A stretch of 64,000 bases of DNA from positions 200,405 to 264,404 of the forward strand of contig NW_003314265.1 of assembly GCF_000143415.4 (NCBI RefSeq), read 5' to 3'. Made by a program: the position numbers and the translations under genes. This document shows positions 1-64,000 of the stretch, piece by piece; positions within the stretch are counted from its first letter, which is position 1; every line of letters begins with the position of its first letter. The notes beneath the pieces were generated by a model that saw nothing but the letters and a program-made list of their open reading frames with translations, was not told where the DNA came from and searched no databases. The DNA comes from Selaginella moellendorffii. Lineage: Eukaryota > Plantae > Lycopodiophyta.

Positions 1-1169
1 ATAGCTTAAAAATAAATCTATATTTGATATATTGAAATTAGGGAAGATTTTATAACAAATATGCAGTTATAATTTTATTTTTATTTAAATGCAAAAAATT
101 TAATTTAGCTATAAGTTTTTTTACTACTGTTTTTAATTTAAATTTATTATTAAATCATAATAATTATAATTTTCTTTTTAAATTCTATTTCTAGTGATAA
201 ATATATTTACAATTAGTAGTATTTTTTATTTTAAAGTTACTTAAAATTCATCTTTAACTTCTTTATGAACATTAAAAGTTGAGCTATAAGTATAATATCT
301 TTTTAGAAAATACATAAATTAAAATTTATTATTTTTATATAAATATTTACATAACTTAGAATACACTTCCAGCCCTTTACTTAAAATTTTTTAAGTTTTT
401 AAATTTTATTTAAACATTCATTTACCATACTTATTGTATAAAAATATATTATAAAATAAATAATTTTTGATAATAATGTTATGAATATTTTCATTTTGAA
501 ATTGAAATAATATAAATATTAATTTATATTTTATTGGCTAAGGTTATACAATAATTAAATCTATTGTGTTTGTCTGATTTTGATATATACAATTATTTTT
601 ATTTCAATAAATATTTATTTAGTTTTGAAATAATATTTAATATATAGATATGAGTCAATGATGAATTATATATCTAATAGTAAACTTAAATTTTTTTGAT
701 GGGAATTTTGTTTTATAAATACATGTACGCATATATATGTATTACCTTGCCTAAATAATACTCTAATTATAGTACTAAAGCATATGAATTGTCCATTTAA
801 GATTAAATTTGGTACATCCAATCTTATATATAAATAAATCTATACCTTGATGAATATACCTATTTCTATATCTTGAACACTCACATTGCTGGAGGAGAGG
901 GGCATTACAATTTATCCCTAAAGGGCAAAACTTTTTAGTAGTTCTTTACTCTAGTATTTGGGATCTTGCCTTTTGTTTTTATTTGTTCATTCTTTTTTGC
1001 ATCTAGATTTGTATTATCTTTGTGCAAAATCTAGAATTCTAGCTATTATTATGCTTAGTTTTACTCTTTTTTCTAATCTTTAATGCATTTTCTTCTTTTA
1101 CCATGCCATGTTGTTACCAATCAAAGAGTATGTCACTTGAGGTTATTAATGCTACTTTGTTGGATTGAA

Positions 1170-2790
1170 TTATAAGATATAAATTCTTAAGCTTCAAAGT
1201 GGAGCCAAAAGGGTGGCACATAGTAGTGATCAAATTAGAAGTCCAACAAACGTAACATGTTTGGACCAAAAGCTCCAATTTGAAAAGTTCAAGAGCAAGA
1301 GTGAAACCCCAAACAAAGTGTTTAAAGGATGAGTATAAAACACTTGTTGAATGAATTTCTAAGAAGGGACATAAGAAGGACTAACATATGGTAAGTGTTA
1401 TAACATATGAAAGTGTTAAAAATGAGTCTAAAATGGAGTCCAAGAAGGAGTCCAAGATAGAATCCAATATGGACCCAAGACAAACCCGAGATAGAGCCCG
1501 AGATAAAGTCCAAGATGGACCCGAGATGGACTCGAGATGAAGTCCAAGATGGGCTTGAGATGGAATCCAAGATGGAGTCCAATATGAACTCAAGATGGAG
1601 TCTGAGATGGACTTGAGATAGAGTTTAAGATGGAGTCTGAGATAGACTCGAGATGTAGTCTGAAGTCAAATTCAAGATGGAGATTGAGATCGAGTCTAAG
1701 GTCGCATCCAAGGTCGAAGCCAAGACCAAGATCAAGACCAAGACCGAGACCGAGACCGAGTCCGACTTCTAGTCTAAATCCAAGTCCAAGTCTGAGGGTG
1801 AAAGCCCAAAGTGTTCATCTCCCAAACTCTAGGGGGTTTGGTGAGCTCCAAAAGTATAGTAAGGGGAGGACTCCAATGGAGTTAGTTTGGCCAAGAAAGA
1901 CCAATGTTACTAAGGAAGGCTATACTGATGTGTTGGGTGATGATATAACCACTAAGGAGTCCAAGGCTAAAGTGAACACAGACAGACAAGTAGGGTAACT
2001 TGGTGAAGTGTTCAAAAGCTGACTTTAACTCCCCTAGGAGATTAAATAGTTAATGTTCTCAATCCAAGTGTGGGTGGCATTACCTACTTGAATACCTAGT
2101 AAGGTTCATCAGAACCTCACTATAACCATATGGCTAGAGAACTTAAGAGTGGAAGGTGAAGAGAGTACTTAGGAGGCTTGCATAAGGCCACAGTGTTTTG
2201 AAATGTCATCCCAAAGTCACAGACTATGGAAAGGAAGAGGAGTAGTCCTCTGGTATAGTGACCAAGGATATGGTCACATGGTGAGGAAATCCTAGAGGCC
2301 AATAGGACTTAGTGGTTAAGCCTTTAGACCTTAACTCAGTGGCAATGTTGGAGAGCATGTCCATGGATGGAGAGGGATTTGGTGGGAATGGAAGAAAGGA
2401 CATTAGGGAAGATGTTCCCCATGTTTTGGGGCATCCTAAAGGTGCTGAAGTGTAGTCAATTGATGATCACTCATAAACGGATGACACAATCTTTAAAAGA
2501 CGGGACTGTGATGCAGATAGTCTTGGATTACTGATGTAACAAAGGTGAATGGGTATGGCTTTAGCATAACAGGATGATATGTCGATGGTACCTTTGGGTG
2601 TCGGTCATGGGATTGGATATATAGAGCACTTGGACCAAGTGCAAAAATTGAGTGGTATAGATGTCATTCATGGGGCTAGTATGTCTCTAAGTCAAGAATA
2701 AGATTTATAAAGTTTGTGAATGAGACTCTTCTAAATGGTCAAAGATATGGTTAAGCAGCTAAAGTAGAATGGAAAAATTAATTACTTATA
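1170..2790 (+). mobile_element. Solo-LTR-like insertion of the tandem-repeat-bearing LTR family, nested in element 1
   Basis: 1170-1420 is homologous to 20430-20660 and 2550-2790 is homologous to 21280-21523. Shared motif gggtgaaagcccaaag at ~1796. Boundaries approximate. Confidence 0.65.
1420..1795 (+). repeat. Degenerate 12-bp (AGATGGAGTCCA/G) array grading into a 6-bp (GAGACC/GAGTCC) array
   Basis: Directly visible periodic sequence. Confidence 0.9.
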
Positions 2791-5417
2791 CGAACTTTTG
2801 GTGCTGTGATGTGTGATCATGTTGGTGCTGCACACATCTTTGGTGTGTTGCCATCTCTAACTTTTGTAGGATGTAATTATATAGCTTATCCTATTCTTAG
2901 TGTTTTACCATCTCTCGTTGATGTGAAGCATAATTTATCGATTTGCAAGTTATGGATGATGCAATCCAATTCTTGGAGAATGTTTGAGGATCAAGTTTAT
3001 GGGAAGATGATATGTATGAGCTCAAATGGATTCTAGATCATTTTAACGAGCTTGATTATTATGGAGACAGCTTTGGAGATGAAGTGTAAATTTTGTGGAG
3101 TAGGTATCAATATTTCAATTTACCATTTAATCTTTTTGTCTTTACCTTTGCTCTTTCCCAACCTTTTTTTATTTTTCGACCTAAGCCACCTTCTCATAGT
3201 TCTAGTATTTTTTCCACATATGTAGTGTTTTCTTCTCCTGGCACGTCGATCATTTGTGACTTTGATAATTCTCATTTTCAGTTTAGTGTTGAGTTGAGTG
3301 TTTTCTGTCCTCCTCATACTAATCTAAATGTTAAATATGTGCATGAAATTGAGAATCTTAATTTTGTTATATTGGCAAAGTTTTTGATTAATTCTTGTGT
3401 TAAGTATTCCCTTATTCCAAAGGTTGAGTCACTTTAGCTAAAGTTTCAAGTTGAATACATGTCCCCATTTGTGAGTGCTGCTAAAAGTCTTTGCTTTACC
3501 GTTGTTGCTGAGGAGTTTATATATTCCCTTGAGCATTTAGATGTTGTTATTAATTTTCCCATCTCAAATATTGAGTTGTGTATTAAGGAGGTTGAGTGGT
3601 ATGAATCTTTTACTTATATTGTGATGGCTAAAGTATTTTATGATAGGAAGTCTTATATTTTCCAAGTTTTGAGCATATATCCTTCTTTTGATTTCCTTAT
3701 ATTTGTATTGCTAGCTGCTGCAAGTTCTTCTTTTAATGTTTCTTTATCCACTTTTTCTTCTTCCACAATGGTTTTTCTTCAATTTTTCTCATTTTATCTT
3801 TTTTACCCCAATATTTCAAATATTTTTTTCTTTGGAGGAGTGGGTAGAGGGGACAGATGGGAGTCTGGCCCTAACGATGGAGTGAGGATAAATGGATACA
3901 ATAGTAAAGCGAGGATGAACGACATGAATTCTGGAGTAAGGACGAATATAGCAAGTCTGAATGGAACATCTAGCCCCAACATAGTGAGGTGGAATAGATA
4001 TAATAGTGGAGTGAGGTTAAACATAGATAATAGAATGAAGACAAGTGTAATGGAGCTAATGCTACAAATTTTCTTTCCTTCAACAAAGGGATAAGGAGGA
4101 TGTGAAGGACAAACTGAATGAGTCCGACCTCCCATATGGAGTGTTAAATGAGAACAATGGTTGTTCTATTTATGCTCCTAAGTCTGAGTTAATGGTGGTC
4201 TTGAAGAATTGTCAATAAGCAAACTTAAAAACAAGATATATTATTTACTACAATGGTGCTTTATGGATTATAATGACTTTCAAAGTCTCTTGTTTCAATT
4301 CAAAGTTATGATTATGTTGTTGGTTTGAGCATTTAGGAGTTGTATATGAAGTTGCAACTAGTTCACTAAAATTCTGTAATCGGTTGATGCTTATGCTATG
4401 GTTTTGGGTTTTATTTCAGTTAAGGTTATTAGCAAATTTGTTGGTGGTTTTGTGGAAGTTTCAAATTCTTATGGTAATTTATAATCACCAGCAGAAGTTC
4501 CAAATGTTCCACTTGACTTATTATCATCACTTTTTCACTTTCTGAAAGGGATGGAATGTTTATATATATATATGTATGTATTACCCTACCTAAGTAATAT
4601 ATTAATTATAGTACTAAAGTATATGGACTGTCCATTTAGAATTGAATTTTGTTCATTCATTCTTGTATATAAGTAGGGGTCTAAACCCCAATTAATATAT
4701 CTATTTCTATACTCATAAAATAATATTATAAAACAAAATATATATTTTATAATATATGATATTTATATGTCAAATAATAAAATATATATAAAATGACAAA
4801 AAATGACATGGTGTGGTCTACTAAGAAATTGTGTAAATATTTTTATATTTTTATTTTTATTATTGAAATTTATCTAATTATGATAAAATAAAATTATAAT
4901 CATATTATTTTTTTCAAATTATAAAAATATCCTTGGAAGAAAGTATTACAAACTTCAATAAGATCAGGGAGAACAATATTTCTTGTTTTGATTGGTTGAC
5001 TTGATGTTTAAATTTCATTTACCACATTCTTCCAACTTTGTGACATATTTGTACAATCCAGCTTTACATATCATATTTCTTGGTGCAGAAGCTACTCGTG
5101 TTATGGTATTAAGTTTTACCTTTTGACACAGGAAAGCTTGCTTTGGGAAACCAAGAGGTGGTAGTATGGCCGACGGATCTGTCAATAAAAACAATTTTGT
5201 CATTTTCACTCTTAACCTGATTACAGTACGTATTATGATAAACATCGTTTAGTCCCAGAGAGACATGAGGCACGACACAGATGGGATGCCAAAGAGACAG
5301 GAGGTTAGTTGTCATTCCTTGTCCTTGAGCAGCTTAGACAAGTTTTCAAATCAGTACGAGCTAATCACCTAAGCAGGCAAAATCTAAAGAGGAAAAACCG
5401 AACGAAAAAGAAAAGAA

Positions 5418-6947
5418 TCAGGAGTGAGTCACCAAACTAGGAGCAGCGGCAGCACTGGCAACACCAGCTCCATTAGCACTGACAATCCCATTGTTGCTGT
5501 TGTTGTAGTTGGATGTGGTTGTGGTGGTGGTGGTGGCGATGGTGTTGATGTTAGCATTGTTATTGTTGGTGGTGGTGGTGTTGTTGCTATTGTTGTTTCT
5601 CGTGTGATTGTGCTCGCCTTCATAAGTCACGATCAACATTGAAGGGTCTTCCAGGGATCGCTCGACGTGCTTCCGGGCCGGGCATCCCCTCATGCTGCTG
5701 CACTTGTAATACCCCCTGAAAAGAAAAAAAATTTAAAGCTGGGAGAAAAGTCGAACCAGTTGATAGAAAAACTCGAGCACGAAAGACTTGTAGAAAAGTT
5801 TCTAGCATGGCAACAAACGAGTAGTGGCAGTACGAAAACATAACAAGAAGCGACTGACCAACAAACCAATATATTTACATACCTTGGGTGCGGAGAGCCC
5901 TTGATTGGCTTTTGTCCATACTTTCGCCAAGAGTAATCGTCCGGAGGAATATCGGCCAGCTTGTTGCTGATTGCAGGAACTGTGATGGTCCTCTTCACCC
6001 TCAGCTTCCTGTTGCGAACGAAAAGAATGGTTTCGTTTAAGAGGACAAGCGTCGTAAGCGAACGGAGAAAAACCACATTACCGCCGTTTGGAGCAATGGC
6101 ACTTGAGCGTTGCACACTTGATACCGAGCTCCTCATGCTTTCCCACGCACTTCCTCCTGGAAACGTTGGAGCCATTGCTCTGGCTCATCGGTGGGAGCAG
6201 CCCAAATAACGAGCCAGCTTTTACGTCACCGCTGCTTGTCGTGGCATTGTTGGTAACGGCGTTGTTGTTGCTGATTGCGTGAGGATGGTGGTGGAGGTGG
6301 TGATGATCCTGCTGCATGCTTAGCGACGACATATACGAGCGCGATCCCATCGAATTCTCCAGGTTGAATACCTGGTTTTTCTTGGCCTGGAACATCATCT
6401 CGGCCTGCTGCTGCTGCTGCTGCTGCTGGATCAATCTGTGCCTCTCTTCCTCCACCGCTCGCCTGTGCATTGCCACCGCCAGAGCGTTTTGCTGCCGGAG
6501 GCTCAAATCCGTGGACGAGGATGGTCCGCCAGCTTGATGCTGCTGGGAGAGATGGCGATGGTGGATTTCATCGGGATGGATTTGCTGCTTCATCGGGCGG
6601 TAGTGGCCGGCGGCGCTGGAGGAGTCCACGAATGCATGCTCGTATCCCGCCAGAGACGATGTCTGTCCCTTGGGCCCCTTTCGGAACCTTGCATGGCCTT
6701 TGGTCCTTCCCAGCAAGCTCGACACCTTTCGAAAGCTTGCGATGGCCGACGAGGCCGCGGCGCTGCCCTCTGGATTCAAGCCCAGCTTGAGCGAGGAGGC
6801 GGAGGAGGAATCGCCATCGTCTTTGCGGTGGCGCTGCTGGTCGGCCAGGAACTGGAGGAGCTCCTGGACGTTTGCCAGCCCCGACCTGGCCGCCTCCTCG
6901 ATTTGCCGGTCTCTCTCGGACGAGCACCTGTACTGAAGAACTTCCAT
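5418..6947 (-). CDS. WRKY: WRKY transcription factor, group IId; exons 6947-6082, 6008-5883, 5715-5418
   Basis: GHARFRKGP (HARF) motif, plant Zn-cluster [34 protein letters not shown]|[19 protein letters not shown]...YEGEHNH. GT-AG introns restore the frame. Confidence 0.95.
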
Positions 6948-8256
6948 TCCCTCTAATGCTCTTATGCTTCGATCGCAAGGAAAGACGATCGATCCGATCA
7001 GCTACCCATGGACACGCTTTGGAGAGAGAAAGGAAGAGGGGGGCGCTTACCCTCCACTTAGTCGACACGCCATCCTCTCGAGGACGTTTTGGACTTGAAT
7101 TCGACCCCTGGGATTTGGCAGTATCGAGGACGACTTGTTCGTGGAAGAGCAGCAGGTAGCTAGGATTGGATCGATTGTACAAAGTCAAGCACGTGAAGCG
7201 ATTGAGAAGCTGCGGCACGCTGCTTCTGGGATCTCTTCGCTCCGACAGGGGCAGAAGGTTGAAGAAGATGAGAGGACGGAGAAGAAGAGGAAGGAACAAC
7301 AAGAAGAAGGGGCGAAGCAAGGGAGGAATTTAAAGACGAGACAGTCTCAGCCGCGACTAGAGCGCTCCTAGATGACGACGACGAAGCAGTCGTCAATCAT
7401 CCACAGTAGGGGCGACGCGAGAAAAGAAGAAAGAAGGAAGGTGAAGAAGAACCAAAGTGCCGTGGCGTGCCCCACAAACGACAATGTGACGATAAGAAAC
7501 GGCCCTTCTTTTCCTCTTCCAAAACACTCTTCCTCTTTCCCCTCACTGATCGACCCCTGCGTGACAAACGGAGCAAATCCCTGGAATTTGCGAAGAACCC
7601 ACCACGCACAGCAGCCGAAGAATCGAGCCCATCAAGCACTCGTCATCGCCCACCAAGCGTGCAAGCCTGGATTCCCCCCTTCGTCTTCGTCAATTCCCCC
7701 TTCCCTCCTCTCTCTCCTCCTCGCGTCGCGTGCTGTGCTATGCGATCCCCCGGACCCAATGGGTAAATGGATAGGAAAGGGGGCGATCGATCCAATCCAG
7801 CGAGCACAGCGCGCAGTAGCAGTGCGAGGAACTTAGTACACAGCGCACAGAGAACCATGTAAGTCACAGACAACAGACACTTCACTTGGAACTTGGAAGG
7901 AAGAGAGATCGACTTCTTTCCGCCCAACGCAGGGAATTTTGGTCGGCCCAGATCGCACCGGCTTTGACGGTGGGATCGCGGGCCTCTGACGGGCCGTTGC
8001 CGTGTCCGTCCGTACGGCTTCTCTTCCTCTCGTAACAAATATTCCCCCCATTTTCCAAATCGTTTGTTTTGTCGCCATGCGTTTCCGTGTGTTTTTAAAC
8101 GGCCCGGCGGTGCGTCATGGCCCACCGGTCAGCCGTACGGACGGTCAAAAGGGCCAAAAACGAGCTGGGCTGACCGTTTACTAGGGTGGACTAAAAGTCA
8201 AAGATACCAGCATATAATTTCAGGAAAAAAAAAACGAGAGAGGGAGTGCGCACCAC

Positions 8257-10487
8257 TTAGGCACTACCATTGGCTTGCGCAGCGCCTCCAAAGGCACTGG
8301 AGAGCCAGCCCTGTGCCTTGGCCTCGTCCACGAACCCCTGGAACTTACTCTTGGCGTCGGGGATGTCGAGCGCGAGGTCGTCGATATAGTCCGCCACCCT
8401 GCCGAATCCCTTCACCATCTGGCTCGTCGTGATAAGCCCCTCGCTGGAGCACTCGCGGAGGAAGCACAGCGGCCGCGCGCTCTTCCTCTCCATGGCCATC
8501 ACCAGCGCGCGCTTCACCACCTCGTGGTGGAAGTATGGCATGGCCAGGTCGCGCACGCACTGGCACGCCTCCCCCATGTCGCCGCCGCTCTCAAACTCCT
8601 CGAGCAGCTTGGCAATCTTGTCCTTGGCGTCGTCCAGCACCGCGCGGCCCGTGCCGCCTCCCCAGCAGCGCAGGATCCGCTCCCCAGCGTGCCGCGCCGC
8701 CAGGATGGACTCGGCCGAGTGGACGATCTCTTTTCCCAGAGACCCCTCCGGCAGCTGCTCGTTGATCTCCTCCAGGTAGAGCGGCGGGAGTATGTCGTCC
8801 ACCACCGCGCGGTCAAGGAAGTAAGCGAGCTGGTTGGCGGCGTCCGGGATGTCCAGGGCCGTGTCCTCGGCCGACTCGAGCAGCATCGTGAACGCCTTTC
8901 CAATCTGCCCCACCGGGATCACCTCCGCGTAGAGAGCCGACAGGAGCACCGACGCCATCTCCTTCTCCCGGTTCTTCCTGTCCATGGCCAGGGTGATGAG
9001 CTTCTTGACGAACACCGCGTTGAAGTCCGGGGCTGCCAGGTCCTCGAGGCTCCGCACCACCTCCGCTATGTCGTCGGACAAAAAGTACTCCTGGATGATC
9101 CCGGTGGCCTTCTGCTTGAAGACATGAGCATCGTCGACGGCGGTGTCACCGTTTGCTGCAGCACCATCGTCGTTGGAAGCAGCGGCGGCAGCAGCAGCAG
9201 CAGAAGCAGCAGCGGGAGTGACGAACGAGGAGCTGAGCCAGCCAGCGGACATGGCCTTGGCTGCGAGGTCCTCGAGAATCTCACGGGCCTGCGGGACGTC
9301 CAGCGAGAGGTCCTCCAGCGCGTCGAAAACGCGGGAGAAGCCTTTGGACATCTGGTTGGAGGAGATGAGACCCTCGTCGGCGCACTCCTGGAGGAGGGAC
9401 ACGATCCCGGCCTCGGCACTCTTCTTCTCAATCACCAGAGTCAGGGCCTTCTTGACCACCTCGTGGTGGAAGAAAGGCACGTTGAGCTCTCGGATGCAGC
9501 GGCGGGCCTCGGCCTGGTCCCCGCTCTCCACGTACTCCTTCAGCAGGTCGGTGATCTTGCGCTTCACTTCCTCGACGGTGGTCTGGGTACTGCCACCCCA
9601 GCGTCGCTCGACGACCTCTGCATGCAGCGGCGCGTTGAGGTAGCTCTTCTCGGCGTTTTGGAGAACCTCGAGGCCCTTGGAGCCGTCCGGTAACACAGCC
9701 TGCGTCTTGGACAAGAATGCCGGCGGGAGAATGTCGTCCACCACTGCTCGAGCAAGAAAAAGTGCCAGGACGTCGGTAGCATCCGGAATGTCAAGCGCCA
9801 AGTCGTCCGCCGACTCGAGCAGTTTGGTAAATCCCTTGGCTAACTGGTCCGGCTCCATCACGTCGGCGTAGAGGGCCGACAGTAGAACCGACGCCATCTC
9901 CTTCTCCCTGTCGTGCCTGTCCAGCGCCATGGAAATCAGCCTCTTGACGAAGTAGTGATGGTAGCTCGGCGAGCCGAGGTCTCGCAAATCTGTGGCCGCG
10001 TCCGCGACGTTGCCAGTAGCAAAATATTCCTCCACTATATATACAACCTTCTCTTTGTACACTTGTAACGACTGAGCGACGTGAGCACCGATCAGATGGT
10101 ATGGTTCCTGCAAGAAAAGAACGTTTTTTTTTTTGGTAAGGGCTTGAGAAAAAGAGACTTTTTATCAGCATACCTCTCCACTGTCATAGTTAGGATCGTT
10201 TCGATCAATAAGAACCCTCTTGCTACCATCTTCCATGACGGATCCCCAAGTCCCCTTGCCACCACTGCCACCTACATGCCAAAACACAGTTCCAAGTTAT
10301 TGCCTACCTACAAGGAAAGCATACCCTTTTTAGGTCGCCCATTCTTCCCCGAATGCGATTTCCTCTCGTGGTGCTTCCCCGACGCCGCCCTCGGCGACAG
10401 CAGCTCCGCGGAGCTCTCGCGGGTCAGCGACGCCGATTTCATCAGCTTGCGCTGCTCATCTGTGAGAAATCCCGCCGTCTCCGCCAT
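8257..10487 (-). CDS. MA3-domain translation regulator (PDCD4/MRF-like); exons 10487-10325, 10271-10174, 10107-8257
   Basis: GGSGGKGTWG and DRNDPNYDSGEEPY, followed by four MA3 repeats (EEYF/EY...FFHHEVVKKAL, DLALDIPDA). Confidence 0.93.
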
Positions 10488-10990
10488 CGCTGCCGCGAGA
10501 TCCTTCACCTATCTGTACAATGCAGGGCAGCCGAGGTGCACCGCGCGAGGCGATTCGCGAGCTCGAGATCTCTTCTCACAGCCGCCGCCTTACCATAGAG
10601 CGCTAGCAAACCCTAGCAGCCAAGATCTTGACAAGCTGACACATATATACTGTACGCCCAATGGATGATGCATATCCATGGCCTTGTCACTCGCGAGAAT
10701 AGAACGCCTAACGTGGTGGGCCGCTGCATTGCCTGGGAATCGAACCAGAGATCCCTATGGCTACCCTAAAGCTACTCCCCAGGAATCGAGCGCGCAACCG
10801 CCGGTGGTCACCTTTGACCAGATCTGACGGCTGTCTAATTTTCCCGTTTGCGCGACCGTTTCACACAAACCTCACCTTTTTCTCTCTCTTTCTCGCTCGC
10901 TCGCTCCTCCACATCTAGGGTTTTGGTAGGAGTTTTAGCTGTTATGGATTCTTGATGCTCGGAGCGCATCAAGAATCAATCGATCGAGCT

Positions 10991-11653
10991 ATGGGATTCG
11001 TGGAGAATGCCTACAATGTGCTCTCGCCCTCGTCTCTAGCGTCTTGGCCCGCCTCGGCATCCACATTGCAAGAAGAGGGCGCCAAGAATCCTAGCGCCGA
11101 CAAGACTATCGACGAGCAGCGCCCGCGGCATCAGCAGCAGCATCAGCATCAGCAGCAGCAGGTGATTGCTCTCGATTGCAAGAGCTGGATTCTCGATTGC
11201 CTCGGCGGTCTGAGGAGGAGGCGGAGCAAGGACGCCAAGAACGCCAAGAACAGCTCCTCCAAGGACCATCACCACCACGGCAGCGGCTACGAGAGGCCGC
11301 CAAAGTGGAAGCAGGCGATTCGCAAGTGGCGGGCCGAGGCCAGGAAGATCCAATCGTCGTGTTACGACTCAATGTGCGTAGATCCACAGCCGCCGCTCCA
11401 CCACTACAAGACGGAGAGCTACGAGAGGAACTTCGATCGGGGCAGGGAGTACTGGGCGGATCTTCCCTTTCTCGACATATCCCCATTTTGCTCGCCCGGA
11501 TCCGTCAGCAATCGGATGCATTGCTACTCTTCTTCTGCGATGATCCAGCAGCAGCACGGCCATTGCTGGGTCGATCTTCACCAAGAGCAGGAGCAGGACC
11601 GCAATGGAGATGACATGGTTTGGCAGAGAAACGAGCATTGTCATCTTGGTTGA
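10991..11653 (+). CDS. Uncharacterised plant protein with W-x-Q-x-x-R-K-x-R-A and SYERNFDRG motifs (paralog of 27904-28443)
   Basis: GC-rich intronless ORF with ATG at 10991. Motif blocks are conserved with 27904-28443 and resemble the YDxxSYxxNFDxG motif of a plant family of unknown function (recalled, not searched). Confidence 0.75.
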   Translation: MGFVENAYNVLSPSSLASWPASASTLQEEGAKNPSADKTIDEQRPRHQQQHQHQQQQVIALDCKSWILDCLGGLRRRRSKDAKNAKNSSSKDHHHHGSGYERPPKWKQAIRKWRAEARKIQSSCYDSMCVDPQPPLHHYKTESYERNFDRGREYWADLPFLDISPFCSPGSVSNRMHCYSSSAMIQQQHGHCWVDLHQEQEQDRNGDDMVWQRNEHCHLG

Positions 11654-12634
11654 TTGATCATTCTTTCTTTTCTTTTTATTTGTGAGGCTAGGTGCTTTGA
11701 TCTTTTCATCACTGAATTTGGAATCTGGAGTTAGTTGTGATTTTTCTGAGACTTTTAACAATGGCTGATGGATTGGATTGAATCATTCATCTGGCAACCA
11801 TGATGGAGATTCGTCACGCACTGCTGCGAGGATTTCATTGTCAACTCTGATGGGCATTGAATGCCGCACAAGAAAAATCCTTTGGGTGCCAGTACTGAAA
11901 TTTGTAGCTTGCACCCCTAGGAAGACTTCGCTTTCCTATTAAAAATCATTATTCATTTAGTATTCGAAGAAGAATAATATTAAAATATTCACAAATTTGT
12001 AAAGCATATTTTTAGAATATACAAGCAATCTATAATAATAAGAAATATGAATCATACTAGCAATTGTCCAGAAATACTCAGAGATTAGTAGAGATTAAAG
12101 TTAATAGAGATAGACACTGAAAGACAAGTATATGTTAATCAACTGAAAAATAACACTTCTTATGCAGTTTTAAAAGGTAAATAATAGTCAAGAAAAACAC
12201 TAAATAGAAAAATAATTTACACCTATTATAGGTGGAAAAACTTCATAATTTATTTAAATCCTTAAAGCCAAAGTGTATATTTACCAATGAGTGAAGTTTG
12301 CAACTTAAGTAGTATCCTTTTAGTTGTGAGTAAAATATATGTAAAATTATATTAATTCAAAATAATATTTGAATTGCAATATTTTTAAAATGTTTTACAT
12401 AAATAAACATGGTAAAAAATTCCATTTTGCAATAAGGATTTTCTTATAAACATTCTATCACATTGTGGAATCAATTAATTTCATCTTATATTATTGTTAT
12501 ATGTCAAATATATGATTATGAGCTATACACTCACACTATCATTTTAAAAGTATAAAATTATATATATTTATAAAGCATTTTCAAAATTTTAAATATATTT
12601 TTGAGCTAATAAAAATTAAAGATATATTACATAT

Positions 12635-12810
12635 TGTGAGTGCTTGGAATGTGGAAAGGGAATACAGAAAATATACATATCAATTAGCCCAAAAACCCTA
12701 GGTTATATACAAGAGCAAGTGGTTTAAATTGAAATTAATCTGACGGTTACTAAAATCCCACTATGCTAATATTAGTATACAGCATCGTAACCGTACATTT
12801 GGCCCTCACA
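12635..12810 (-). repeat. 3' LTR of element A (176 bp)
   Basis: TG...CA termini with 6-bp inverted ends, adjacent polypurine tract, and a matching start at 22671. Confidence 0.85.
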
Positions 12811-15103
12811 TCATCCCCTCCTCTTGGAATAATAGAAAACCATCAGGGTTCTCTTATAGACAGGCCGAGATCTGGAAGAACGTTAAGAGGAGGCATCGGT
12901 GGATCTGTAAGGGGTATTAATTGCTCCTGATCCCTTTGTATGAAGCATTTCAACCGTTGCACATGCACAATATCTAGAGGATTAGCTTGCTTGACGTCAT
13001 GCCAAACTTCGTAAACTTGTGGTCTAACTTGCTGCAACACCTGATACAATCCTTTCCACTATGCAAGGAGCCTCTTAGATAAACTACATATCATAACATG
13101 GGGAAATTTATAGACTAACACTAAATCATCCATTTTGTACTCTGCAGGTGGATGATGATGGGAGTTGTAGTGTTATTGTTGTCCCACTTGTACGTGGCTT
13201 AAGTGTTCGGCAGATTCTGCTCGGACAAGTGGAAGAATACTTATCAAATACCGATCCCATGACCTAGCATCAGTAGCTCATGGCAATCATAAAGGTAAAC
13301 CAAGCTCTGTTAGTAATATTGGATCATGACCATATAGGAATTTATATAGTGAAGCACCAACAAAACTCTACACCTCTGTGACATATGCATACTAAATAAG
13401 TGACAAATAACCATCCCAATTCGAATGCTAAAAGTTCACATACTTCGCAATCATCCCTTTGAATGTTCGAATGGGCCGTTCTACCAAACCGTTTGATTGT
13501 GGATGATAAGCACTCGTGAAAGTGTGGCGTATCCCCAATAGAGACGTCAAAATATGAAATGCCTCAGCCATAAATGCGGGACCATTATTTGAAAGAATCT
13601 ACTCTTGACAAGAATGCTGGAACACCACTCGATTGAGGAGGAAGTATCCAAGAGCAGTTGCAAAGGCGCTAGCAAGAGCATGAACTTCCACCCAACGACT
13701 CAAGTAGTCAGAAGCAATAATAATATACTCATTACCAGCAGTCGACTGTGGAAAAGGTCCTATAAAATTAAATGCCATCAACTCAAATGGATGAGAAATT
13801 GCAATTGACTCCAACTGTCCTTCTGTGGCACGAAAGGGAGTATTATGAGCTTAGCACCAAACACAGCTACACACATACCAGATAACATCACATCGCATCT
13901 CTGGCAAATAGAAAGACCTACACAACTTCTCAATTACACGACAATGTCCCATATGCCCACCTAAAACTAAAGAATCATGGTAGGCATGGAGAAACTGTGG
14001 AATAAAAACAGAAGGCACCACCAGCCGTAAATGGTCATCAAGATCTGTCCCCACAAAATAAAGAAGGCTGTCTTCAAGGCGGTATTGAGAATATAAATGC
14101 CAGAAAGGCAAGTTATCAGCAAGTGATGCAGGATTCTCAAACCCCTCTCAAAGCCTTTGAATTCACAGCTCAAACTTTTGAGCCTCGCGAACCTCATCAT
14201 GAGAAGGTAGATCTTGCTCTATGCCTTGTGAACACTAAATGTCAAGTACAGCAATTGCCGATGGCATAGAATCTTCGTCTAGAAAATCCACAGATGCTGG
14301 AACAACAGGCTCATCAGAAACATGAGAAGAGAGTGGAGAAGGAAGAGGAGCTTGAAAAAGGGCATCAGCATCAGCCATAGAACTCGCTAGGTGATAAACA
14401 ACATCAAAATCATATATTTAAAGCTTCAAAACCCATCAAGCAGTATGACCAACTAGGTTCTTTCACTTCAATAATGAAGTAATAGCAGCAGGGTCTCATT
14501 CAAGTAATGTCCGTGAACCATATAGATATGCATGAAGTTTCTCAAAACCCCAGACTACTGCTAAACACTCCTTCTTTGTCGTGGAGTAGTTCATCTCTAT
14601 TGGTTGTAATATACGGCTTATATACACAATGGGATGGTGCTGACCAGGCACACTCAAGCTTTCTTGCATCAACACTCCTCCAAGACTAATATTAGAAGCA
14701 TTCACGCGCAAAATAAAAGGTTGAGCGTAGTCAGGATATGCCAAAACCGGAGGAGTCGTCAATAGCCCTTTGAGATCCACGAACGCCCGCTCACAATCCG
14801 AAAACTAGATGAAAGATGACATTGATGACTTCAGCAATGCTCGCAACGGTGCAATAAGATTAGAAAGATGATCCACAAAACGACCGAGATATTGCACCTT
14901 GCCCAAGAAGTGCTGCACATCATTTACACACTTCAGAGTAGGGAACTTTAGAATACCCTTACGAGAAATACAATATCCAAGATAAGTCGTGTCCTTAGAC
15001 CCAAATACGCACTTTTGAAGCCTAATTTTTATATTCAAACTAAGATTCTTCCTTGACTAGAAACTAAAGTGTGTACACAAAGCTTGTCTTTTAAGTATAT
15101 GTA

Positions 15104-16299
15104 GAACTAAGGAAAAGGCTCCGATACCAAATTGTAAGCCACAAATTTTTCCTTTCCGATTTGCCAGCTTACCTCATCTATCCGTCCAACACTGCCTTGG
15201 CTTTTGCTAAGTTCCCTTGCCAAGGTTCCCGCCTATGGTACCAGCCCCTACTTGGTCCTACTTGGTTTCAGCTACTCACTGCACGAGCAACGGAGTGTTA
15301 GCCATCCATCCACGGATACCCAAATCTCTCCTAATCCCCCTCCCCGGGTTAGACTGGACTAAAAGTTCGGCTACACTCCCCGCAAGCACAAGCAACCAAG
15401 CACACCAAGCTTCCAGGTTCCTAACATCCCTTGGTACCACAAGACTTGATTATGGGACCCTCTAAATCCCAAGTCTTGGGTGCAACACTTGCTTCGGGAT
15501 GCCGGGGCGAAACACCGTGGTCTAACGGCCCGGTATGGGTACCTCTACGCCCCCTCTTTCATCCCGAAGGGGAGGTCCAAGCCCCTAAGAAGGGCGAGGA
15601 CCAATAAGCCGTATGGTACTTAGGTGGGGCACCACTCCACATGAGCCGGGAGCACCACAGTCGGTTTCCCTTTCGGGAGTGGGAGCTGCTCTTGAGCACT
15701 TCCTTGGATGGCCCCTCCGGCACCAACCAAGTCCATGCTTACTCCCACCCAAGGCCCCTCGGTCCCAGTCTCAACCTCAAGTCGGTTTGGAAGCCCCGCT
15801 AGAGAGTCCCTTCAAAATTGGTTCCTAGACCTCACTATCCCTACTATACTTTTGGAACCCCCTGCAGCCCCCCCCTGGGAGACGCACGCTTTGGGCTTTC
15901 ACCCCTTGACCCGTATTAGTATTTGGACTCAGTCTCTGGCTTGATCTCGGACTCGATCTCGGATCCGACTTCGGATTCGGTCTCGGACTCGATCTCGGAC
16001 TTGATCTCGAACCTGATCTCAGACCCGACCTCGGACTTGATCTCGGACCTGATCTCGGACCCGACCTCGGATTGACCTCGAACTCGGTCTCAGACCCGAT
16101 TTCGGATCTCGGACTCCGTCTCGAACTCGGTCTCCGAGTTGGCCTCGGACTCGATTCCGGATTCTATCTCGAACTCGGTCTCAGAGTCGGTCTTGGACTC
16201 GATCTTCGACTTGGTCCCATCCGATGAACTCTTTGTCATTTTGGTCATGCTTTCGGGGGTCCTTTATCCTACGACACCTCGGTGAGTTGGTTCCTTACA
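15104..16299 (-). mobile_element. LTR (15133-16299, TGTAAG...CTTACA) plus tRNA-iMet PBS of a second family, inserted into pol of element A
   Basis: Perfect 6-bp inverted termini. ggctccgatacca at ~15118-15129 reads TGGTATCGGAGCC on the minus strand. Host pol sequence resumes at 16300 (matches ~19723). Confidence 0.85.
15940..16220 (-). repeat. 12-bp tandem array (GATCTCGGACTC-like) inside the nested LTR
   Basis: Visible periodicity; reverse-complement relative of the arrays at 1420, 17205 and 20665. Confidence 0.85.
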
Positions 16300-17204
16300 A
16301 AACCTTGATTGAATGAGCATCCTTAATTGGAATTGAATTACGTGTCGCAATTTTGGCCCTAGATGATAGGTTAAATTTAAAGAGATTAGCATATTCTTTC
16401 ATGAGTTGATCAATTGTTGCAACACAAAGACTGTTAGAGGGATCGGAAAAGGGAAGAGTGGAACAAGATAGAAGTATAGAAGGAAGTAGTGGGGAGACAA
16501 AAGTAATGGAAGTAAAGGTAGAAGCAGAAGGATGATGAAGTACAAAAGTGAAAGGAATGAATGAATTATAAGGAAGTATGAGATAAAGGGGAAACACCTC
16601 AAAGTCACACTTGGCATGATTGTGTTGCAACCAATCCATACCAAGGATGAAGTCAAAAGCTTAACTTGGGACCACCTGCAATGACTAGAAAAACTCGAGA
16701 TCACCCACACATATAACTAAGTTTGCCTCATCCCATGCATATGCATGTGTAGAACCGTTGCCATAAAGAATGAAAACTAACTCCACCGCACGATGCAAGT
16801 GTAGATGGCAATGTGTGGCAACAAGTCAAGCAATAAAAGATAAACTTGAATCTGTATCAACCAATACGGAGAGAATAATAGAAAACTTTTTGTTATAAAA
16901 ATGAACTTAGAAAGTAAACACTAGATGAACTGGTGGCAAGTGGTCACTGACTTATTCGCACAAGGTCCCTTTTATGAGACATAAAATCCCTAGGTCCCAA
17001 AGAGGAGCTGAAAGAGTGCCATGTGGTAGTGGCTGAGACGGAAGCCAAACAAGTATAACACATATGGACTAAAATTTTCGACTTGAAAAGTCAAGAGTGG
17101 GACTGAAACTCCCAACAAAGGGCTCAAAGAACGAGCATGAAGCGAGCAATAAGTGAGTCTCTAAAAAAGGGACACAAAAGGACCAACACATGACATGTGG
17201 AAAG

Positions 17205-17545
17205 AGTCCAAGATGGATTCCGAGATGGACCCAAGATGGAGTCCGAGATGGAGTCTAAGATGGAGTTTGAGATGGAGTCCAAGAAGAACCCAAGATGGAC
17301 CCAAGATAGAGTCTAAGATAGAGTCTGAGAAGGACCCTAGATGGAGTCCGAGATGGAGTCCGAGATGGACCCGAGATGGAGTTTGAGATGGACCTGAGAT
17401 GAAGTCTGAGATGGACCCGAGATGGAATTGAGACTGAGACTAAAACCAAAACTGAGACCAAGATCGAGACTGAGACCAAAATTGAGACCAAGATCGAGAC
17501 TGAGTCCGAGTTTGAAACCGAGACCGAGTCCGAGTCTGAGCCCGA
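17205..17545 (+). repeat. 12-bp/6-bp tandem array (duplicate of 20665-21190)
   Basis: Visible AGATGGAGTCCG and GAGACC units. Confidence 0.9.
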
Positions 17546-20372
17546 GCCATAAATGCGAGACCATTATTTGAAAGAATCCGCTCTTGACAAGAATGCTGGA
17601 ACACCACTCGATTGAGGAGGAAGTATCCAAGAGCAGTTGCAAAGGCGCTAGCAAGAGCATGAACTTCCACCTAACGACTCAAGTAGTCAAAAGCAATAAT
17701 AACATACTTATTACCAACAGTCGACTGTGGAAAAGGTCCCATAAAATTAAATGCCACCAACTCAAATGGATGAGAAATTGCAATTAACTCCAACTATCCT
17801 TCTGTGGCATAAGAGGGAGTATTATAAGCTTAGCACCAAACACAGCTACACACATAATATCACATCGCATCTCTGGCAAATAGAAAGACCTACACAACTT
17901 CTCAATTACACGATGATGTCCCATATGCCCACTTAAAATAAAAGAATCATGGTAGGCATGGAGAAACCATGGAATAAAAACAGAAGGCACCACCAGCCGT
18001 AAATGGTCATCAAGATCTGTCCCCACAAAATAAAGAGGACCGTCTTCAAGGCGGTATTGAGAATATAAATGCCAGAAAGGCAAGTTATCAACAAGTGATG
18101 CAAGATTCTCAAACCCCTCTCAAAGCCTTCGAATTCACGGCTCAAACTTTTGAGCCTCGCGAACCTCATCAAGCGAAGGTAGATCTTGCTCTACGCCTTA
18201 TGGACACTGAACTTCAAGTACAGCAACCGCCATCGGCACAAAATCCTTGTCTAGAAAATCCACAGATGCTGGAACAATAGGCTCGTCAGAAACATGAAAA
18301 GAGAGTAGAGAAGGAAGAGGAGCTTGAGAAAGGGCATCAACATTAGCCATAGAACTCCCTGGGTGATGAACAACATCAAAATCATATATCTGAAGCTTCA
18401 AAGCCCACCGAGCAATACGACCAACTAGATTCTTCCGCTTTAATAATGAAGTAACAACAGCATGGTCACCTTCAAGTAACGTTCGAGAACCATGTAGATA
18501 TGCACGAAGTTTCTCGAAACCCCAGACTACTGCTAAACACTCCTTCTCTGTCGTGGAGTAGTTTATCTCCGTTGGTTGTAATGTACGGCTTATATACGCA
18601 ATGGGATGGCACTAACTAGGCACTCTTGAGCTCTCTTGCATTAACACACCTCTAAGACCAATGTCAGAAGCATCCACGTGCAAAATAAAAGGTCAAGTAT
18701 AGTTAGAATATGCCAAAATTGGAGGAGTCGTCAATAGCTCTTTGAGATCCCCGAACGCCCGCTCACAATCCGAAGACTAGATGAAAGATGACATTGATGA
18801 CTTTAGCAATGCTCGCAATGGTGCAATGCGATCAGAAAGATGATCCACAAAACGACCGAGATATTGCACCTTGCCCAGGAAGTGCTGCACATCATTCACA
18901 CACTTCAGAGTAGGGAACTTTAGAATAGCCACAAGTTTATCAGGATCAACTTGCAAACCCTCACGAGAAATACAATATCCAAGATAAGTCGTGTCCTTAG
19001 ACCCAAATACGCACTTTTGAAGCCTAATTTTTATATTCAAACTAAGATTCTTCCTTAACCAGAAACTAAAGTGTGTACACAAAGTTTGTCTTTTAAGTAT
19101 ATGTATGTCACAAGGGTACAAAGGTCACCTTTTAAGCTTTACAAACCTCATCAAGAAAAAGTAAATTCAAGTTTGACTACTTCAACTTTAAATCAACATC
19201 CTATAGCCGATCCAACACTTTACAAACATCACGGACGTGTTCCTCCCATGTCCCCTTTGAGTGGATCAAGACATCATTAATGAAGTCAGTAGTCACCTCC
19301 GGCATATCGCAAAGAACCTCGTCCATCATTTGCTGAAAAGTTGCTAAAGCATTGTTCAAACCAAACAACATTACTAAGAACTCATATAAACCAAACAGTG
19401 TACCAAAATTAGGCTTAGAAATATGCTCTTCTGCCATCAATACTTGGCAGTACCCAAAAGCAAGATTTCACTTAGTGAACCAATGACTTCTTCCTATACG
19501 ATCCAAAAGATCACCAGTGTGAGGAAGAGGGTACACATCCGGGATTGTCACTTTGTTTAACGGACAATAATCGATGTGAAACAAATACTCCCATTAGGCT
19601 TCGTCACAAGATGAGGTTCACATGCCCAAGGATTTCGCGACTTTCGAATAACACCCTTTCCAACATCTCCTTGACGTTTAAATATAAAATCTTGATCTCT
19701 TTGGGTGACTGATAACAAACAGAAACCTTTATTGAATGAGCATCCCCAATTGGAATTGAATTACGTGTCGCAATCTTGCCCCCAGATGATAGGTTAAATT
19801 TAAAAAGATTAGCATATTCTTTCATGAGTTGATCAATTGTTGCAACACAAAGACTATTAGAGGGATCAGAAAAGGGAAGAGTGGAACAAGATAGAAGTAT
19901 ACAAGGAAGTAGTGGGGAGACAAAAGTAATGGAAGCAAAGGTAGAAGCAAAGGGATGATGAAGTACAGAAGTGAGAGGAATGAATGAATTATAAGGAAGT
20001 ATGAGATAAGGGGGAAACACCTCAAAATCACACTTGGCATGATTGTGTTACAACCAATCCATACCAAGGATGAAGTCAAAAGCTTAACTCGGGACCACCT
20101 GCAATGACTGGAAAAACTCGAGATCACCCACACATATAACTAAGTTTGCCTCATCCCATGCATATGCATGTGTAGAACCGTTGCCATAAAGAATGAAAAC
20201 TAGCTCCACCGCACGATGCAAGTGTAGATGGCAATGTGTGGCAACAAGTCAAGCAATAAAAAATAAACTTGAATCTGTATCAACCAACACAGAGAGAATA
20301 ATAGAAGACTTTTTATTATAAAAATGAATTTAGAAAGTAAATACTAGATGAACTGGTGGCAAGTGAACCCCT

Positions 20373-21523
20373 TGATAATACTCCCAAAAGAAAGATGGAG
20401 GGGTCACTAACTTATTCGCACAAGGTCCCTTTTATGAGGCATAAAATCCCTAGGTCCCAAAGAGGAGCTGAAAGGGTGCCATGTGGTAGTGGCTGAGATG
20501 GAAGCCAAACAAGTATAACACATATGGACTAAAATCTTCGACTTGAAAAGTCAAGAGTGGGACTGGAACTCCCAACAAAGGGCTCAAAGAATGAGCACGA
20601 AGTGAGCAATAAGTGAGTCTCTAAAAAAGGAACACAAAAGGACCAACACATAACATGTGGAAGGAGTCCAAGATGGAGTTCGAGATGGACCCAAGATGGA
20701 GTCCAAGATGGAGTCTAAGATGGAGTTTGAGATGGAGTCCAAGATGAACCCAAAATGGACCCGAAATAGAGTCTGAGATATGGACCTGAGATGGACCCGA
20801 GATAGAGTCTAAGATAGAGTCTGAGAAGGACCCTAGATGGAGTCCGAGATGGAGTCCGAGATGGAGTCTGAGATGGACCCGAGATGGAGCTTGAGATGGA
20901 CCTGAGATGAAGTCTGAGATGGACCCGAGATGGAATTGAGACTGAGACTAAGACCAAAACTGAGACCAAGATCGAGACTGAGACCAAAACTGAGACCAAG
21001 ATCGAGACTGAGACCAAAACTGAGACCAAGATCGAGACTGAGACCAAAACTGAGACCAAGATCGAGACTGAGTCCGAGTCTGAAACCAAGACCGAGTCCG
21101 AGTCCGAGTCTAAGCCCAAGCTCGAGTCCAAGCCTGAGTCCGAGTCTAAGTCTGAGTCCGAGCCCGAGTCCGAGTCCGAGTCTAAGTCCGAATATTAATA
21201 CAAGCTGTTGGGTGAAAGCTCAAAGCAATTGTCCTCCGGCAGGGGGGGGGGGGGTGTTGGACCACTGGTGTGACCAAAGTGAATAGGTATGGCCTTAGCG
21301 TAACGGACTGATATATCAGTGGTACCTTAGAGTGTCGATCATGGTATCGGACATATGGAGCACTTGGACAAAGTGCAAATGTTAAGTGGCATGGATGCCA
21401 TTCTCGGGGTTAGCAAGCCCTAAGTCCTGAATCGGACTTATGGAGGTTGTGAATGAAACTCCTTCAAATGGTTAGAGGTATGGTTAAGTGATTAAAGTAA
21501 AATGGAAAAATTAGTCTCTTACA
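20373..21523 (+). mobile_element. Solo-LTR-like insertion with tandem array (20665-21190), lying between gag and protease of element A
   Basis: Ends ...CTTACA like the 15133-16299 LTR and contains gggtgaaagctcaaag. Includes a near-perfect 30-bp higher-order repeat (gactgagaccaaaactgagaccaagatcga x4). Left boundary uncertain. Confidence 0.7.
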
Positions 21524-22696
21524 CCTTTATTACTCACACGATTCCTCGTTTCCCATATGCATCTTGGTGTCTAGACCTTCCACTGTAGTAGCACCAATAA
21601 AACATTATTGATGCTAAGGTCTCCACCCAGGAAATGGAGACTGCCAATCTGGAAAACATCAAGAACACCAATAAGTGTGACCAACTTTATCATATGCCTA
21701 GCAATGAACATCACAGTCACCACCACGTCCTTGCCCTTTTCTTGGACTCGAGTAGCAACAGCATCAACCTCCATTGGAACAGGACCATCACCCACAGGAA
21801 GTGGAATTGAAGGATGTGCAGTGAGAAGTGGAAGAGGCAACATCTCATAATGTTGTGCCAAACAAAGATTATCGTCAAGGGTGGCTAGAGCAAGTGCATG
21901 CACAAGTCTGACAAGATTTTGACGAAGTGCTAGCTATAATATTCCTAGCTTGATCCGCTCTGACATATTTGGCTTTGCACGAAGCAAAAGGCTTCAGAAA
22001 CAAATGCCAAACTACATCACTGACTCAAATGGCCCTTAACAAAGACAATGCATTTGGTAAAAGGCATCATCATAATCATCGGCATGTCCGAATGCATATT
22101 TGAAGACGTTTGGGAGAACACTCCAATCCTCACGAGTGGCTGCACTCAAACCATTGTACCACTGCAGTTCCGTCCCTTGGAGACATGTGGGAAACTCATG
22201 CAAATATCGAGCATCATCCCAAGAATGATATATGGAAATCACTATGAAGTGATCGAACCAATGGTACACATCATCCCCAAGATTCATATGAAAGAACTCC
22301 GGCCGAATGTAAGGATTGGCACCAAGAGCAAGAGGAGTTGTACCATATGCCATGAATGCTTCCATCAACTGAGTTTGGTTGTTCAACTATAATTGCATAG
22401 CATCAAGCAATTGCACTAACTATTGCTCCAAAGTCAAAGGAGGAGGAGACTATTGCTCTACCATGAAGATGAATGAAAAGGAAAGAGCAAAAGAAGAGAA
22501 ATGAAAAAAAAAGCTAAAAGGAAAGGGAAATCTAAATAAAGGCTAGATCTAAACCAAAATCCTAAAAGGAAAGAACAAAAGAAAGGAAATGGAAAAAGCT
22601 AAATCTAAACTAAAATCCTAAATTGAAGCACTTCTCAAAGACAATCAAAAGTGCCCCTCACCTCCACCAATATAAGGGCATGGAATATGGAAAGGG

Positions 22697-25600
22697 TTTT
22701 GAGTAAACTTGAAACTTGTCCTAGAGATTAACTCTTGGTATTAAGGGTGGCTAAAGGTGAAAGCCCAAAGCGTGTATTCCTTAGAGGGGGGGGGAGGGGA
22801 TAGGTAAGTAGATCAGGTATGCTCGACCAACCTAAGGCGAAGTTTTACTCTTGCTTGCGTGCTTGTCCTTGTTCTATGTCCAACTTGGGTCTAAGCCCAA
22901 GTTCCATTTCATGCTAGCTGGTGGAGTACCCACATCCTTGTGTTAGGCCACCAGTATGCTAAAATACGAAATAGCACTAGACTTGTTTGGCTCTGTTTTG
23001 CATATTGGTCCTGGCATTGGGATGCTAGATGCTTTGGAACTATTCCAAGTCACTCCGAGCATTTGTCCCTTCGTTCCTTGGGCTATATGCTCAAGAGCCA
23101 TTTCGTGCTCCAGTGCTATCATTCCTTGGCTCCATGCTAGGAGTTTAGTTCCATTCCTTTGTTCAGTGGCCCAAGGCCCTGAAATTTGGGTTCTGCACCA
23201 CTGTCCTTTGAACATGTGGCATGTGACACATGAGGGTTTAGGTTCTGCTTCGTAGTTATCCTATGGTAAATCACCATAGAATAAAGAGTGACCATATGTG
23301 TTACATTTGGTATCAGATGATGAGTCTCGGCGAATACTATCTAATGAGATTGGGCAACTAGTCTTGTTGCATACATAGATGCAAAGGCTTACATTCGTTC
23401 CTTAGGTATGGATTTTAGTTACCTTTTTGTACCATATTATGTGAGCTTGCTCTTGGGCTCATAAAGTGGAAATTTTGCACGAGTTTGCGCTTGAGCTCGT
23501 AAATGAGGCATATTAGCAACTCGAGGTTACATTTTGAGTTAGCAGGATTAATGTTAGCCTATCGATGGTTACTATGAATTGTTCCATCTACCATGGGTGA
23601 AATTAAACCTTCCTTGGGTTTACTATGAGTGGCAAATAGACTGGTCTATAGCTGTTTAGTATGACACTAATAGATCTTTTCTAGGCATGATTATAAATGG
23701 ATCAATCAAGACTACAAGGATTAGTCTATTAATTCTAGTAGTCATTATTGTGCTCTCTCATAAACTTTTCTTAGATTGGACTAAAGACAGTGCAAATGCA
23801 AGCTTGAGGTTTAGTCAAATATGAGACTGAAAAGAGAGTCATTAGGGATGAAGGATCAAACACGTAAACCATTTTTTATTTTTTTGGAAAGATGATTTGC
23901 AACAAGGTGTGATTCATTGCACATATTCATATTATGCAATGAAGAGTCCCTATCTTGATGCATATTGGTTATGATGGTCTTTGAAATAGTGAGTTATAGG
24001 ATGAATAGTGATGAAGTACTATACCATTTTGTTCAGGCTTGCTATTGAAGACTTATGTTACAATGCTTAATTCGTTTTTGGGGAACTTTGTTATTGCTCC
24101 ATGAATAACTTGGTGTTAAATTAATTTTGAGTTTGGTTAGATAGAGAGTGGTATGAGCTTGTCCGTGTTATAAACAAAAGTTAATGGTGTTGGGTGTTGT
24201 AAATCTCTATTTGTGGAGTGTGGCATTTATATTGCATTTTGTCAAATCGAATTGGCATTTGATAGTCACATAAACTTTTGAAGTAATGACATGGGTGTTG
24301 CTCATGGTGTTGCTCAATTGGTGATCAAGTCATTGTGATTTTTCTATCATATTCATGTGATAGTGAACAATGTGTTTATGAAGTTGCTTGGTTAAACGAT
24401 AATCAAACCCAAAGTGGTTGATAGTGAAGTTAGTCTATTTGCACGTAATAACATTGTAGTAGCTTTGATTGGATTCTCAATAATGATTTATTATATGCTA
24501 AGCTTAAGTTGATTCCTTGATTCCTTGAGTTTGGCTATTGAGGTGTTGGAAAAAGGTTATAGCATTCATTTGCTATGGCTTGTTAGTTTATCCATTAACA
24601 CTTGAAGTAGATTGTTGGATGGAGAAGGTGTGTTGTTAAGGCATTGGCATTTCTAGCACTTGTGTTAATGGAAATTGTATTGTTATTTCAAGTGATGAAG
24701 AATTTTCTTTACACCTTGATTTTTTTATGTCATTTTTCTTGTTAGTATTTTGGCTTTACATTGGATCTTAAAGGTAATTGAAAAAGAGTGTTAGTGCAAT
24801 ATGGATATCTGAAAATATAGTCTTTGTGATCAAGCCTTAGATGTTTATTTTGCATTTAACAGATATCAGTATTAGATGTCAGAAATATGGGCAAAGATAT
24901 TCAAGGCTTAAACATACTATAGGTCTTAAGAATTTGTGTTGAGGTGAATTTATGTGAAGTTGTTAACTTGGTTAATTCTTGAAAGTTTGTATTCCTAGAC
25001 TTAGAGTTATTCTTTTTCTATGATGAAAAATTTTCCATAAATTTTCTTAGGTTTTTCCAATTGTTGATCTGTTGATCACTTTCCCCAAAAACCATTTCAA
25101 TTTCGTAAGCTTACAAACTAGTGAAGGGGTTGGAGTTGACTTCAGTTGGCTTACACGTTAGTAAGTAGTTTGTATAATGCAACCCGAAAGAGATGTTAAC
25201 TTTTAGAGCTAAATTGAGTTGATAAAATCTGAAGTTGGTGTAGAAAAGTGGCTGTTGCACTTTTTTTAAAAGGTGACCTTTGTGCCTTTCTTCTGTAGTA
25301 TTGTGCTTGGTGGCAAGTTCACCTTGCATTTTGTTAAACTCTATAAGAATAATAAGCTCTTATTAATCTTGATTTGGTCTTGGTGGCCCTGCGCCTTGGT
25401 TGAGGATGGTAATGTTCAACTTAGTTGCTTAAGGTTGAAATGTTGATACCCATACTATAGCTTTGTTTATAAGGAGGTTGTGTACCGATATGAGTTTATC
25501 TCATGGTCTTCACTTTAGTTTGAACTGAGTGTTGATCGTGCATAATTAACCTCTTCAAAGGATGCTTAGAGCTATTGGCTAAATGTGTTGATGAGCTTAT

Positions 25601-27300
25601 TGTAGTTGAGTTGGATTCATGTAGTCATTTAGTTTATGCTTGTCCATGAACCTTTATCTTGTGCCTAAAGTATTACGTTCATGTTGGACAAATACATGAC
25701 TCGATAGCGCGAGTTTAGTGTTTGGGTCTTGTGAAAAGGCAAATTGAAAGAATGATTGTTAGTTGCTTTGCAATTAATATATAAGCAACGAAAGGGAATG
25801 ACTCGAGAGACAAAACATAATGGTTCAAATATGGAGGGAAATGGCCCATGAATAAGAGTGCACCCCTTTTCCAATCGATTAAAAGTCTTGGGATATTTGG
25901 GGTTGAGTGTTTTTGGGTTTAAATAGTACTAGGCTGGGTGACCTCCCGAGAAGTCTAAATTCAAGAGCTTGCTTGTAGACTTTGTCAAGGACTATAACAC
26001 TTGCTTTATTTGATGATGATTTAGCAATGATGAGCTTGCTTAAATTTCGTTAAATTTACATGGGTTTCCCATGTTAGCAAGTCTACTTTACCTTTGTCGA
26101 TATCATTTTGGTTGCATTTATAATGTTAAATTTTATTGAGTCTTGGATGTGGTGAATTACTCCTTGATGATGTGTTATCTATAACTGAGTATTGTTGAAG
26201 GATTGATCTTAGATATTAAGTATAGTATCTTTAACTTTGGTTAACTTGGTTATTGAAAACCTTTAAGTGGTGATTCACTCTTGCTTTCTTTTAACTTTGT
26301 TTTGGTGTTGATGGCATTGAAGCAAAGCCCTATTATTGACATTGTTGATGTTGGGATTCGAATAAAATAAGATATCTCTCTGTAGAATTGATATTAAGTT
26401 TCATTAGTCATGATATAAATAGTATTGATACTTCGGCTGTAGCTTTATGTTATTGATATTCATGCATTTGCTAGTTAGCTACTATGTTGACATTCAAATG
26501 AATTGAGTAGTGAGTTTGAGTTAATTGTGTTCTAGATAAGAATATTTAGCAAGGGTTGAGCTTTAGCTTTTTCTTGAAAAATGATTTAATTATGGACAAT
26601 GCTAACTCTACAAAAGAAAAAGTTAATGATCGATATTGGAATGTTTGAATCCTTGTTAGATTTGAATTATGATATATTGATTATTAATGATTCTTCTTGT
26701 ACTTATTATGAAATGAATTATATTTTGTTATCGATGGATTCATGAAGGACTGGTTTGATAATCACTTATTGAGCATAGCTCCATTGTGCTTAATTTTTGG
26801 ATTGATGTAAATGTGCTTTTCATTAGTTTTGCATTATGAAGTTTAGCTTATGGATATGTTGAGGAGTATATTATTGATTATGCCATGATTTCTTCTTTAA
26901 TATTAAAGTTAATTCATATGAGATTTATGATCATTGTTTAAGAAGACCTGGCTATAGACTTCTTCAAATTTTTTGTTCTTTGAGTTTTATGCTCATTGTT
27001 CTATTCGTAATAATTTGGTTAGAAAGGCATTTTGGCTCGTTAGCTTCAAAATTGAAGTTGGATTTTACATTTGGCAATCACCTTGACTATCATCTAAGAT
27101 AGTTGATTATCTTTATTAAAGGTTTTGCTTGATTATTGTTGATATAGAATGATTTGCCATTTTTTGGGATGGTAGATTCTTTATTTGATGATGATTATGC
27201 ATTTCTTCATTAATGGGATAATTGATGATCTTTCATGATAGTTAGTTATTCTTTTTTAAAACTTATAATAAACTTGAAAACAGTATTAGTTTTTTTAAAG
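22697..27300 (+). mobile_element. Heavily decayed Met-primed LTR retrotransposon interrupting the 5' LTR of element A
   Basis: LTR-like segment containing ggtgaaagcccaaagcg and ending GTTACA at 23305, followed by PBS TGGTATCAGA (23308-23317). Downstream sequence is AT-rich with no ORFs. Right boundary is a guess. Confidence 0.55.
25901..25956 (+). other. 5S rRNA-derived fragment (internal control region), Cassandra-like
   Basis: TAGTACTAGGCTGGGTGACCTCCCGAGAAGTC versus plant 5S TAGTACTAGGATGGGTGACCTCCTGGGAAGTC (3 mismatches in 32, consensus from memory). Degenerate A-box upstream; the 5' half of 5S is absent. Confidence 0.75.
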
Positions 27301-27903
27301 GGTCTAGTGTTTAATAGACACTCTAAAGGCTAGCATGAACATCAAGATTTAATCAGTTATAGTTTTTTTTCCATTCAAAATCATGTTTCTTAGTTTGCAA
27401 ACTTTTTTCCATTTCTAATTCATAGGAGCAGTCAACATTGACAACCATAGGGCTGTAGCTGCCTCAGAGCTCATAAATACCAACATAATCCTGAAAGAGG
27501 TGGAAAAAATGGATAAACATAGAAGCTGACAATATATAAGTGTCAATGTGCAATTGTATACATCACCATTAGGTTTCTATGTGAAGTCTCACAAAGTATG
27601 CCAAGGTCCCAAAGATGGGATTTTCAGTTCCAAGTGAGGTAATGGCTTTGTCAAAAAGGTTAGAAAGTTTTTTAAATGGCTTAGAGTGAAGAATATTGAC
27701 TCTTAGGCAGCTAAGGATTAACAAAGAAATTGTGAGATGTAAGCAATTCTGTCATGAGGATATGTTGGTGAGTTTGAAAGGCTTTGCCAACTACTCAGAA
27801 TTGGCTGGGCAATTACTAGTTATAAGATAATGCTAATCTCATAATAACAGGTTTTAGACCTTTAAACTTTTAAATTGAGGCTGGTGTATCTAGGGCAACC
27901 ACC

Positions 27904-28443
27904 ATGGATAAGCAGGGAGTGGTCGAATCCGCGGCTGCTCAATCCCCGAGCTTCTTGGAGCTCCTCAAGAGCTGGTTCCTTTGTGGATGGCTCGCGGACA
28001 AGGCAGCCCTGTTGAAGACTCATGGCCCCAGCTACATCGCGGTGGGATCTCGATCGCAGTCCGCTTCGTCCTCCTTGGATCCACAATCGGGAGCCTCGGG
28101 GCCCAAGCCCTACATGAGGCCTTCGCGATGGACACAGCTGGTAAGAAAATGCCGAGCCAGGTTCCGGAGGGGCTGGATCCATGATGGCAATCCCCAGGGC
28201 GGGCAATTCGATCCACACCAGCAGCACTACTACAAGATGGACAGCTACGAGCGGAATTTCGACAGAGGGCGGGAGTTTTGGGAGGATCTGGCGCTCATCG
28301 GCCAGCCCCTCGAGGAGAATTCGCCACGTCGGTGGGCGATCCCGGAGGCGTCGGTGCCAGATCCCGTGTGGATGATCACCGCGTCCCAGGAGGAGATCAA
28401 GGACAAGGCGGCGGCGCTAGCTGCCAGATCCGGCAATAAGTAG
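27904..28443 (+). CDS. Uncharacterised plant protein, paralog of 10991-11653
   Basis: ACCATGG start context. KSWFL, YMRPSRWTQLVRKCRA and YYKMDSYERNFDRGREFWEDL match the paralog. Confidence 0.8.
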   Translation: MDKQGVVESAAAQSPSFLELLKSWFLCGWLADKAALLKTHGPSYIAVGSRSQSASSSLDPQSGASGPKPYMRPSRWTQLVRKCRARFRRGWIHDGNPQGGQFDPHQQHYYKMDSYERNFDRGREFWEDLALIGQPLEENSPRRWAIPEASVPDPVWMITASQEEIKDKAAALAARSGNK

Positions 28444-28530
28444 CAGCGCTGCTCCATTGGATTTGGCTGTTTGTACAGGATTTATTATAGTTTTCTTCGT
28501 TCTCTTCTAGCCTAGGGTATAACGCTAGAA

Positions 28531-29415
28531 ATGCGGGCTCGGGTGAGATCCGCGAGCCTGGCGGCGTTCAAGCGGCGCCGCGAGGAGTCCTTCCACCGCA
28601 CGGAGCTGTGGCCCGGGCAGCGCGAGTTCCTCCAGGCGGAGCGCGAGCGGAAGAAGCGCCTGGGGATCCTCACGCGCAAGGTACGCCCCTTCGCCGCCGC
28701 CAACCAGTGCCCCCGGCGGCGCGCGCAGCCGTCGGTGGCCACCGAGAACGCCACCGGCACGCACGTCGCGTTCGTGAGGGCGGCCCCGCCCATCCCCACC
28801 ATGAACAGCCCGCTCCTCCGGCAGCTGGAATCTAGGCGGGAGAGCGACACCTTCGTACTCGACACCAGCGTCGCCTGCCTCTTCAAGGATCTCAGGCTGG
28901 AGCCATCGCAGGTGACGGCCGACCGGGAGAGGTTCCTGGAGCTCCTCAAGGGCGCCAAGCTCGCGGCTCCGCCGGTGGCCTGGAAGGAGTACGCGCTGTT
29001 TGGGCTGTCGAGCGCGATCCCCTTCTCGACCATGTCCGAGAAGAGGCTCGAGGATGCCAACCGGGTGGTGGACTCGCTCATCGGGCTCTTCCGGCGAGCT
29101 CCCAAGGGGAAGTGGCTGGCGATGAAGGAGAGTCACAAGAGCCGCGTCAAGGACTACTTGTTCGTCGTCCAGTCGGCCATGCTGTATCCCAAGACCACCA
29201 TTCTCACCAATGACTCCGACTTTGGGATCTTCGAGGTGATGGCCGGGGATATCGAGCAGCTCTTGTACCGGAGGCACAACTCGCTGTCGCTAAGCTTGAG
29301 CAGCGTTTCCATCTTCAATGTGGCCTACGACTTGGGGCTGGATTTGAGGTGCAGCCGCCGCAAGGGGAAGTTTCTCTTCCCTCAAGGCTCTCGAGGAAGC
29401 AGGGGCAGTAACTAG
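28531..29415 (+). CDS. Stand-alone PIN-domain (VapC-like) putative ribonuclease with an Arg-rich N-terminal extension
   Basis: Intronless 294-aa ORF with strong GC3 codon bias. Motifs FVLDTSV (D111), AWKEY (E153), KDYLFVVQS (D208) and ILTNDSDF (D228, D230) appear in PIN order and spacing. Confidence 0.75.
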   Translation: MRARVRSASLAAFKRRREESFHRTELWPGQREFLQAERERKKRLGILTRKVRPFAAANQCPRRRAQPSVATENATGTHVAFVRAAPPIPTMNSPLLRQLESRRESDTFVLDTSVACLFKDLRLEPSQVTADRERFLELLKGAKLAAPPVAWKEYALFGLSSAIPFSTMSEKRLEDANRVVDSLIGLFRRAPKGKWLAMKESHKSRVKDYLFVVQSAMLYPKTTILTNDSDFGIFEVMAGDIEQLLYRRHNSLSLSLSSVSIFNVAYDLGLDLRCSRRKGKFLFPQGSRGSRGSN

Positions 29416-29917
29416 CAAAGCCGGCCATCTTTCGGAAAACAGAGAGCGTTATAAAGCAGGGAAAAAGGAAAAGCTGGATTTTTCTCGCTGCTTGAGAACG
29501 ACCCGGGGCTTGGACTGATCTGCAAAGTGAAATCAAGACGCGTCAGTAAAGCAGCAACAACACGATTTTGATCGGGGACGAAAAGTCGCAAGTTTTTACG
29601 AGAGAAATCAAAAGGAAACTTGCCAGAGCTTGCTGGGATGTGACGGGAATCTCATGTGCTGCCGCTCTAGTACCGCTCCCTTTTATTCCAAGGCCCTCTG
29701 TCATTCGGATACGTGGTCTTCTTCTCTTCGCCCACAAGGTGTGATATAGTTAAGTTGATATCTTGGTTTAGAACCTCCTGGGAAACTTAGAAAAGAGCTC
29801 CAAGGTCCAGGGAACGAGTTTGTGCGTGCCGCAGGGTAGAAGAACTTCCACTGCGAGGTAGAACTTCTTCTCTCCAGCCACTGACTCTTCCAAGCAGCAG
29901 CGAAGATTTGCGTTTCC

Positions 29918-30573
29918 ATGGCCACGAAAGGAGCTGCTGGTTCCTCTTTTAGTATCGGAGGAGTGCTTAGCAGGAGGAGCAAAATGGCAGTGAGAGCAAG
30001 TAGCAGCAGGAACACCGATGAAATCGTTGATGCAAAGAATCTAGTTGCTACTCGATCAAGAGTAGCGGAGGAAAAGCCTCCAAGACTCTGCACACTGCGA
30101 GCGTTCAGCCAAGACGGGGGAGACTCCATAGCCATGGGATCAAGCGCTTGGGACTCGGCCGCCTCGTCTGTTTTCCTCAAGCAACTGGCTGCCAGCGTCC
30201 AAGCCACGGCCCAAGCTCAAGACTTTGAGACGATCTCAGGCCGCGCTGCAATGGTACGTTTCTCTCCTTTTGGCTTTCGAGGCAGCTCCTTTGCTCACGG
30301 ATGATTCCTTCGTCTTTGCAGGTAGCTTTCGCCATAGCTCTAGGACTAGAGGTTGTGACCGGCAACAATGTGTTCAAGGGAATAGAAGTCAAGGAGCTGG
30401 GCCAAACGGTGGCCTTCTCGGCAGCGTGCGTGATTTGTATGGCCGCTTTCACTGCTGGCTGGAGTGCAAAGAATCAGATTAGGCTCTACATGACCAAAGG
30501 ATGCCAGGATTTAGTGGAGTTTATTCTTACCGACGCAATAGATGCCATGTTCTTCGACCAAGATGATTTATAA
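29918..30573 (+). CDS. SEP2: Stress-enhanced protein 2 (two-helix LHC-like), chloroplast; intron 30254-30321
   Basis: Transit-peptide-like N-terminus and chlorophyll-binding motif ETISGRAAM|VAFAIALGLEVVTGN. Confidence 0.85.
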
Positions 30574-31001
30574 ACGTCCCACTTGAATTTTTCCTGGATC
30601 AAGGCAGCGATCACGTAAACAAGCTCGAGAAGCTCTCTTACTCTTGAAGAAGCTTTCTTCATTTCACTAAAAATATCCGCCTTGGAGATGTGACCTTCGC
30701 AAACTTAAGCCTGCAAAGAACCAGATTATAGCGCAAAATGTAAGATGCGGATTAAAAAACTCAGCCCACAGACTGAAGTGCTTTTCACTTGTTTAAGCAA
30801 AGCCGATAAGACAACTAATGATAATCTAGAGTCTAGGCTCCTGTACCTTATTCGACCGAGGACCAGATCATTCCCGGTCAGAGAAATTCCTTCCACTAAA
30901 CCTGCAGGAGGATCAGCATCAGTGAGCAGGCCCGGAAAGCTGTCGAGAACTTTTGGAAAAAATAATTCCTACCTTTGAGGTCCTCGATACCCAGCCACTG
31001 C

Positions 31002-33048
31002 TCATAACTTTCCATCATTGCTCGTCCTGTCCTTCGCCTTCATCAATCCCTCCACCACCGAGCGAGCAATCGGATGATACTTCGGACGAGCCTTTGCAAA
31101 TACTTTCTTTGCAAGCTCCATGCCGGCTTCGTCCTTGCTGTCCAGCAGACCACTGTAGAGAGGACGAAGGTACCGCATTCTTCCCACCATCATCAGCGCC
31201 TGCTCGATGTCATTGTAGCAAGCCTGGAAACCCGAGTTGGCCGCAATCACCAGGAACGCAACCCGGAGATCCCAGTTGGGACTCCTCGACAGATGAAACA
31301 CCGAGTCCAGATCACGGAGTATCATCACGCTCGCCACTTTCTTTGGAAGGCTCTCGAGATAAACTTGCCACTCCAGAGCTTGCCACCCCAAAGCTTCCTC
31401 CTTGAGTGACTCGAGGTACTTCTTCCAGGCTTCTTCATCGTAACTCTCGCTTTGGGACTTGAATTCCGCCACCATCCCCAAAACTCTCTCCAGAATTCCA
31501 GACTTTGGCTTCGGAGCGTCGGGAGGCATGCCTGGCTCGTAAATCCATCTATCGACGTTCACTTTCTCATCAATCCCCGGGAAGTAATCTCTCAGAAACA
31601 CCAGGAACGTCTCCGTGTCGATCGACGTAAAGCGAAACTTGGCGATGTAGCGTTCGAGAAAGTCGTCAAATGCCGGACGACTGACCTCGTCCTCGAGCCT
31701 CTTGAGAAAGAAGCAGCCTTTCTCGTATGGAACTTGGGAGTATACCTCGTCGGGATCCACATTCTCCTGGTTGGTCTTGAGCTTGGTAAACTCGGGCCTA
31801 TCCTTGAATCGCTCGATCTCCTCTTCCCATCCGTTCCATCCCAGCCCGTAGTGAAGAGCCACCCGCTCCTTCCCGTCCAAAACTTCCACGATCCGCCTTT
31901 CCGCATAGGTGGTGAATCCCTGAGAGACCGCCATTCATTCTTTAACGTCAACATCCTCATCATAATTTACAATCAAACATCAAGAACAGTAGTACCAAGC
32001 ATGCTCGAGCAATCAAAGAGACAAGACCGCTCGAGGCAGGCAAGATTAACAAAAAGAAAAGAAAAAGATGATCTAAACAAAACAATTGGAATCACGCAAG
32101 CGAGAGAATTCTCACCTCGTTGAGCCAGAAATCGTTGGCGGAGGCATTAGTGATGAGATTCCCGGTCCAGCTATGAGCGAGCTCGTGTGCCACCACCGAG
32201 GCGCCGCTCCGATCTCCAACGATCACCGTCGGCGTCAAGAACACCATCCTCGGGTTCTCCATCCCTCCATAGGGAAAGCTTGGCGGCAACACCAGCATGT
32301 CGAATCTCTCCCAGTCATACGGCCCAAACAGCGCCTCCGCCTGTTCGATCATCCCCTCGGTGGCCGCGAACTCGCGCGCCGCCGCCTTCACCATGCCCGG
32401 CTCGCCATACACCCTGGATCGAGCTCCCAGCTCCTCGCAAGCGATCTCTCCCGCCGCGAGAGCGAAGAGATAGGGCGGGATCGGCTGCTCCATCTTGAAA
32501 ACCTCGACCGCGCGCCCGGGAGCGATCGCTTCCAGCCGCTCCACATGCGCGGCGGACATCACCGCGCGCATCTCCTGGGGGATGTTGATCCTCGCCGAGA
32601 ACCTGAATCGCGCCGAGGGCGTATCCTGGCAGGGAAAGATGGAGCGCGCGTGGAGAGCTTGGCAATGCGTGTAGACGAAGGGGTGCTTCCCGGAGGAGGC
32701 CTGCGATGGATCAAGCCACTGGAGGGCGGACGCTTGCGGCGATGTTGTGAAGAGGATCAAGAAGCGGCTCGTCGGCGAGGGGAGATGGAGCACGAGGCGC
32801 TGGCCCTTGATCGGGTGCCGCTCGCTCGAAATATCGAATGCCAGTGGCTTCTTGGCCGGCGAGGAGGAATCGAAGGCGCCCCGGACGAGCAGATCCCGTG
32901 TGTCGAGGACGAAATCCCCGGAGAACGCCTGGCGCAGGGTGAAATCGGCGCTGCCGACGATGATCCGCCTTTCAAAGTCGAGGAAGAGATCGAGCGCGAT
33001 GCTGTCGGTGAGGAGCTGCGAGAAATCTGCGTAAGAATGTGGATCCAT
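31002..33048 (-). CDS. M1 zinc aminopeptidase, leukotriene A4 hydrolase-like; exons 33048-32116 and 31919-31002
   Basis: DPHSY, CQDTP, GGMENP, HELAH-x18-E (WLNE|GFTTYAER), VPYEKG and VGRMRYLRPLY. Confidence 0.95.
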
Positions 33049-33308
33049 ATCCGGTCGCTGCTCGCAAAAAAGAAAGGAATCGCAACTACTGTGAGTGGCG
33101 AGGGAATGATCCGGCCAAGCTTTGAAGTGAGCTTCGCTCGCGCCTGGATTTATAGCGGCCTGGCACACTGACAGTCACCCTAAACCACTTCTTAAGCTTA
33201 AGATACAATCGGGGCCGTCATACGACTTCAACGGCTGGATCACAGTCCAGGTAACACATGCCCTAAAATATTGTCCAAGGAATCTTCTTGTGAATATACT
33301 TCGTAGAT

Positions 33309-35911
33309 CTACATTGTTCTAGTCTTCTTCTTTCTTTCTTTCTCGTCAGCCTTTCGCTTCCTTTCCTTGATCAGCTTCACTTCTTCCTTCTTCTTGGTGT
33401 TGCTCATCTGTAGCAGCAAGGTCATTAGCACAAGAATGTAACCTTGTCACTAGAAAAAAATGAAGAAAAGTCTTACCTCCATGGCTTGGTAGAGATTTCT
33501 CTTGTTCCTGGACAGCATCATCTTCGCCATGTCCTTGGGATCGTCCTCTTTCGGTGGCGGAAGGACCTCACTTTCTGGCACATCCGCAAGAGCTTCCTCT
33601 TCTCCTGAGAAAGATTTCCCCGCCAGCTCTCTCCTCAAGTCTTCGGCATAGGATTTCTCCATCGCAGCTAGCTGCAAAGGCAAACCACACAAGAATGCTT
33701 ACAATGCAATGTTTTCCAGACGTCCTACCTCGCGTTCCTTTTCGGCTTCAAGATCTTCCCGACGCCGAGCAGCAGCCGCAACCAAAAGTTCACCTTCATC
33801 GATCCCGGATTCACTTCCTGGCAGTGGCGCCAGCTGCTGGTTCGCCGCAAGCCGCAGCCTTTTGATGGTATCAGCGTACTCTGGAACGTGTCCCTCCGCC
33901 TCGTTATCCACAAACGGCGATAGGTGCGGCGGAGGAATCCTGGCATTCTAGATTCAGTGACGCGAGCCACGCAGAGCAGCATCACTCACCTTCCAAGGAG
34001 ATAAGGCTCCGTTGGCAGCAGGATCCTGTTGTTCGCACAATCGTACACCCATTGCGGCTGGACATAATGCCTCGATAGAAATTTGTGTCCTTGTGTTGGG
34101 CGATCTACAATCTGTGATTGAACAAACGATCAGCCTAGCTCGTACGAGAATGAAGTTACCTGATGTGTAATGACTTCGTCATTTTCCGGAAAAGGGGCGC
34201 CATCTCCATCCCAGGATACTGCACCTCCGAAAGAACGAATAACAAACAATAACGACTCCCTCGGAACCTGGAAGGTCCAAACGTTAGAAAAGGAAAGAAA
34301 AAACACGAAGTCAATCTCTTACCTCTCTCCCCAAAAAGAAGGTGAGATTTTGAAACAAGCGCCTGCAGGTCCGTGTTTCCAGATCCTCATCTTCGATAAC
34401 GTCATCCACGTCCATAGCTTCAGTTTTGACTTGCACTGGAACGTCTTGTGGCTTCTCCTTCTCCTTCTCTATTTGCTTCAGTCTATCTTGCAAAGACGCT
34501 AGTCTTGCTTGAGACTCCGCTATCCTCTTCTCTTTGTTTTCTGCTTCCATTAGGCTTTGCTGTTCGTCCACAGAAACAGGAGCATCGTCTTCTTTCGCCG
34601 AGGCATCTTCCAAGAGAGGGGCAGATGTAGTTCCGCCAGCCAAGTCCTTCATCAGTGCATAGAGTTCTGGAAGTTCAAAACGACGTTAAACGGAAATTTT
34701 ACTCACGTAAGAGTTCACAACCTGCAGCAGCCTGCTCCAATCGAGGATCCAAAACTGGAGGATAGTTTAATCCCAGGGAATGGTAAAGTTTAAAATTGAC
34801 GAAACCCAGAAGCGTCTGTAGAAGATAAGCTGATCAATAGGAGAAAAAACAGAAAACAGCAACAAGTACCTCATAAAACTCGGCAAATGTAAGCATCACC
34901 CGAAAGTCGACGTCCTCCGGAAGAACCTGATTGAGAACATGTGGAGTCAAGTACGTGATCTTCTGGCCCGATACTTCGACCTGCAAAGTAGAAAACCATT
35001 GGTCACTATCAATTTAGACTGAAACTTAGCACACCTGATAGTAGATCCCTTTTACAGAGACGAATATTTTCCGTAAAGAGTGTGTTCGCGTAACATATGC
35101 TTGCCATTCAAGACTCAGCCTGCCACCAAAACATCACTACGTGATTCAGGGAAAAGAATGGTCTAATACCTTCGACAACTATGCACCCGCTCAAATGGAA
35201 CGCTATGGGTTGTGTCAGCCGGTAGAGTAGCGAACAAATGGATCATAGTCAGAGGATCCTCCAAGTCGCGAACGGCATCAATAAAAGAAGGATACCTGAT
35301 ACACCAACAAATATCTATCTTTAACGAAGATTACACAATTACTTCTTACCTCTCCTTGACTAGATGATCAAGTGTGAAAGATGGCCGATTATTTTGCAAA
35401 CGATGCGCAAGGTCTGTATTGTATTTGGCCCTGGCCTTGGTAATTTTCTTCTCGTAAGCACGAATCTCCCTGTAAGTAGTGTTACAAAATGTAAAAGAGA
35501 GAGAGAAAAAAAACCAAGGATAGGAAGAATTACCTGCTTTTCTCGAGGAGTGGCTCGTGCAGAAGGAAGTTTATGTCCTTGACATGATAGTAAGTTTTGT
35601 TCTGCCCTTCAAATTTTTTCTTTGGTTCTCTGGGATGGATTCCCTTGAGAATGCACAACCGCCTGTGTAAATTTGACGATTTCAAGATAAGAACCAGTAG
35701 CGTCTCCAAATACCTGAATTCGGGGAGCTTGATTTGGAGCCGATTGAGCGCCTTGTTCCGAGTAATGTATTTCGCTGCATTCCCCGGATTCCCGCGCCTG
35801 CCAGTGTGGAGCTTGCGCTTGGCCGCCTTGACAGCGTTCTTCACCTGCTTCACCTGCGAAGACGAAAGATCTGAGCACATTGCTCGAGCATCGCGACGAA
35901 ACACGCACCAT
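33309..35911 (-). CDS. PES1: Pescadillo homolog (ribosome biogenesis, BRCT domain), multi-exon
   Basis: [61 protein letters not shown] and PPHLSPFVD. Confidence 0.93.
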
Positions 35912-35932
35912 TCTCTTCCGCCCGCCCTTCTC

Positions 35933-35948
35933 AAACCCTAAACCCTAG
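35933..35948. promoter_or_regulatory. Telo-box (AAACCCTA x2) upstream of pescadillo
   Basis: aaaccctaaaccctag about 25 bp from the start codon. Telo-boxes are typical of plant ribosome-biogenesis genes. Confidence 0.55.
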
Positions 35949-36023
35949 AATTTCGATCGCATATTCCACGCAAGAATCTTGGTCACATTGAAGCGGAATA
36001 TACTACAAGAATATACAGTCGTG

Positions 36024-37813
36024 CTATCGTGCTACCGTGCTGTTGCTGTGCTCTCCACATCGTCGATGGACGTCTCTCATTCTCGCGGCGGATCTACAAA
36101 TCCCACTGCACGACCAATCGAACGAAGCGACGCACGCATTCCCAGCTCGGAGCTTCGATTCGCAATCTGGCAAATCCAATTCAGCTGTGAGGGATTTTAG
36201 TTGAAGTTCACACGATCGAGTGAACACACCTGTAGTTCCGCAGCACAGGCTCCGGTCATTGATGTGCTTCACGTTTAAACCGATGAGCCAAGCTCCCAGT
36301 GACACATCCTCGTTTGCATATCTGTGGAGAATGTCCCTGTGGAGAAACCAAATGAGAATCTGGACTGGAAACAAAAAAACAGGAGATTTACTTGTTCGCC
36401 AAGATATATGCTGCCAGATCCTGAGAGATGCCATAGAGTTGTCCCGTTGCGTGCTGGAAGTATCTATTCCCATCTCCTCCAAACTTTCGAAACTCGGGCT
36501 CGTAGTACTTCCCACCCCTGAGTTCATGGAAAACCAACAGGATCATGAATTAGCAAATGTCACAAAGCTTACTTCTGGGAAAGTACAGCTCCATGTTTCA
36601 TGCAACCAATATAAATACCAGGTTTCGAGCGGTGACGTGCCAATGTCTTGCCAAGTTTTTCTGACACACAAAAACTGTGAAACGCTGTTAAGGAAAAGCG
36701 AGAGATGGCTTACCCAAGTTTACATGAACATCATCGTCGACTTTTACGTAGAAATCTGCATCCCAAAGCGACACGGCTGTAGCAAAGTACGCTTTGGTCT
36801 TGGCGGATAGTTCACGATAGCCTTCGATATGATCATCCTGGAATTCCAAGTAATCAGAAATGGTTTTATGTTGAAGGGTTTATAGCATGTACCAGCCGGA
36901 GAAAGTCCGAGTAGAGCTCATCTTCAGCATCAATCGTACGTTCTAAAATTCCACCTGGAGTAGCACTAAGGATCGAAATAATCAGGAAAACAGGAAACAC
37001 AAAACAAGTTCCTACCTGTGACCAACGACAAATCTGACAACAATGCCTTTCTCCTTTTCCAGTTTCTTGAGCTCCGCTCCTGGTACGAGAGAAACTTAGC
37101 CACCGACAAGGAACCAAAATCTTTAGAGAAAACTTGACTTGCCTCTGGGCATCCATGTCTCACGGACGGAGTCTCTGCGCTTGCGGCTTGTAAATGCAGT
37201 GTTTATTCCTACAACAACGAGAACTTTCGGTCGTTGTTTGATCCTAATGCTAGCGTTCCCAACACTCCCGCTTCTATAGAGCGTTGTTGGGCTCGTTGAT
37301 CTGCTGCACAGACAAAAAAAACTATGTTGACATTAGTTTTGGGAAGAGAACCGCTCGGAAGGAAGATCTAATGGGAATAAAGAAAAGTTCTTAAGATCCT
37401 GTGGAAGCAAAGCTTTTAACGTGTAGTGTGCAGCACTTCCACTGGGTGACCACGAGCTTTCACAGGCGCCTTTCTGCGCATTCAAGCTCTAGAAGGAATA
37501 TAACCCCTTCCTGTGACTGTCTTTTTCTACCACTGCCAGAAGTAAAAAAAGTAAACAACACTTTCGCTCGATTCACCCAAGCAATGCAGCCCAATGCAAG
37601 CACAGCACACACAGATCTAGACTGTGCAAAGGAGAAAATCTCAAACAAATCGATGGAATACCTGCTGGGAGAGAAGAATCCGATGAAGAAGCTCGCGAGG
37701 CACAGGACCGCGACGCATAATTTTGGGGTAAGAGCGCTCGCGGCCGCCCTCCCTTTGATCATTGCCTGTGAGGAGAATGAATCCAGCGCCGCGGCGGAGG
37801 ATTTGCCCTTCAT
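36024..37813 (-). CDS. GT31 beta-1,3-galactosyltransferase, multi-exon
   Basis: N-terminal TM segment; [23 protein letters not shown]; [12 protein letters not shown]; [13 protein letters not shown]; [10 protein letters not shown]. Confidence 0.93.
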
Positions 37814-38089
37814 TGCGTGCCATTAACTGCTGGAATCAGCGCTGGAGCTTGGAGCCGACGCCAAATCCTGTACCAATCCCCGCGATGCTATGCCTGCGCT
37901 GCCGGATCCAGACTGCATTCTTCGATCCAAGGCTGGAATTCGCGATATTTCGCTGGAAGGTCCTGGAATCCCAGAGGCGCTTGGAAGCTCTAGCTAAGAT
38001 CTCGAGTTCTCTGACGCGGAAATAAGTGAAGGAATAAAAGGAACCAAATAAACGAATGGGCTTTGGTTAGGGTTTTTTGGAACAGAGGA

Positions 38090-39358
38090 ATGGCGCTGGC
38101 GCGACGTGATCGCACCGAGGCGTTTAGGGATGCCGTGCGGGCGGCGGCGGCATCGATTCCACAATGTGATGAGGTGAGGTTTCGCGATCCAGCGCTTAGA
38201 TTTTGCAGAGATGTTTCTTACGGACCGGTCCAGGTCAAGATCGCCTCATCTCTGATAATGCACAGGACACTGGAGCTTCTGCCTTTCACAGCAGCAGCAT
38301 TGGAGATTGTATGTAATCGCTGCTCGAGTTTTTCTTTTGTCGCGCTCGTGATTCTGGTGTGCGGATTGGATTTCATGCAGCTTGGTCACATTCGGACAAT
38401 GGAATCTTTTATTTTGGAGCGGCGAAAGGATTATCTGGATCGACAACGATGTACTGAGGAAGAACGAGACAACATCGAACACGAGGTGAATTTTTGTGCT
38501 TGTTCCTGTTTTTTTGGAATGTGATGTTCTTTCTTCTTTCGTTTTGTAGGTGGGGTTATCTGTCAAGGCTTGCAAGCAACGAATTGACGACTTGAAGAAC
38601 AGTATCGCGGGTGGAAAAAAATTGTTTTGGAAAGGAGCCGTAAACGCTGATTTGAATGCACACCAACATGGCATAGTAAGAGTCTCTAGAGGGTTTAGAC
38701 TTTCGTTGTTTTATGCATGGCTCTTTCAGGTGTTGATGCTCAGCGAGAAGTTGCATGCGGTGACAACCATATTTGATGCCTTAAGAGCTTCCAGGTTTCA
38801 GAAGGCGCTGGATAAAACACTACCAAAACGAAGGCCTCACCTCCAATCTGCCACTGCTCAGCTGGAAGCCGAGCTATCCAACAGAACCGCTGCTGCTACT
38901 TCGTTCAATAGGGAAAATCTTCAAGAACTTCAGCCTTCCCAGGCACAGATTGTTCTTGACAGCGAGACTAGAGCTCTGCAGGTAGAGATTTGATATCCTT
39001 TTTCTCAGTGTTCCTGTTCTGTTTCCAGGAAGAGCTGTCCAACCTTCTAGATACAGCGGAAGACACTGAAAGAAAGATGCTCGAGGTGTCGGCTTTAAAC
39101 CATCTCTTCTCTTCGTACGTCTTCCAGCAATCTCAACAAATCGAGCTTTTGTATCAGCAGGTTTGTGCTTGTTCTAAGATGCATTCAAAAACACGTCCAT
39201 TCGCTTTCCAGGCCGTTGAAGCGACTGAAAATGTCAACAAGGGAAACAAGGAGCTCAGGAAGACGATCGAGCGGAACACGAGCAGTCGAACGTTTCTCCT
39301 TATGTTCTTGACTATCCTTCCGCTGTCGCTGCTCTTCCTCGACTGGTACAATGGCTAA
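38090..39358 (+). CDS. SYP81: Syntaxin-81 (Qa-SNARE, STX18-like), multi-exon
   Basis: RDRTEAFRDAV, ERDNIEHEV, EVSALNHLFS, EATENVNKGNKEL and C-terminal TM segment LLFLDWY. Confidence 0.9.
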
Positions 39359-39369
39359 CAATAAGTTTC

Positions 39370-39840
39370 TGAAAGATGGTAGCATCGCTCTGTGTTTCTT
39401 CAACTTGGCTTCAGCTCGCCAGCCTCTGAAGGTAACCTGTAAGAGTGAAAGCTGTGCTTAGAGAATACCTCGCTTGGGGAAGAAAGCTCATGGTGTTCTC
39501 CAAGAGATGCACGACGATGGCTACACTCTTAAGAAGAAGGAATACGCGTCCATTGTCTTGGGCCTGCTTAAGGACCGAGAGACATCGTACAGGACATGAC
39601 GAGCAACAAGAACTTCAGTCACGCGGTAATCTTATCCGAACGTGTTACGACAAGGTTGTTTGCCTTAAGATTTTCAAGATGATGGTCGCTCAAGCTGGAT
39701 TGCACAACAAAGAGGATGCCGTCTCAAATGGCAGTTGACGACGGGGCCTAGGCATTGTTGAGCCTGCTGAAGGAGAGTGATTACAACATGACTATAGACT
39801 TGCTCCGTGTCTAGAGCAAGCATGCAATGTTCTCGACAAG
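39370..39840 (+). pseudogene. Deleted duplicate of the 5' part of the PPR gene at 41188
   Basis: Nucleotide blocks match 41450-41955 with many deletions and frameshifts. Confidence 0.85.
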
Positions 39841-40523
39841 AAAGCTTCAGGTTACGCTCGTTATTAGTTCCTTCAGGCAACGTCTTAAAACGCTGGGAAT
39901 TGTAGATAGCTGATGTTTTCCCTCGTAATTTCACTGATATAGGCCGCACTAGGATGAGGACAAGAAATGCGATCAGTACTCCCCCCTGATTCTGCATTTC
40001 AACGTGAGTTTCACAAACAGGTCCTAAGCTCACGTCATTTTTGCTTCCTAGATTATGGATGGAGATAGACCATGAAAAGGCTACACGGATGCTATAAGAC
40101 TTGTGTGGTGGTGTTTCTTATGGCCAACTTTGATGTAGTCAGCGCAACCAACAGTATGAAGTGTTTACAGTTCATTCAGAGCCTAACTAAGGAGCAAAGG
40201 ACTGTACTCGTACATGCATGCAATGCATTTGAGCTCTCTCGTGTCCCTCTAGTCTTCATTTGTAGCGCGCACCCGCTCCAAACAGTGGATCACAACCTAA
40301 CGTAATCAATGCTCGGGCCTGTCTTGATCAAGCTTGCGAGCAAAACGTTTTTATTCTTGGCTGATAAGGTTTTGGAGGTTGCTGCCTTTTGAGGTAGATC
40401 TCTTCTGTTACAATGTTACAACGAGTGTGATGACCCCTATGTACAATCCATATTTGCTGGCAGAGGGTGAAGGCCAAGGAGTGTGATCGAGGAGTTTTTT
40501 ATGTATTTCAATTTTGAAGTTTC

Positions 40524-40633
40524 TCGAGGAAGAGCAGCGAAAGCGGAAGGATCGGCAAGGAGAAACGTTTGACTGCTTGTGTTCCGCTGGATCGTCTTCC
40601 TGAGCTTCTTGTTTCCCTTGTTGAAAGTTTTAG
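40524..40633 (-). pseudogene. Inverted fragment of the SYP81 last exon
   Basis: Reverse complement of ~39225-39342. Confidence 0.85.
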
Positions 40634-40779
40634 TTGTCGAGGAGAAGGATTTAACTTCTCAAAATCTCCTTCAATTTCTCCGTCACAACTGCGAACGTTT
40701 CAACACACCAGATGCAGGTGGCCAGGACCCAGTCGAATTGCGTTGATATAGTTCGTGGGGCTGGCAACAGCACCCCAAC

Positions 40780-41140
40780 GAACCTGCTCATAGCCGAGCT
40801 ACCCTGCTACTCGTCAATGTTCAAGAACTTTCTTGACAGCGAGGTAGAGAATTGATTTTTTCTCTCGCTGCATCCAGAAGGTTGAGCAGGATAGTAAGGA
40901 ACAAAAAAAAAAAATTTGAAAAATGCTCGAGGTGTCGGCTTTGGACCATTTCTTCTCTTCCTACGTCTTCCAGCAATCTCAACAAATCGAGCTTTTGTAT
41001 CAACAGGTGTGTGCATGTTTTAGCATTCATAAACACGTCTGTTTGCTTTCCAGGCTGTGGAATCGACTGAAAATGTCAACAAGGGAGCAAGGAGCTTCAG
41101 GAAGACGATCGAGCGAAATACAAGGAGTTGAACGTTTCAT
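40780..41140 (+). pseudogene. Deleted duplicate of the SYP81 3' exons and introns
   Basis: MLEVSALDHFFSSYVFQQSQQIELLYQQ matches 39078-39160, with the intron retained. Confidence 0.88.
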
Positions 41141-41187
41141 CTTTGTAACACCACCCATGGCCGTTAAACCCTAAAACCCTGGCTAGT

Positions 41188-42924
41188 ATGGTGCTTGCGA
41201 TGCTGAGAGCGAAGAGCGCCTTCTTCCGGTTTGCGGCATTTCGGTCCATTGGAGCAAATGGGTCGCGCTCTCTGGCAAGTGTAGCTCAGGCCCAGGTAGC
41301 AAATCCGCCGGAGGAGCTAGATGAAGCAGTTGTGGGAATGATTTTGGAGTCTTTGAAGGAGAGGCCGCAAGGGGAGGCTTTGGACGACGTAATGCAGCAG
41401 TGGAAGGGGTCAGTCGGACACAAGGCCGTGAATAAGGTGCTAGAGCAAGTGAAAGATGGTAGCATCGCTCTGCGTTTCTTCAATTGGGCTTCCAAGCAGG
41501 AGGTGTTCTCCAAGCACAGCTTTCATTCTTACAGGCTACTCCTTCAGAGGCTAGCGGGGAAGGAAGCTCGAGGTGTTCTCCAGGAGATGCACGACGGTGG
41601 CTACACTCTTAAGAAGAAGGAATACGCGTCCATTGTCTCGGGCCTGCTCAAGGAGAACCACTCCGAGGAAGTCATTGGCATCGTACAGGACATGACTAGC
41701 AACAAGAACTTCAATCACTCGGTTGTCAACCATCTGATCCGGACGTGTTACGACATGAAGAAGCCGGAAGTTGCTAGTAAGATTTTCAGGATGATGGTCG
41801 CTCAACCTGGATCGCAAGATGCCGTGTCGAAGGCTGCTGACGACGGGGCCTGGACAGTGTGGAGCCTGCTGAAGAAGGAGAGCGATTACAACATGACCAT
41901 AGACTTGCTGTGTAGAGAGGGGCTTCTGGAGCAAGCATGCAATGTGCTCGACAAGATGCTGGAAGGCAAGTATGAAGCGACGACGTTCACATACGGCCGC
42001 CTCGTAGATGGTTTCCTCAGGCTTTCCAAGTTCTCCGAGGCCTTGGCAGTCCTGGACGTGATGGCTGAGCGTGGCTGTATACCTCCAGCTATCGTTTACA
42101 ATCAGCTTATCGACGGGTTGTGCAAGGCAGGGAAGGTGGAGGAGGCTTTTGAGCTTTCGACGACAATGGTTAAGAATGGGTGTTCTCCCACGCTGTACAC
42201 GTACAACAGTCTCATCAACGGCCTCTGCCTGCAAGGGAAAACTGATGAAGCCAGGGACTTCCTACAGGAAATGGCGGATTCTGGTTATAATCCAGACGTC
42301 GTGACTTACACAGTTCTCATAAACAGTCTTCGCAGGGATGGTAACTTCAGGGCTGCAGTAGACGTGTTTGACGAGATGGTCTCCAAAGGAGGTTGCGTAC
42401 CCGACCGAGCGTCATATATGCCGTTACTCATTGGGCTTTGCAAAGAAGGATGCGTTCAACTTGTTCAGGAATTTCTGGAGAAGCACAGGGCTCGACTTGA
42501 TCTCGGTAGTTTCTTCCACAACTTGCTCATAAGCACCCTCTCCAAGCACGGGAAACTTGACGATGCCAGGAAGGTCTTTCGGGAGCTGGCGTCTCCGGAG
42601 CTGGTTCACTTCAACAGTTTCATGTCGGCTCTCTGCCAGCGCAAGCTCATAAGCGAAGCGTTCCAAGTCTACGAGCAGCTCCAGAAAAAAGGCCTGGTTC
42701 CAGACACCTATACTTATACAATCCTCATCGGGGGACTGTGTGACGTCGGACGAACAGACCAAGCGCTCTCGCTGAAAGACACGATGATCCAGAACAACTG
42801 TAAGCCGGACAGTGTGACTTACGGAATCCTCCGTGCTGGTCTCCTGAAAGCTGGAAGACGGACTGACGCGGAGCAGCTTAAAGCTCAGATGCCAGCAGCA
42901 GCCGGAGCAGGGTCGTCTTCCTGA
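41188..42924 (+). CDS. P-class PPR protein, likely mitochondrial, intronless
   Basis: ALRFFNWA motif and repeated 35-aa units (YNQLIDGLCKAGKVEEA); Arg/Ser/Ala-rich N-terminus. Confidence 0.93.
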   Translation: MVLAMLRAKSAFFRFAAFRSIGANGSRSLASVAQAQVANPPEELDEAVVGMILESLKERPQGEALDDVMQQWKGSVGHKAVNKVLEQVKDGSIALRFFNWASKQEVFSKHSFHSYRLLLQRLAGKEARGVLQEMHDGGYTLKKKEYASIVSGLLKENHSEEVIGIVQDMTSNKNFNHSVVNHLIRTCYDMKKPEVASKIFRMMVAQPGSQDAVSKAADDGAWTVWSLLKKESDYNMTIDLLCREGLLEQACNVLDKMLEGKYEATTFTYGRLVDGFLRLSKFSEALAVLDVMAERGCIPPAIVYNQLIDGLCKAGKVEEAFELSTTMVKNGCSPTLYTYNSLINGLCLQGKTDEARDFLQEMADSGYNPDVVTYTVLINSLRRDGNFRAAVDVFDEMVSKGGCVPDRASYMPLLIGLCKEGCVQLVQEFLEKHRARLDLGSFFHNLLISTLSKHGKLDDARKVFRELASPELVHFNSFMSALCQRKLISEAFQVYEQLQKKGLVPDTYTYTILIGGLCDVGRTDQALSLKDTMIQNNCKPDSVTYGILRAGLLKAGRRTDAEQLKAQMPAAAGAGSSS

Positions 42925-42960
42925 GTAAGATCTCTTGTTCTTTCTTCTTCTAATATAACT

Positions 42961-45403
42961 TTACAGAGAGTTTTGGTGCTTCTCGCCTTCGTTACTTTCG
43001 TCCTCACTAGACTCCATCTCAGTCTCCTCGTCGTCATCGTTGTCCTCCTCACTCGACTCCTCGGCATGCATCTCGTAAAAGCTTTTGTACCGGCTGATGA
43101 TCCTCTGGCACAGGTAACTCTCTGGCTCCTCGTACTCGAGGATGATCTTGAGGTACTTCAGGCCCTCGCGAAGCCGGCCTGCATTGGCAAACGCTCTAAC
43201 CAAGATGCCGTAAGTTATCCCGTCTGGTACGAAACCTTCCTTGGTCATTTCAAAGTATAGGAGTTCGGCCTCTCTGCAGCGGCCAGCTTTTCCGTAAGCA
43301 TCCATTAGAGCTGTGTAGATTTTGGTGTCTGGAACGATGCCGGACTTTCTCATGTCCTGGAAACAAGCAAGAGCTTCCTGCAAACAAAGTTCTGGAGGTA
43401 AGCTTTCCTTTTGCTTCCGCTTTCAACTGGAAACTAAATTCTTTTTCTTGTAGGAACTCGTTACGTACCTGATACATTCCATGGTGGCCGTAGCTCTCGA
43501 TCAGTCCAGAGTAGGCAATGATGCACGGTATGCATCCTGCCTCGATCATCTCGTCCCATAACTTCGCAGCTTCAGTATAAAGTCCGTGACGGCCGTAGAG
43601 ACTGAGCATGGCACTGTAAGTCACAATGTTTGGAACGACTCCCTTCGACTTGAGATTCTCGAAGAGCTGCGTAGCTTCCGCGACGCTTTGCTCCTTCCTA
43701 GCGGAGCTCAGCATGATGTTGTAAGTCCAGATGTTTGGCCTGTATCCAGCCTCGGTCATCTCTCTCAAGATTTCATGAGCCTTCACGAAGTAGCTCTTTT
43801 TCGCGTAAACGTCGAGCAATGTGTTGTAAGTTACCTGGTAAGAAGCTCTAATTAGTTCTTCCGTTCCTCTATCTCTTTTAAGTTTCTTACCTGATCAGGA
43901 GGAACTCCTTTGGTGTCCATCTCGTCTAGCAGGCGTTCCATGTCCTCGAGCAGGCCTCGCTTGCCATACATTGCGATGGCGATGTTGTAAGTATGCACGT
44001 CCTTCGCGCAGCCAACTCCGTCCATCTCGTCGTAGAGCTCTAATGCTTCTTTGAACAGGCCTTTCCTCCCGTATCCCTGGATGAGCGCGTTGTAAGTCCA
44101 CGAATTTGGAGACTCTCCCTTATCTTTCATCTCCTGGAAGAGTTTTCGACAGTCTTGCAACCTTCCAGCGTTCGCATACTCTTTAATCAGGTTTGTGTAC
44201 GTGACCAAGTTGGCTGACACCTTGTCTTGCTTCATGTCGTCCAGGATCTTTTCTGCCGCTTCCAGTCGGCCGCTGTTTACCAGGCCATTTACGAGGCAAT
44301 TGTAGAGTATCTCATCGGGTTTCTTGCCGCTCTCTTTCATCACTTCAAGAAGCCTTAGTGCATGGTCGAGCTTGGATTTTTGCCGGAGGTAGCCGTGTAT
44401 AATGACGGTGTAAGTCACTACAGTGGCCTCACAGCCATCCTTCATCATCCGGTAGAACAAGCTGCAAGCGTCTTCCACGAGACCGTGCTTCACGTACCTG
44501 ATTCCACCATCGATCACACAAAGACGTTTTGAGAAAGTGGATTTAAACAGCTTACGCATGAATCAGCATCGTGTAAGGTACTGCACTGACTTTGAGCTTC
44601 TTCTTTTTCATTTCCTCGAGAACATCCCTCGCTAATCCCAGCTTTCCTTCTCGTGACAGTATCCCGATTATGCAAACGCAGTTTTGCTCGTGGAGCTTGT
44701 ACTCGCTCTGCTTGTTGAGGAAAGAAAAGAGTTCGCAGGCTTTGATTCGCGATCCTCGAGCTTCAAGTTCTTGCATAATCTGGACGAGAGGAAAACGAAA
44801 AACAAGAAAAAAAGCAAAACGGTGAGTTCTTTCGTTTGTTTCAAGACAAAGCTGACCTGCCTCGTCCCACAGGAAGGGCCGATTCTTGACGAGGCCGACC
44901 AGGCCCTGCATATAACTCACAGCTTCTTCACCGGAGCGTTTGAGAAGTCCAATGGCCGCCTGCGAAGATATCTTCTTGCTGTGCGGTACTTCTTCTTCCA
45001 TTCTTTTCTTCTTCGTCTTTCGATCCTTGTGTGGAGGTTTGACGACGAAAAGACTGGTGCTACTTCCAGGCCTCGGATTCTCTGGCTGCTGCTGGACATC
45101 CATTAAATCCAAGTCCCAGACTCCGTGCTGGGAATTTCTATCCGGACTTTTACTTCGCGAAGACTCTGGAGGAACAATACTAGCGGTGCTATCGGAAAGC
45201 ACAGGAGCTCTGGTGGGCTTTGTGACGAGGGAAACTCTTCGCTGCGAGAGAGAAGAACTACTCTCGTCGCCTGCTGTTTGGGGCGTGGAATCAATCTCTG
45301 GAGCGGCATTTCTCACGACTCTAGGAGTGTGGTATATGGAGGCGCTAAAGATCATACCAGTAGAGGCGATGGAGCTCTTCCAACCGCATCGATCCATAGC
45401 CAT
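42961..45403 (-). CDS. P-class PPR protein with about 5 introns, likely organellar, acidic C-terminus
   Basis: Tandem PPR motifs across ORFs 44552-45403, 43852-44559, 43250-43819 and 42961-43383, joined at GT-AG sites. Confidence 0.9.
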
Positions 45404-45498
45404 TCATCGAGATAAAATGGGCTTTTCTAGTTTCTTTTTTGTTTTAAAGTAAAGCGATGGGTTTTAGTTAGGGTTCTTGCAATTAGGGCTCTTGGTGG

Positions 45499-48279
45499 AT
45501 GAAGGCCCTGTGGCGGATCCTCTCGCGGCACTCGCAGATTCAGCGGCAGCTCCAAGGCTCTCGGTTTGTTCACAGGTGGTTTGATCCGGCGGCTGTCGGA
45601 TTCAGGCCTGCATTTGACGCTTCGGAGATTCGAGCAGCGAGACGAGGATTTTGCACCGTCGTTACGGGGAATGGGAGTGCTGGGAATGTGAATGCGGCGC
45701 CTAAGCGCGTAAAGAAGGTGATTAATACTGCCGCAGTGCATGAGAATGCCGAGGCAATTTCAACGAAGAATGCCGAGGTGGTTCCATCAACGAAGAATGC
45801 CAAGGCGACGAAATCTAAGGCCAAGACTGCTGAGGTGAAATCTACCGCAGACAAGAAATCGAAGAATCTCAAAACTGTTACAGCGAAAAATGTCGAAGCT
45901 TCTTCCACAATCAAAGCTAAGAACGAGGAAGCAATAGTTCTCGAGAAGAAAGTTCTTGGAGCGAAGAAGAAAGATATCAAGACTTCTTCCACGACAGACA
46001 CTAAGAATGAGGCCCAAAACAAAGCAACAGAAGCTTCTCAAGCAGATAGAGCCCTCGAACAGACAACTCTCGGGGGTCCTCTGGCAGAGAAAGTTCTCGA
46101 GGAGAAAGTCCTTGGAACTCCTCCTCTAGCAAATGCTCTTTCGATCGTTGTTGAGTCTCCGCCAGCTTCTAAGGTGGAAACGAGACGATCGGGAAGAAGA
46201 CCAAACAAGCAGCCTGAGAAGCTGGACTTGGGGAAGTACTTCCAAGCCGTTGGCGACGATGGAGATGTGTTCCAGGAAGAAGAGCTGGATCTGGAGAAAC
46301 AGAAGAAGGTGGCGAAGCCAGCATTGCCAGAAATGGTTCCCGAGGGGTTTGCCGACCCCACTGCGTTGTTCCAGGCGATGGTCACGTCGCCACCGCTGCC
46401 ACTGACTCCCGATGAGAAGCTCCGGCTTGGAGCGGTCCTCGACAGGTTTGCCGAGAGAGGCTGGGCAAAAACGCAGGCTCTCGCCGTCTACATCAACTCC
46501 AAGTTCTTCCCACAGGCTGTCAGCAAGTTCCGGAAGTTCTTCACGGCGAAGTGTCCGGTGCTTCTCAAGGACGTGCTGCTCAAAGTGGGACCTTGTGATG
46601 AAGCTGAGGAGTACCTCTTCCCGATATTTGCCGAGTTTTGCATCTCCGAGTTCTCGAACGAGATAACCAGATACAGGGAGCTAGTCACGTCCGCGGACCT
46701 GACAAAGCCACACGCCTGGTTTCCATTCACTAGGGCCATGAAGAGAAAGGTGATATACCACTGCGGCCCGACGAACAGTGGCAAGACTTACACGGCTCTC
46801 CAACGGTTTTTGCAAGCTGAGACTGGCATCTACTGCTGCCCGCTGCGTCTCCTGGCCATGGAGATTTACGAGAAGTCCAACATGTCCGGAGTTTATTGCA
46901 GTCTTCACACGGGCCAGGAGAGGAGGGAAGTTCCTTTTGCAACTCACCTTGCCTCCACCGTGGAGATGGCCGTGCTCACAAAGCCTTGGTCAGTGGCAGT
47001 CATTGACGAGGTCCAGATGACAGCAGATGAGTTTCGAGGCTGGGCCTGGACTAGAGCTTTTCTAGCACTGCGGGCCGATGAAGTCCACCTCTGTGGCGAT
47101 CCAAGCGCGCTGGAGCTGTACAAAACTTTGTGTGCGGCGACGTGTGACGAGTTTGTGGAGCATCACTACGAGAGGTTCAAGCCGCTCACCATCGACCGGA
47201 CGTCTGCCAAAGGCAACTTCGACTTCATCGAGGCCGGGGACTGCGTGGTGGCATTCTCCAGAAAGGAGATTTTCCAAGTCAAGCTGGAAATCGAGCAGAG
47301 AACCAAGCACAAGTGCTGTGTGGTTTATGGAGCTCTCCCACCCGAGACGAGAACGCAGCAAGCCAAGCTCTTCAACGATCCCAGCAGTGGATACGACGTG
47401 CTGGTTGCAAGCGACGCAATTGGAATGGGACTCAACCTCAACATCCGGAGGGTCATCTTCAACTCCCTGGACAAGTTCAACGGCGAGCAGCGCATTCCAG
47501 TTCCAGCGTCACAGGTGAAGCAGATCGCCGGACGAGCCGGGAGGCGCGGAAGCTTGTATCCCGAGGGACAAGTCACGACGCTCTATGCCTCGGACATCCC
47601 CTACCTGGTCGAGTGCATGAAGCAGCCATTCGAAGACGCACCGAGCGCCGGCCTCTTTCCGGTCTTCGAGCAGCTGGAGCTCTTTGCCAGCCAGCTCCCG
47701 GATATCACCTTCTCCCAGCTCCTGGACCGCTTCTCGGAGCACTGCCGGCTGGACGGGACGTACTTCCTGTGCAAGAACGACAACTTGAAGAAGGTGGCGG
47801 CGGCGCTGGATGCCATCGGCGGGCTGTCCCTCGAGGACGAGTACAACTTCTGCTTTGCGCCGGTGAACAGCCGGGATCCAAAGTCCATGGGCTCGCTCCA
47901 GCGCTTCGCGTCGGCCTACAGCAGGAAGATCCCGGTGAGGCTGTCCATGGGGATGCCGCAGAGGACTGCCAGCGACAACGCGGGGATCTACGACTTGGAG
48001 ACGCGGCACCAGCTGCTGTCCATGTACCTTTGGCTCAGCCAGCACTTCCCGGCGCCAGCGTTCCCAGAGAGGCATCAGGCGGCGGAGATGGCGTCCAAGA
48101 TTGCCGAGATGCTAGGCGAGTCGCTGGTGCTCTTCACGGGAGAGGAGGCCCGCAAGAGGCAAGAGGAGATGCGAGAGCGAGAGCACGGTGGTGGCTGCGG
48201 GAGGGAGAGCGTGAAGCAATCGCAGTCACGCTTATCTCTCCAAATGCAAACCATGAGAAAGCAACTTTGCGCTGCGTGA
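45499..48279 (+). CDS. SUV3: SUV3-like mitochondrial DExH RNA helicase
   Basis: GPTNSGKT, PLRLLA, VIDEVQ, VYGALPPETR, ASDAIGMGLNLNI and QIAGRAGR. Confidence 0.96.
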   Translation: MKALWRILSRHSQIQRQLQGSRFVHRWFDPAAVGFRPAFDASEIRAARRGFCTVVTGNGSAGNVNAAPKRVKKVINTAAVHENAEAISTKNAEVVPSTKNAKATKSKAKTAEVKSTADKKSKNLKTVTAKNVEASSTIKAKNEEAIVLEKKVLGAKKKDIKTSSTTDTKNEAQNKATEASQADRALEQTTLGGPLAEKVLEEKVLGTPPLANALSIVVESPPASKVETRRSGRRPNKQPEKLDLGKYFQAVGDDGDVFQEEELDLEKQKKVAKPALPEMVPEGFADPTALFQAMVTSPPLPLTPDEKLRLGAVLDRFAERGWAKTQALAVYINSKFFPQAVSKFRKFFTAKCPVLLKDVLLKVGPCDEAEEYLFPIFAEFCISEFSNEITRYRELVTSADLTKPHAWFPFTRAMKRKVIYHCGPTNSGKTYTALQRFLQAETGIYCCPLRLLAMEIYEKSNMSGVYCSLHTGQERREVPFATHLASTVEMAVLTKPWSVAVIDEVQMTADEFRGWAWTRAFLALRADEVHLCGDPSALELYKTLCAATCDEFVEHHYERFKPLTIDRTSAKGNFDFIEAGDCVVAFSRKEIFQVKLEIEQRTKHKCCVVYGALPPETRTQQAKLFNDPSSGYDVLVASDAIGMGLNLNIRRVIFNSLDKFNGEQRIPVPASQVKQIAGRAGRRGSLYPEGQVTTLYASDIPYLVECMKQPFEDAPSAGLFPVFEQLELFASQLPDITFSQLLDRFSEHCRLDGTYFLCKNDNLKKVAAALDAIGGLSLEDEYNFCFAPVNSRDPKSMGSLQRFASAYSRKIPVRLSMGMPQRTASDNAGIYDLETRHQLLSMYLWLSQHFPAPAFPERHQAAEMASKIAEMLGESLVLFTGEEARKRQEEMREREHGGGCGRESVKQSQSRLSLQMQTMRKQLCAA

Positions 48280-48383
48280 TACCGTGTTCTAGTTCTCACT
48301 CCATGATTTGTAAGGTAACTTTTTTTTCTAAAGTAAAAAAGGTCTGAATTAAGCAAAACCCTACAAAAGCTGGGTTTTAAGAC

Positions 48384-49200
48384 ATGGGGAAGATCAGGAT
48401 TGTGATTGTGGGAGACGTCCATGACGCGTGTTGGATGCCCAAGCCCTGGAGCTTCTCAAGCCGGATTTAGTGCTGTTTGTGAGCGACTTTTGGCGATGAG
48501 AACGTCTAGATTGTGCAAAAGATAAGCAAGCTAGATTACTGGGTATAACTATGTGGAAAATTTGGTGGTATTATATATGTAATTAAGTGTCTCTTTATAA
48601 CTCCTTATAACTCTATATAATATAGATTATGCTTGAAATGAAAGAATATAGAATGCATGCGACGACAGGCTTAACTTTGCCGAGTTCCTAGCGAGCACCT
48701 ACGGCATGGACAACATGGAGCAGAGCGCTGCAAAGATCATGCACCTGGCCCTGTTTGCACCCAAGGGCCACTCGCTCGTGTTCCTCGGCCACAACGGGCC
48801 TGCATGCCTGGGCTCTCAGCCCAGTGACATATGCAGCAAGGATTTCGACAAAGGTGGTGGAGATCATGGCGATCCAGACTTTGCTCAGGCTCTCGAAATG
48901 GTCCGGGAGTGGGATGTATCCCAGGGTGGCGCTTGTTGTGTTTAGCCATATGCATAGGCAATTGCTGGGCTATAATTGTGGCAAACAACACACAATGTGT
49001 TTGTGTGATGCCAAGAATGCTGGCACTAAGACAGGGACTGTGTATGTCAATGGCACTGTTGTGCTGTGCTGCGAGGACAAGAGGACGTGGTGGACATGGC
49101 GGCAGGGCGGGTCTCGAGCGTCGGGGAGACTTGGGTTGCGGTTCCAAAGGATGGCCCAGGTTGTAAGTGACGAAGTCTTATTTGCTCACAAGCCAGTAGA
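48384..49200 (+). pseudogene. Calcineurin-like metallophosphoesterase pseudogene (TIGR04168-like)
   Basis: IVIVGDVHD, KPDLVLFVSDF, LGHNGP, GGDHGDPD and VFSHMH in shifting frames. Stops present and an AT-rich interruption at ~48540-48650. Confidence 0.75.
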
Positions 49201-49559
49201 CTCAAAAGCTCGAGCTCATCAAGCTCATGCCTGCTAGCTTTTCTAGAATCTTTGGTGTGCTGCTGGTTGTATTTCACCCCAAGCTTCGTCCAGAAAATGC
49301 TTGGAACACCTGATCTGGCAGCCTGCTCCACATAGGTAGCTTTCATTATTCTTCATAGCGGAGCTTGCCCAGGGTGGAGCCACTAGTGACTTGTAAATAT
49401 CAAGCTTTCACGCAAACAATTAACTAATTAGCTACAATTATCTAATTAGCTACCTGCAATCTGGGTGAGCTCACTCACATGGGGGCTTGGTGTGGGAGTT
49501 GGGTTCTGAGGTGACTGACACAAAGCATGTATGTGCCTGCATGCCTTTCAGGTCCACAC

Positions 49560-50250
49560 TGTCCCTGGGATGGTGTGTTCAATTCGATACCTTGCCAAAG
49601 CCTGGTCTTATTTACCATGATGTTTCTGGCATTTGCCGAGAAGGGGACTGAATCCCTGTTCTTTGAGATTTCTTCGAAGTGATGTAGTCTCTTGGAATAT
49701 GTGGCAAATGTATCCGCTGGGAATCTCAAGCTATATCTGCTGAATCTGATGCTGCAGTGGGATGAAATCGCCTGGACGATCAGGCTGGGAGCATTTGCGC
49801 ACAATGGGCATCTGGGGCTTATGGCAGCTTCACAAGTTCAAAATTTCTGGCCGAGCATGTTCGGCTTGCGAGATCACTATCCCTTGGCGATCAAGTGTGG
49901 AGCACCATTACAAGGAGGAGACAAGAGCAAGGAGCTTCTGCAGGCAATTCTGGTGTATTCTGCAGGCAATTCCAGTGTATTCTGCTGTACAAGAAGATCC
50001 CACATCGTTGACTGCATCGACAATGGGTGGCCGGATGTTCACAAGATGATGATCCTTACGAGAAGGCTGGACAGATTTCAGTGACAAGAATATGGGGAGG
50101 TTTCTTGTTTTGCCAAGGATCTGTTCAACAACATGCCCTTCGTGCTGGTTTCTGTTGCGGGCTGCTATGAGTGCCGCTATGGATTCAGCTGGCTACATTC
50201 TCCTGACCAACATGTACATGGAAGGGTAATCGATGTTGTTGCCCCTCCGT
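49560..50250 (+). pseudogene. Degenerate PLS-class PPR fragment
   Basis: VFNSIPCQSLVLFTMMFLAFAEKG, WDEIAWTIRLGAFAHNGHL and AKDLFNNMPF resemble PLS and E motifs; in-frame stops. Confidence 0.55.
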
Positions 50251-50348
50251 CCGTGTAACACGATTCTCAGAGCAAATGCCGAGTGTTGCTTTTTGGACAT
50301 GAATAAAGGTTTTTATATCTAGACAAATTTATTTTAAAATTTGTTGTC

Positions 50349-52102
50349 TTAGAAGTTCTGCCTTGGCTTGAGTATGACAGGCATGCCATTCTTTGGGATC
50401 AGGGGTCCTGTAATGACTGGGTGGTGCCGGTAATTTGGGGACAATTTAACCTCGAATCTCTGAAGGATGATAGCAATGATTACTTTGCACTGCACCTCAG
50501 AGAAGGCCCTTCCAATGCAGGTTCGAACTCCATAGGCAAATGGCATGAACGCCATGGGATGCTTGGCTGCAGTTGCAGTACCATTCTTGAAGCGGGATGG
50601 GTTGAATTCATTTACATCATCTCCCCACAGATCTCGGTCATGATGAAGCGCAACAACATTAACGCTCACCCCCAGTCCTTTGGGAATGAACACGTCCCCC
50701 AGCATAGAGTCTTTAATGCACACCCTTGCGATGAGCGGCATTGTGGGATACAGCCTCAATGTCTCTTGCAGAATCATCTCAATCTGCACAAACAAGAACC
50801 ATACAGCAAGCTTAGTTATGTGGATCAAATGAAAAATCTGATTAACTGGTTACCGTGATTAGCTTGGTGACATCTTTAGGACTAACAACTTCTCCATCCA
50901 GAACTTGGTCAACTTCTTGTCTTGCCTTTTCTTGCCAACTGGGATAGAGAGCCAGCATCAACATTGTGAATGAGAGAAGTGGGGCCAAGCTGATAAACCC
51001 TGTAGCATAGAGTGTTTTCAACTCGGCAACAATCACGTCTTCCCTAACATCTGGATTATCCAAGAGTTTCCCAATAAAATCAATGTTATTGCCTTCTGTC
51101 ATCTTCTTTCTTCGCTCTCTCACTTGCTTGCGAACAAGGTCATTCAGCTGTTTCCGTACTTTCCACCGCTCAACGTTTATACCGAAAGGGATCAGCCTGC
51201 ACCAAAATATCTTCTGTAAGTAAGTACAATTTCCTTAAGCCACCTGTACCTGGCAAATGGTAACCAGCTCCAGGTTTCTTGATCATTTTGCAGCTTGAGC
51301 AATGTGATGTTATACTTGAGAATGTTTTGAAAGTCATTGTCTTCCAACCCCAATGTTGTCCTCGCTACAACATCCACATTCAAGCACATGAACTCAACTT
51401 GAACATCCAGCTCCCTCTCCACGTCTCCACTGTCCTTCACAAATGCTTCCCATTTTGCCATGACTTGGCTTGTTGCATTGTTCACAGCTCTAACCATTGC
51501 CTGTACAATAGAGTTTAGTCAACTTTAGACTTTGACTACTTAATGCAATATCACCTTAACTTCGTCAATGTAGTATCTGGGTGCTACAATCTGTCTCTGC
51601 CTGGCCCAAGCTTCTCCATTTGCAAGGAAGAGGCCTTTATGAAAGATATCATCAGACAAGAGTTTGATGAAGTGGGACTTGACGAAATCCTTGTGCTTCT
51701 TCATAAACAGATCCCATATCATTTTGGGCTCTGAGATCACAATCCGGGGCTCCCGCAGCCACCAGTTCAAGTGTACGTTCCCTGAAAATCAAAGTGAATT
51801 TGAAAGTACACTAATAATGTTGTGAAATTAAATTGATGCCCACCATAGAATTTCATGTTCTGTGCGGCCCAGGGAAGAACATGAGGCAGAATGTCGTGGC
51901 TGATCTCCTTCATGTCAGGCTTCCCATCAAAAACGTCAAAGATGGGATTTGGAGGATTGGGTGAGCCTCGTATGCCTTGCTTCTCCATCACTGCACGGAG
52001 AGCACTGGGCACCCAATAGTAGCGCATGAGGAAGCTGCACACCATCCATAGAACAGACAATGCAAGCACGAGTGCGACAAGAAGAACCGAGATGACATCC
52101 AT
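50349..52102 (-). CDS. Cytochrome P450, CYP72 clan-like, multi-exon
   Basis: N-terminal TM, QGIRG, GEAWARQR, WQEKARQEV, ETLRLYP, FNPSRF and heme motif FAYGVRTCIG. Confidence 0.92.
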
Positions 52103-52246
52103 TATTGGCTGAGACGGGGCCTGTAGAGAATTTATACACCAGCAAGTATTCACAGAGCACCAGCCAGTTAGAGAGATTGAGGCCTTGAAAGCACGAGCCT
52201 AAGATGTGCTTGAGAAGACTACTCAAGGTGGAATGAGTACAAGTAC

Positions 52247-52445
52247 TGTAGCGCACCTTATCTCTCTCCCCTTAAGCCAACTGGAAAAGGGGCAATTGCT
52301 TGATGAGAGAACCTTTAGTGGCTATTTTATCCCCATTTATCCCCCAAGGTTCCAAGGATCCACGGTGACAGTATATCCAAATCTCATCCCATGATCACAT
52401 GTGTTACACTCACCCCCCCTTCAAAGATGTCAATGTCCTCATTGA
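52247..52445 (-). mobile_element. Short LTR remnant (52247-52408) with polypurine tract
   Basis: TGTAGCGCAC...GTGTTACA termini. The minus strand reads GAGGACATTGACATCTTTGAAGGGGGGGTGAG-TGTAACAC, a typical gypsy PPT/LTR junction. Confidence 0.55.
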
Positions 52446-52703
52446 CTATTGACTAGCAACCCCTACTGAGCCAAGGGGAACTAACACCTCCATTTCCGCA
52501 CTTAATCTACCAATCCTTCCATTGTGTAGACCAGCTATTCCATGTGAGGGTGGTAGTTCAACAAGTGAAGTTCTTTTACAGCCAGTTCTTATGCCTCCAA
52601 CTAAGCGCCAAAAGATATATATAATATATAACGGAAGTGATAATAAGAGCAGTGGGGGGTCCTGGGCCCCTTATGTTTATAGATCTAACATGTGCTTAAG
52701 CAT

Positions 52704-52782
52704 ATAAGCTCCAGTGGAACACCTCACATGGTGTCCTGTTGGTCCAACAACACACCATGTGAGCTGTTCCACTGGAGCTTAT
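52704..52782. repeat. 79-bp near-perfect palindrome (39-bp arms)
   Basis: ataagctccagtggaacacctcacatggtgtcctgttgg-t-ccaacaacacaccatgtgagctgttccactggagcttat; 36 of 39 positions complementary. Confidence 0.9.
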
Positions 52783-55316
52783 TTTCACACCTTGTCAGCA
52801 TTGTTTGGTGCAACCACCTCCTTCAAGAAACATTCTTGATGTCCTTAGTGGTTCAAGACTGTCTGGCGGGGGAGAACGTTTGTTGAAGAGATTGATCAAT
52901 AATGATCCGATTGAATCCCATTGGATTACTTACAGGACGTAGTGTAGCGGTCGGTTCAAGACTGTCTGGCGGTCAGATACTTGAGAATTTGGGTGCTGCT
53001 CGCATTCAGCTTGGGCTGAAGAGCTGGACCCATCACGACTGCTGGGTTGATCACAATCAGTTTGATACCATTGCCTTGATACACTGCTCTTTTCATTTTG
53101 AAAACTTTCTCTACTTGTCCCAGCGGAGAGGTAGCTAGAGCAATGGTTACTTCAAGTATTGAATTACTCTGTCAGTCAACTCTTTGGAGAAACATCCCCC
53201 TTTTCTCGTGATTTCTTCAACATTTAAAAGCCTGAAAATTAAATGATTCCAATCCTAAGGGGCAACGAATAAAGTGCATTGAGGCGTGTACTATTAATAG
53301 CAAAACCTTATCCCAACAACCATCTCATTTCAAGAAGCAAATTCTACACCTGCTGCGCAGGAATTAATTATCAGCACCAACCGTGATCCCATGCTAGAAT
53401 GTCGGGGCTTCGCCAGAGGGAGGGACAATGCACGAGGATGCAGCTCACACCACAAGCATTCGCACCAAGACTCTAGAGTAATGGGAGGATTCACCACTAA
53501 AAGATCTAAGATGCAGTCTGGGAGCAAGTGACACTGGCCATTGATTCAATTCTACAATGTTGGGATTGCAGTAGACGTTACTACGACTGCATGCTCTCAA
53601 CTGGGGCGCCTTCTCGCTCACGGTGAGGGAGAAGGACGTTCCTAGGCTCAAGGAATGCTGCTCAAGACGTTTGAGCCAATCCTCCAATGCCCGATCATGT
53701 CTTACAGCCCTTGGTGCTGTATGAAACAATTATTACAAGATATGGCTTCCCTATTGTATAACGGTCTTGACTCTCTTACTTGGCTGCTCTAGCTGCTCAG
53801 TTTAACATAGTGTTTGATATGACCTTGCACTCGGTTTGGACGTGGTTTGCTTAATGCTGTTTTTAGTTTAATATTATCTATTCATCCAATTTCTCAATAA
53901 TTATAAACATATTTATAATTTATCATTTTAAACTTAGAGGTATCAGTTTTCCACAAGCTAATTGGAAAAAAGCGCAGAAACACCGTGATACGAAGGTTTT
54001 TTGATCCGAAGGCTGGGTTTGCTCTGGACTCGCTTGACCAGGCGTGTGATCAAGAGGCTTTCACCAGAGTACTTTCGTATCCTTTTGAAAGGGCTCCTCC
54101 TCTTGAGGGCAAGCTTTGGGAAGCCGTGGACATGATGAAGGGTTTGGGCTACAAATGCGAGATTTGTGTGTTTGAGAATGTTCTTCGTCTGTCACCCAAT
54201 GAGAGGCTCTTTCATGAAATGGTTAAGGAACATCCAGACGTGGCTGCAGAACCACCTGTCTACCTACGCAGATGTAATAAAGAGAGGCCTACTCAAACTG
54301 GATGATAAACAACTAGCACAATGTCTTTATGATGGTGTCTGGGGGTAAGCGGGAGAATGCTAAAGAACTTCTTAAGTTGACAACCACAAACAGTTGCTAG
54401 GCATAGTCCTAAAGGAGATGCTAAAAACATACATGTTGTCAAATTCGGAGGTGGTTTTGTTATGTGGCATTTTGCAACTTGATGGTTCCTGATACAGATA
54501 CATGTTGCGAATTGGCTAAAAAACTCCATAAACATGGTATGATTATCGAAGCTACTTATTTGAGGGAATATTATCGTTAACACTAGTAATAATATTAATA
54601 ATGTTAATTTTTATTTTCCAAGAATAAATAGTAATGTTGGCTTTAAGGTCTTGGAACTGCTTGCACCTCGCTCATCCGCGCCAATTGGCGGGTAGCTAGA
54701 CCGATTCGATGCCTGTGTTTCATATAAGGCACAGTAGAGATCAGGAACTTAGCAAAGCGGCAAAGGAGTGCTTATTCTTTTTAGAAAAGGTGCAAGGAAC
54801 GAATTCTTCTAAATCACAAGTAAGTGTCCAAGCACTGTCCATCATATGGAAGTGTTCGAAATCTTCACAGAGCCCCAGTTCTTCCTAAATCGTCTCATCA
54901 ACGTTGTCAGTGTGTCGAGGCATGGCTACATGGAGGACCGTTGAGGCAGATTCAGGTTAGCTAAAAAGACGAGCTGGACTGGTATAAGATGCTAGCAATG
55001 AATAAAACGGGAAGTTGACAAAGTCCAAAGTCTAAGTTCAAATTGCATACCCATGGTTTAGGGTGTTCAATTTTTTTACTACTGACGATTTTAAGCTTTC
55101 GCAGTTTAAACAAGTGTTTTAGTTAAGAAAATAAATTAATAGATAAACAATACTCCAGAAAAAGAATTATAAAAAACTTTAATAGATCTGTAAATTTTAA
55201 ACCATACTTAGACATCTTTAAACAAACCATTTTATTTTTCTTCTCTAGATCTACCATCGCTATATCTTCTAAAACTGCGCTGCACTCTACAAAACTGGCC
55301 TCTTGAGTTTTTGAGC

Positions 55317-56610
55317 TCATGCGGCCTTACCGGATGGCTCCAGTTTGAGCTTCTTTGGAGGAGGATTGCCTCCGGAGACGTAGACGTAAGTGTAAAATGC
55401 CAACATTGCAGCACTGCAAGGATCCAACAAAACAAAATCATATGGGAGGCCCACTAAAAGTAATAAATGAATAACTCTACCTGAGCAACGCCATGACCGC
55501 GTGGGGGAAGAACAACCGGACCTCCGAGAATCTCCTCAACTCTCTAATCACTAAAAGCGACGCGATAGCTGCAACAAAAGCGACCAACACATGGAGATGA
55601 AGCTTTGAGTTTGCAAAAGAGTAAGCATACCTCCCTGTCCGAAAATGTATGATGCCGACGATCCTCCGCGCTTCCAGACTTTAAGGCTCGTAATGCTCAG
55701 AGCCAAAACTACAGCTCCCAGAAACACTCCAAAACGCAGCGCTGCAGTACTTCCAGTCAACAAAAACCATAGAATGCCTCCTCCCAGGAGAATGCTCCCT
55801 GAAAACCCAAAGAAAACCAAAGAATTAGAAACAAAAAAGATTTGTCCGAATACAATGCAAGCGTACCGTAAGGAATTCCCAGGCAAAAGTCGTGGATCTT
55901 GGCAGCCTTCTTGCTCGTCTCTACGAAATGAGCGTTCAGAGCCGTCTCGGCAATGTCCTTGAGCACCGGGTCGGAAGAGCTCTCGGCGAGCATGGTGAGA
56001 TTTTCCTTGCCTTTGCCGGCGGTCTCTTGGGCGGTGGCTAGGAGCACGGCCCTGGCCTTCTCGGCTTGCTCCCTGAGCTGCTCGGTCGTGTCCCGGAGCA
56101 CACCCATGGCTTTCTCTGCCGACTCTGCATACACCTGCTTAGAAGTGTCCTGGAGCTTGCCAACATCTTTGAGGTTCTGTACCACTTCCTCCAGCACAGC
56201 CTTGGACTTCTCGGCTTGCTCGTCCAGGTCTCTAGCTGCAACTTCTACGTTCTTGACCGATGTATCGAGATCGTCGCTGGAAATTTTCTCTTGGGACGAA
56301 TCGTCGACTTTAGTGTTCACTGATGCCTGGGAAGAAGGAAAAGAAAAATCTTGGAAGATGGTAAAAATTGTTCTCAAAGAACACTCACCGCATCCTCCAC
56401 GGAAGAAGAAGAAAATATGAATTGCTGCTGCCGGGCGATGATATTTCTCCTGGAGAGAAATTGCGGCGACGGCGTCACAGCCAGAGGATTGAAACGAAGG
56501 CGAGGGTAAGACGCCGCCGCGGCGCCAGCTCCCCGCGAGCTCAAGGAACACGATCGCAGCACCACATTTGGGGGCGCTACAACAGTAGCAGCTGCTGCTG
56601 CCGCCATCAT
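55317..56610 (-). CDS. FAX: FATTY ACID EXPORT (FAX/TMEM14) plastid envelope protein, multi-exon
   Basis: Transit peptide, AKIHDFCLGIPYG, TM helices, and last exon SAAMLAFYTYVYVSGGNPPPKK. Confidence 0.88.
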
Positions 56611-56824
56611 TCTCTTGCAAAACCTGGGACAATAGAGAGGGATTTTTGCCCCATCGCTGAGAGGCCTAGCTAGACGTACCTTTTTCGCCTAGATCGCCAA
56701 GCGCGCTGATCGAAGAACTAGGTTTCGACAACACACCAGAGAGATTAACATCGAGAACCTTCGTTATTACCGTACCAAAAACTGGACCATGGCATATTCG
56801 TACTCATGATTCATGGCCCAAACA

Positions 56825-58646
56825 TTATTTTCTCCATGGTGGTCTCTCCATGATCACCGGACCTGGAGTAGCATTTCTCAGCTTTAAGGGAGGATTCGAC
56901 GCCGCCGCCGCCGCCGAGCTCTCGGCTATGTCGCCCTTCTTCTTCACAAATGGTGGAGATTGTAGTATCACAGTGTCCGTTACTAGTGTCGGACTTCCCG
57001 CTGTTAACAACAGCTCTGGACTTCCTCCGGTTGTCAAGAGCTCTGGAGTTCCTGGCGAAAAAAACCACCAAAACAATCATCCATTGGAACAGCAAAAGAG
57101 TTTTTGCTTACCCCGACTTTGATCCACCTCGGTGGACTTGACGCTCTCGGCCTTCTGCTGCTGGAACTCTTGCGCCAGCGAGCAGCACTCGCAGAAGCAG
57201 TGGGAGATAAAATCCTGGCTCCGCGATCCAGGCAGCTTGTACTTCTCCCGGAGCTTGGTTCTGTAGTGCGCCGAGAGGCAGCAACACAGCCCGGCAGCGC
57301 AGAGCAAGCAATACAAGAGCCCGTTAAACAGGCACGCTGAGAAAACGAAACTCACATAAGAAAGCGAGAAGCAAGGAAATAAACTCAAGAGCTCACATCT
57401 TAGATCGTTGTCCACGGTCTCGGCCAAGCGTCCAAAGGTTATGCAAGGAGCGATTCCAGTTACACAACCTGCTCCATGACCCCACTCCAATCTGTAAGGC
57501 CAAGGAAAACGCATACGCGTCAATAGAAAACAAACACTTAGACTACCAGTCTCTAAAGAGCTACACGCTATGGCTAAAGCACTCTCAAGCTTCTCTGCAA
57601 AAAGGAGAAAGAACTGACTTACAGCTTTCCGGATCGCGCCAGCAGCCGCAAATCCCCGACTTCCAAGCGTTCTCGGGAGCACCGGACTTTGGAACGAAGC
57701 CCGGAATGCTCACGGACGATTTCCTCCGCGAGCCGCTCTTCTTCCCGATCGTAGCTCGACTGGCGGTCGGGGGACACCGGACTGGATCGCTTGGGCCCGG
57801 CTCCGGAGGATGGCTTCCAGACGGGAAGAGCTCCGCGACGCTCTTGGCGGAGAGTGGAAACACCACCCTCGAGTAAGACGGGCGACTCGTCTCGAGCTCG
57901 GCATGGCCGGGTCTCGTCCTCCCGGAGGATGGATGGGATCTCCCTCGCGACCTCCTCGTCGCAAAAGTTTCCATCCTCGAGGACACTGACCTCGGCTCCT
58001 CGGCAAACTCGTGGCTTCTCCCTCCACCACCTTCGTAATCAAACACCGGCGAGTCCCCTCGGTAGAGATCCACTCTCATCCTCGCGGACCTGTCCGATCG
58101 ATGAGCGTGCTCGGAGTCCGAGATGATCCTCTCGGCGTCGCCACTCTCCTCGACCACCCTGCCCGAGAGGTACGTCCCTGCGTCGTCCCTCACGATCCTG
58201 CAGCATTGCCTCCCAGCTCCTTTCCTTCCCGGCGGCGATCCACACCTCTCTATGTGCTTCTTAAAAGCCGCCTTTTGCCTGGCCGAGAGGAGAGCCCTCA
58301 GCCTGCTGCGCGATTCGGACGATTCCTCGCCCGACTCGGACGGATCCTTGCCCGACGATGGACTTTTGCTCCGGATCGAGGACCCGGTCGCCGGCCGATC
58401 CTCGATCGCGAGCGGGGAAGGGGGAGAATCGATCCGATCGGTGTCGCTGGCTGTCTCGTAGGCCGGCGATGGCGGGGACTCTGGCGATTTTGCTTCCGGG
58501 GAGCATACCTGGTCTTGGATTTGCTTGTTGCGAATCCCACGTATCTTGGATCGCTGCGACGGATCATAGGACTCGATCGGCCTGTAGTGGAGTATGCCCC
58601 TGCTGGGCGTGTCGTCCTCATCCATGTACTCGATGAAGCCCTCCAT
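56825..58646 (-). CDS. PLAC8-domain protein (PCR/CNR family) with a long disordered N-terminus
   Basis: WKSGICGCWRD, PCITFGRLAE, YRTKLREKYKLPG and HCFCECCSLAQE. Confidence 0.85.
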
Positions 58647-58919
58647 AGCCGCGAGCTTGGAGGTTAGGGCAGAACGAAGCAAAAATTGCAACTGTCATCT
58701 AAAGCAACCAGAATATCCCTAACAAATCGGCAGAATATCTTATTTGCCTGCCAGAATATACTACCCTACCATCTTATTTCGTGGTACCGCGAAAACCAAC
58801 AAAACTCGAGCACAAGAGAAAAAGAAAAGTTTCCTCTCCTGGTATATACACACACCTTAAAATTCTGTGTTTTCATTCTTTCCGTTGTTTAATTTTTTTG
58901 CGGCTATGCTATTTTTTTG

Positions 58920-60372
58920 TCAATCTGTTCTTGAGTAGGCCCAAACCTGCGAGAGAAACAAAATCGAGTAAGCTAGTTTCGATGGAAAAAAAAAAAAGGC
59001 TTTAAATTCCACCTTTAAAGTATGGTCCCAGCTCCCTGTGCACAGCGCGGTTCCATCAGCAGCAACACCGAGGCAGCTCACTTGTCTAGAGTGAGATTCT
59101 CCGATGTCGTGGAGCTCCTGAAAGAGAAACCAAACAAAAAAAACAACAGTCAAGCAACACTCGAGAAAGGAAAGGAGAAAGCGAGATTACTGTTGCTGTA
59201 AGAACGTCCCAGAGCAAGCATCTCGTTGGAACAACGTTTTGGACTCCGGTTGGATTGCCATAGCCAGCGAAGAGTATGCGGCCGGAGTGCGAGAAGGCTA
59301 TGGAGGTGACTAATTGATTGCCGGAGGTAACGTACTCTTGGAGCTGATAGCCATACCGCGTGTCGAAGAGCTTGCATATCCCGTCCTCGGAGCCCGTCCC
59401 AAAGCGGCATCCGTCCGGCAAGAACTGCACCGCGTTGATATCTCCTGTGTGGCTGAAGAAAGTGCACTGCGCCGCCCGGCCTGGAGCTCGCGAGTCCCAA
59501 AGCTTTGCGGTTGTGTCACACGAGCCCGTGACAAACTGGTTAGGATCCTGGCTGTTTATTGACAAGCTGCAAAAGAAGAACAACCTTACGGAACTCGCAA
59601 GCGGATCGAACGCAGTGCTCACCTCATCACATCAGACGTGTGACCCGAGGACGACTCGGAACCAAACTGCGCTATGTGTCTCTGTGCCTCCACGTCCCAC
59701 AAGATGCAAGTGTGATCACCGGAGCTCGTGAGGACTTGAGCTTTCCGCGGCACGTAGCGGCAGCAGGAGATGTAGCCTTTGTGACCGGTGAGCACCGCCG
59801 ACGGGGCATGGTTCCCAGTGCTGTCAAAGGAGCGCAGCCGAAAGATGGAAACCAGGTTGTCCAGACCTCCACACGCGACGGTCTCGCCATCCGGCGAGAA
59901 CGCGCAGGCCATCACCCAAGGGCACAGGAGCTTGATCGCGTGCGTCTTCTGGCTTGTCATCGCGTTCCATACTATCAAGCGCCCGTCCTGCGACGCACTT
60001 ACGATAGTGTCCCTCTCCGACCAGTCGAGAGCATACACCTGAAGAAGCCAAAGCTCTAGAGCATAAAAAAAAATCGCAACTTTGCAACCTTGCCGGTGTG
60101 CCCCGAGAGCATTCTCCGCGACTTGAACCTGTCAGCTGCGAATCCAATGTCTCCGCGGCCATGAGTCCTCGCGTACTCAGCAACTGGGTTCACAAAACAA
60201 CACCGAGAAGAAGCAAAAAAACTAAACTTTGAGAGAGGAGGCAAGCAATTATCACAGACTTACGGGTAGTATCCTGCAGCCTCCGCCGAGTTGCTTGCAG
60301 AGCGCTCCTGAGCCTGTCCACCTCATCCTGTGCTCCGAGGATATCCCTCTGGCTCACGCCATTACCAGCCAT
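58920..60372 (-). CDS. AGB1: Heterotrimeric G-protein beta subunit, multi-exon
   Basis: N-terminal coiled coil, LSGHTGKV, IVSASQDGRLIVWN, VACGGLD, FGTGSEDG and LCTGSWD. Confidence 0.92.
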
Positions 60373-61533
60373 GGCCTTGAGGAGATTCCCCTGCTAGCGG
60401 CTCGCAGCTGGCCAGATTAGTCCCAGCCTGAAGACCCACATCAAGGAATGCTACCAGATCACATTCCTTCCAGCCGCCCTAAGATGCTCGTCCGACCGGA
60501 AAACGGACCTTCAAATGAAGCGGCGATAAGTCCTCCCCCCCGTACAACCAAAGTACGCGTACGGAAACGCCGTGAGGACTTGCTCGATCTCTGCAACTGG
60601 CAGGATTAGCTCCAGCCAAATCGCAGTTGGGAACAAAAACGAGAAAAAATCAAACCTTGGAAGAACTCTGTCATCGTTTTGGTTCGTGAGTCGTGTTTGA
60701 AGGAAACGTGACGTTGGAAGGCCCTGCATCATGCTTGCTTGAATTGGAGAAATGTGAGATGGAAGAAACGCCTCTGTCGCATCGATCTACCCCAGCAAAT
60801 CGGGGAATTAAAAGCATACTGTTTGTTGGTGCTCAAAGATGCGCCAGTGTCAGAGCACCTGTGGAGGATTTGTGATGTCAAGTGAGGATTTAAGCAGCTT
60901 TAACTTGGATATAAACTTCTCTGGTTGCTTGCGACATTTTTGAGAGATCCTGTGCAATTAACACGATTCCCCATAGAAAAAAACACTTGTTTTTTTTTTT
61001 CTTGTCTTTCTTGTCTTTTTCTTTCTAGAGAAGAGAATTACCCGGTTGGACACTGCCGAAAGTAAATTGTGGTAAGAGAGTTTTTTCTGGGGGACCTTTC
61101 TTTGAAGCATAAAATTGTCTCAGAAAATGTCAGCAAAATTGTCTCAGAAAATGTCAGCAGAATTGTCTATCTCACGGTTCTCACCGCCATCCCTAAAAAA
61201 CAAAAACCTGGATTACAGCTGCCAGAGAAGGAAATTCCCCAATTCCTGAGGTAGACATCAACAGATTGCTGAATGTAGGGCTTTTGCGAGAAAGAAATTC
61301 ACTTCAAGAACCCTAAAAAGAAAACCCCAATTTTGTTTGGATTTTTGGCGCCAATCCAGATCAATAGTGAGCAGCCATGTGTTGCCCTGTAGTCCGTCGA
61401 TCAGAGATCGTCCTGTCTAGGTTTTGCTCTCTTGGATCATCATCACGACTACTCTGGAGTCCCGGAGACGTCAAATGTAGGCTCCCCTGCACGGTAAGGA
61501 ACCCTAGGGATCTAGTTCTCCTCGCATTCTCGT

Positions 61534-64000
61534 ATGGCGTGGCTCCTAGCGATCTTCTCCCTCGCCATCGCTACGAGGTAATCTCTGCTTGCATCCATCG
61601 CTGGGTTGGGTTACTATCGATCATTGACAGGCTGCTACCAGCTTCTACAGCTGGTCTAGCGCTCACGCCTCCCCGGGGATGGAATTCTTACGATTCCTTC
61701 TCCTGGATTGTCTCGGAGGAGGAGTTCTTGCAGAATGCGAAGATCCTCGCGAATACTCTCGCTCCCTTCGGCTATGAAGTACTCTTTTACTTCCATGCCA
61801 TCGGAACTAAACAGGAGAAGTTTGTGTGTTTCGCAGTACGTCGTCATCGATTTTCTCTGGTATCGTAAACAGGAGGAGGGAGCTTCAGTCCAATCTTCTG
61901 GCCATGATCTCATCGATGAGTGGGGACGACCAGTTCCAGATCCCAAGCGCTGGCCTTCCACGGCAGGCGGTAAAGGCTTCGCTCCAATTGCTGACAAAGT
62001 ACACGCCATGGGACTCAAGTTTGGAATCCACGTTATGAGAGGGATTACTACGGTTGCTGTGGCGAACAACACACCGATTCTCGGTGCCAAGGTACGTAAT
62101 CTTTTTTATCGTTCTTTTCTTTGAAGGGGGTATTGGATCGTGGTTAATGCAGGGATGGAGAGCGAAAGATATTGCTCTCACAAGCCAGCCATGTCCGTGG
62201 ATGCGAGAGTGCTTTGTTAGCATCAACACGACCAGTGCTGGTGGAAAAGCATTTCTAAAATCACTTTATGATCAATATGCTTCCTGGGGAGTCGATTTCG
62301 GTATGGCTTTTCCAAAGTCTTTGCTTGTGTATTCACTTTGCCTTGTCAGTGAAACATGACTGTGTTTTCGGAGCTGACAACATCGATCTAGAGGAGATTC
62401 AAGCCGTGTCAGAGGTAAGTGTCTTGCATTTGTTGGATCCACGGATGGAAGGTTATGGATCTTTCATAGGCCATCACAAACACTGGACGACCAATCGTAT
62501 ACTCTTTGTCTCCTGGAGTGCAAGCCACTCCCAGCTTGGCTTCATCAGTAAGCGGTATCGTTAACATGTACCGGATCACTGGCGACGACTGGGACAGATG
62601 GGGTGATGTAGCTGCTCATTTTGACGTTGCAAAGTACAAACTTCTAAGCTCTCTCTAGTTATTTCACAACGTGTCGTGGTTAATGCTCTAGGAGTTTTGC
62701 CGCTGCTGGTTTGATTGGAGCACCCGGCTTGGGAGGGGGGAAGTCTTGGCCTGACTTGGACATGCTTCCGTTAGGCTGGCTCACTGATGGAGGTAAAGAG
62801 TTGAGCATATAGTTAGTTTCAAAGTTCTTCAATTTTTTTTTTTCTCAGGTGCACCTTATGGGCCATATCGTTCTTGTAGGCTATCTTTCGATGAGCAAAA
62901 AACACAAGTAACTCGTACATTGAGTTCCTTGTTACTTATGAAGCTCCTCCTTTTCTTGCTGTCAGCTTACGCTCTGGGCAATGGCAAAATCTCCCTTGAT
63001 GTATGGTGGTGACCTGCGAAATATCGACCAAGCTACTTATGCCATGATCACAAACCCGACTATTCTAGAAATAAACACCCACAGTACTGAGAATACAGAG
63101 GTAAGCTTCTGTAAATATGTGCCACCGACCGTTGCATTATTGATTTCCATAGTATTACGCTGGAACACTACCGGGCACTGAGGATGTCCCACTGCTAACT
63201 TTGGTTAGCTGCGATGAATCGAGCAGTAAGACACACTGGACGTTGGAAAAGAAACAAAACGCAAGAATTTGCTGGAATGCTTCAAGAACAACATCATCTC
63301 GATCATCGGTGCTCTCGGGGTGTTTCAACTGGACCTCCTTAAGTGATTCATCACTCTCGTAAGCATGGATGAATACGCAATGGTTTCGTCTAACTTTGGC
63401 TCTTAGTGACACTGAATCCAAAGGTGCTATTCGGCTGTGGACCTCCGACTTTGGTGAGCTTTGCATGGACTCGCAGCCAAACCTTCCATCTAGCATTGGA
63501 ATGTTTGCAAGCAAGCGTTTCTCGTTTTGCTCCATGGAGAATAGTCAGGTAAGTCGAGGCTTTGCTCTCTTGCATGTGAGCGTAGATTCACAAGCTCTTG
63601 TAGGCTTGGCAACTGTTGCCAAATGGCAAACTATTGAGCCCAAGCACTGGGTTTTGTGCGGAGGTTAAGGAAGTGGCACCAATTCGTATATGGCTCGCGC
63701 GCGGCTTGAAAGGTACTTGAATACTTCTCGTGGTGGTGTTAATTAGTTGAGACGTCTCTTCAGGCCAGTACTACGTTGCATTTTTTAATCTCGGCCAAAA
63801 CTCCACGACTGTGACTTATAGCTTGGCGGGCCTCCAACAACGTCAACCCGGATTAAAGCTCGCAACGACGAGAGCTCGAGGAGCACAAGATCCGGAGGCA
63901 CCAAAAACCCAACCAGGCCTGGACGCGGACGACTCTAGCACCCAATGCACTGGGGAGGAAGTTTGGAGCAGGACCGAGCTAGACAAAGTGGAGAGTTTGT
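61534..64000 (+). CDS. GH27 alpha-galactosidase/beta-L-arabinopyranosidase-like (melibiase family), 3' truncated by the window
   Basis: Signal peptide MAWLLAIFSLAIA; TPPRGWNSYDSF, YVVIDFLWY, WGVDF|VKHDC, MYRITGDDWD and WPDLDMLPLG. Confidence 0.92.

Follow-up and report, generated by a model that had tools for sequence, protein, structure and literature searches.

The question raised by this locus is whether a plant nuclear genome harbors a free-standing gene for a PIN-type ribonuclease of the VapC group and, if so, where this gene came from. Few toxin domains are as abundant in bacteria and archaea as the PIN domains of the VapC group. Free-standing genes of this group are almost unknown in eukaryotes, with the PF01850 clusters of a 2017 census containing 1 to 11 eukaryotic sequences each (PMC5499597). 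If the assignment is true, a VapC-group PIN protein that is expressed and kept by selection in a vascular plant of an early-diverging lineage would modestly but genuinely extend the set of enzymes in plant RNA metabolism. The open reading frame in question, ORF2, is a genuine protein-coding gene that is expressed and under constraint. This orphan gene probably encodes a member of the PIN-like superfamily that is new and has diverged very far, and its framing as a bacterial toxin gene obtained by horizontal transfer was not supported.

The analyzed stretch of 64,000 nucleotides, the window, is part of the 4.1-Mb scaffold GL377569.1 of Selaginella moellendorffii. The genes immediately downstream of the locus encode a leukotriene-A4-hydrolase-type peptidase M1, Pescadillo, a galactosyltransferase, and syntaxin-18, and these ordinary plant gene neighbors indicate a nuclear plant locus and not a contamination. 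ORF2 is located at 28531 to 29415 on the plus strand and encodes 294 amino acids. The listing of ORFs with their translations bore out this reading frame and the motifs that the original prediction had assigned to it, which are FVLDTSV with D111 (28861-28863), WKE with E153 (28987-28989), KDYLFVVQSA with D208 (29152-29154), and ILTNDSDF with D228 (29212-29214) and D230 (29218-29220). These residues lie in a candidate PIN-like catalytic core of amino acids 103 to 250 (28837-29280, plus strand), which is proposed from a pattern test, language-model neighbors, and dN/dS values. Upstream of the core, an Arg-rich N-terminal extension of amino acids 1 to 90 (28531-28800, plus strand), followed by M91 at 28801, contains 17 Arg and no Asp and has a net charge of +14. 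The GC content by codon position was 0.585/0.473/0.898 for ORF2, and the third-position value (GC3) of the first 90 codons was 0.97, which indicates that the N-terminal extension is translated sequence. Candidate functions of this extension, suggested by its composition, are those of a targeting signal or of an arm for RNA binding. The GC3 bias had been described as host-like, and this was correct for its direction, which is that of the other ORFs in the window (0.5 to 0.81), but ORF2 is more extreme and exceeds all of them with a GC3 of 0.90. The antisense strand also contains ORFs of 250 and 197 amino acids. Downstream of ORF2, a transcribed but poorly conserved 3' untranslated or intergenic stretch (29416-29917, plus strand) precedes the ATG of the next gene at 29918.

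Evidence for expression came from RNA contigs of four public runs, which belong to four different studies and were placed on positions 26500 to 31500. Since there was zero cover of 26500 to 27835, and the GT..AG joint 30252>30321 of the next gene was present in all four runs, these contigs represent RNA and not DNA. They reveal neither starts, ends, nor strand of the transcripts. The region of ORF2 and of a smaller upstream ORF, ORF1, was covered from 27893 to 29987 by contigs from the four studies, with contig starts at 27893 to 27968. The contigs contained no joints inside ORF2, so that the gene is intronless as predicted, although the GenBank gene model nonetheless has introns. Within ORF2, the contigs carried five synonymous variants and one non-synonymous variant. 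The 3' untranslated region was dense in single-nucleotide polymorphisms (SNPs) and indels, with many of both between 29447 and 29734 and contigs extending to 29776 to 29987.

A second haplotype of the locus is represented by scaffold GL377574.1, the DNA of which is 97% identical to positions 4814 to 12315 and 27258 to 33885 of the window. It carries an intact allele of ORF2 with 294 codons at its positions 15294 to 16175 and an allele of ORF1 at 14667 to 15203. The divergence between the haplotypes was 6.9% upstream of ORF1 (27258-27892), 1.85% in ORF1, 4.6% in the spacer between both ORFs, 1.13% in ORF2, and 3.3% plus 32 gap columns in the 3' stretch (29416-29917). The two alleles of ORF2 differed by 10 substitutions, 7 of them synonymous and 3 non-synonymous (T75A, H78R, K171E), and by no indel. 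This resulted in a dN/dS value of 0.14 for ORF2 (Nei-Gojobori, between haplotypes; P=0.003 against neutrality). The same method gave 0.06 for amino acids 101 to 294 of ORF2 and 0.19 for ORF1, and the value of 0.36 for the N-terminal extension rests on four changes. Expression and purifying selection, the joint lack of which would have spoken against the original prediction, are both displayed by ORF2, the one in the contigs of four studies and the other in the dN/dS of 0.14. Transcription, an intact allele, and purifying selection together indicate that ORF2 is a real and maintained gene.

Which kind of protein ORF2 encodes was evaluated at the level of its acidic residues. The PIN active site is composed of an Asp after strand S1, an Asp or Glu starting helix H4, an Asp or Glu after strand S4, and a fourth acidic residue that is usually located after S2 (PMC5499597). 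D111, E153, D208, and D228/D230 of ORF2 fit this definition as far as a sequence pattern can tell. The order and spacing had been predicted to be those of VapC, and indeed the acidic residues of ORF2 are 42/55/20-22 residues apart, compared to 36/59/21 in the VapC of the Synechocystis plasmid pSYSA (D10/E46/D105/D126), with a span between the first and last acidic residue of 117 to 119 versus 116 residues. Controls for these and the following comparisons were a VapC, a PIN_3, and a DUF5615 protein from pSYSA plus 120 FitB-type VapC proteins. A four-block pattern matched 115 of 121 VapC/FitB controls as well as ORF2, but none of 400,000 composition-preserving shuffles of ORF2, and ORF2 was the sole match among 171 stop-to-stop ORFs of at least 100 amino acids in the window. 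The first and last blocks appeared at the right distance in 2 of 400,000 shuffles. Together with the two middle blocks, this yields a rough joint chance of about 4e-8 per ORF, which is a generous figure because the pattern was written from the controls and is partly post hoc, and because alpha/beta proteins are richer in Asp motifs at strand ends than shuffled sequences are. Nevertheless, the pattern supports the conclusion that the VapC-group-like acidic signature of ORF2 is not readily given by chance.

The neighbors of ORF2 in a protein language model agreed with this signature. With the whole ORF2 as the query, the PIN-like family DUF4411 was the top neighbor at 0.90; with amino acids 100 to 255, 93 or more of the 100 best-ranking named clusters were PIN, PIN_3, or DUF5615, the best at 0.92. 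These neighbors are bacterial and archaeal and have 117 to 128 of 256 features in common with ORF2, counts that the calibration of the search method itself assigns to distant relatives or to chance hits. The language model probably responds to the very motifs that the original prediction had named, so that the neighbors are supportive but should not be counted as independent evidence.

The tests for family membership gave a different result. No PIN-clan profile in Pfam, NCBIfam, PADLOC, or PHROGs was found at an E value of up to 10 with queries that included whole ORF2, amino acids 91 to 294, the 141-amino-acid core, and halves, while the pSYSA controls were recognized in the same Pfam test, the VapC by PIN with 5.8e-11 and the PIN_3 protein with 1.9e-20. 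A hidden Markov model (HMM) of the VapC/FitB family, used with all HMMER filters off (--max), scored ORF2 at -1.4 bits, and hhalign of ORF2 against this family aligned the last motif alone (P=0.35). The mean local-alignment z-score against the family was 0.34 for ORF2, compared to 3.8 for the PIN_3 control and 1.7 for the DUF5615 control. For the predicted membership in VapC/PF01850, profiles, HMM, hhalign, and pairwise comparison thus gave no signal in tests that did detect the PIN_3 control. Likewise, none of the Pfam profiles of the eukaryotic PIN families matched (Nob1, Fcf1/Utp23/24, SMG5/6, Swt1, Dis3, NYN, PRORP, and DUF1308), in agreement with the earlier view that ORF2 belongs to no known eukaryotic PIN family. 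Due to the failed profile test, ORF2 is not assignable to PF01850, PIN_3, DUF4411, or any eukaryotic PIN family. The sole Pfam match, of the N-terminal arm to HAD with E values of 0.04 to 0.07, was rejected because it contained no DxD motif and scored far below the cutoff.

No sequence of the Protein Data Bank (PDB) matched ORF2 in a phmmer search. AlphaFold2 without an alignment returned mostly helical and unreliable models, with a pLDDT of 48 for amino acids 91 to 294 and of 41 for amino acids 103 to 250, and searches with the first of these low-confidence models by Foldseek against the PDB and by VIA-align wide resulted in non-specific helical matches only. An evaluation of the missing profile matches needs to consider that about 9% of the PIN-like proteins escape Pfam (PMC5499597), although nearly all proteins that are not PIN do so as well. 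When the pattern, which is very improbable by chance, is weighed against the failed profile tests, a PIN-like fold of ORF2 is probable. The complete reading, that ORF2 is an independent, unspliced, and lineage-restricted nuclear gene encoding a highly divergent VapC-group PIN-like protein, is preferred here with moderate confidence.

Among the competing explanations, the one that survives best would take ORF2 as a real, constrained, lineage-specific protein with another fold or no enzymatic role, the motifs of which are coincidental and misled the language model. Asp motifs at strand ends are indeed common in alpha/beta proteins, the profile, HMM, hhalign, and pairwise tests were all negative in ORF2 while the controls passed, few features are shared with the language-model neighbors, and the AlphaFold2 models were helical and of low confidence; moreover, very many ORFs have been examined, and the pattern was partly written after ORF2 had been seen. 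Such a coincidence must account, on the other hand, for four blocks in the right order and with the spacing of VapC at a chance of about 4e-8 in shuffles, and for an acidic span of 117 to 119 residues that resembles the 116 residues of the VapC control. The missing profile matches weigh less heavily with about 9% of the PIN-like proteins escaping Pfam anyway (PMC5499597). A protein with another fold is therefore possible but rather unlikely.

If ORF2 is instead a divergent PIN-like protein, its product may be composed of a basic, probably disordered arm of about 100 residues, a divergent PIN-like domain at about amino acids 105 to 250, and a short low-complexity tail. In a PIN fold, D111, E153, D208, and D228/D230 would cluster at the C-terminal edge of a parallel beta-sheet, where they could bind Mg2+ or Mn2+ with the aid of T112/S113, and the protein may cleave RNA as a metal-dependent endoribonuclease. 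The basic arm could provide RNA binding or subcellular targeting, either as a nuclear or nucleolar signal or as an organellar presequence. Translation of ORF2 might proceed from a separate transcript with a start within or close to the upstream 87-nt spacer, or from a read-through of the ORF1 mRNA. A position downstream of a 179-amino-acid ORF on the same contigs is a poor one for translation in a eukaryote, unless ORF2 has its own transcript.

Provided that the fold is right, and with profile membership having failed, ORF2 would work most like a VapC-group PIN nuclease. It resembles the FitB-type VapC of pSYSA (L002:1399-1827, minus strand) in the motif hhhDT[NS]h, a Glu about 40 residues further on, an Asp with a hydrophobic helix behind it, and the final hhTxDxDF. 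Also similar are the core of about 140 residues, the single unspliced ORF, and the presence of another ORF directly upstream on the same RNA. ORF2 differs from the VapC proteins in having no significant sequence or profile similarity to them, and in being a nuclear plant gene, the product of which is extended by 100 Arg-rich residues at the N-terminus and by a tail of 45 residues. The DUF4411 (PF14367) and PIN_3 (PF13470) families, two divergent PIN-like families of the VapC group with four predicted acidic active-site residues in single-domain proteins of 145 to 200 amino acids, include the nearest language-model neighbors of ORF2 (DUF4411 at 0.90 for the whole protein, PIN/PIN_3 at 0.89 to 0.92 for amino acids 100 to 255), but these families are bacterial and archaeal, and ORF2 has no HMM match to them. 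The eukaryotic PIN-like families (Fcf1/Utp24, Utp23, Nob1, SMG5/6, Swt1, Dis3/Rrp44, NYN/LabA-like, PRORP) are, as ORF2 would be, nuclear-encoded metal-dependent RNases, from which ORF2 differs because it contains none of the accessory domains (zinc ribbon, PPR, OST-HTH, 14-3-3-like, RNB). A similarity to ORF2 is the hhSGDSDF-like motif at the end of NYN domains, and green plants have expanded NYN families (PMC5499597), but the first motif of ORF2 is the VapC-type DTS and not the DxxN of NYN.

The upstream part of the locus had escaped attention in the original prediction: an expressed ORF of 179 amino acids, ORF1 (27904-28443, plus strand), ends 87 nt upstream of ORF2 and is present on the same RNA contigs. 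Its reading frame, the RNA contigs, a paralogue, and its dN/dS characterize ORF1 as the gene for a small plant-specific protein. The only database protein that matched ORF2 was SELMODRAFT_405471 (EFJ34275.1, 471 amino acids) of S. moellendorffii, for the locus tag and accessions of which no mention was found in the literature. ORF2 has therefore been annotated before, although the entry names no more than a hypothetical protein and the gene structure given in it is probably wrong. This GenBank model joins ORF1 to ORF2 as one spliced protein of 471 amino acids. It starts with a 15-codon exon at about 27615 to 27662, cuts ORF1 at 28365, and continues with ORF2 from 28516. The annotated intron (28366-28515, plus strand), with VPDP in front of the joint and GITLEMRARV behind it in the model sequence, had no support by RNA contigs.

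The contigs were informative in this respect. One from run X1, covering 27913 to 29447 with zero mismatches, and one from run X2, covering 27945 to 29987, passed through the annotated intron without a joint, and both crossed it at a depth of 82 to 195. The joint 28365>28516 was absent from the contigs of all four runs, with the reservation that contigs drop rare isoforms, and the annotated first exon (27615-27662) had zero RNA contig cover in the four runs. In the main RNA form, ORF2 is consequently not spliced to ORF1. Positions 28366 to 28440 within the annotated intron are codons of ORF1 with G or C at the third position in 21 of 25 cases (0.84, manual count), which is coding-like; AT-richness is confined to the stretch behind the ORF1 stop. 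The five "exon" codons that the model places in front of the ORF2 ATG showed the opposite behavior, because, of their three haplotype differences, two alter a residue, as read from the alignment.

Relatives of ORF1 were also considered. Its one sequence relative, the 217-amino-acid Selaginella protein SELMODRAFT_408947, matched amino acids 71 to 150 of the 471-amino-acid model with an E value of 4e-7 (phmmer), in the ORF1 part only. ORF1 is a tandem paralogue of SELMODRAFT_408947, which belongs to the scaffold of the second haplotype and the window allele of which is located at 10991 to 11650. The language-model neighbors of ORF1 are stand-alone Streptophyta proteins of 115 to 153 amino acids that have 198 to 200 of 256 features in common with it. 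Unspliced contigs, an uncovered first exon, and stand-alone relatives of ORF1 mean that the locus should be read as two ORFs and not as a fusion.

A correct GenBank model would describe a spliced 471-amino-acid protein with a plant-specific N-terminal part and a PIN-like domain. The GT..AG pair of its intron (28366-28515) preserves the reading frame, ORF1 and ORF2 share RNA contigs, and a minor spliced form may have been dropped from them as a rare isoform. This is nevertheless improbable. No run contained the joint, two contigs passed straight through at depths of 82 to 195, the first exon was uncovered, and the "intron" would include 25 ORF1 codons with a third-position GC of 0.84. Moreover, the paralogue and language-model neighbors of ORF1 are stand-alone proteins of 115 to 217 amino acids, and the five codons added in front of the ATG vary between the haplotypes as non-coding DNA does. 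The model has probably fused two separate genes in error and added a first exon that is not real. As a practical result, the annotation of the ORF1-ORF2 locus in GenBank is probably wrong, and the alleles of both ORFs on the other haplotype carry no annotation at all.

Between the stop codon of ORF1 and the ATG of ORF2, an AT-rich spacer of 87 nt (28444-28530, plus strand) is distinguished by its sequence, by contig ends, and by its haplotype divergence. It contains TTGTA and ATTATTATA, elements which we take to resemble plant polyadenylation signals. The contigs broke in this spacer in runs X3 (at 28512) and X12 (at 28480), and in both runs the contig downstream of the break had an about 3 times lower per-contig mean depth. 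Breaks, depth drop, and polyadenylation-like elements suggest that many ORF1 transcripts end in the spacer before ORF2. In that case, ORF2 would depend on read-through RNA of ORF1 or on a transcript of its own.

Concerning the origin of ORF2, the searches for homologues returned almost nothing. The 471-amino-acid model, compared by phmmer to 1.84 billion cluster representatives, found only itself and SELMODRAFT_408947, and at an E value of up to 0.001 these 1.84 billion sequences contained no protein of Selaginella that resembles the PIN-like part. A word-seeded search of 5.8 billion proteins at E values of up to 10, with whole ORF2 and with the domain, gave no homologue of the PIN-like part. 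No homologue of ORF2 was found in 72,556 plasmids (tblastn) or in 185,579 prokaryotic species genomes. A viral-contig scan for additional members of the PIN_3 control family also found nothing. With an allele of 294 codons free of indels and no homologue of the PIN-like part in these searches, the gene is intact and lineage-restricted, as had been proposed. The possible horizontal acquisition that had been put forward as well fared differently, since no search yielded a bacterial, archaeal, or viral homologue, and a transfer is without support for want of any homologue for comparison.

A recent acquisition of a vapC-type toxin gene from a GC-rich bacterium, followed by domestication, would explain why ORF2 is a single unspliced ORF, why its GC3 of 0.90 exceeds that of all other ORFs in the window, and why its language-model neighbors are bacterial and archaeal; the near absence of VapC-group PF01850 families from eukaryotes (PMC5499597) is in agreement with this, too. 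No homologue from bacteria, archaea, viruses, or plasmids appeared, however, among the 1.84 billion representatives, the word-indexed proteins (E values of up to 10), the 185,579 species genomes, or the plasmids. The locus is a syntenic plant locus in both haplotypes, and the basic extension of 100 residues and the tail are segments which VapC toxins lack. Recent transfer from a bacterium is consequently very unlikely. Synteny in both haplotypes, plant neighbors, and the extra terminal segments indicate that ORF2 is now a resident nuclear gene, whatever its origin.

The neighborhood of ORF1 and ORF2 might also be compared to a VapBC module. Pfam and PHROGs detected neither an antitoxin domain nor one for DNA binding in ORF1. 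In contrast to the upstream gene of such a module, it encodes a plant-specific small protein that is not recognizable as a VapB, AbrB, RHH, or HTH antitoxin, its relatives are stand-alone plant proteins, and its tandem paralogue has no PIN partner. No PIN-like ORF follows at the SELMODRAFT_408947 locus, which means that the adjacency of ORF1 and ORF2 is not a duplicated module. A eukaryotic module of two genes on one RNA, in the manner of toxin and antidote, in which ORF1 would restrain or deliver a VapC-like nuclease and which might belong to a fast-evolving set of orphan PIN-like nucleases specific to Selaginella with a possible role in genome conflict or organellar RNA processing, is by analogy conceivable but highly doubtful.

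The weakest explanation, that ORF2 is no gene but merely an ORF present by chance in a read-through, GC-rich 3' untranslated region of ORF1, can refer to its location downstream of ORF1 on the same contigs and to the long ORFs that GC-rich DNA yields, such as those of 250 and 197 amino acids on the antisense strand, but is hardly credible given a strong three-base periodicity with a GC3 of 0.90 and 7 synonymous versus 3 non-synonymous substitutions without indels (dN/dS of 0.14), while the noncoding flanks diverged about three times faster.

The GenBank gene model SELMODRAFT_405471 (471 aa, positions 27615-29415 of the window), which joins ORF1 (179 aa) to the candidate PIN-like gene ORF2 (28531-29415, + strand, 294 aa), looks like a false fusion because its annotated exon 1 (about 27615-27662) had zero cover by the RNA contigs and the annotated intron 28366-28515 was retained in them. 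ORF1 and ORF2 are both intact on the other haplotype, scaffold GL377574.1 (L004:14667-16175), and no gene has been annotated there despite the two intact reading frames. When both haplotypes and the RNA contigs were compared, the coding region of ORF2 contained zero indels, in contrast to its 3' UTR, which is an indel hotspot. The hotspot was located at 29447-29474 and 29734: stretches of 14 nt are inserted at both 29469 and 29473, and 12 nt are deleted at 29734.

ORF1 (27904-28443, + strand) and the window allele of SELMODRAFT_408947 (10991-11650, + strand) are tandem paralogues sharing the motif YK.[DE]SYERNFDRGRE.W.DL. No Pfam model exists for this small plant-specific family, and its language-model neighbours were unnamed Streptophyta proteins of 115-153 aa. 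Upstream of ORF1, the haplotypes differ by about 12 kb: an AT-rich region of about 14.6 kb (12635-27258) has a counterpart of about 2.5 kb on the other haplotype (L004:11551-14035). The extra DNA contains a unit of 3.5-4 kb in two copies, about 95% identical, one spanning 13.5-17.5 kb and the other 17.5-21.2 kb. Inside them, arrays that repeat every 12, 18 or 30 nt occupy 17200-17580 and 20660-21200.

Downstream of ORF2, the start of a 195-aa gene was represented in two of the public RNA runs, X1 and X2, by two 139-nt contigs over 29958-30096, one of which matched the window exactly while the other carried 8 differences, and both haplotypes of this gene therefore appear to be expressed.
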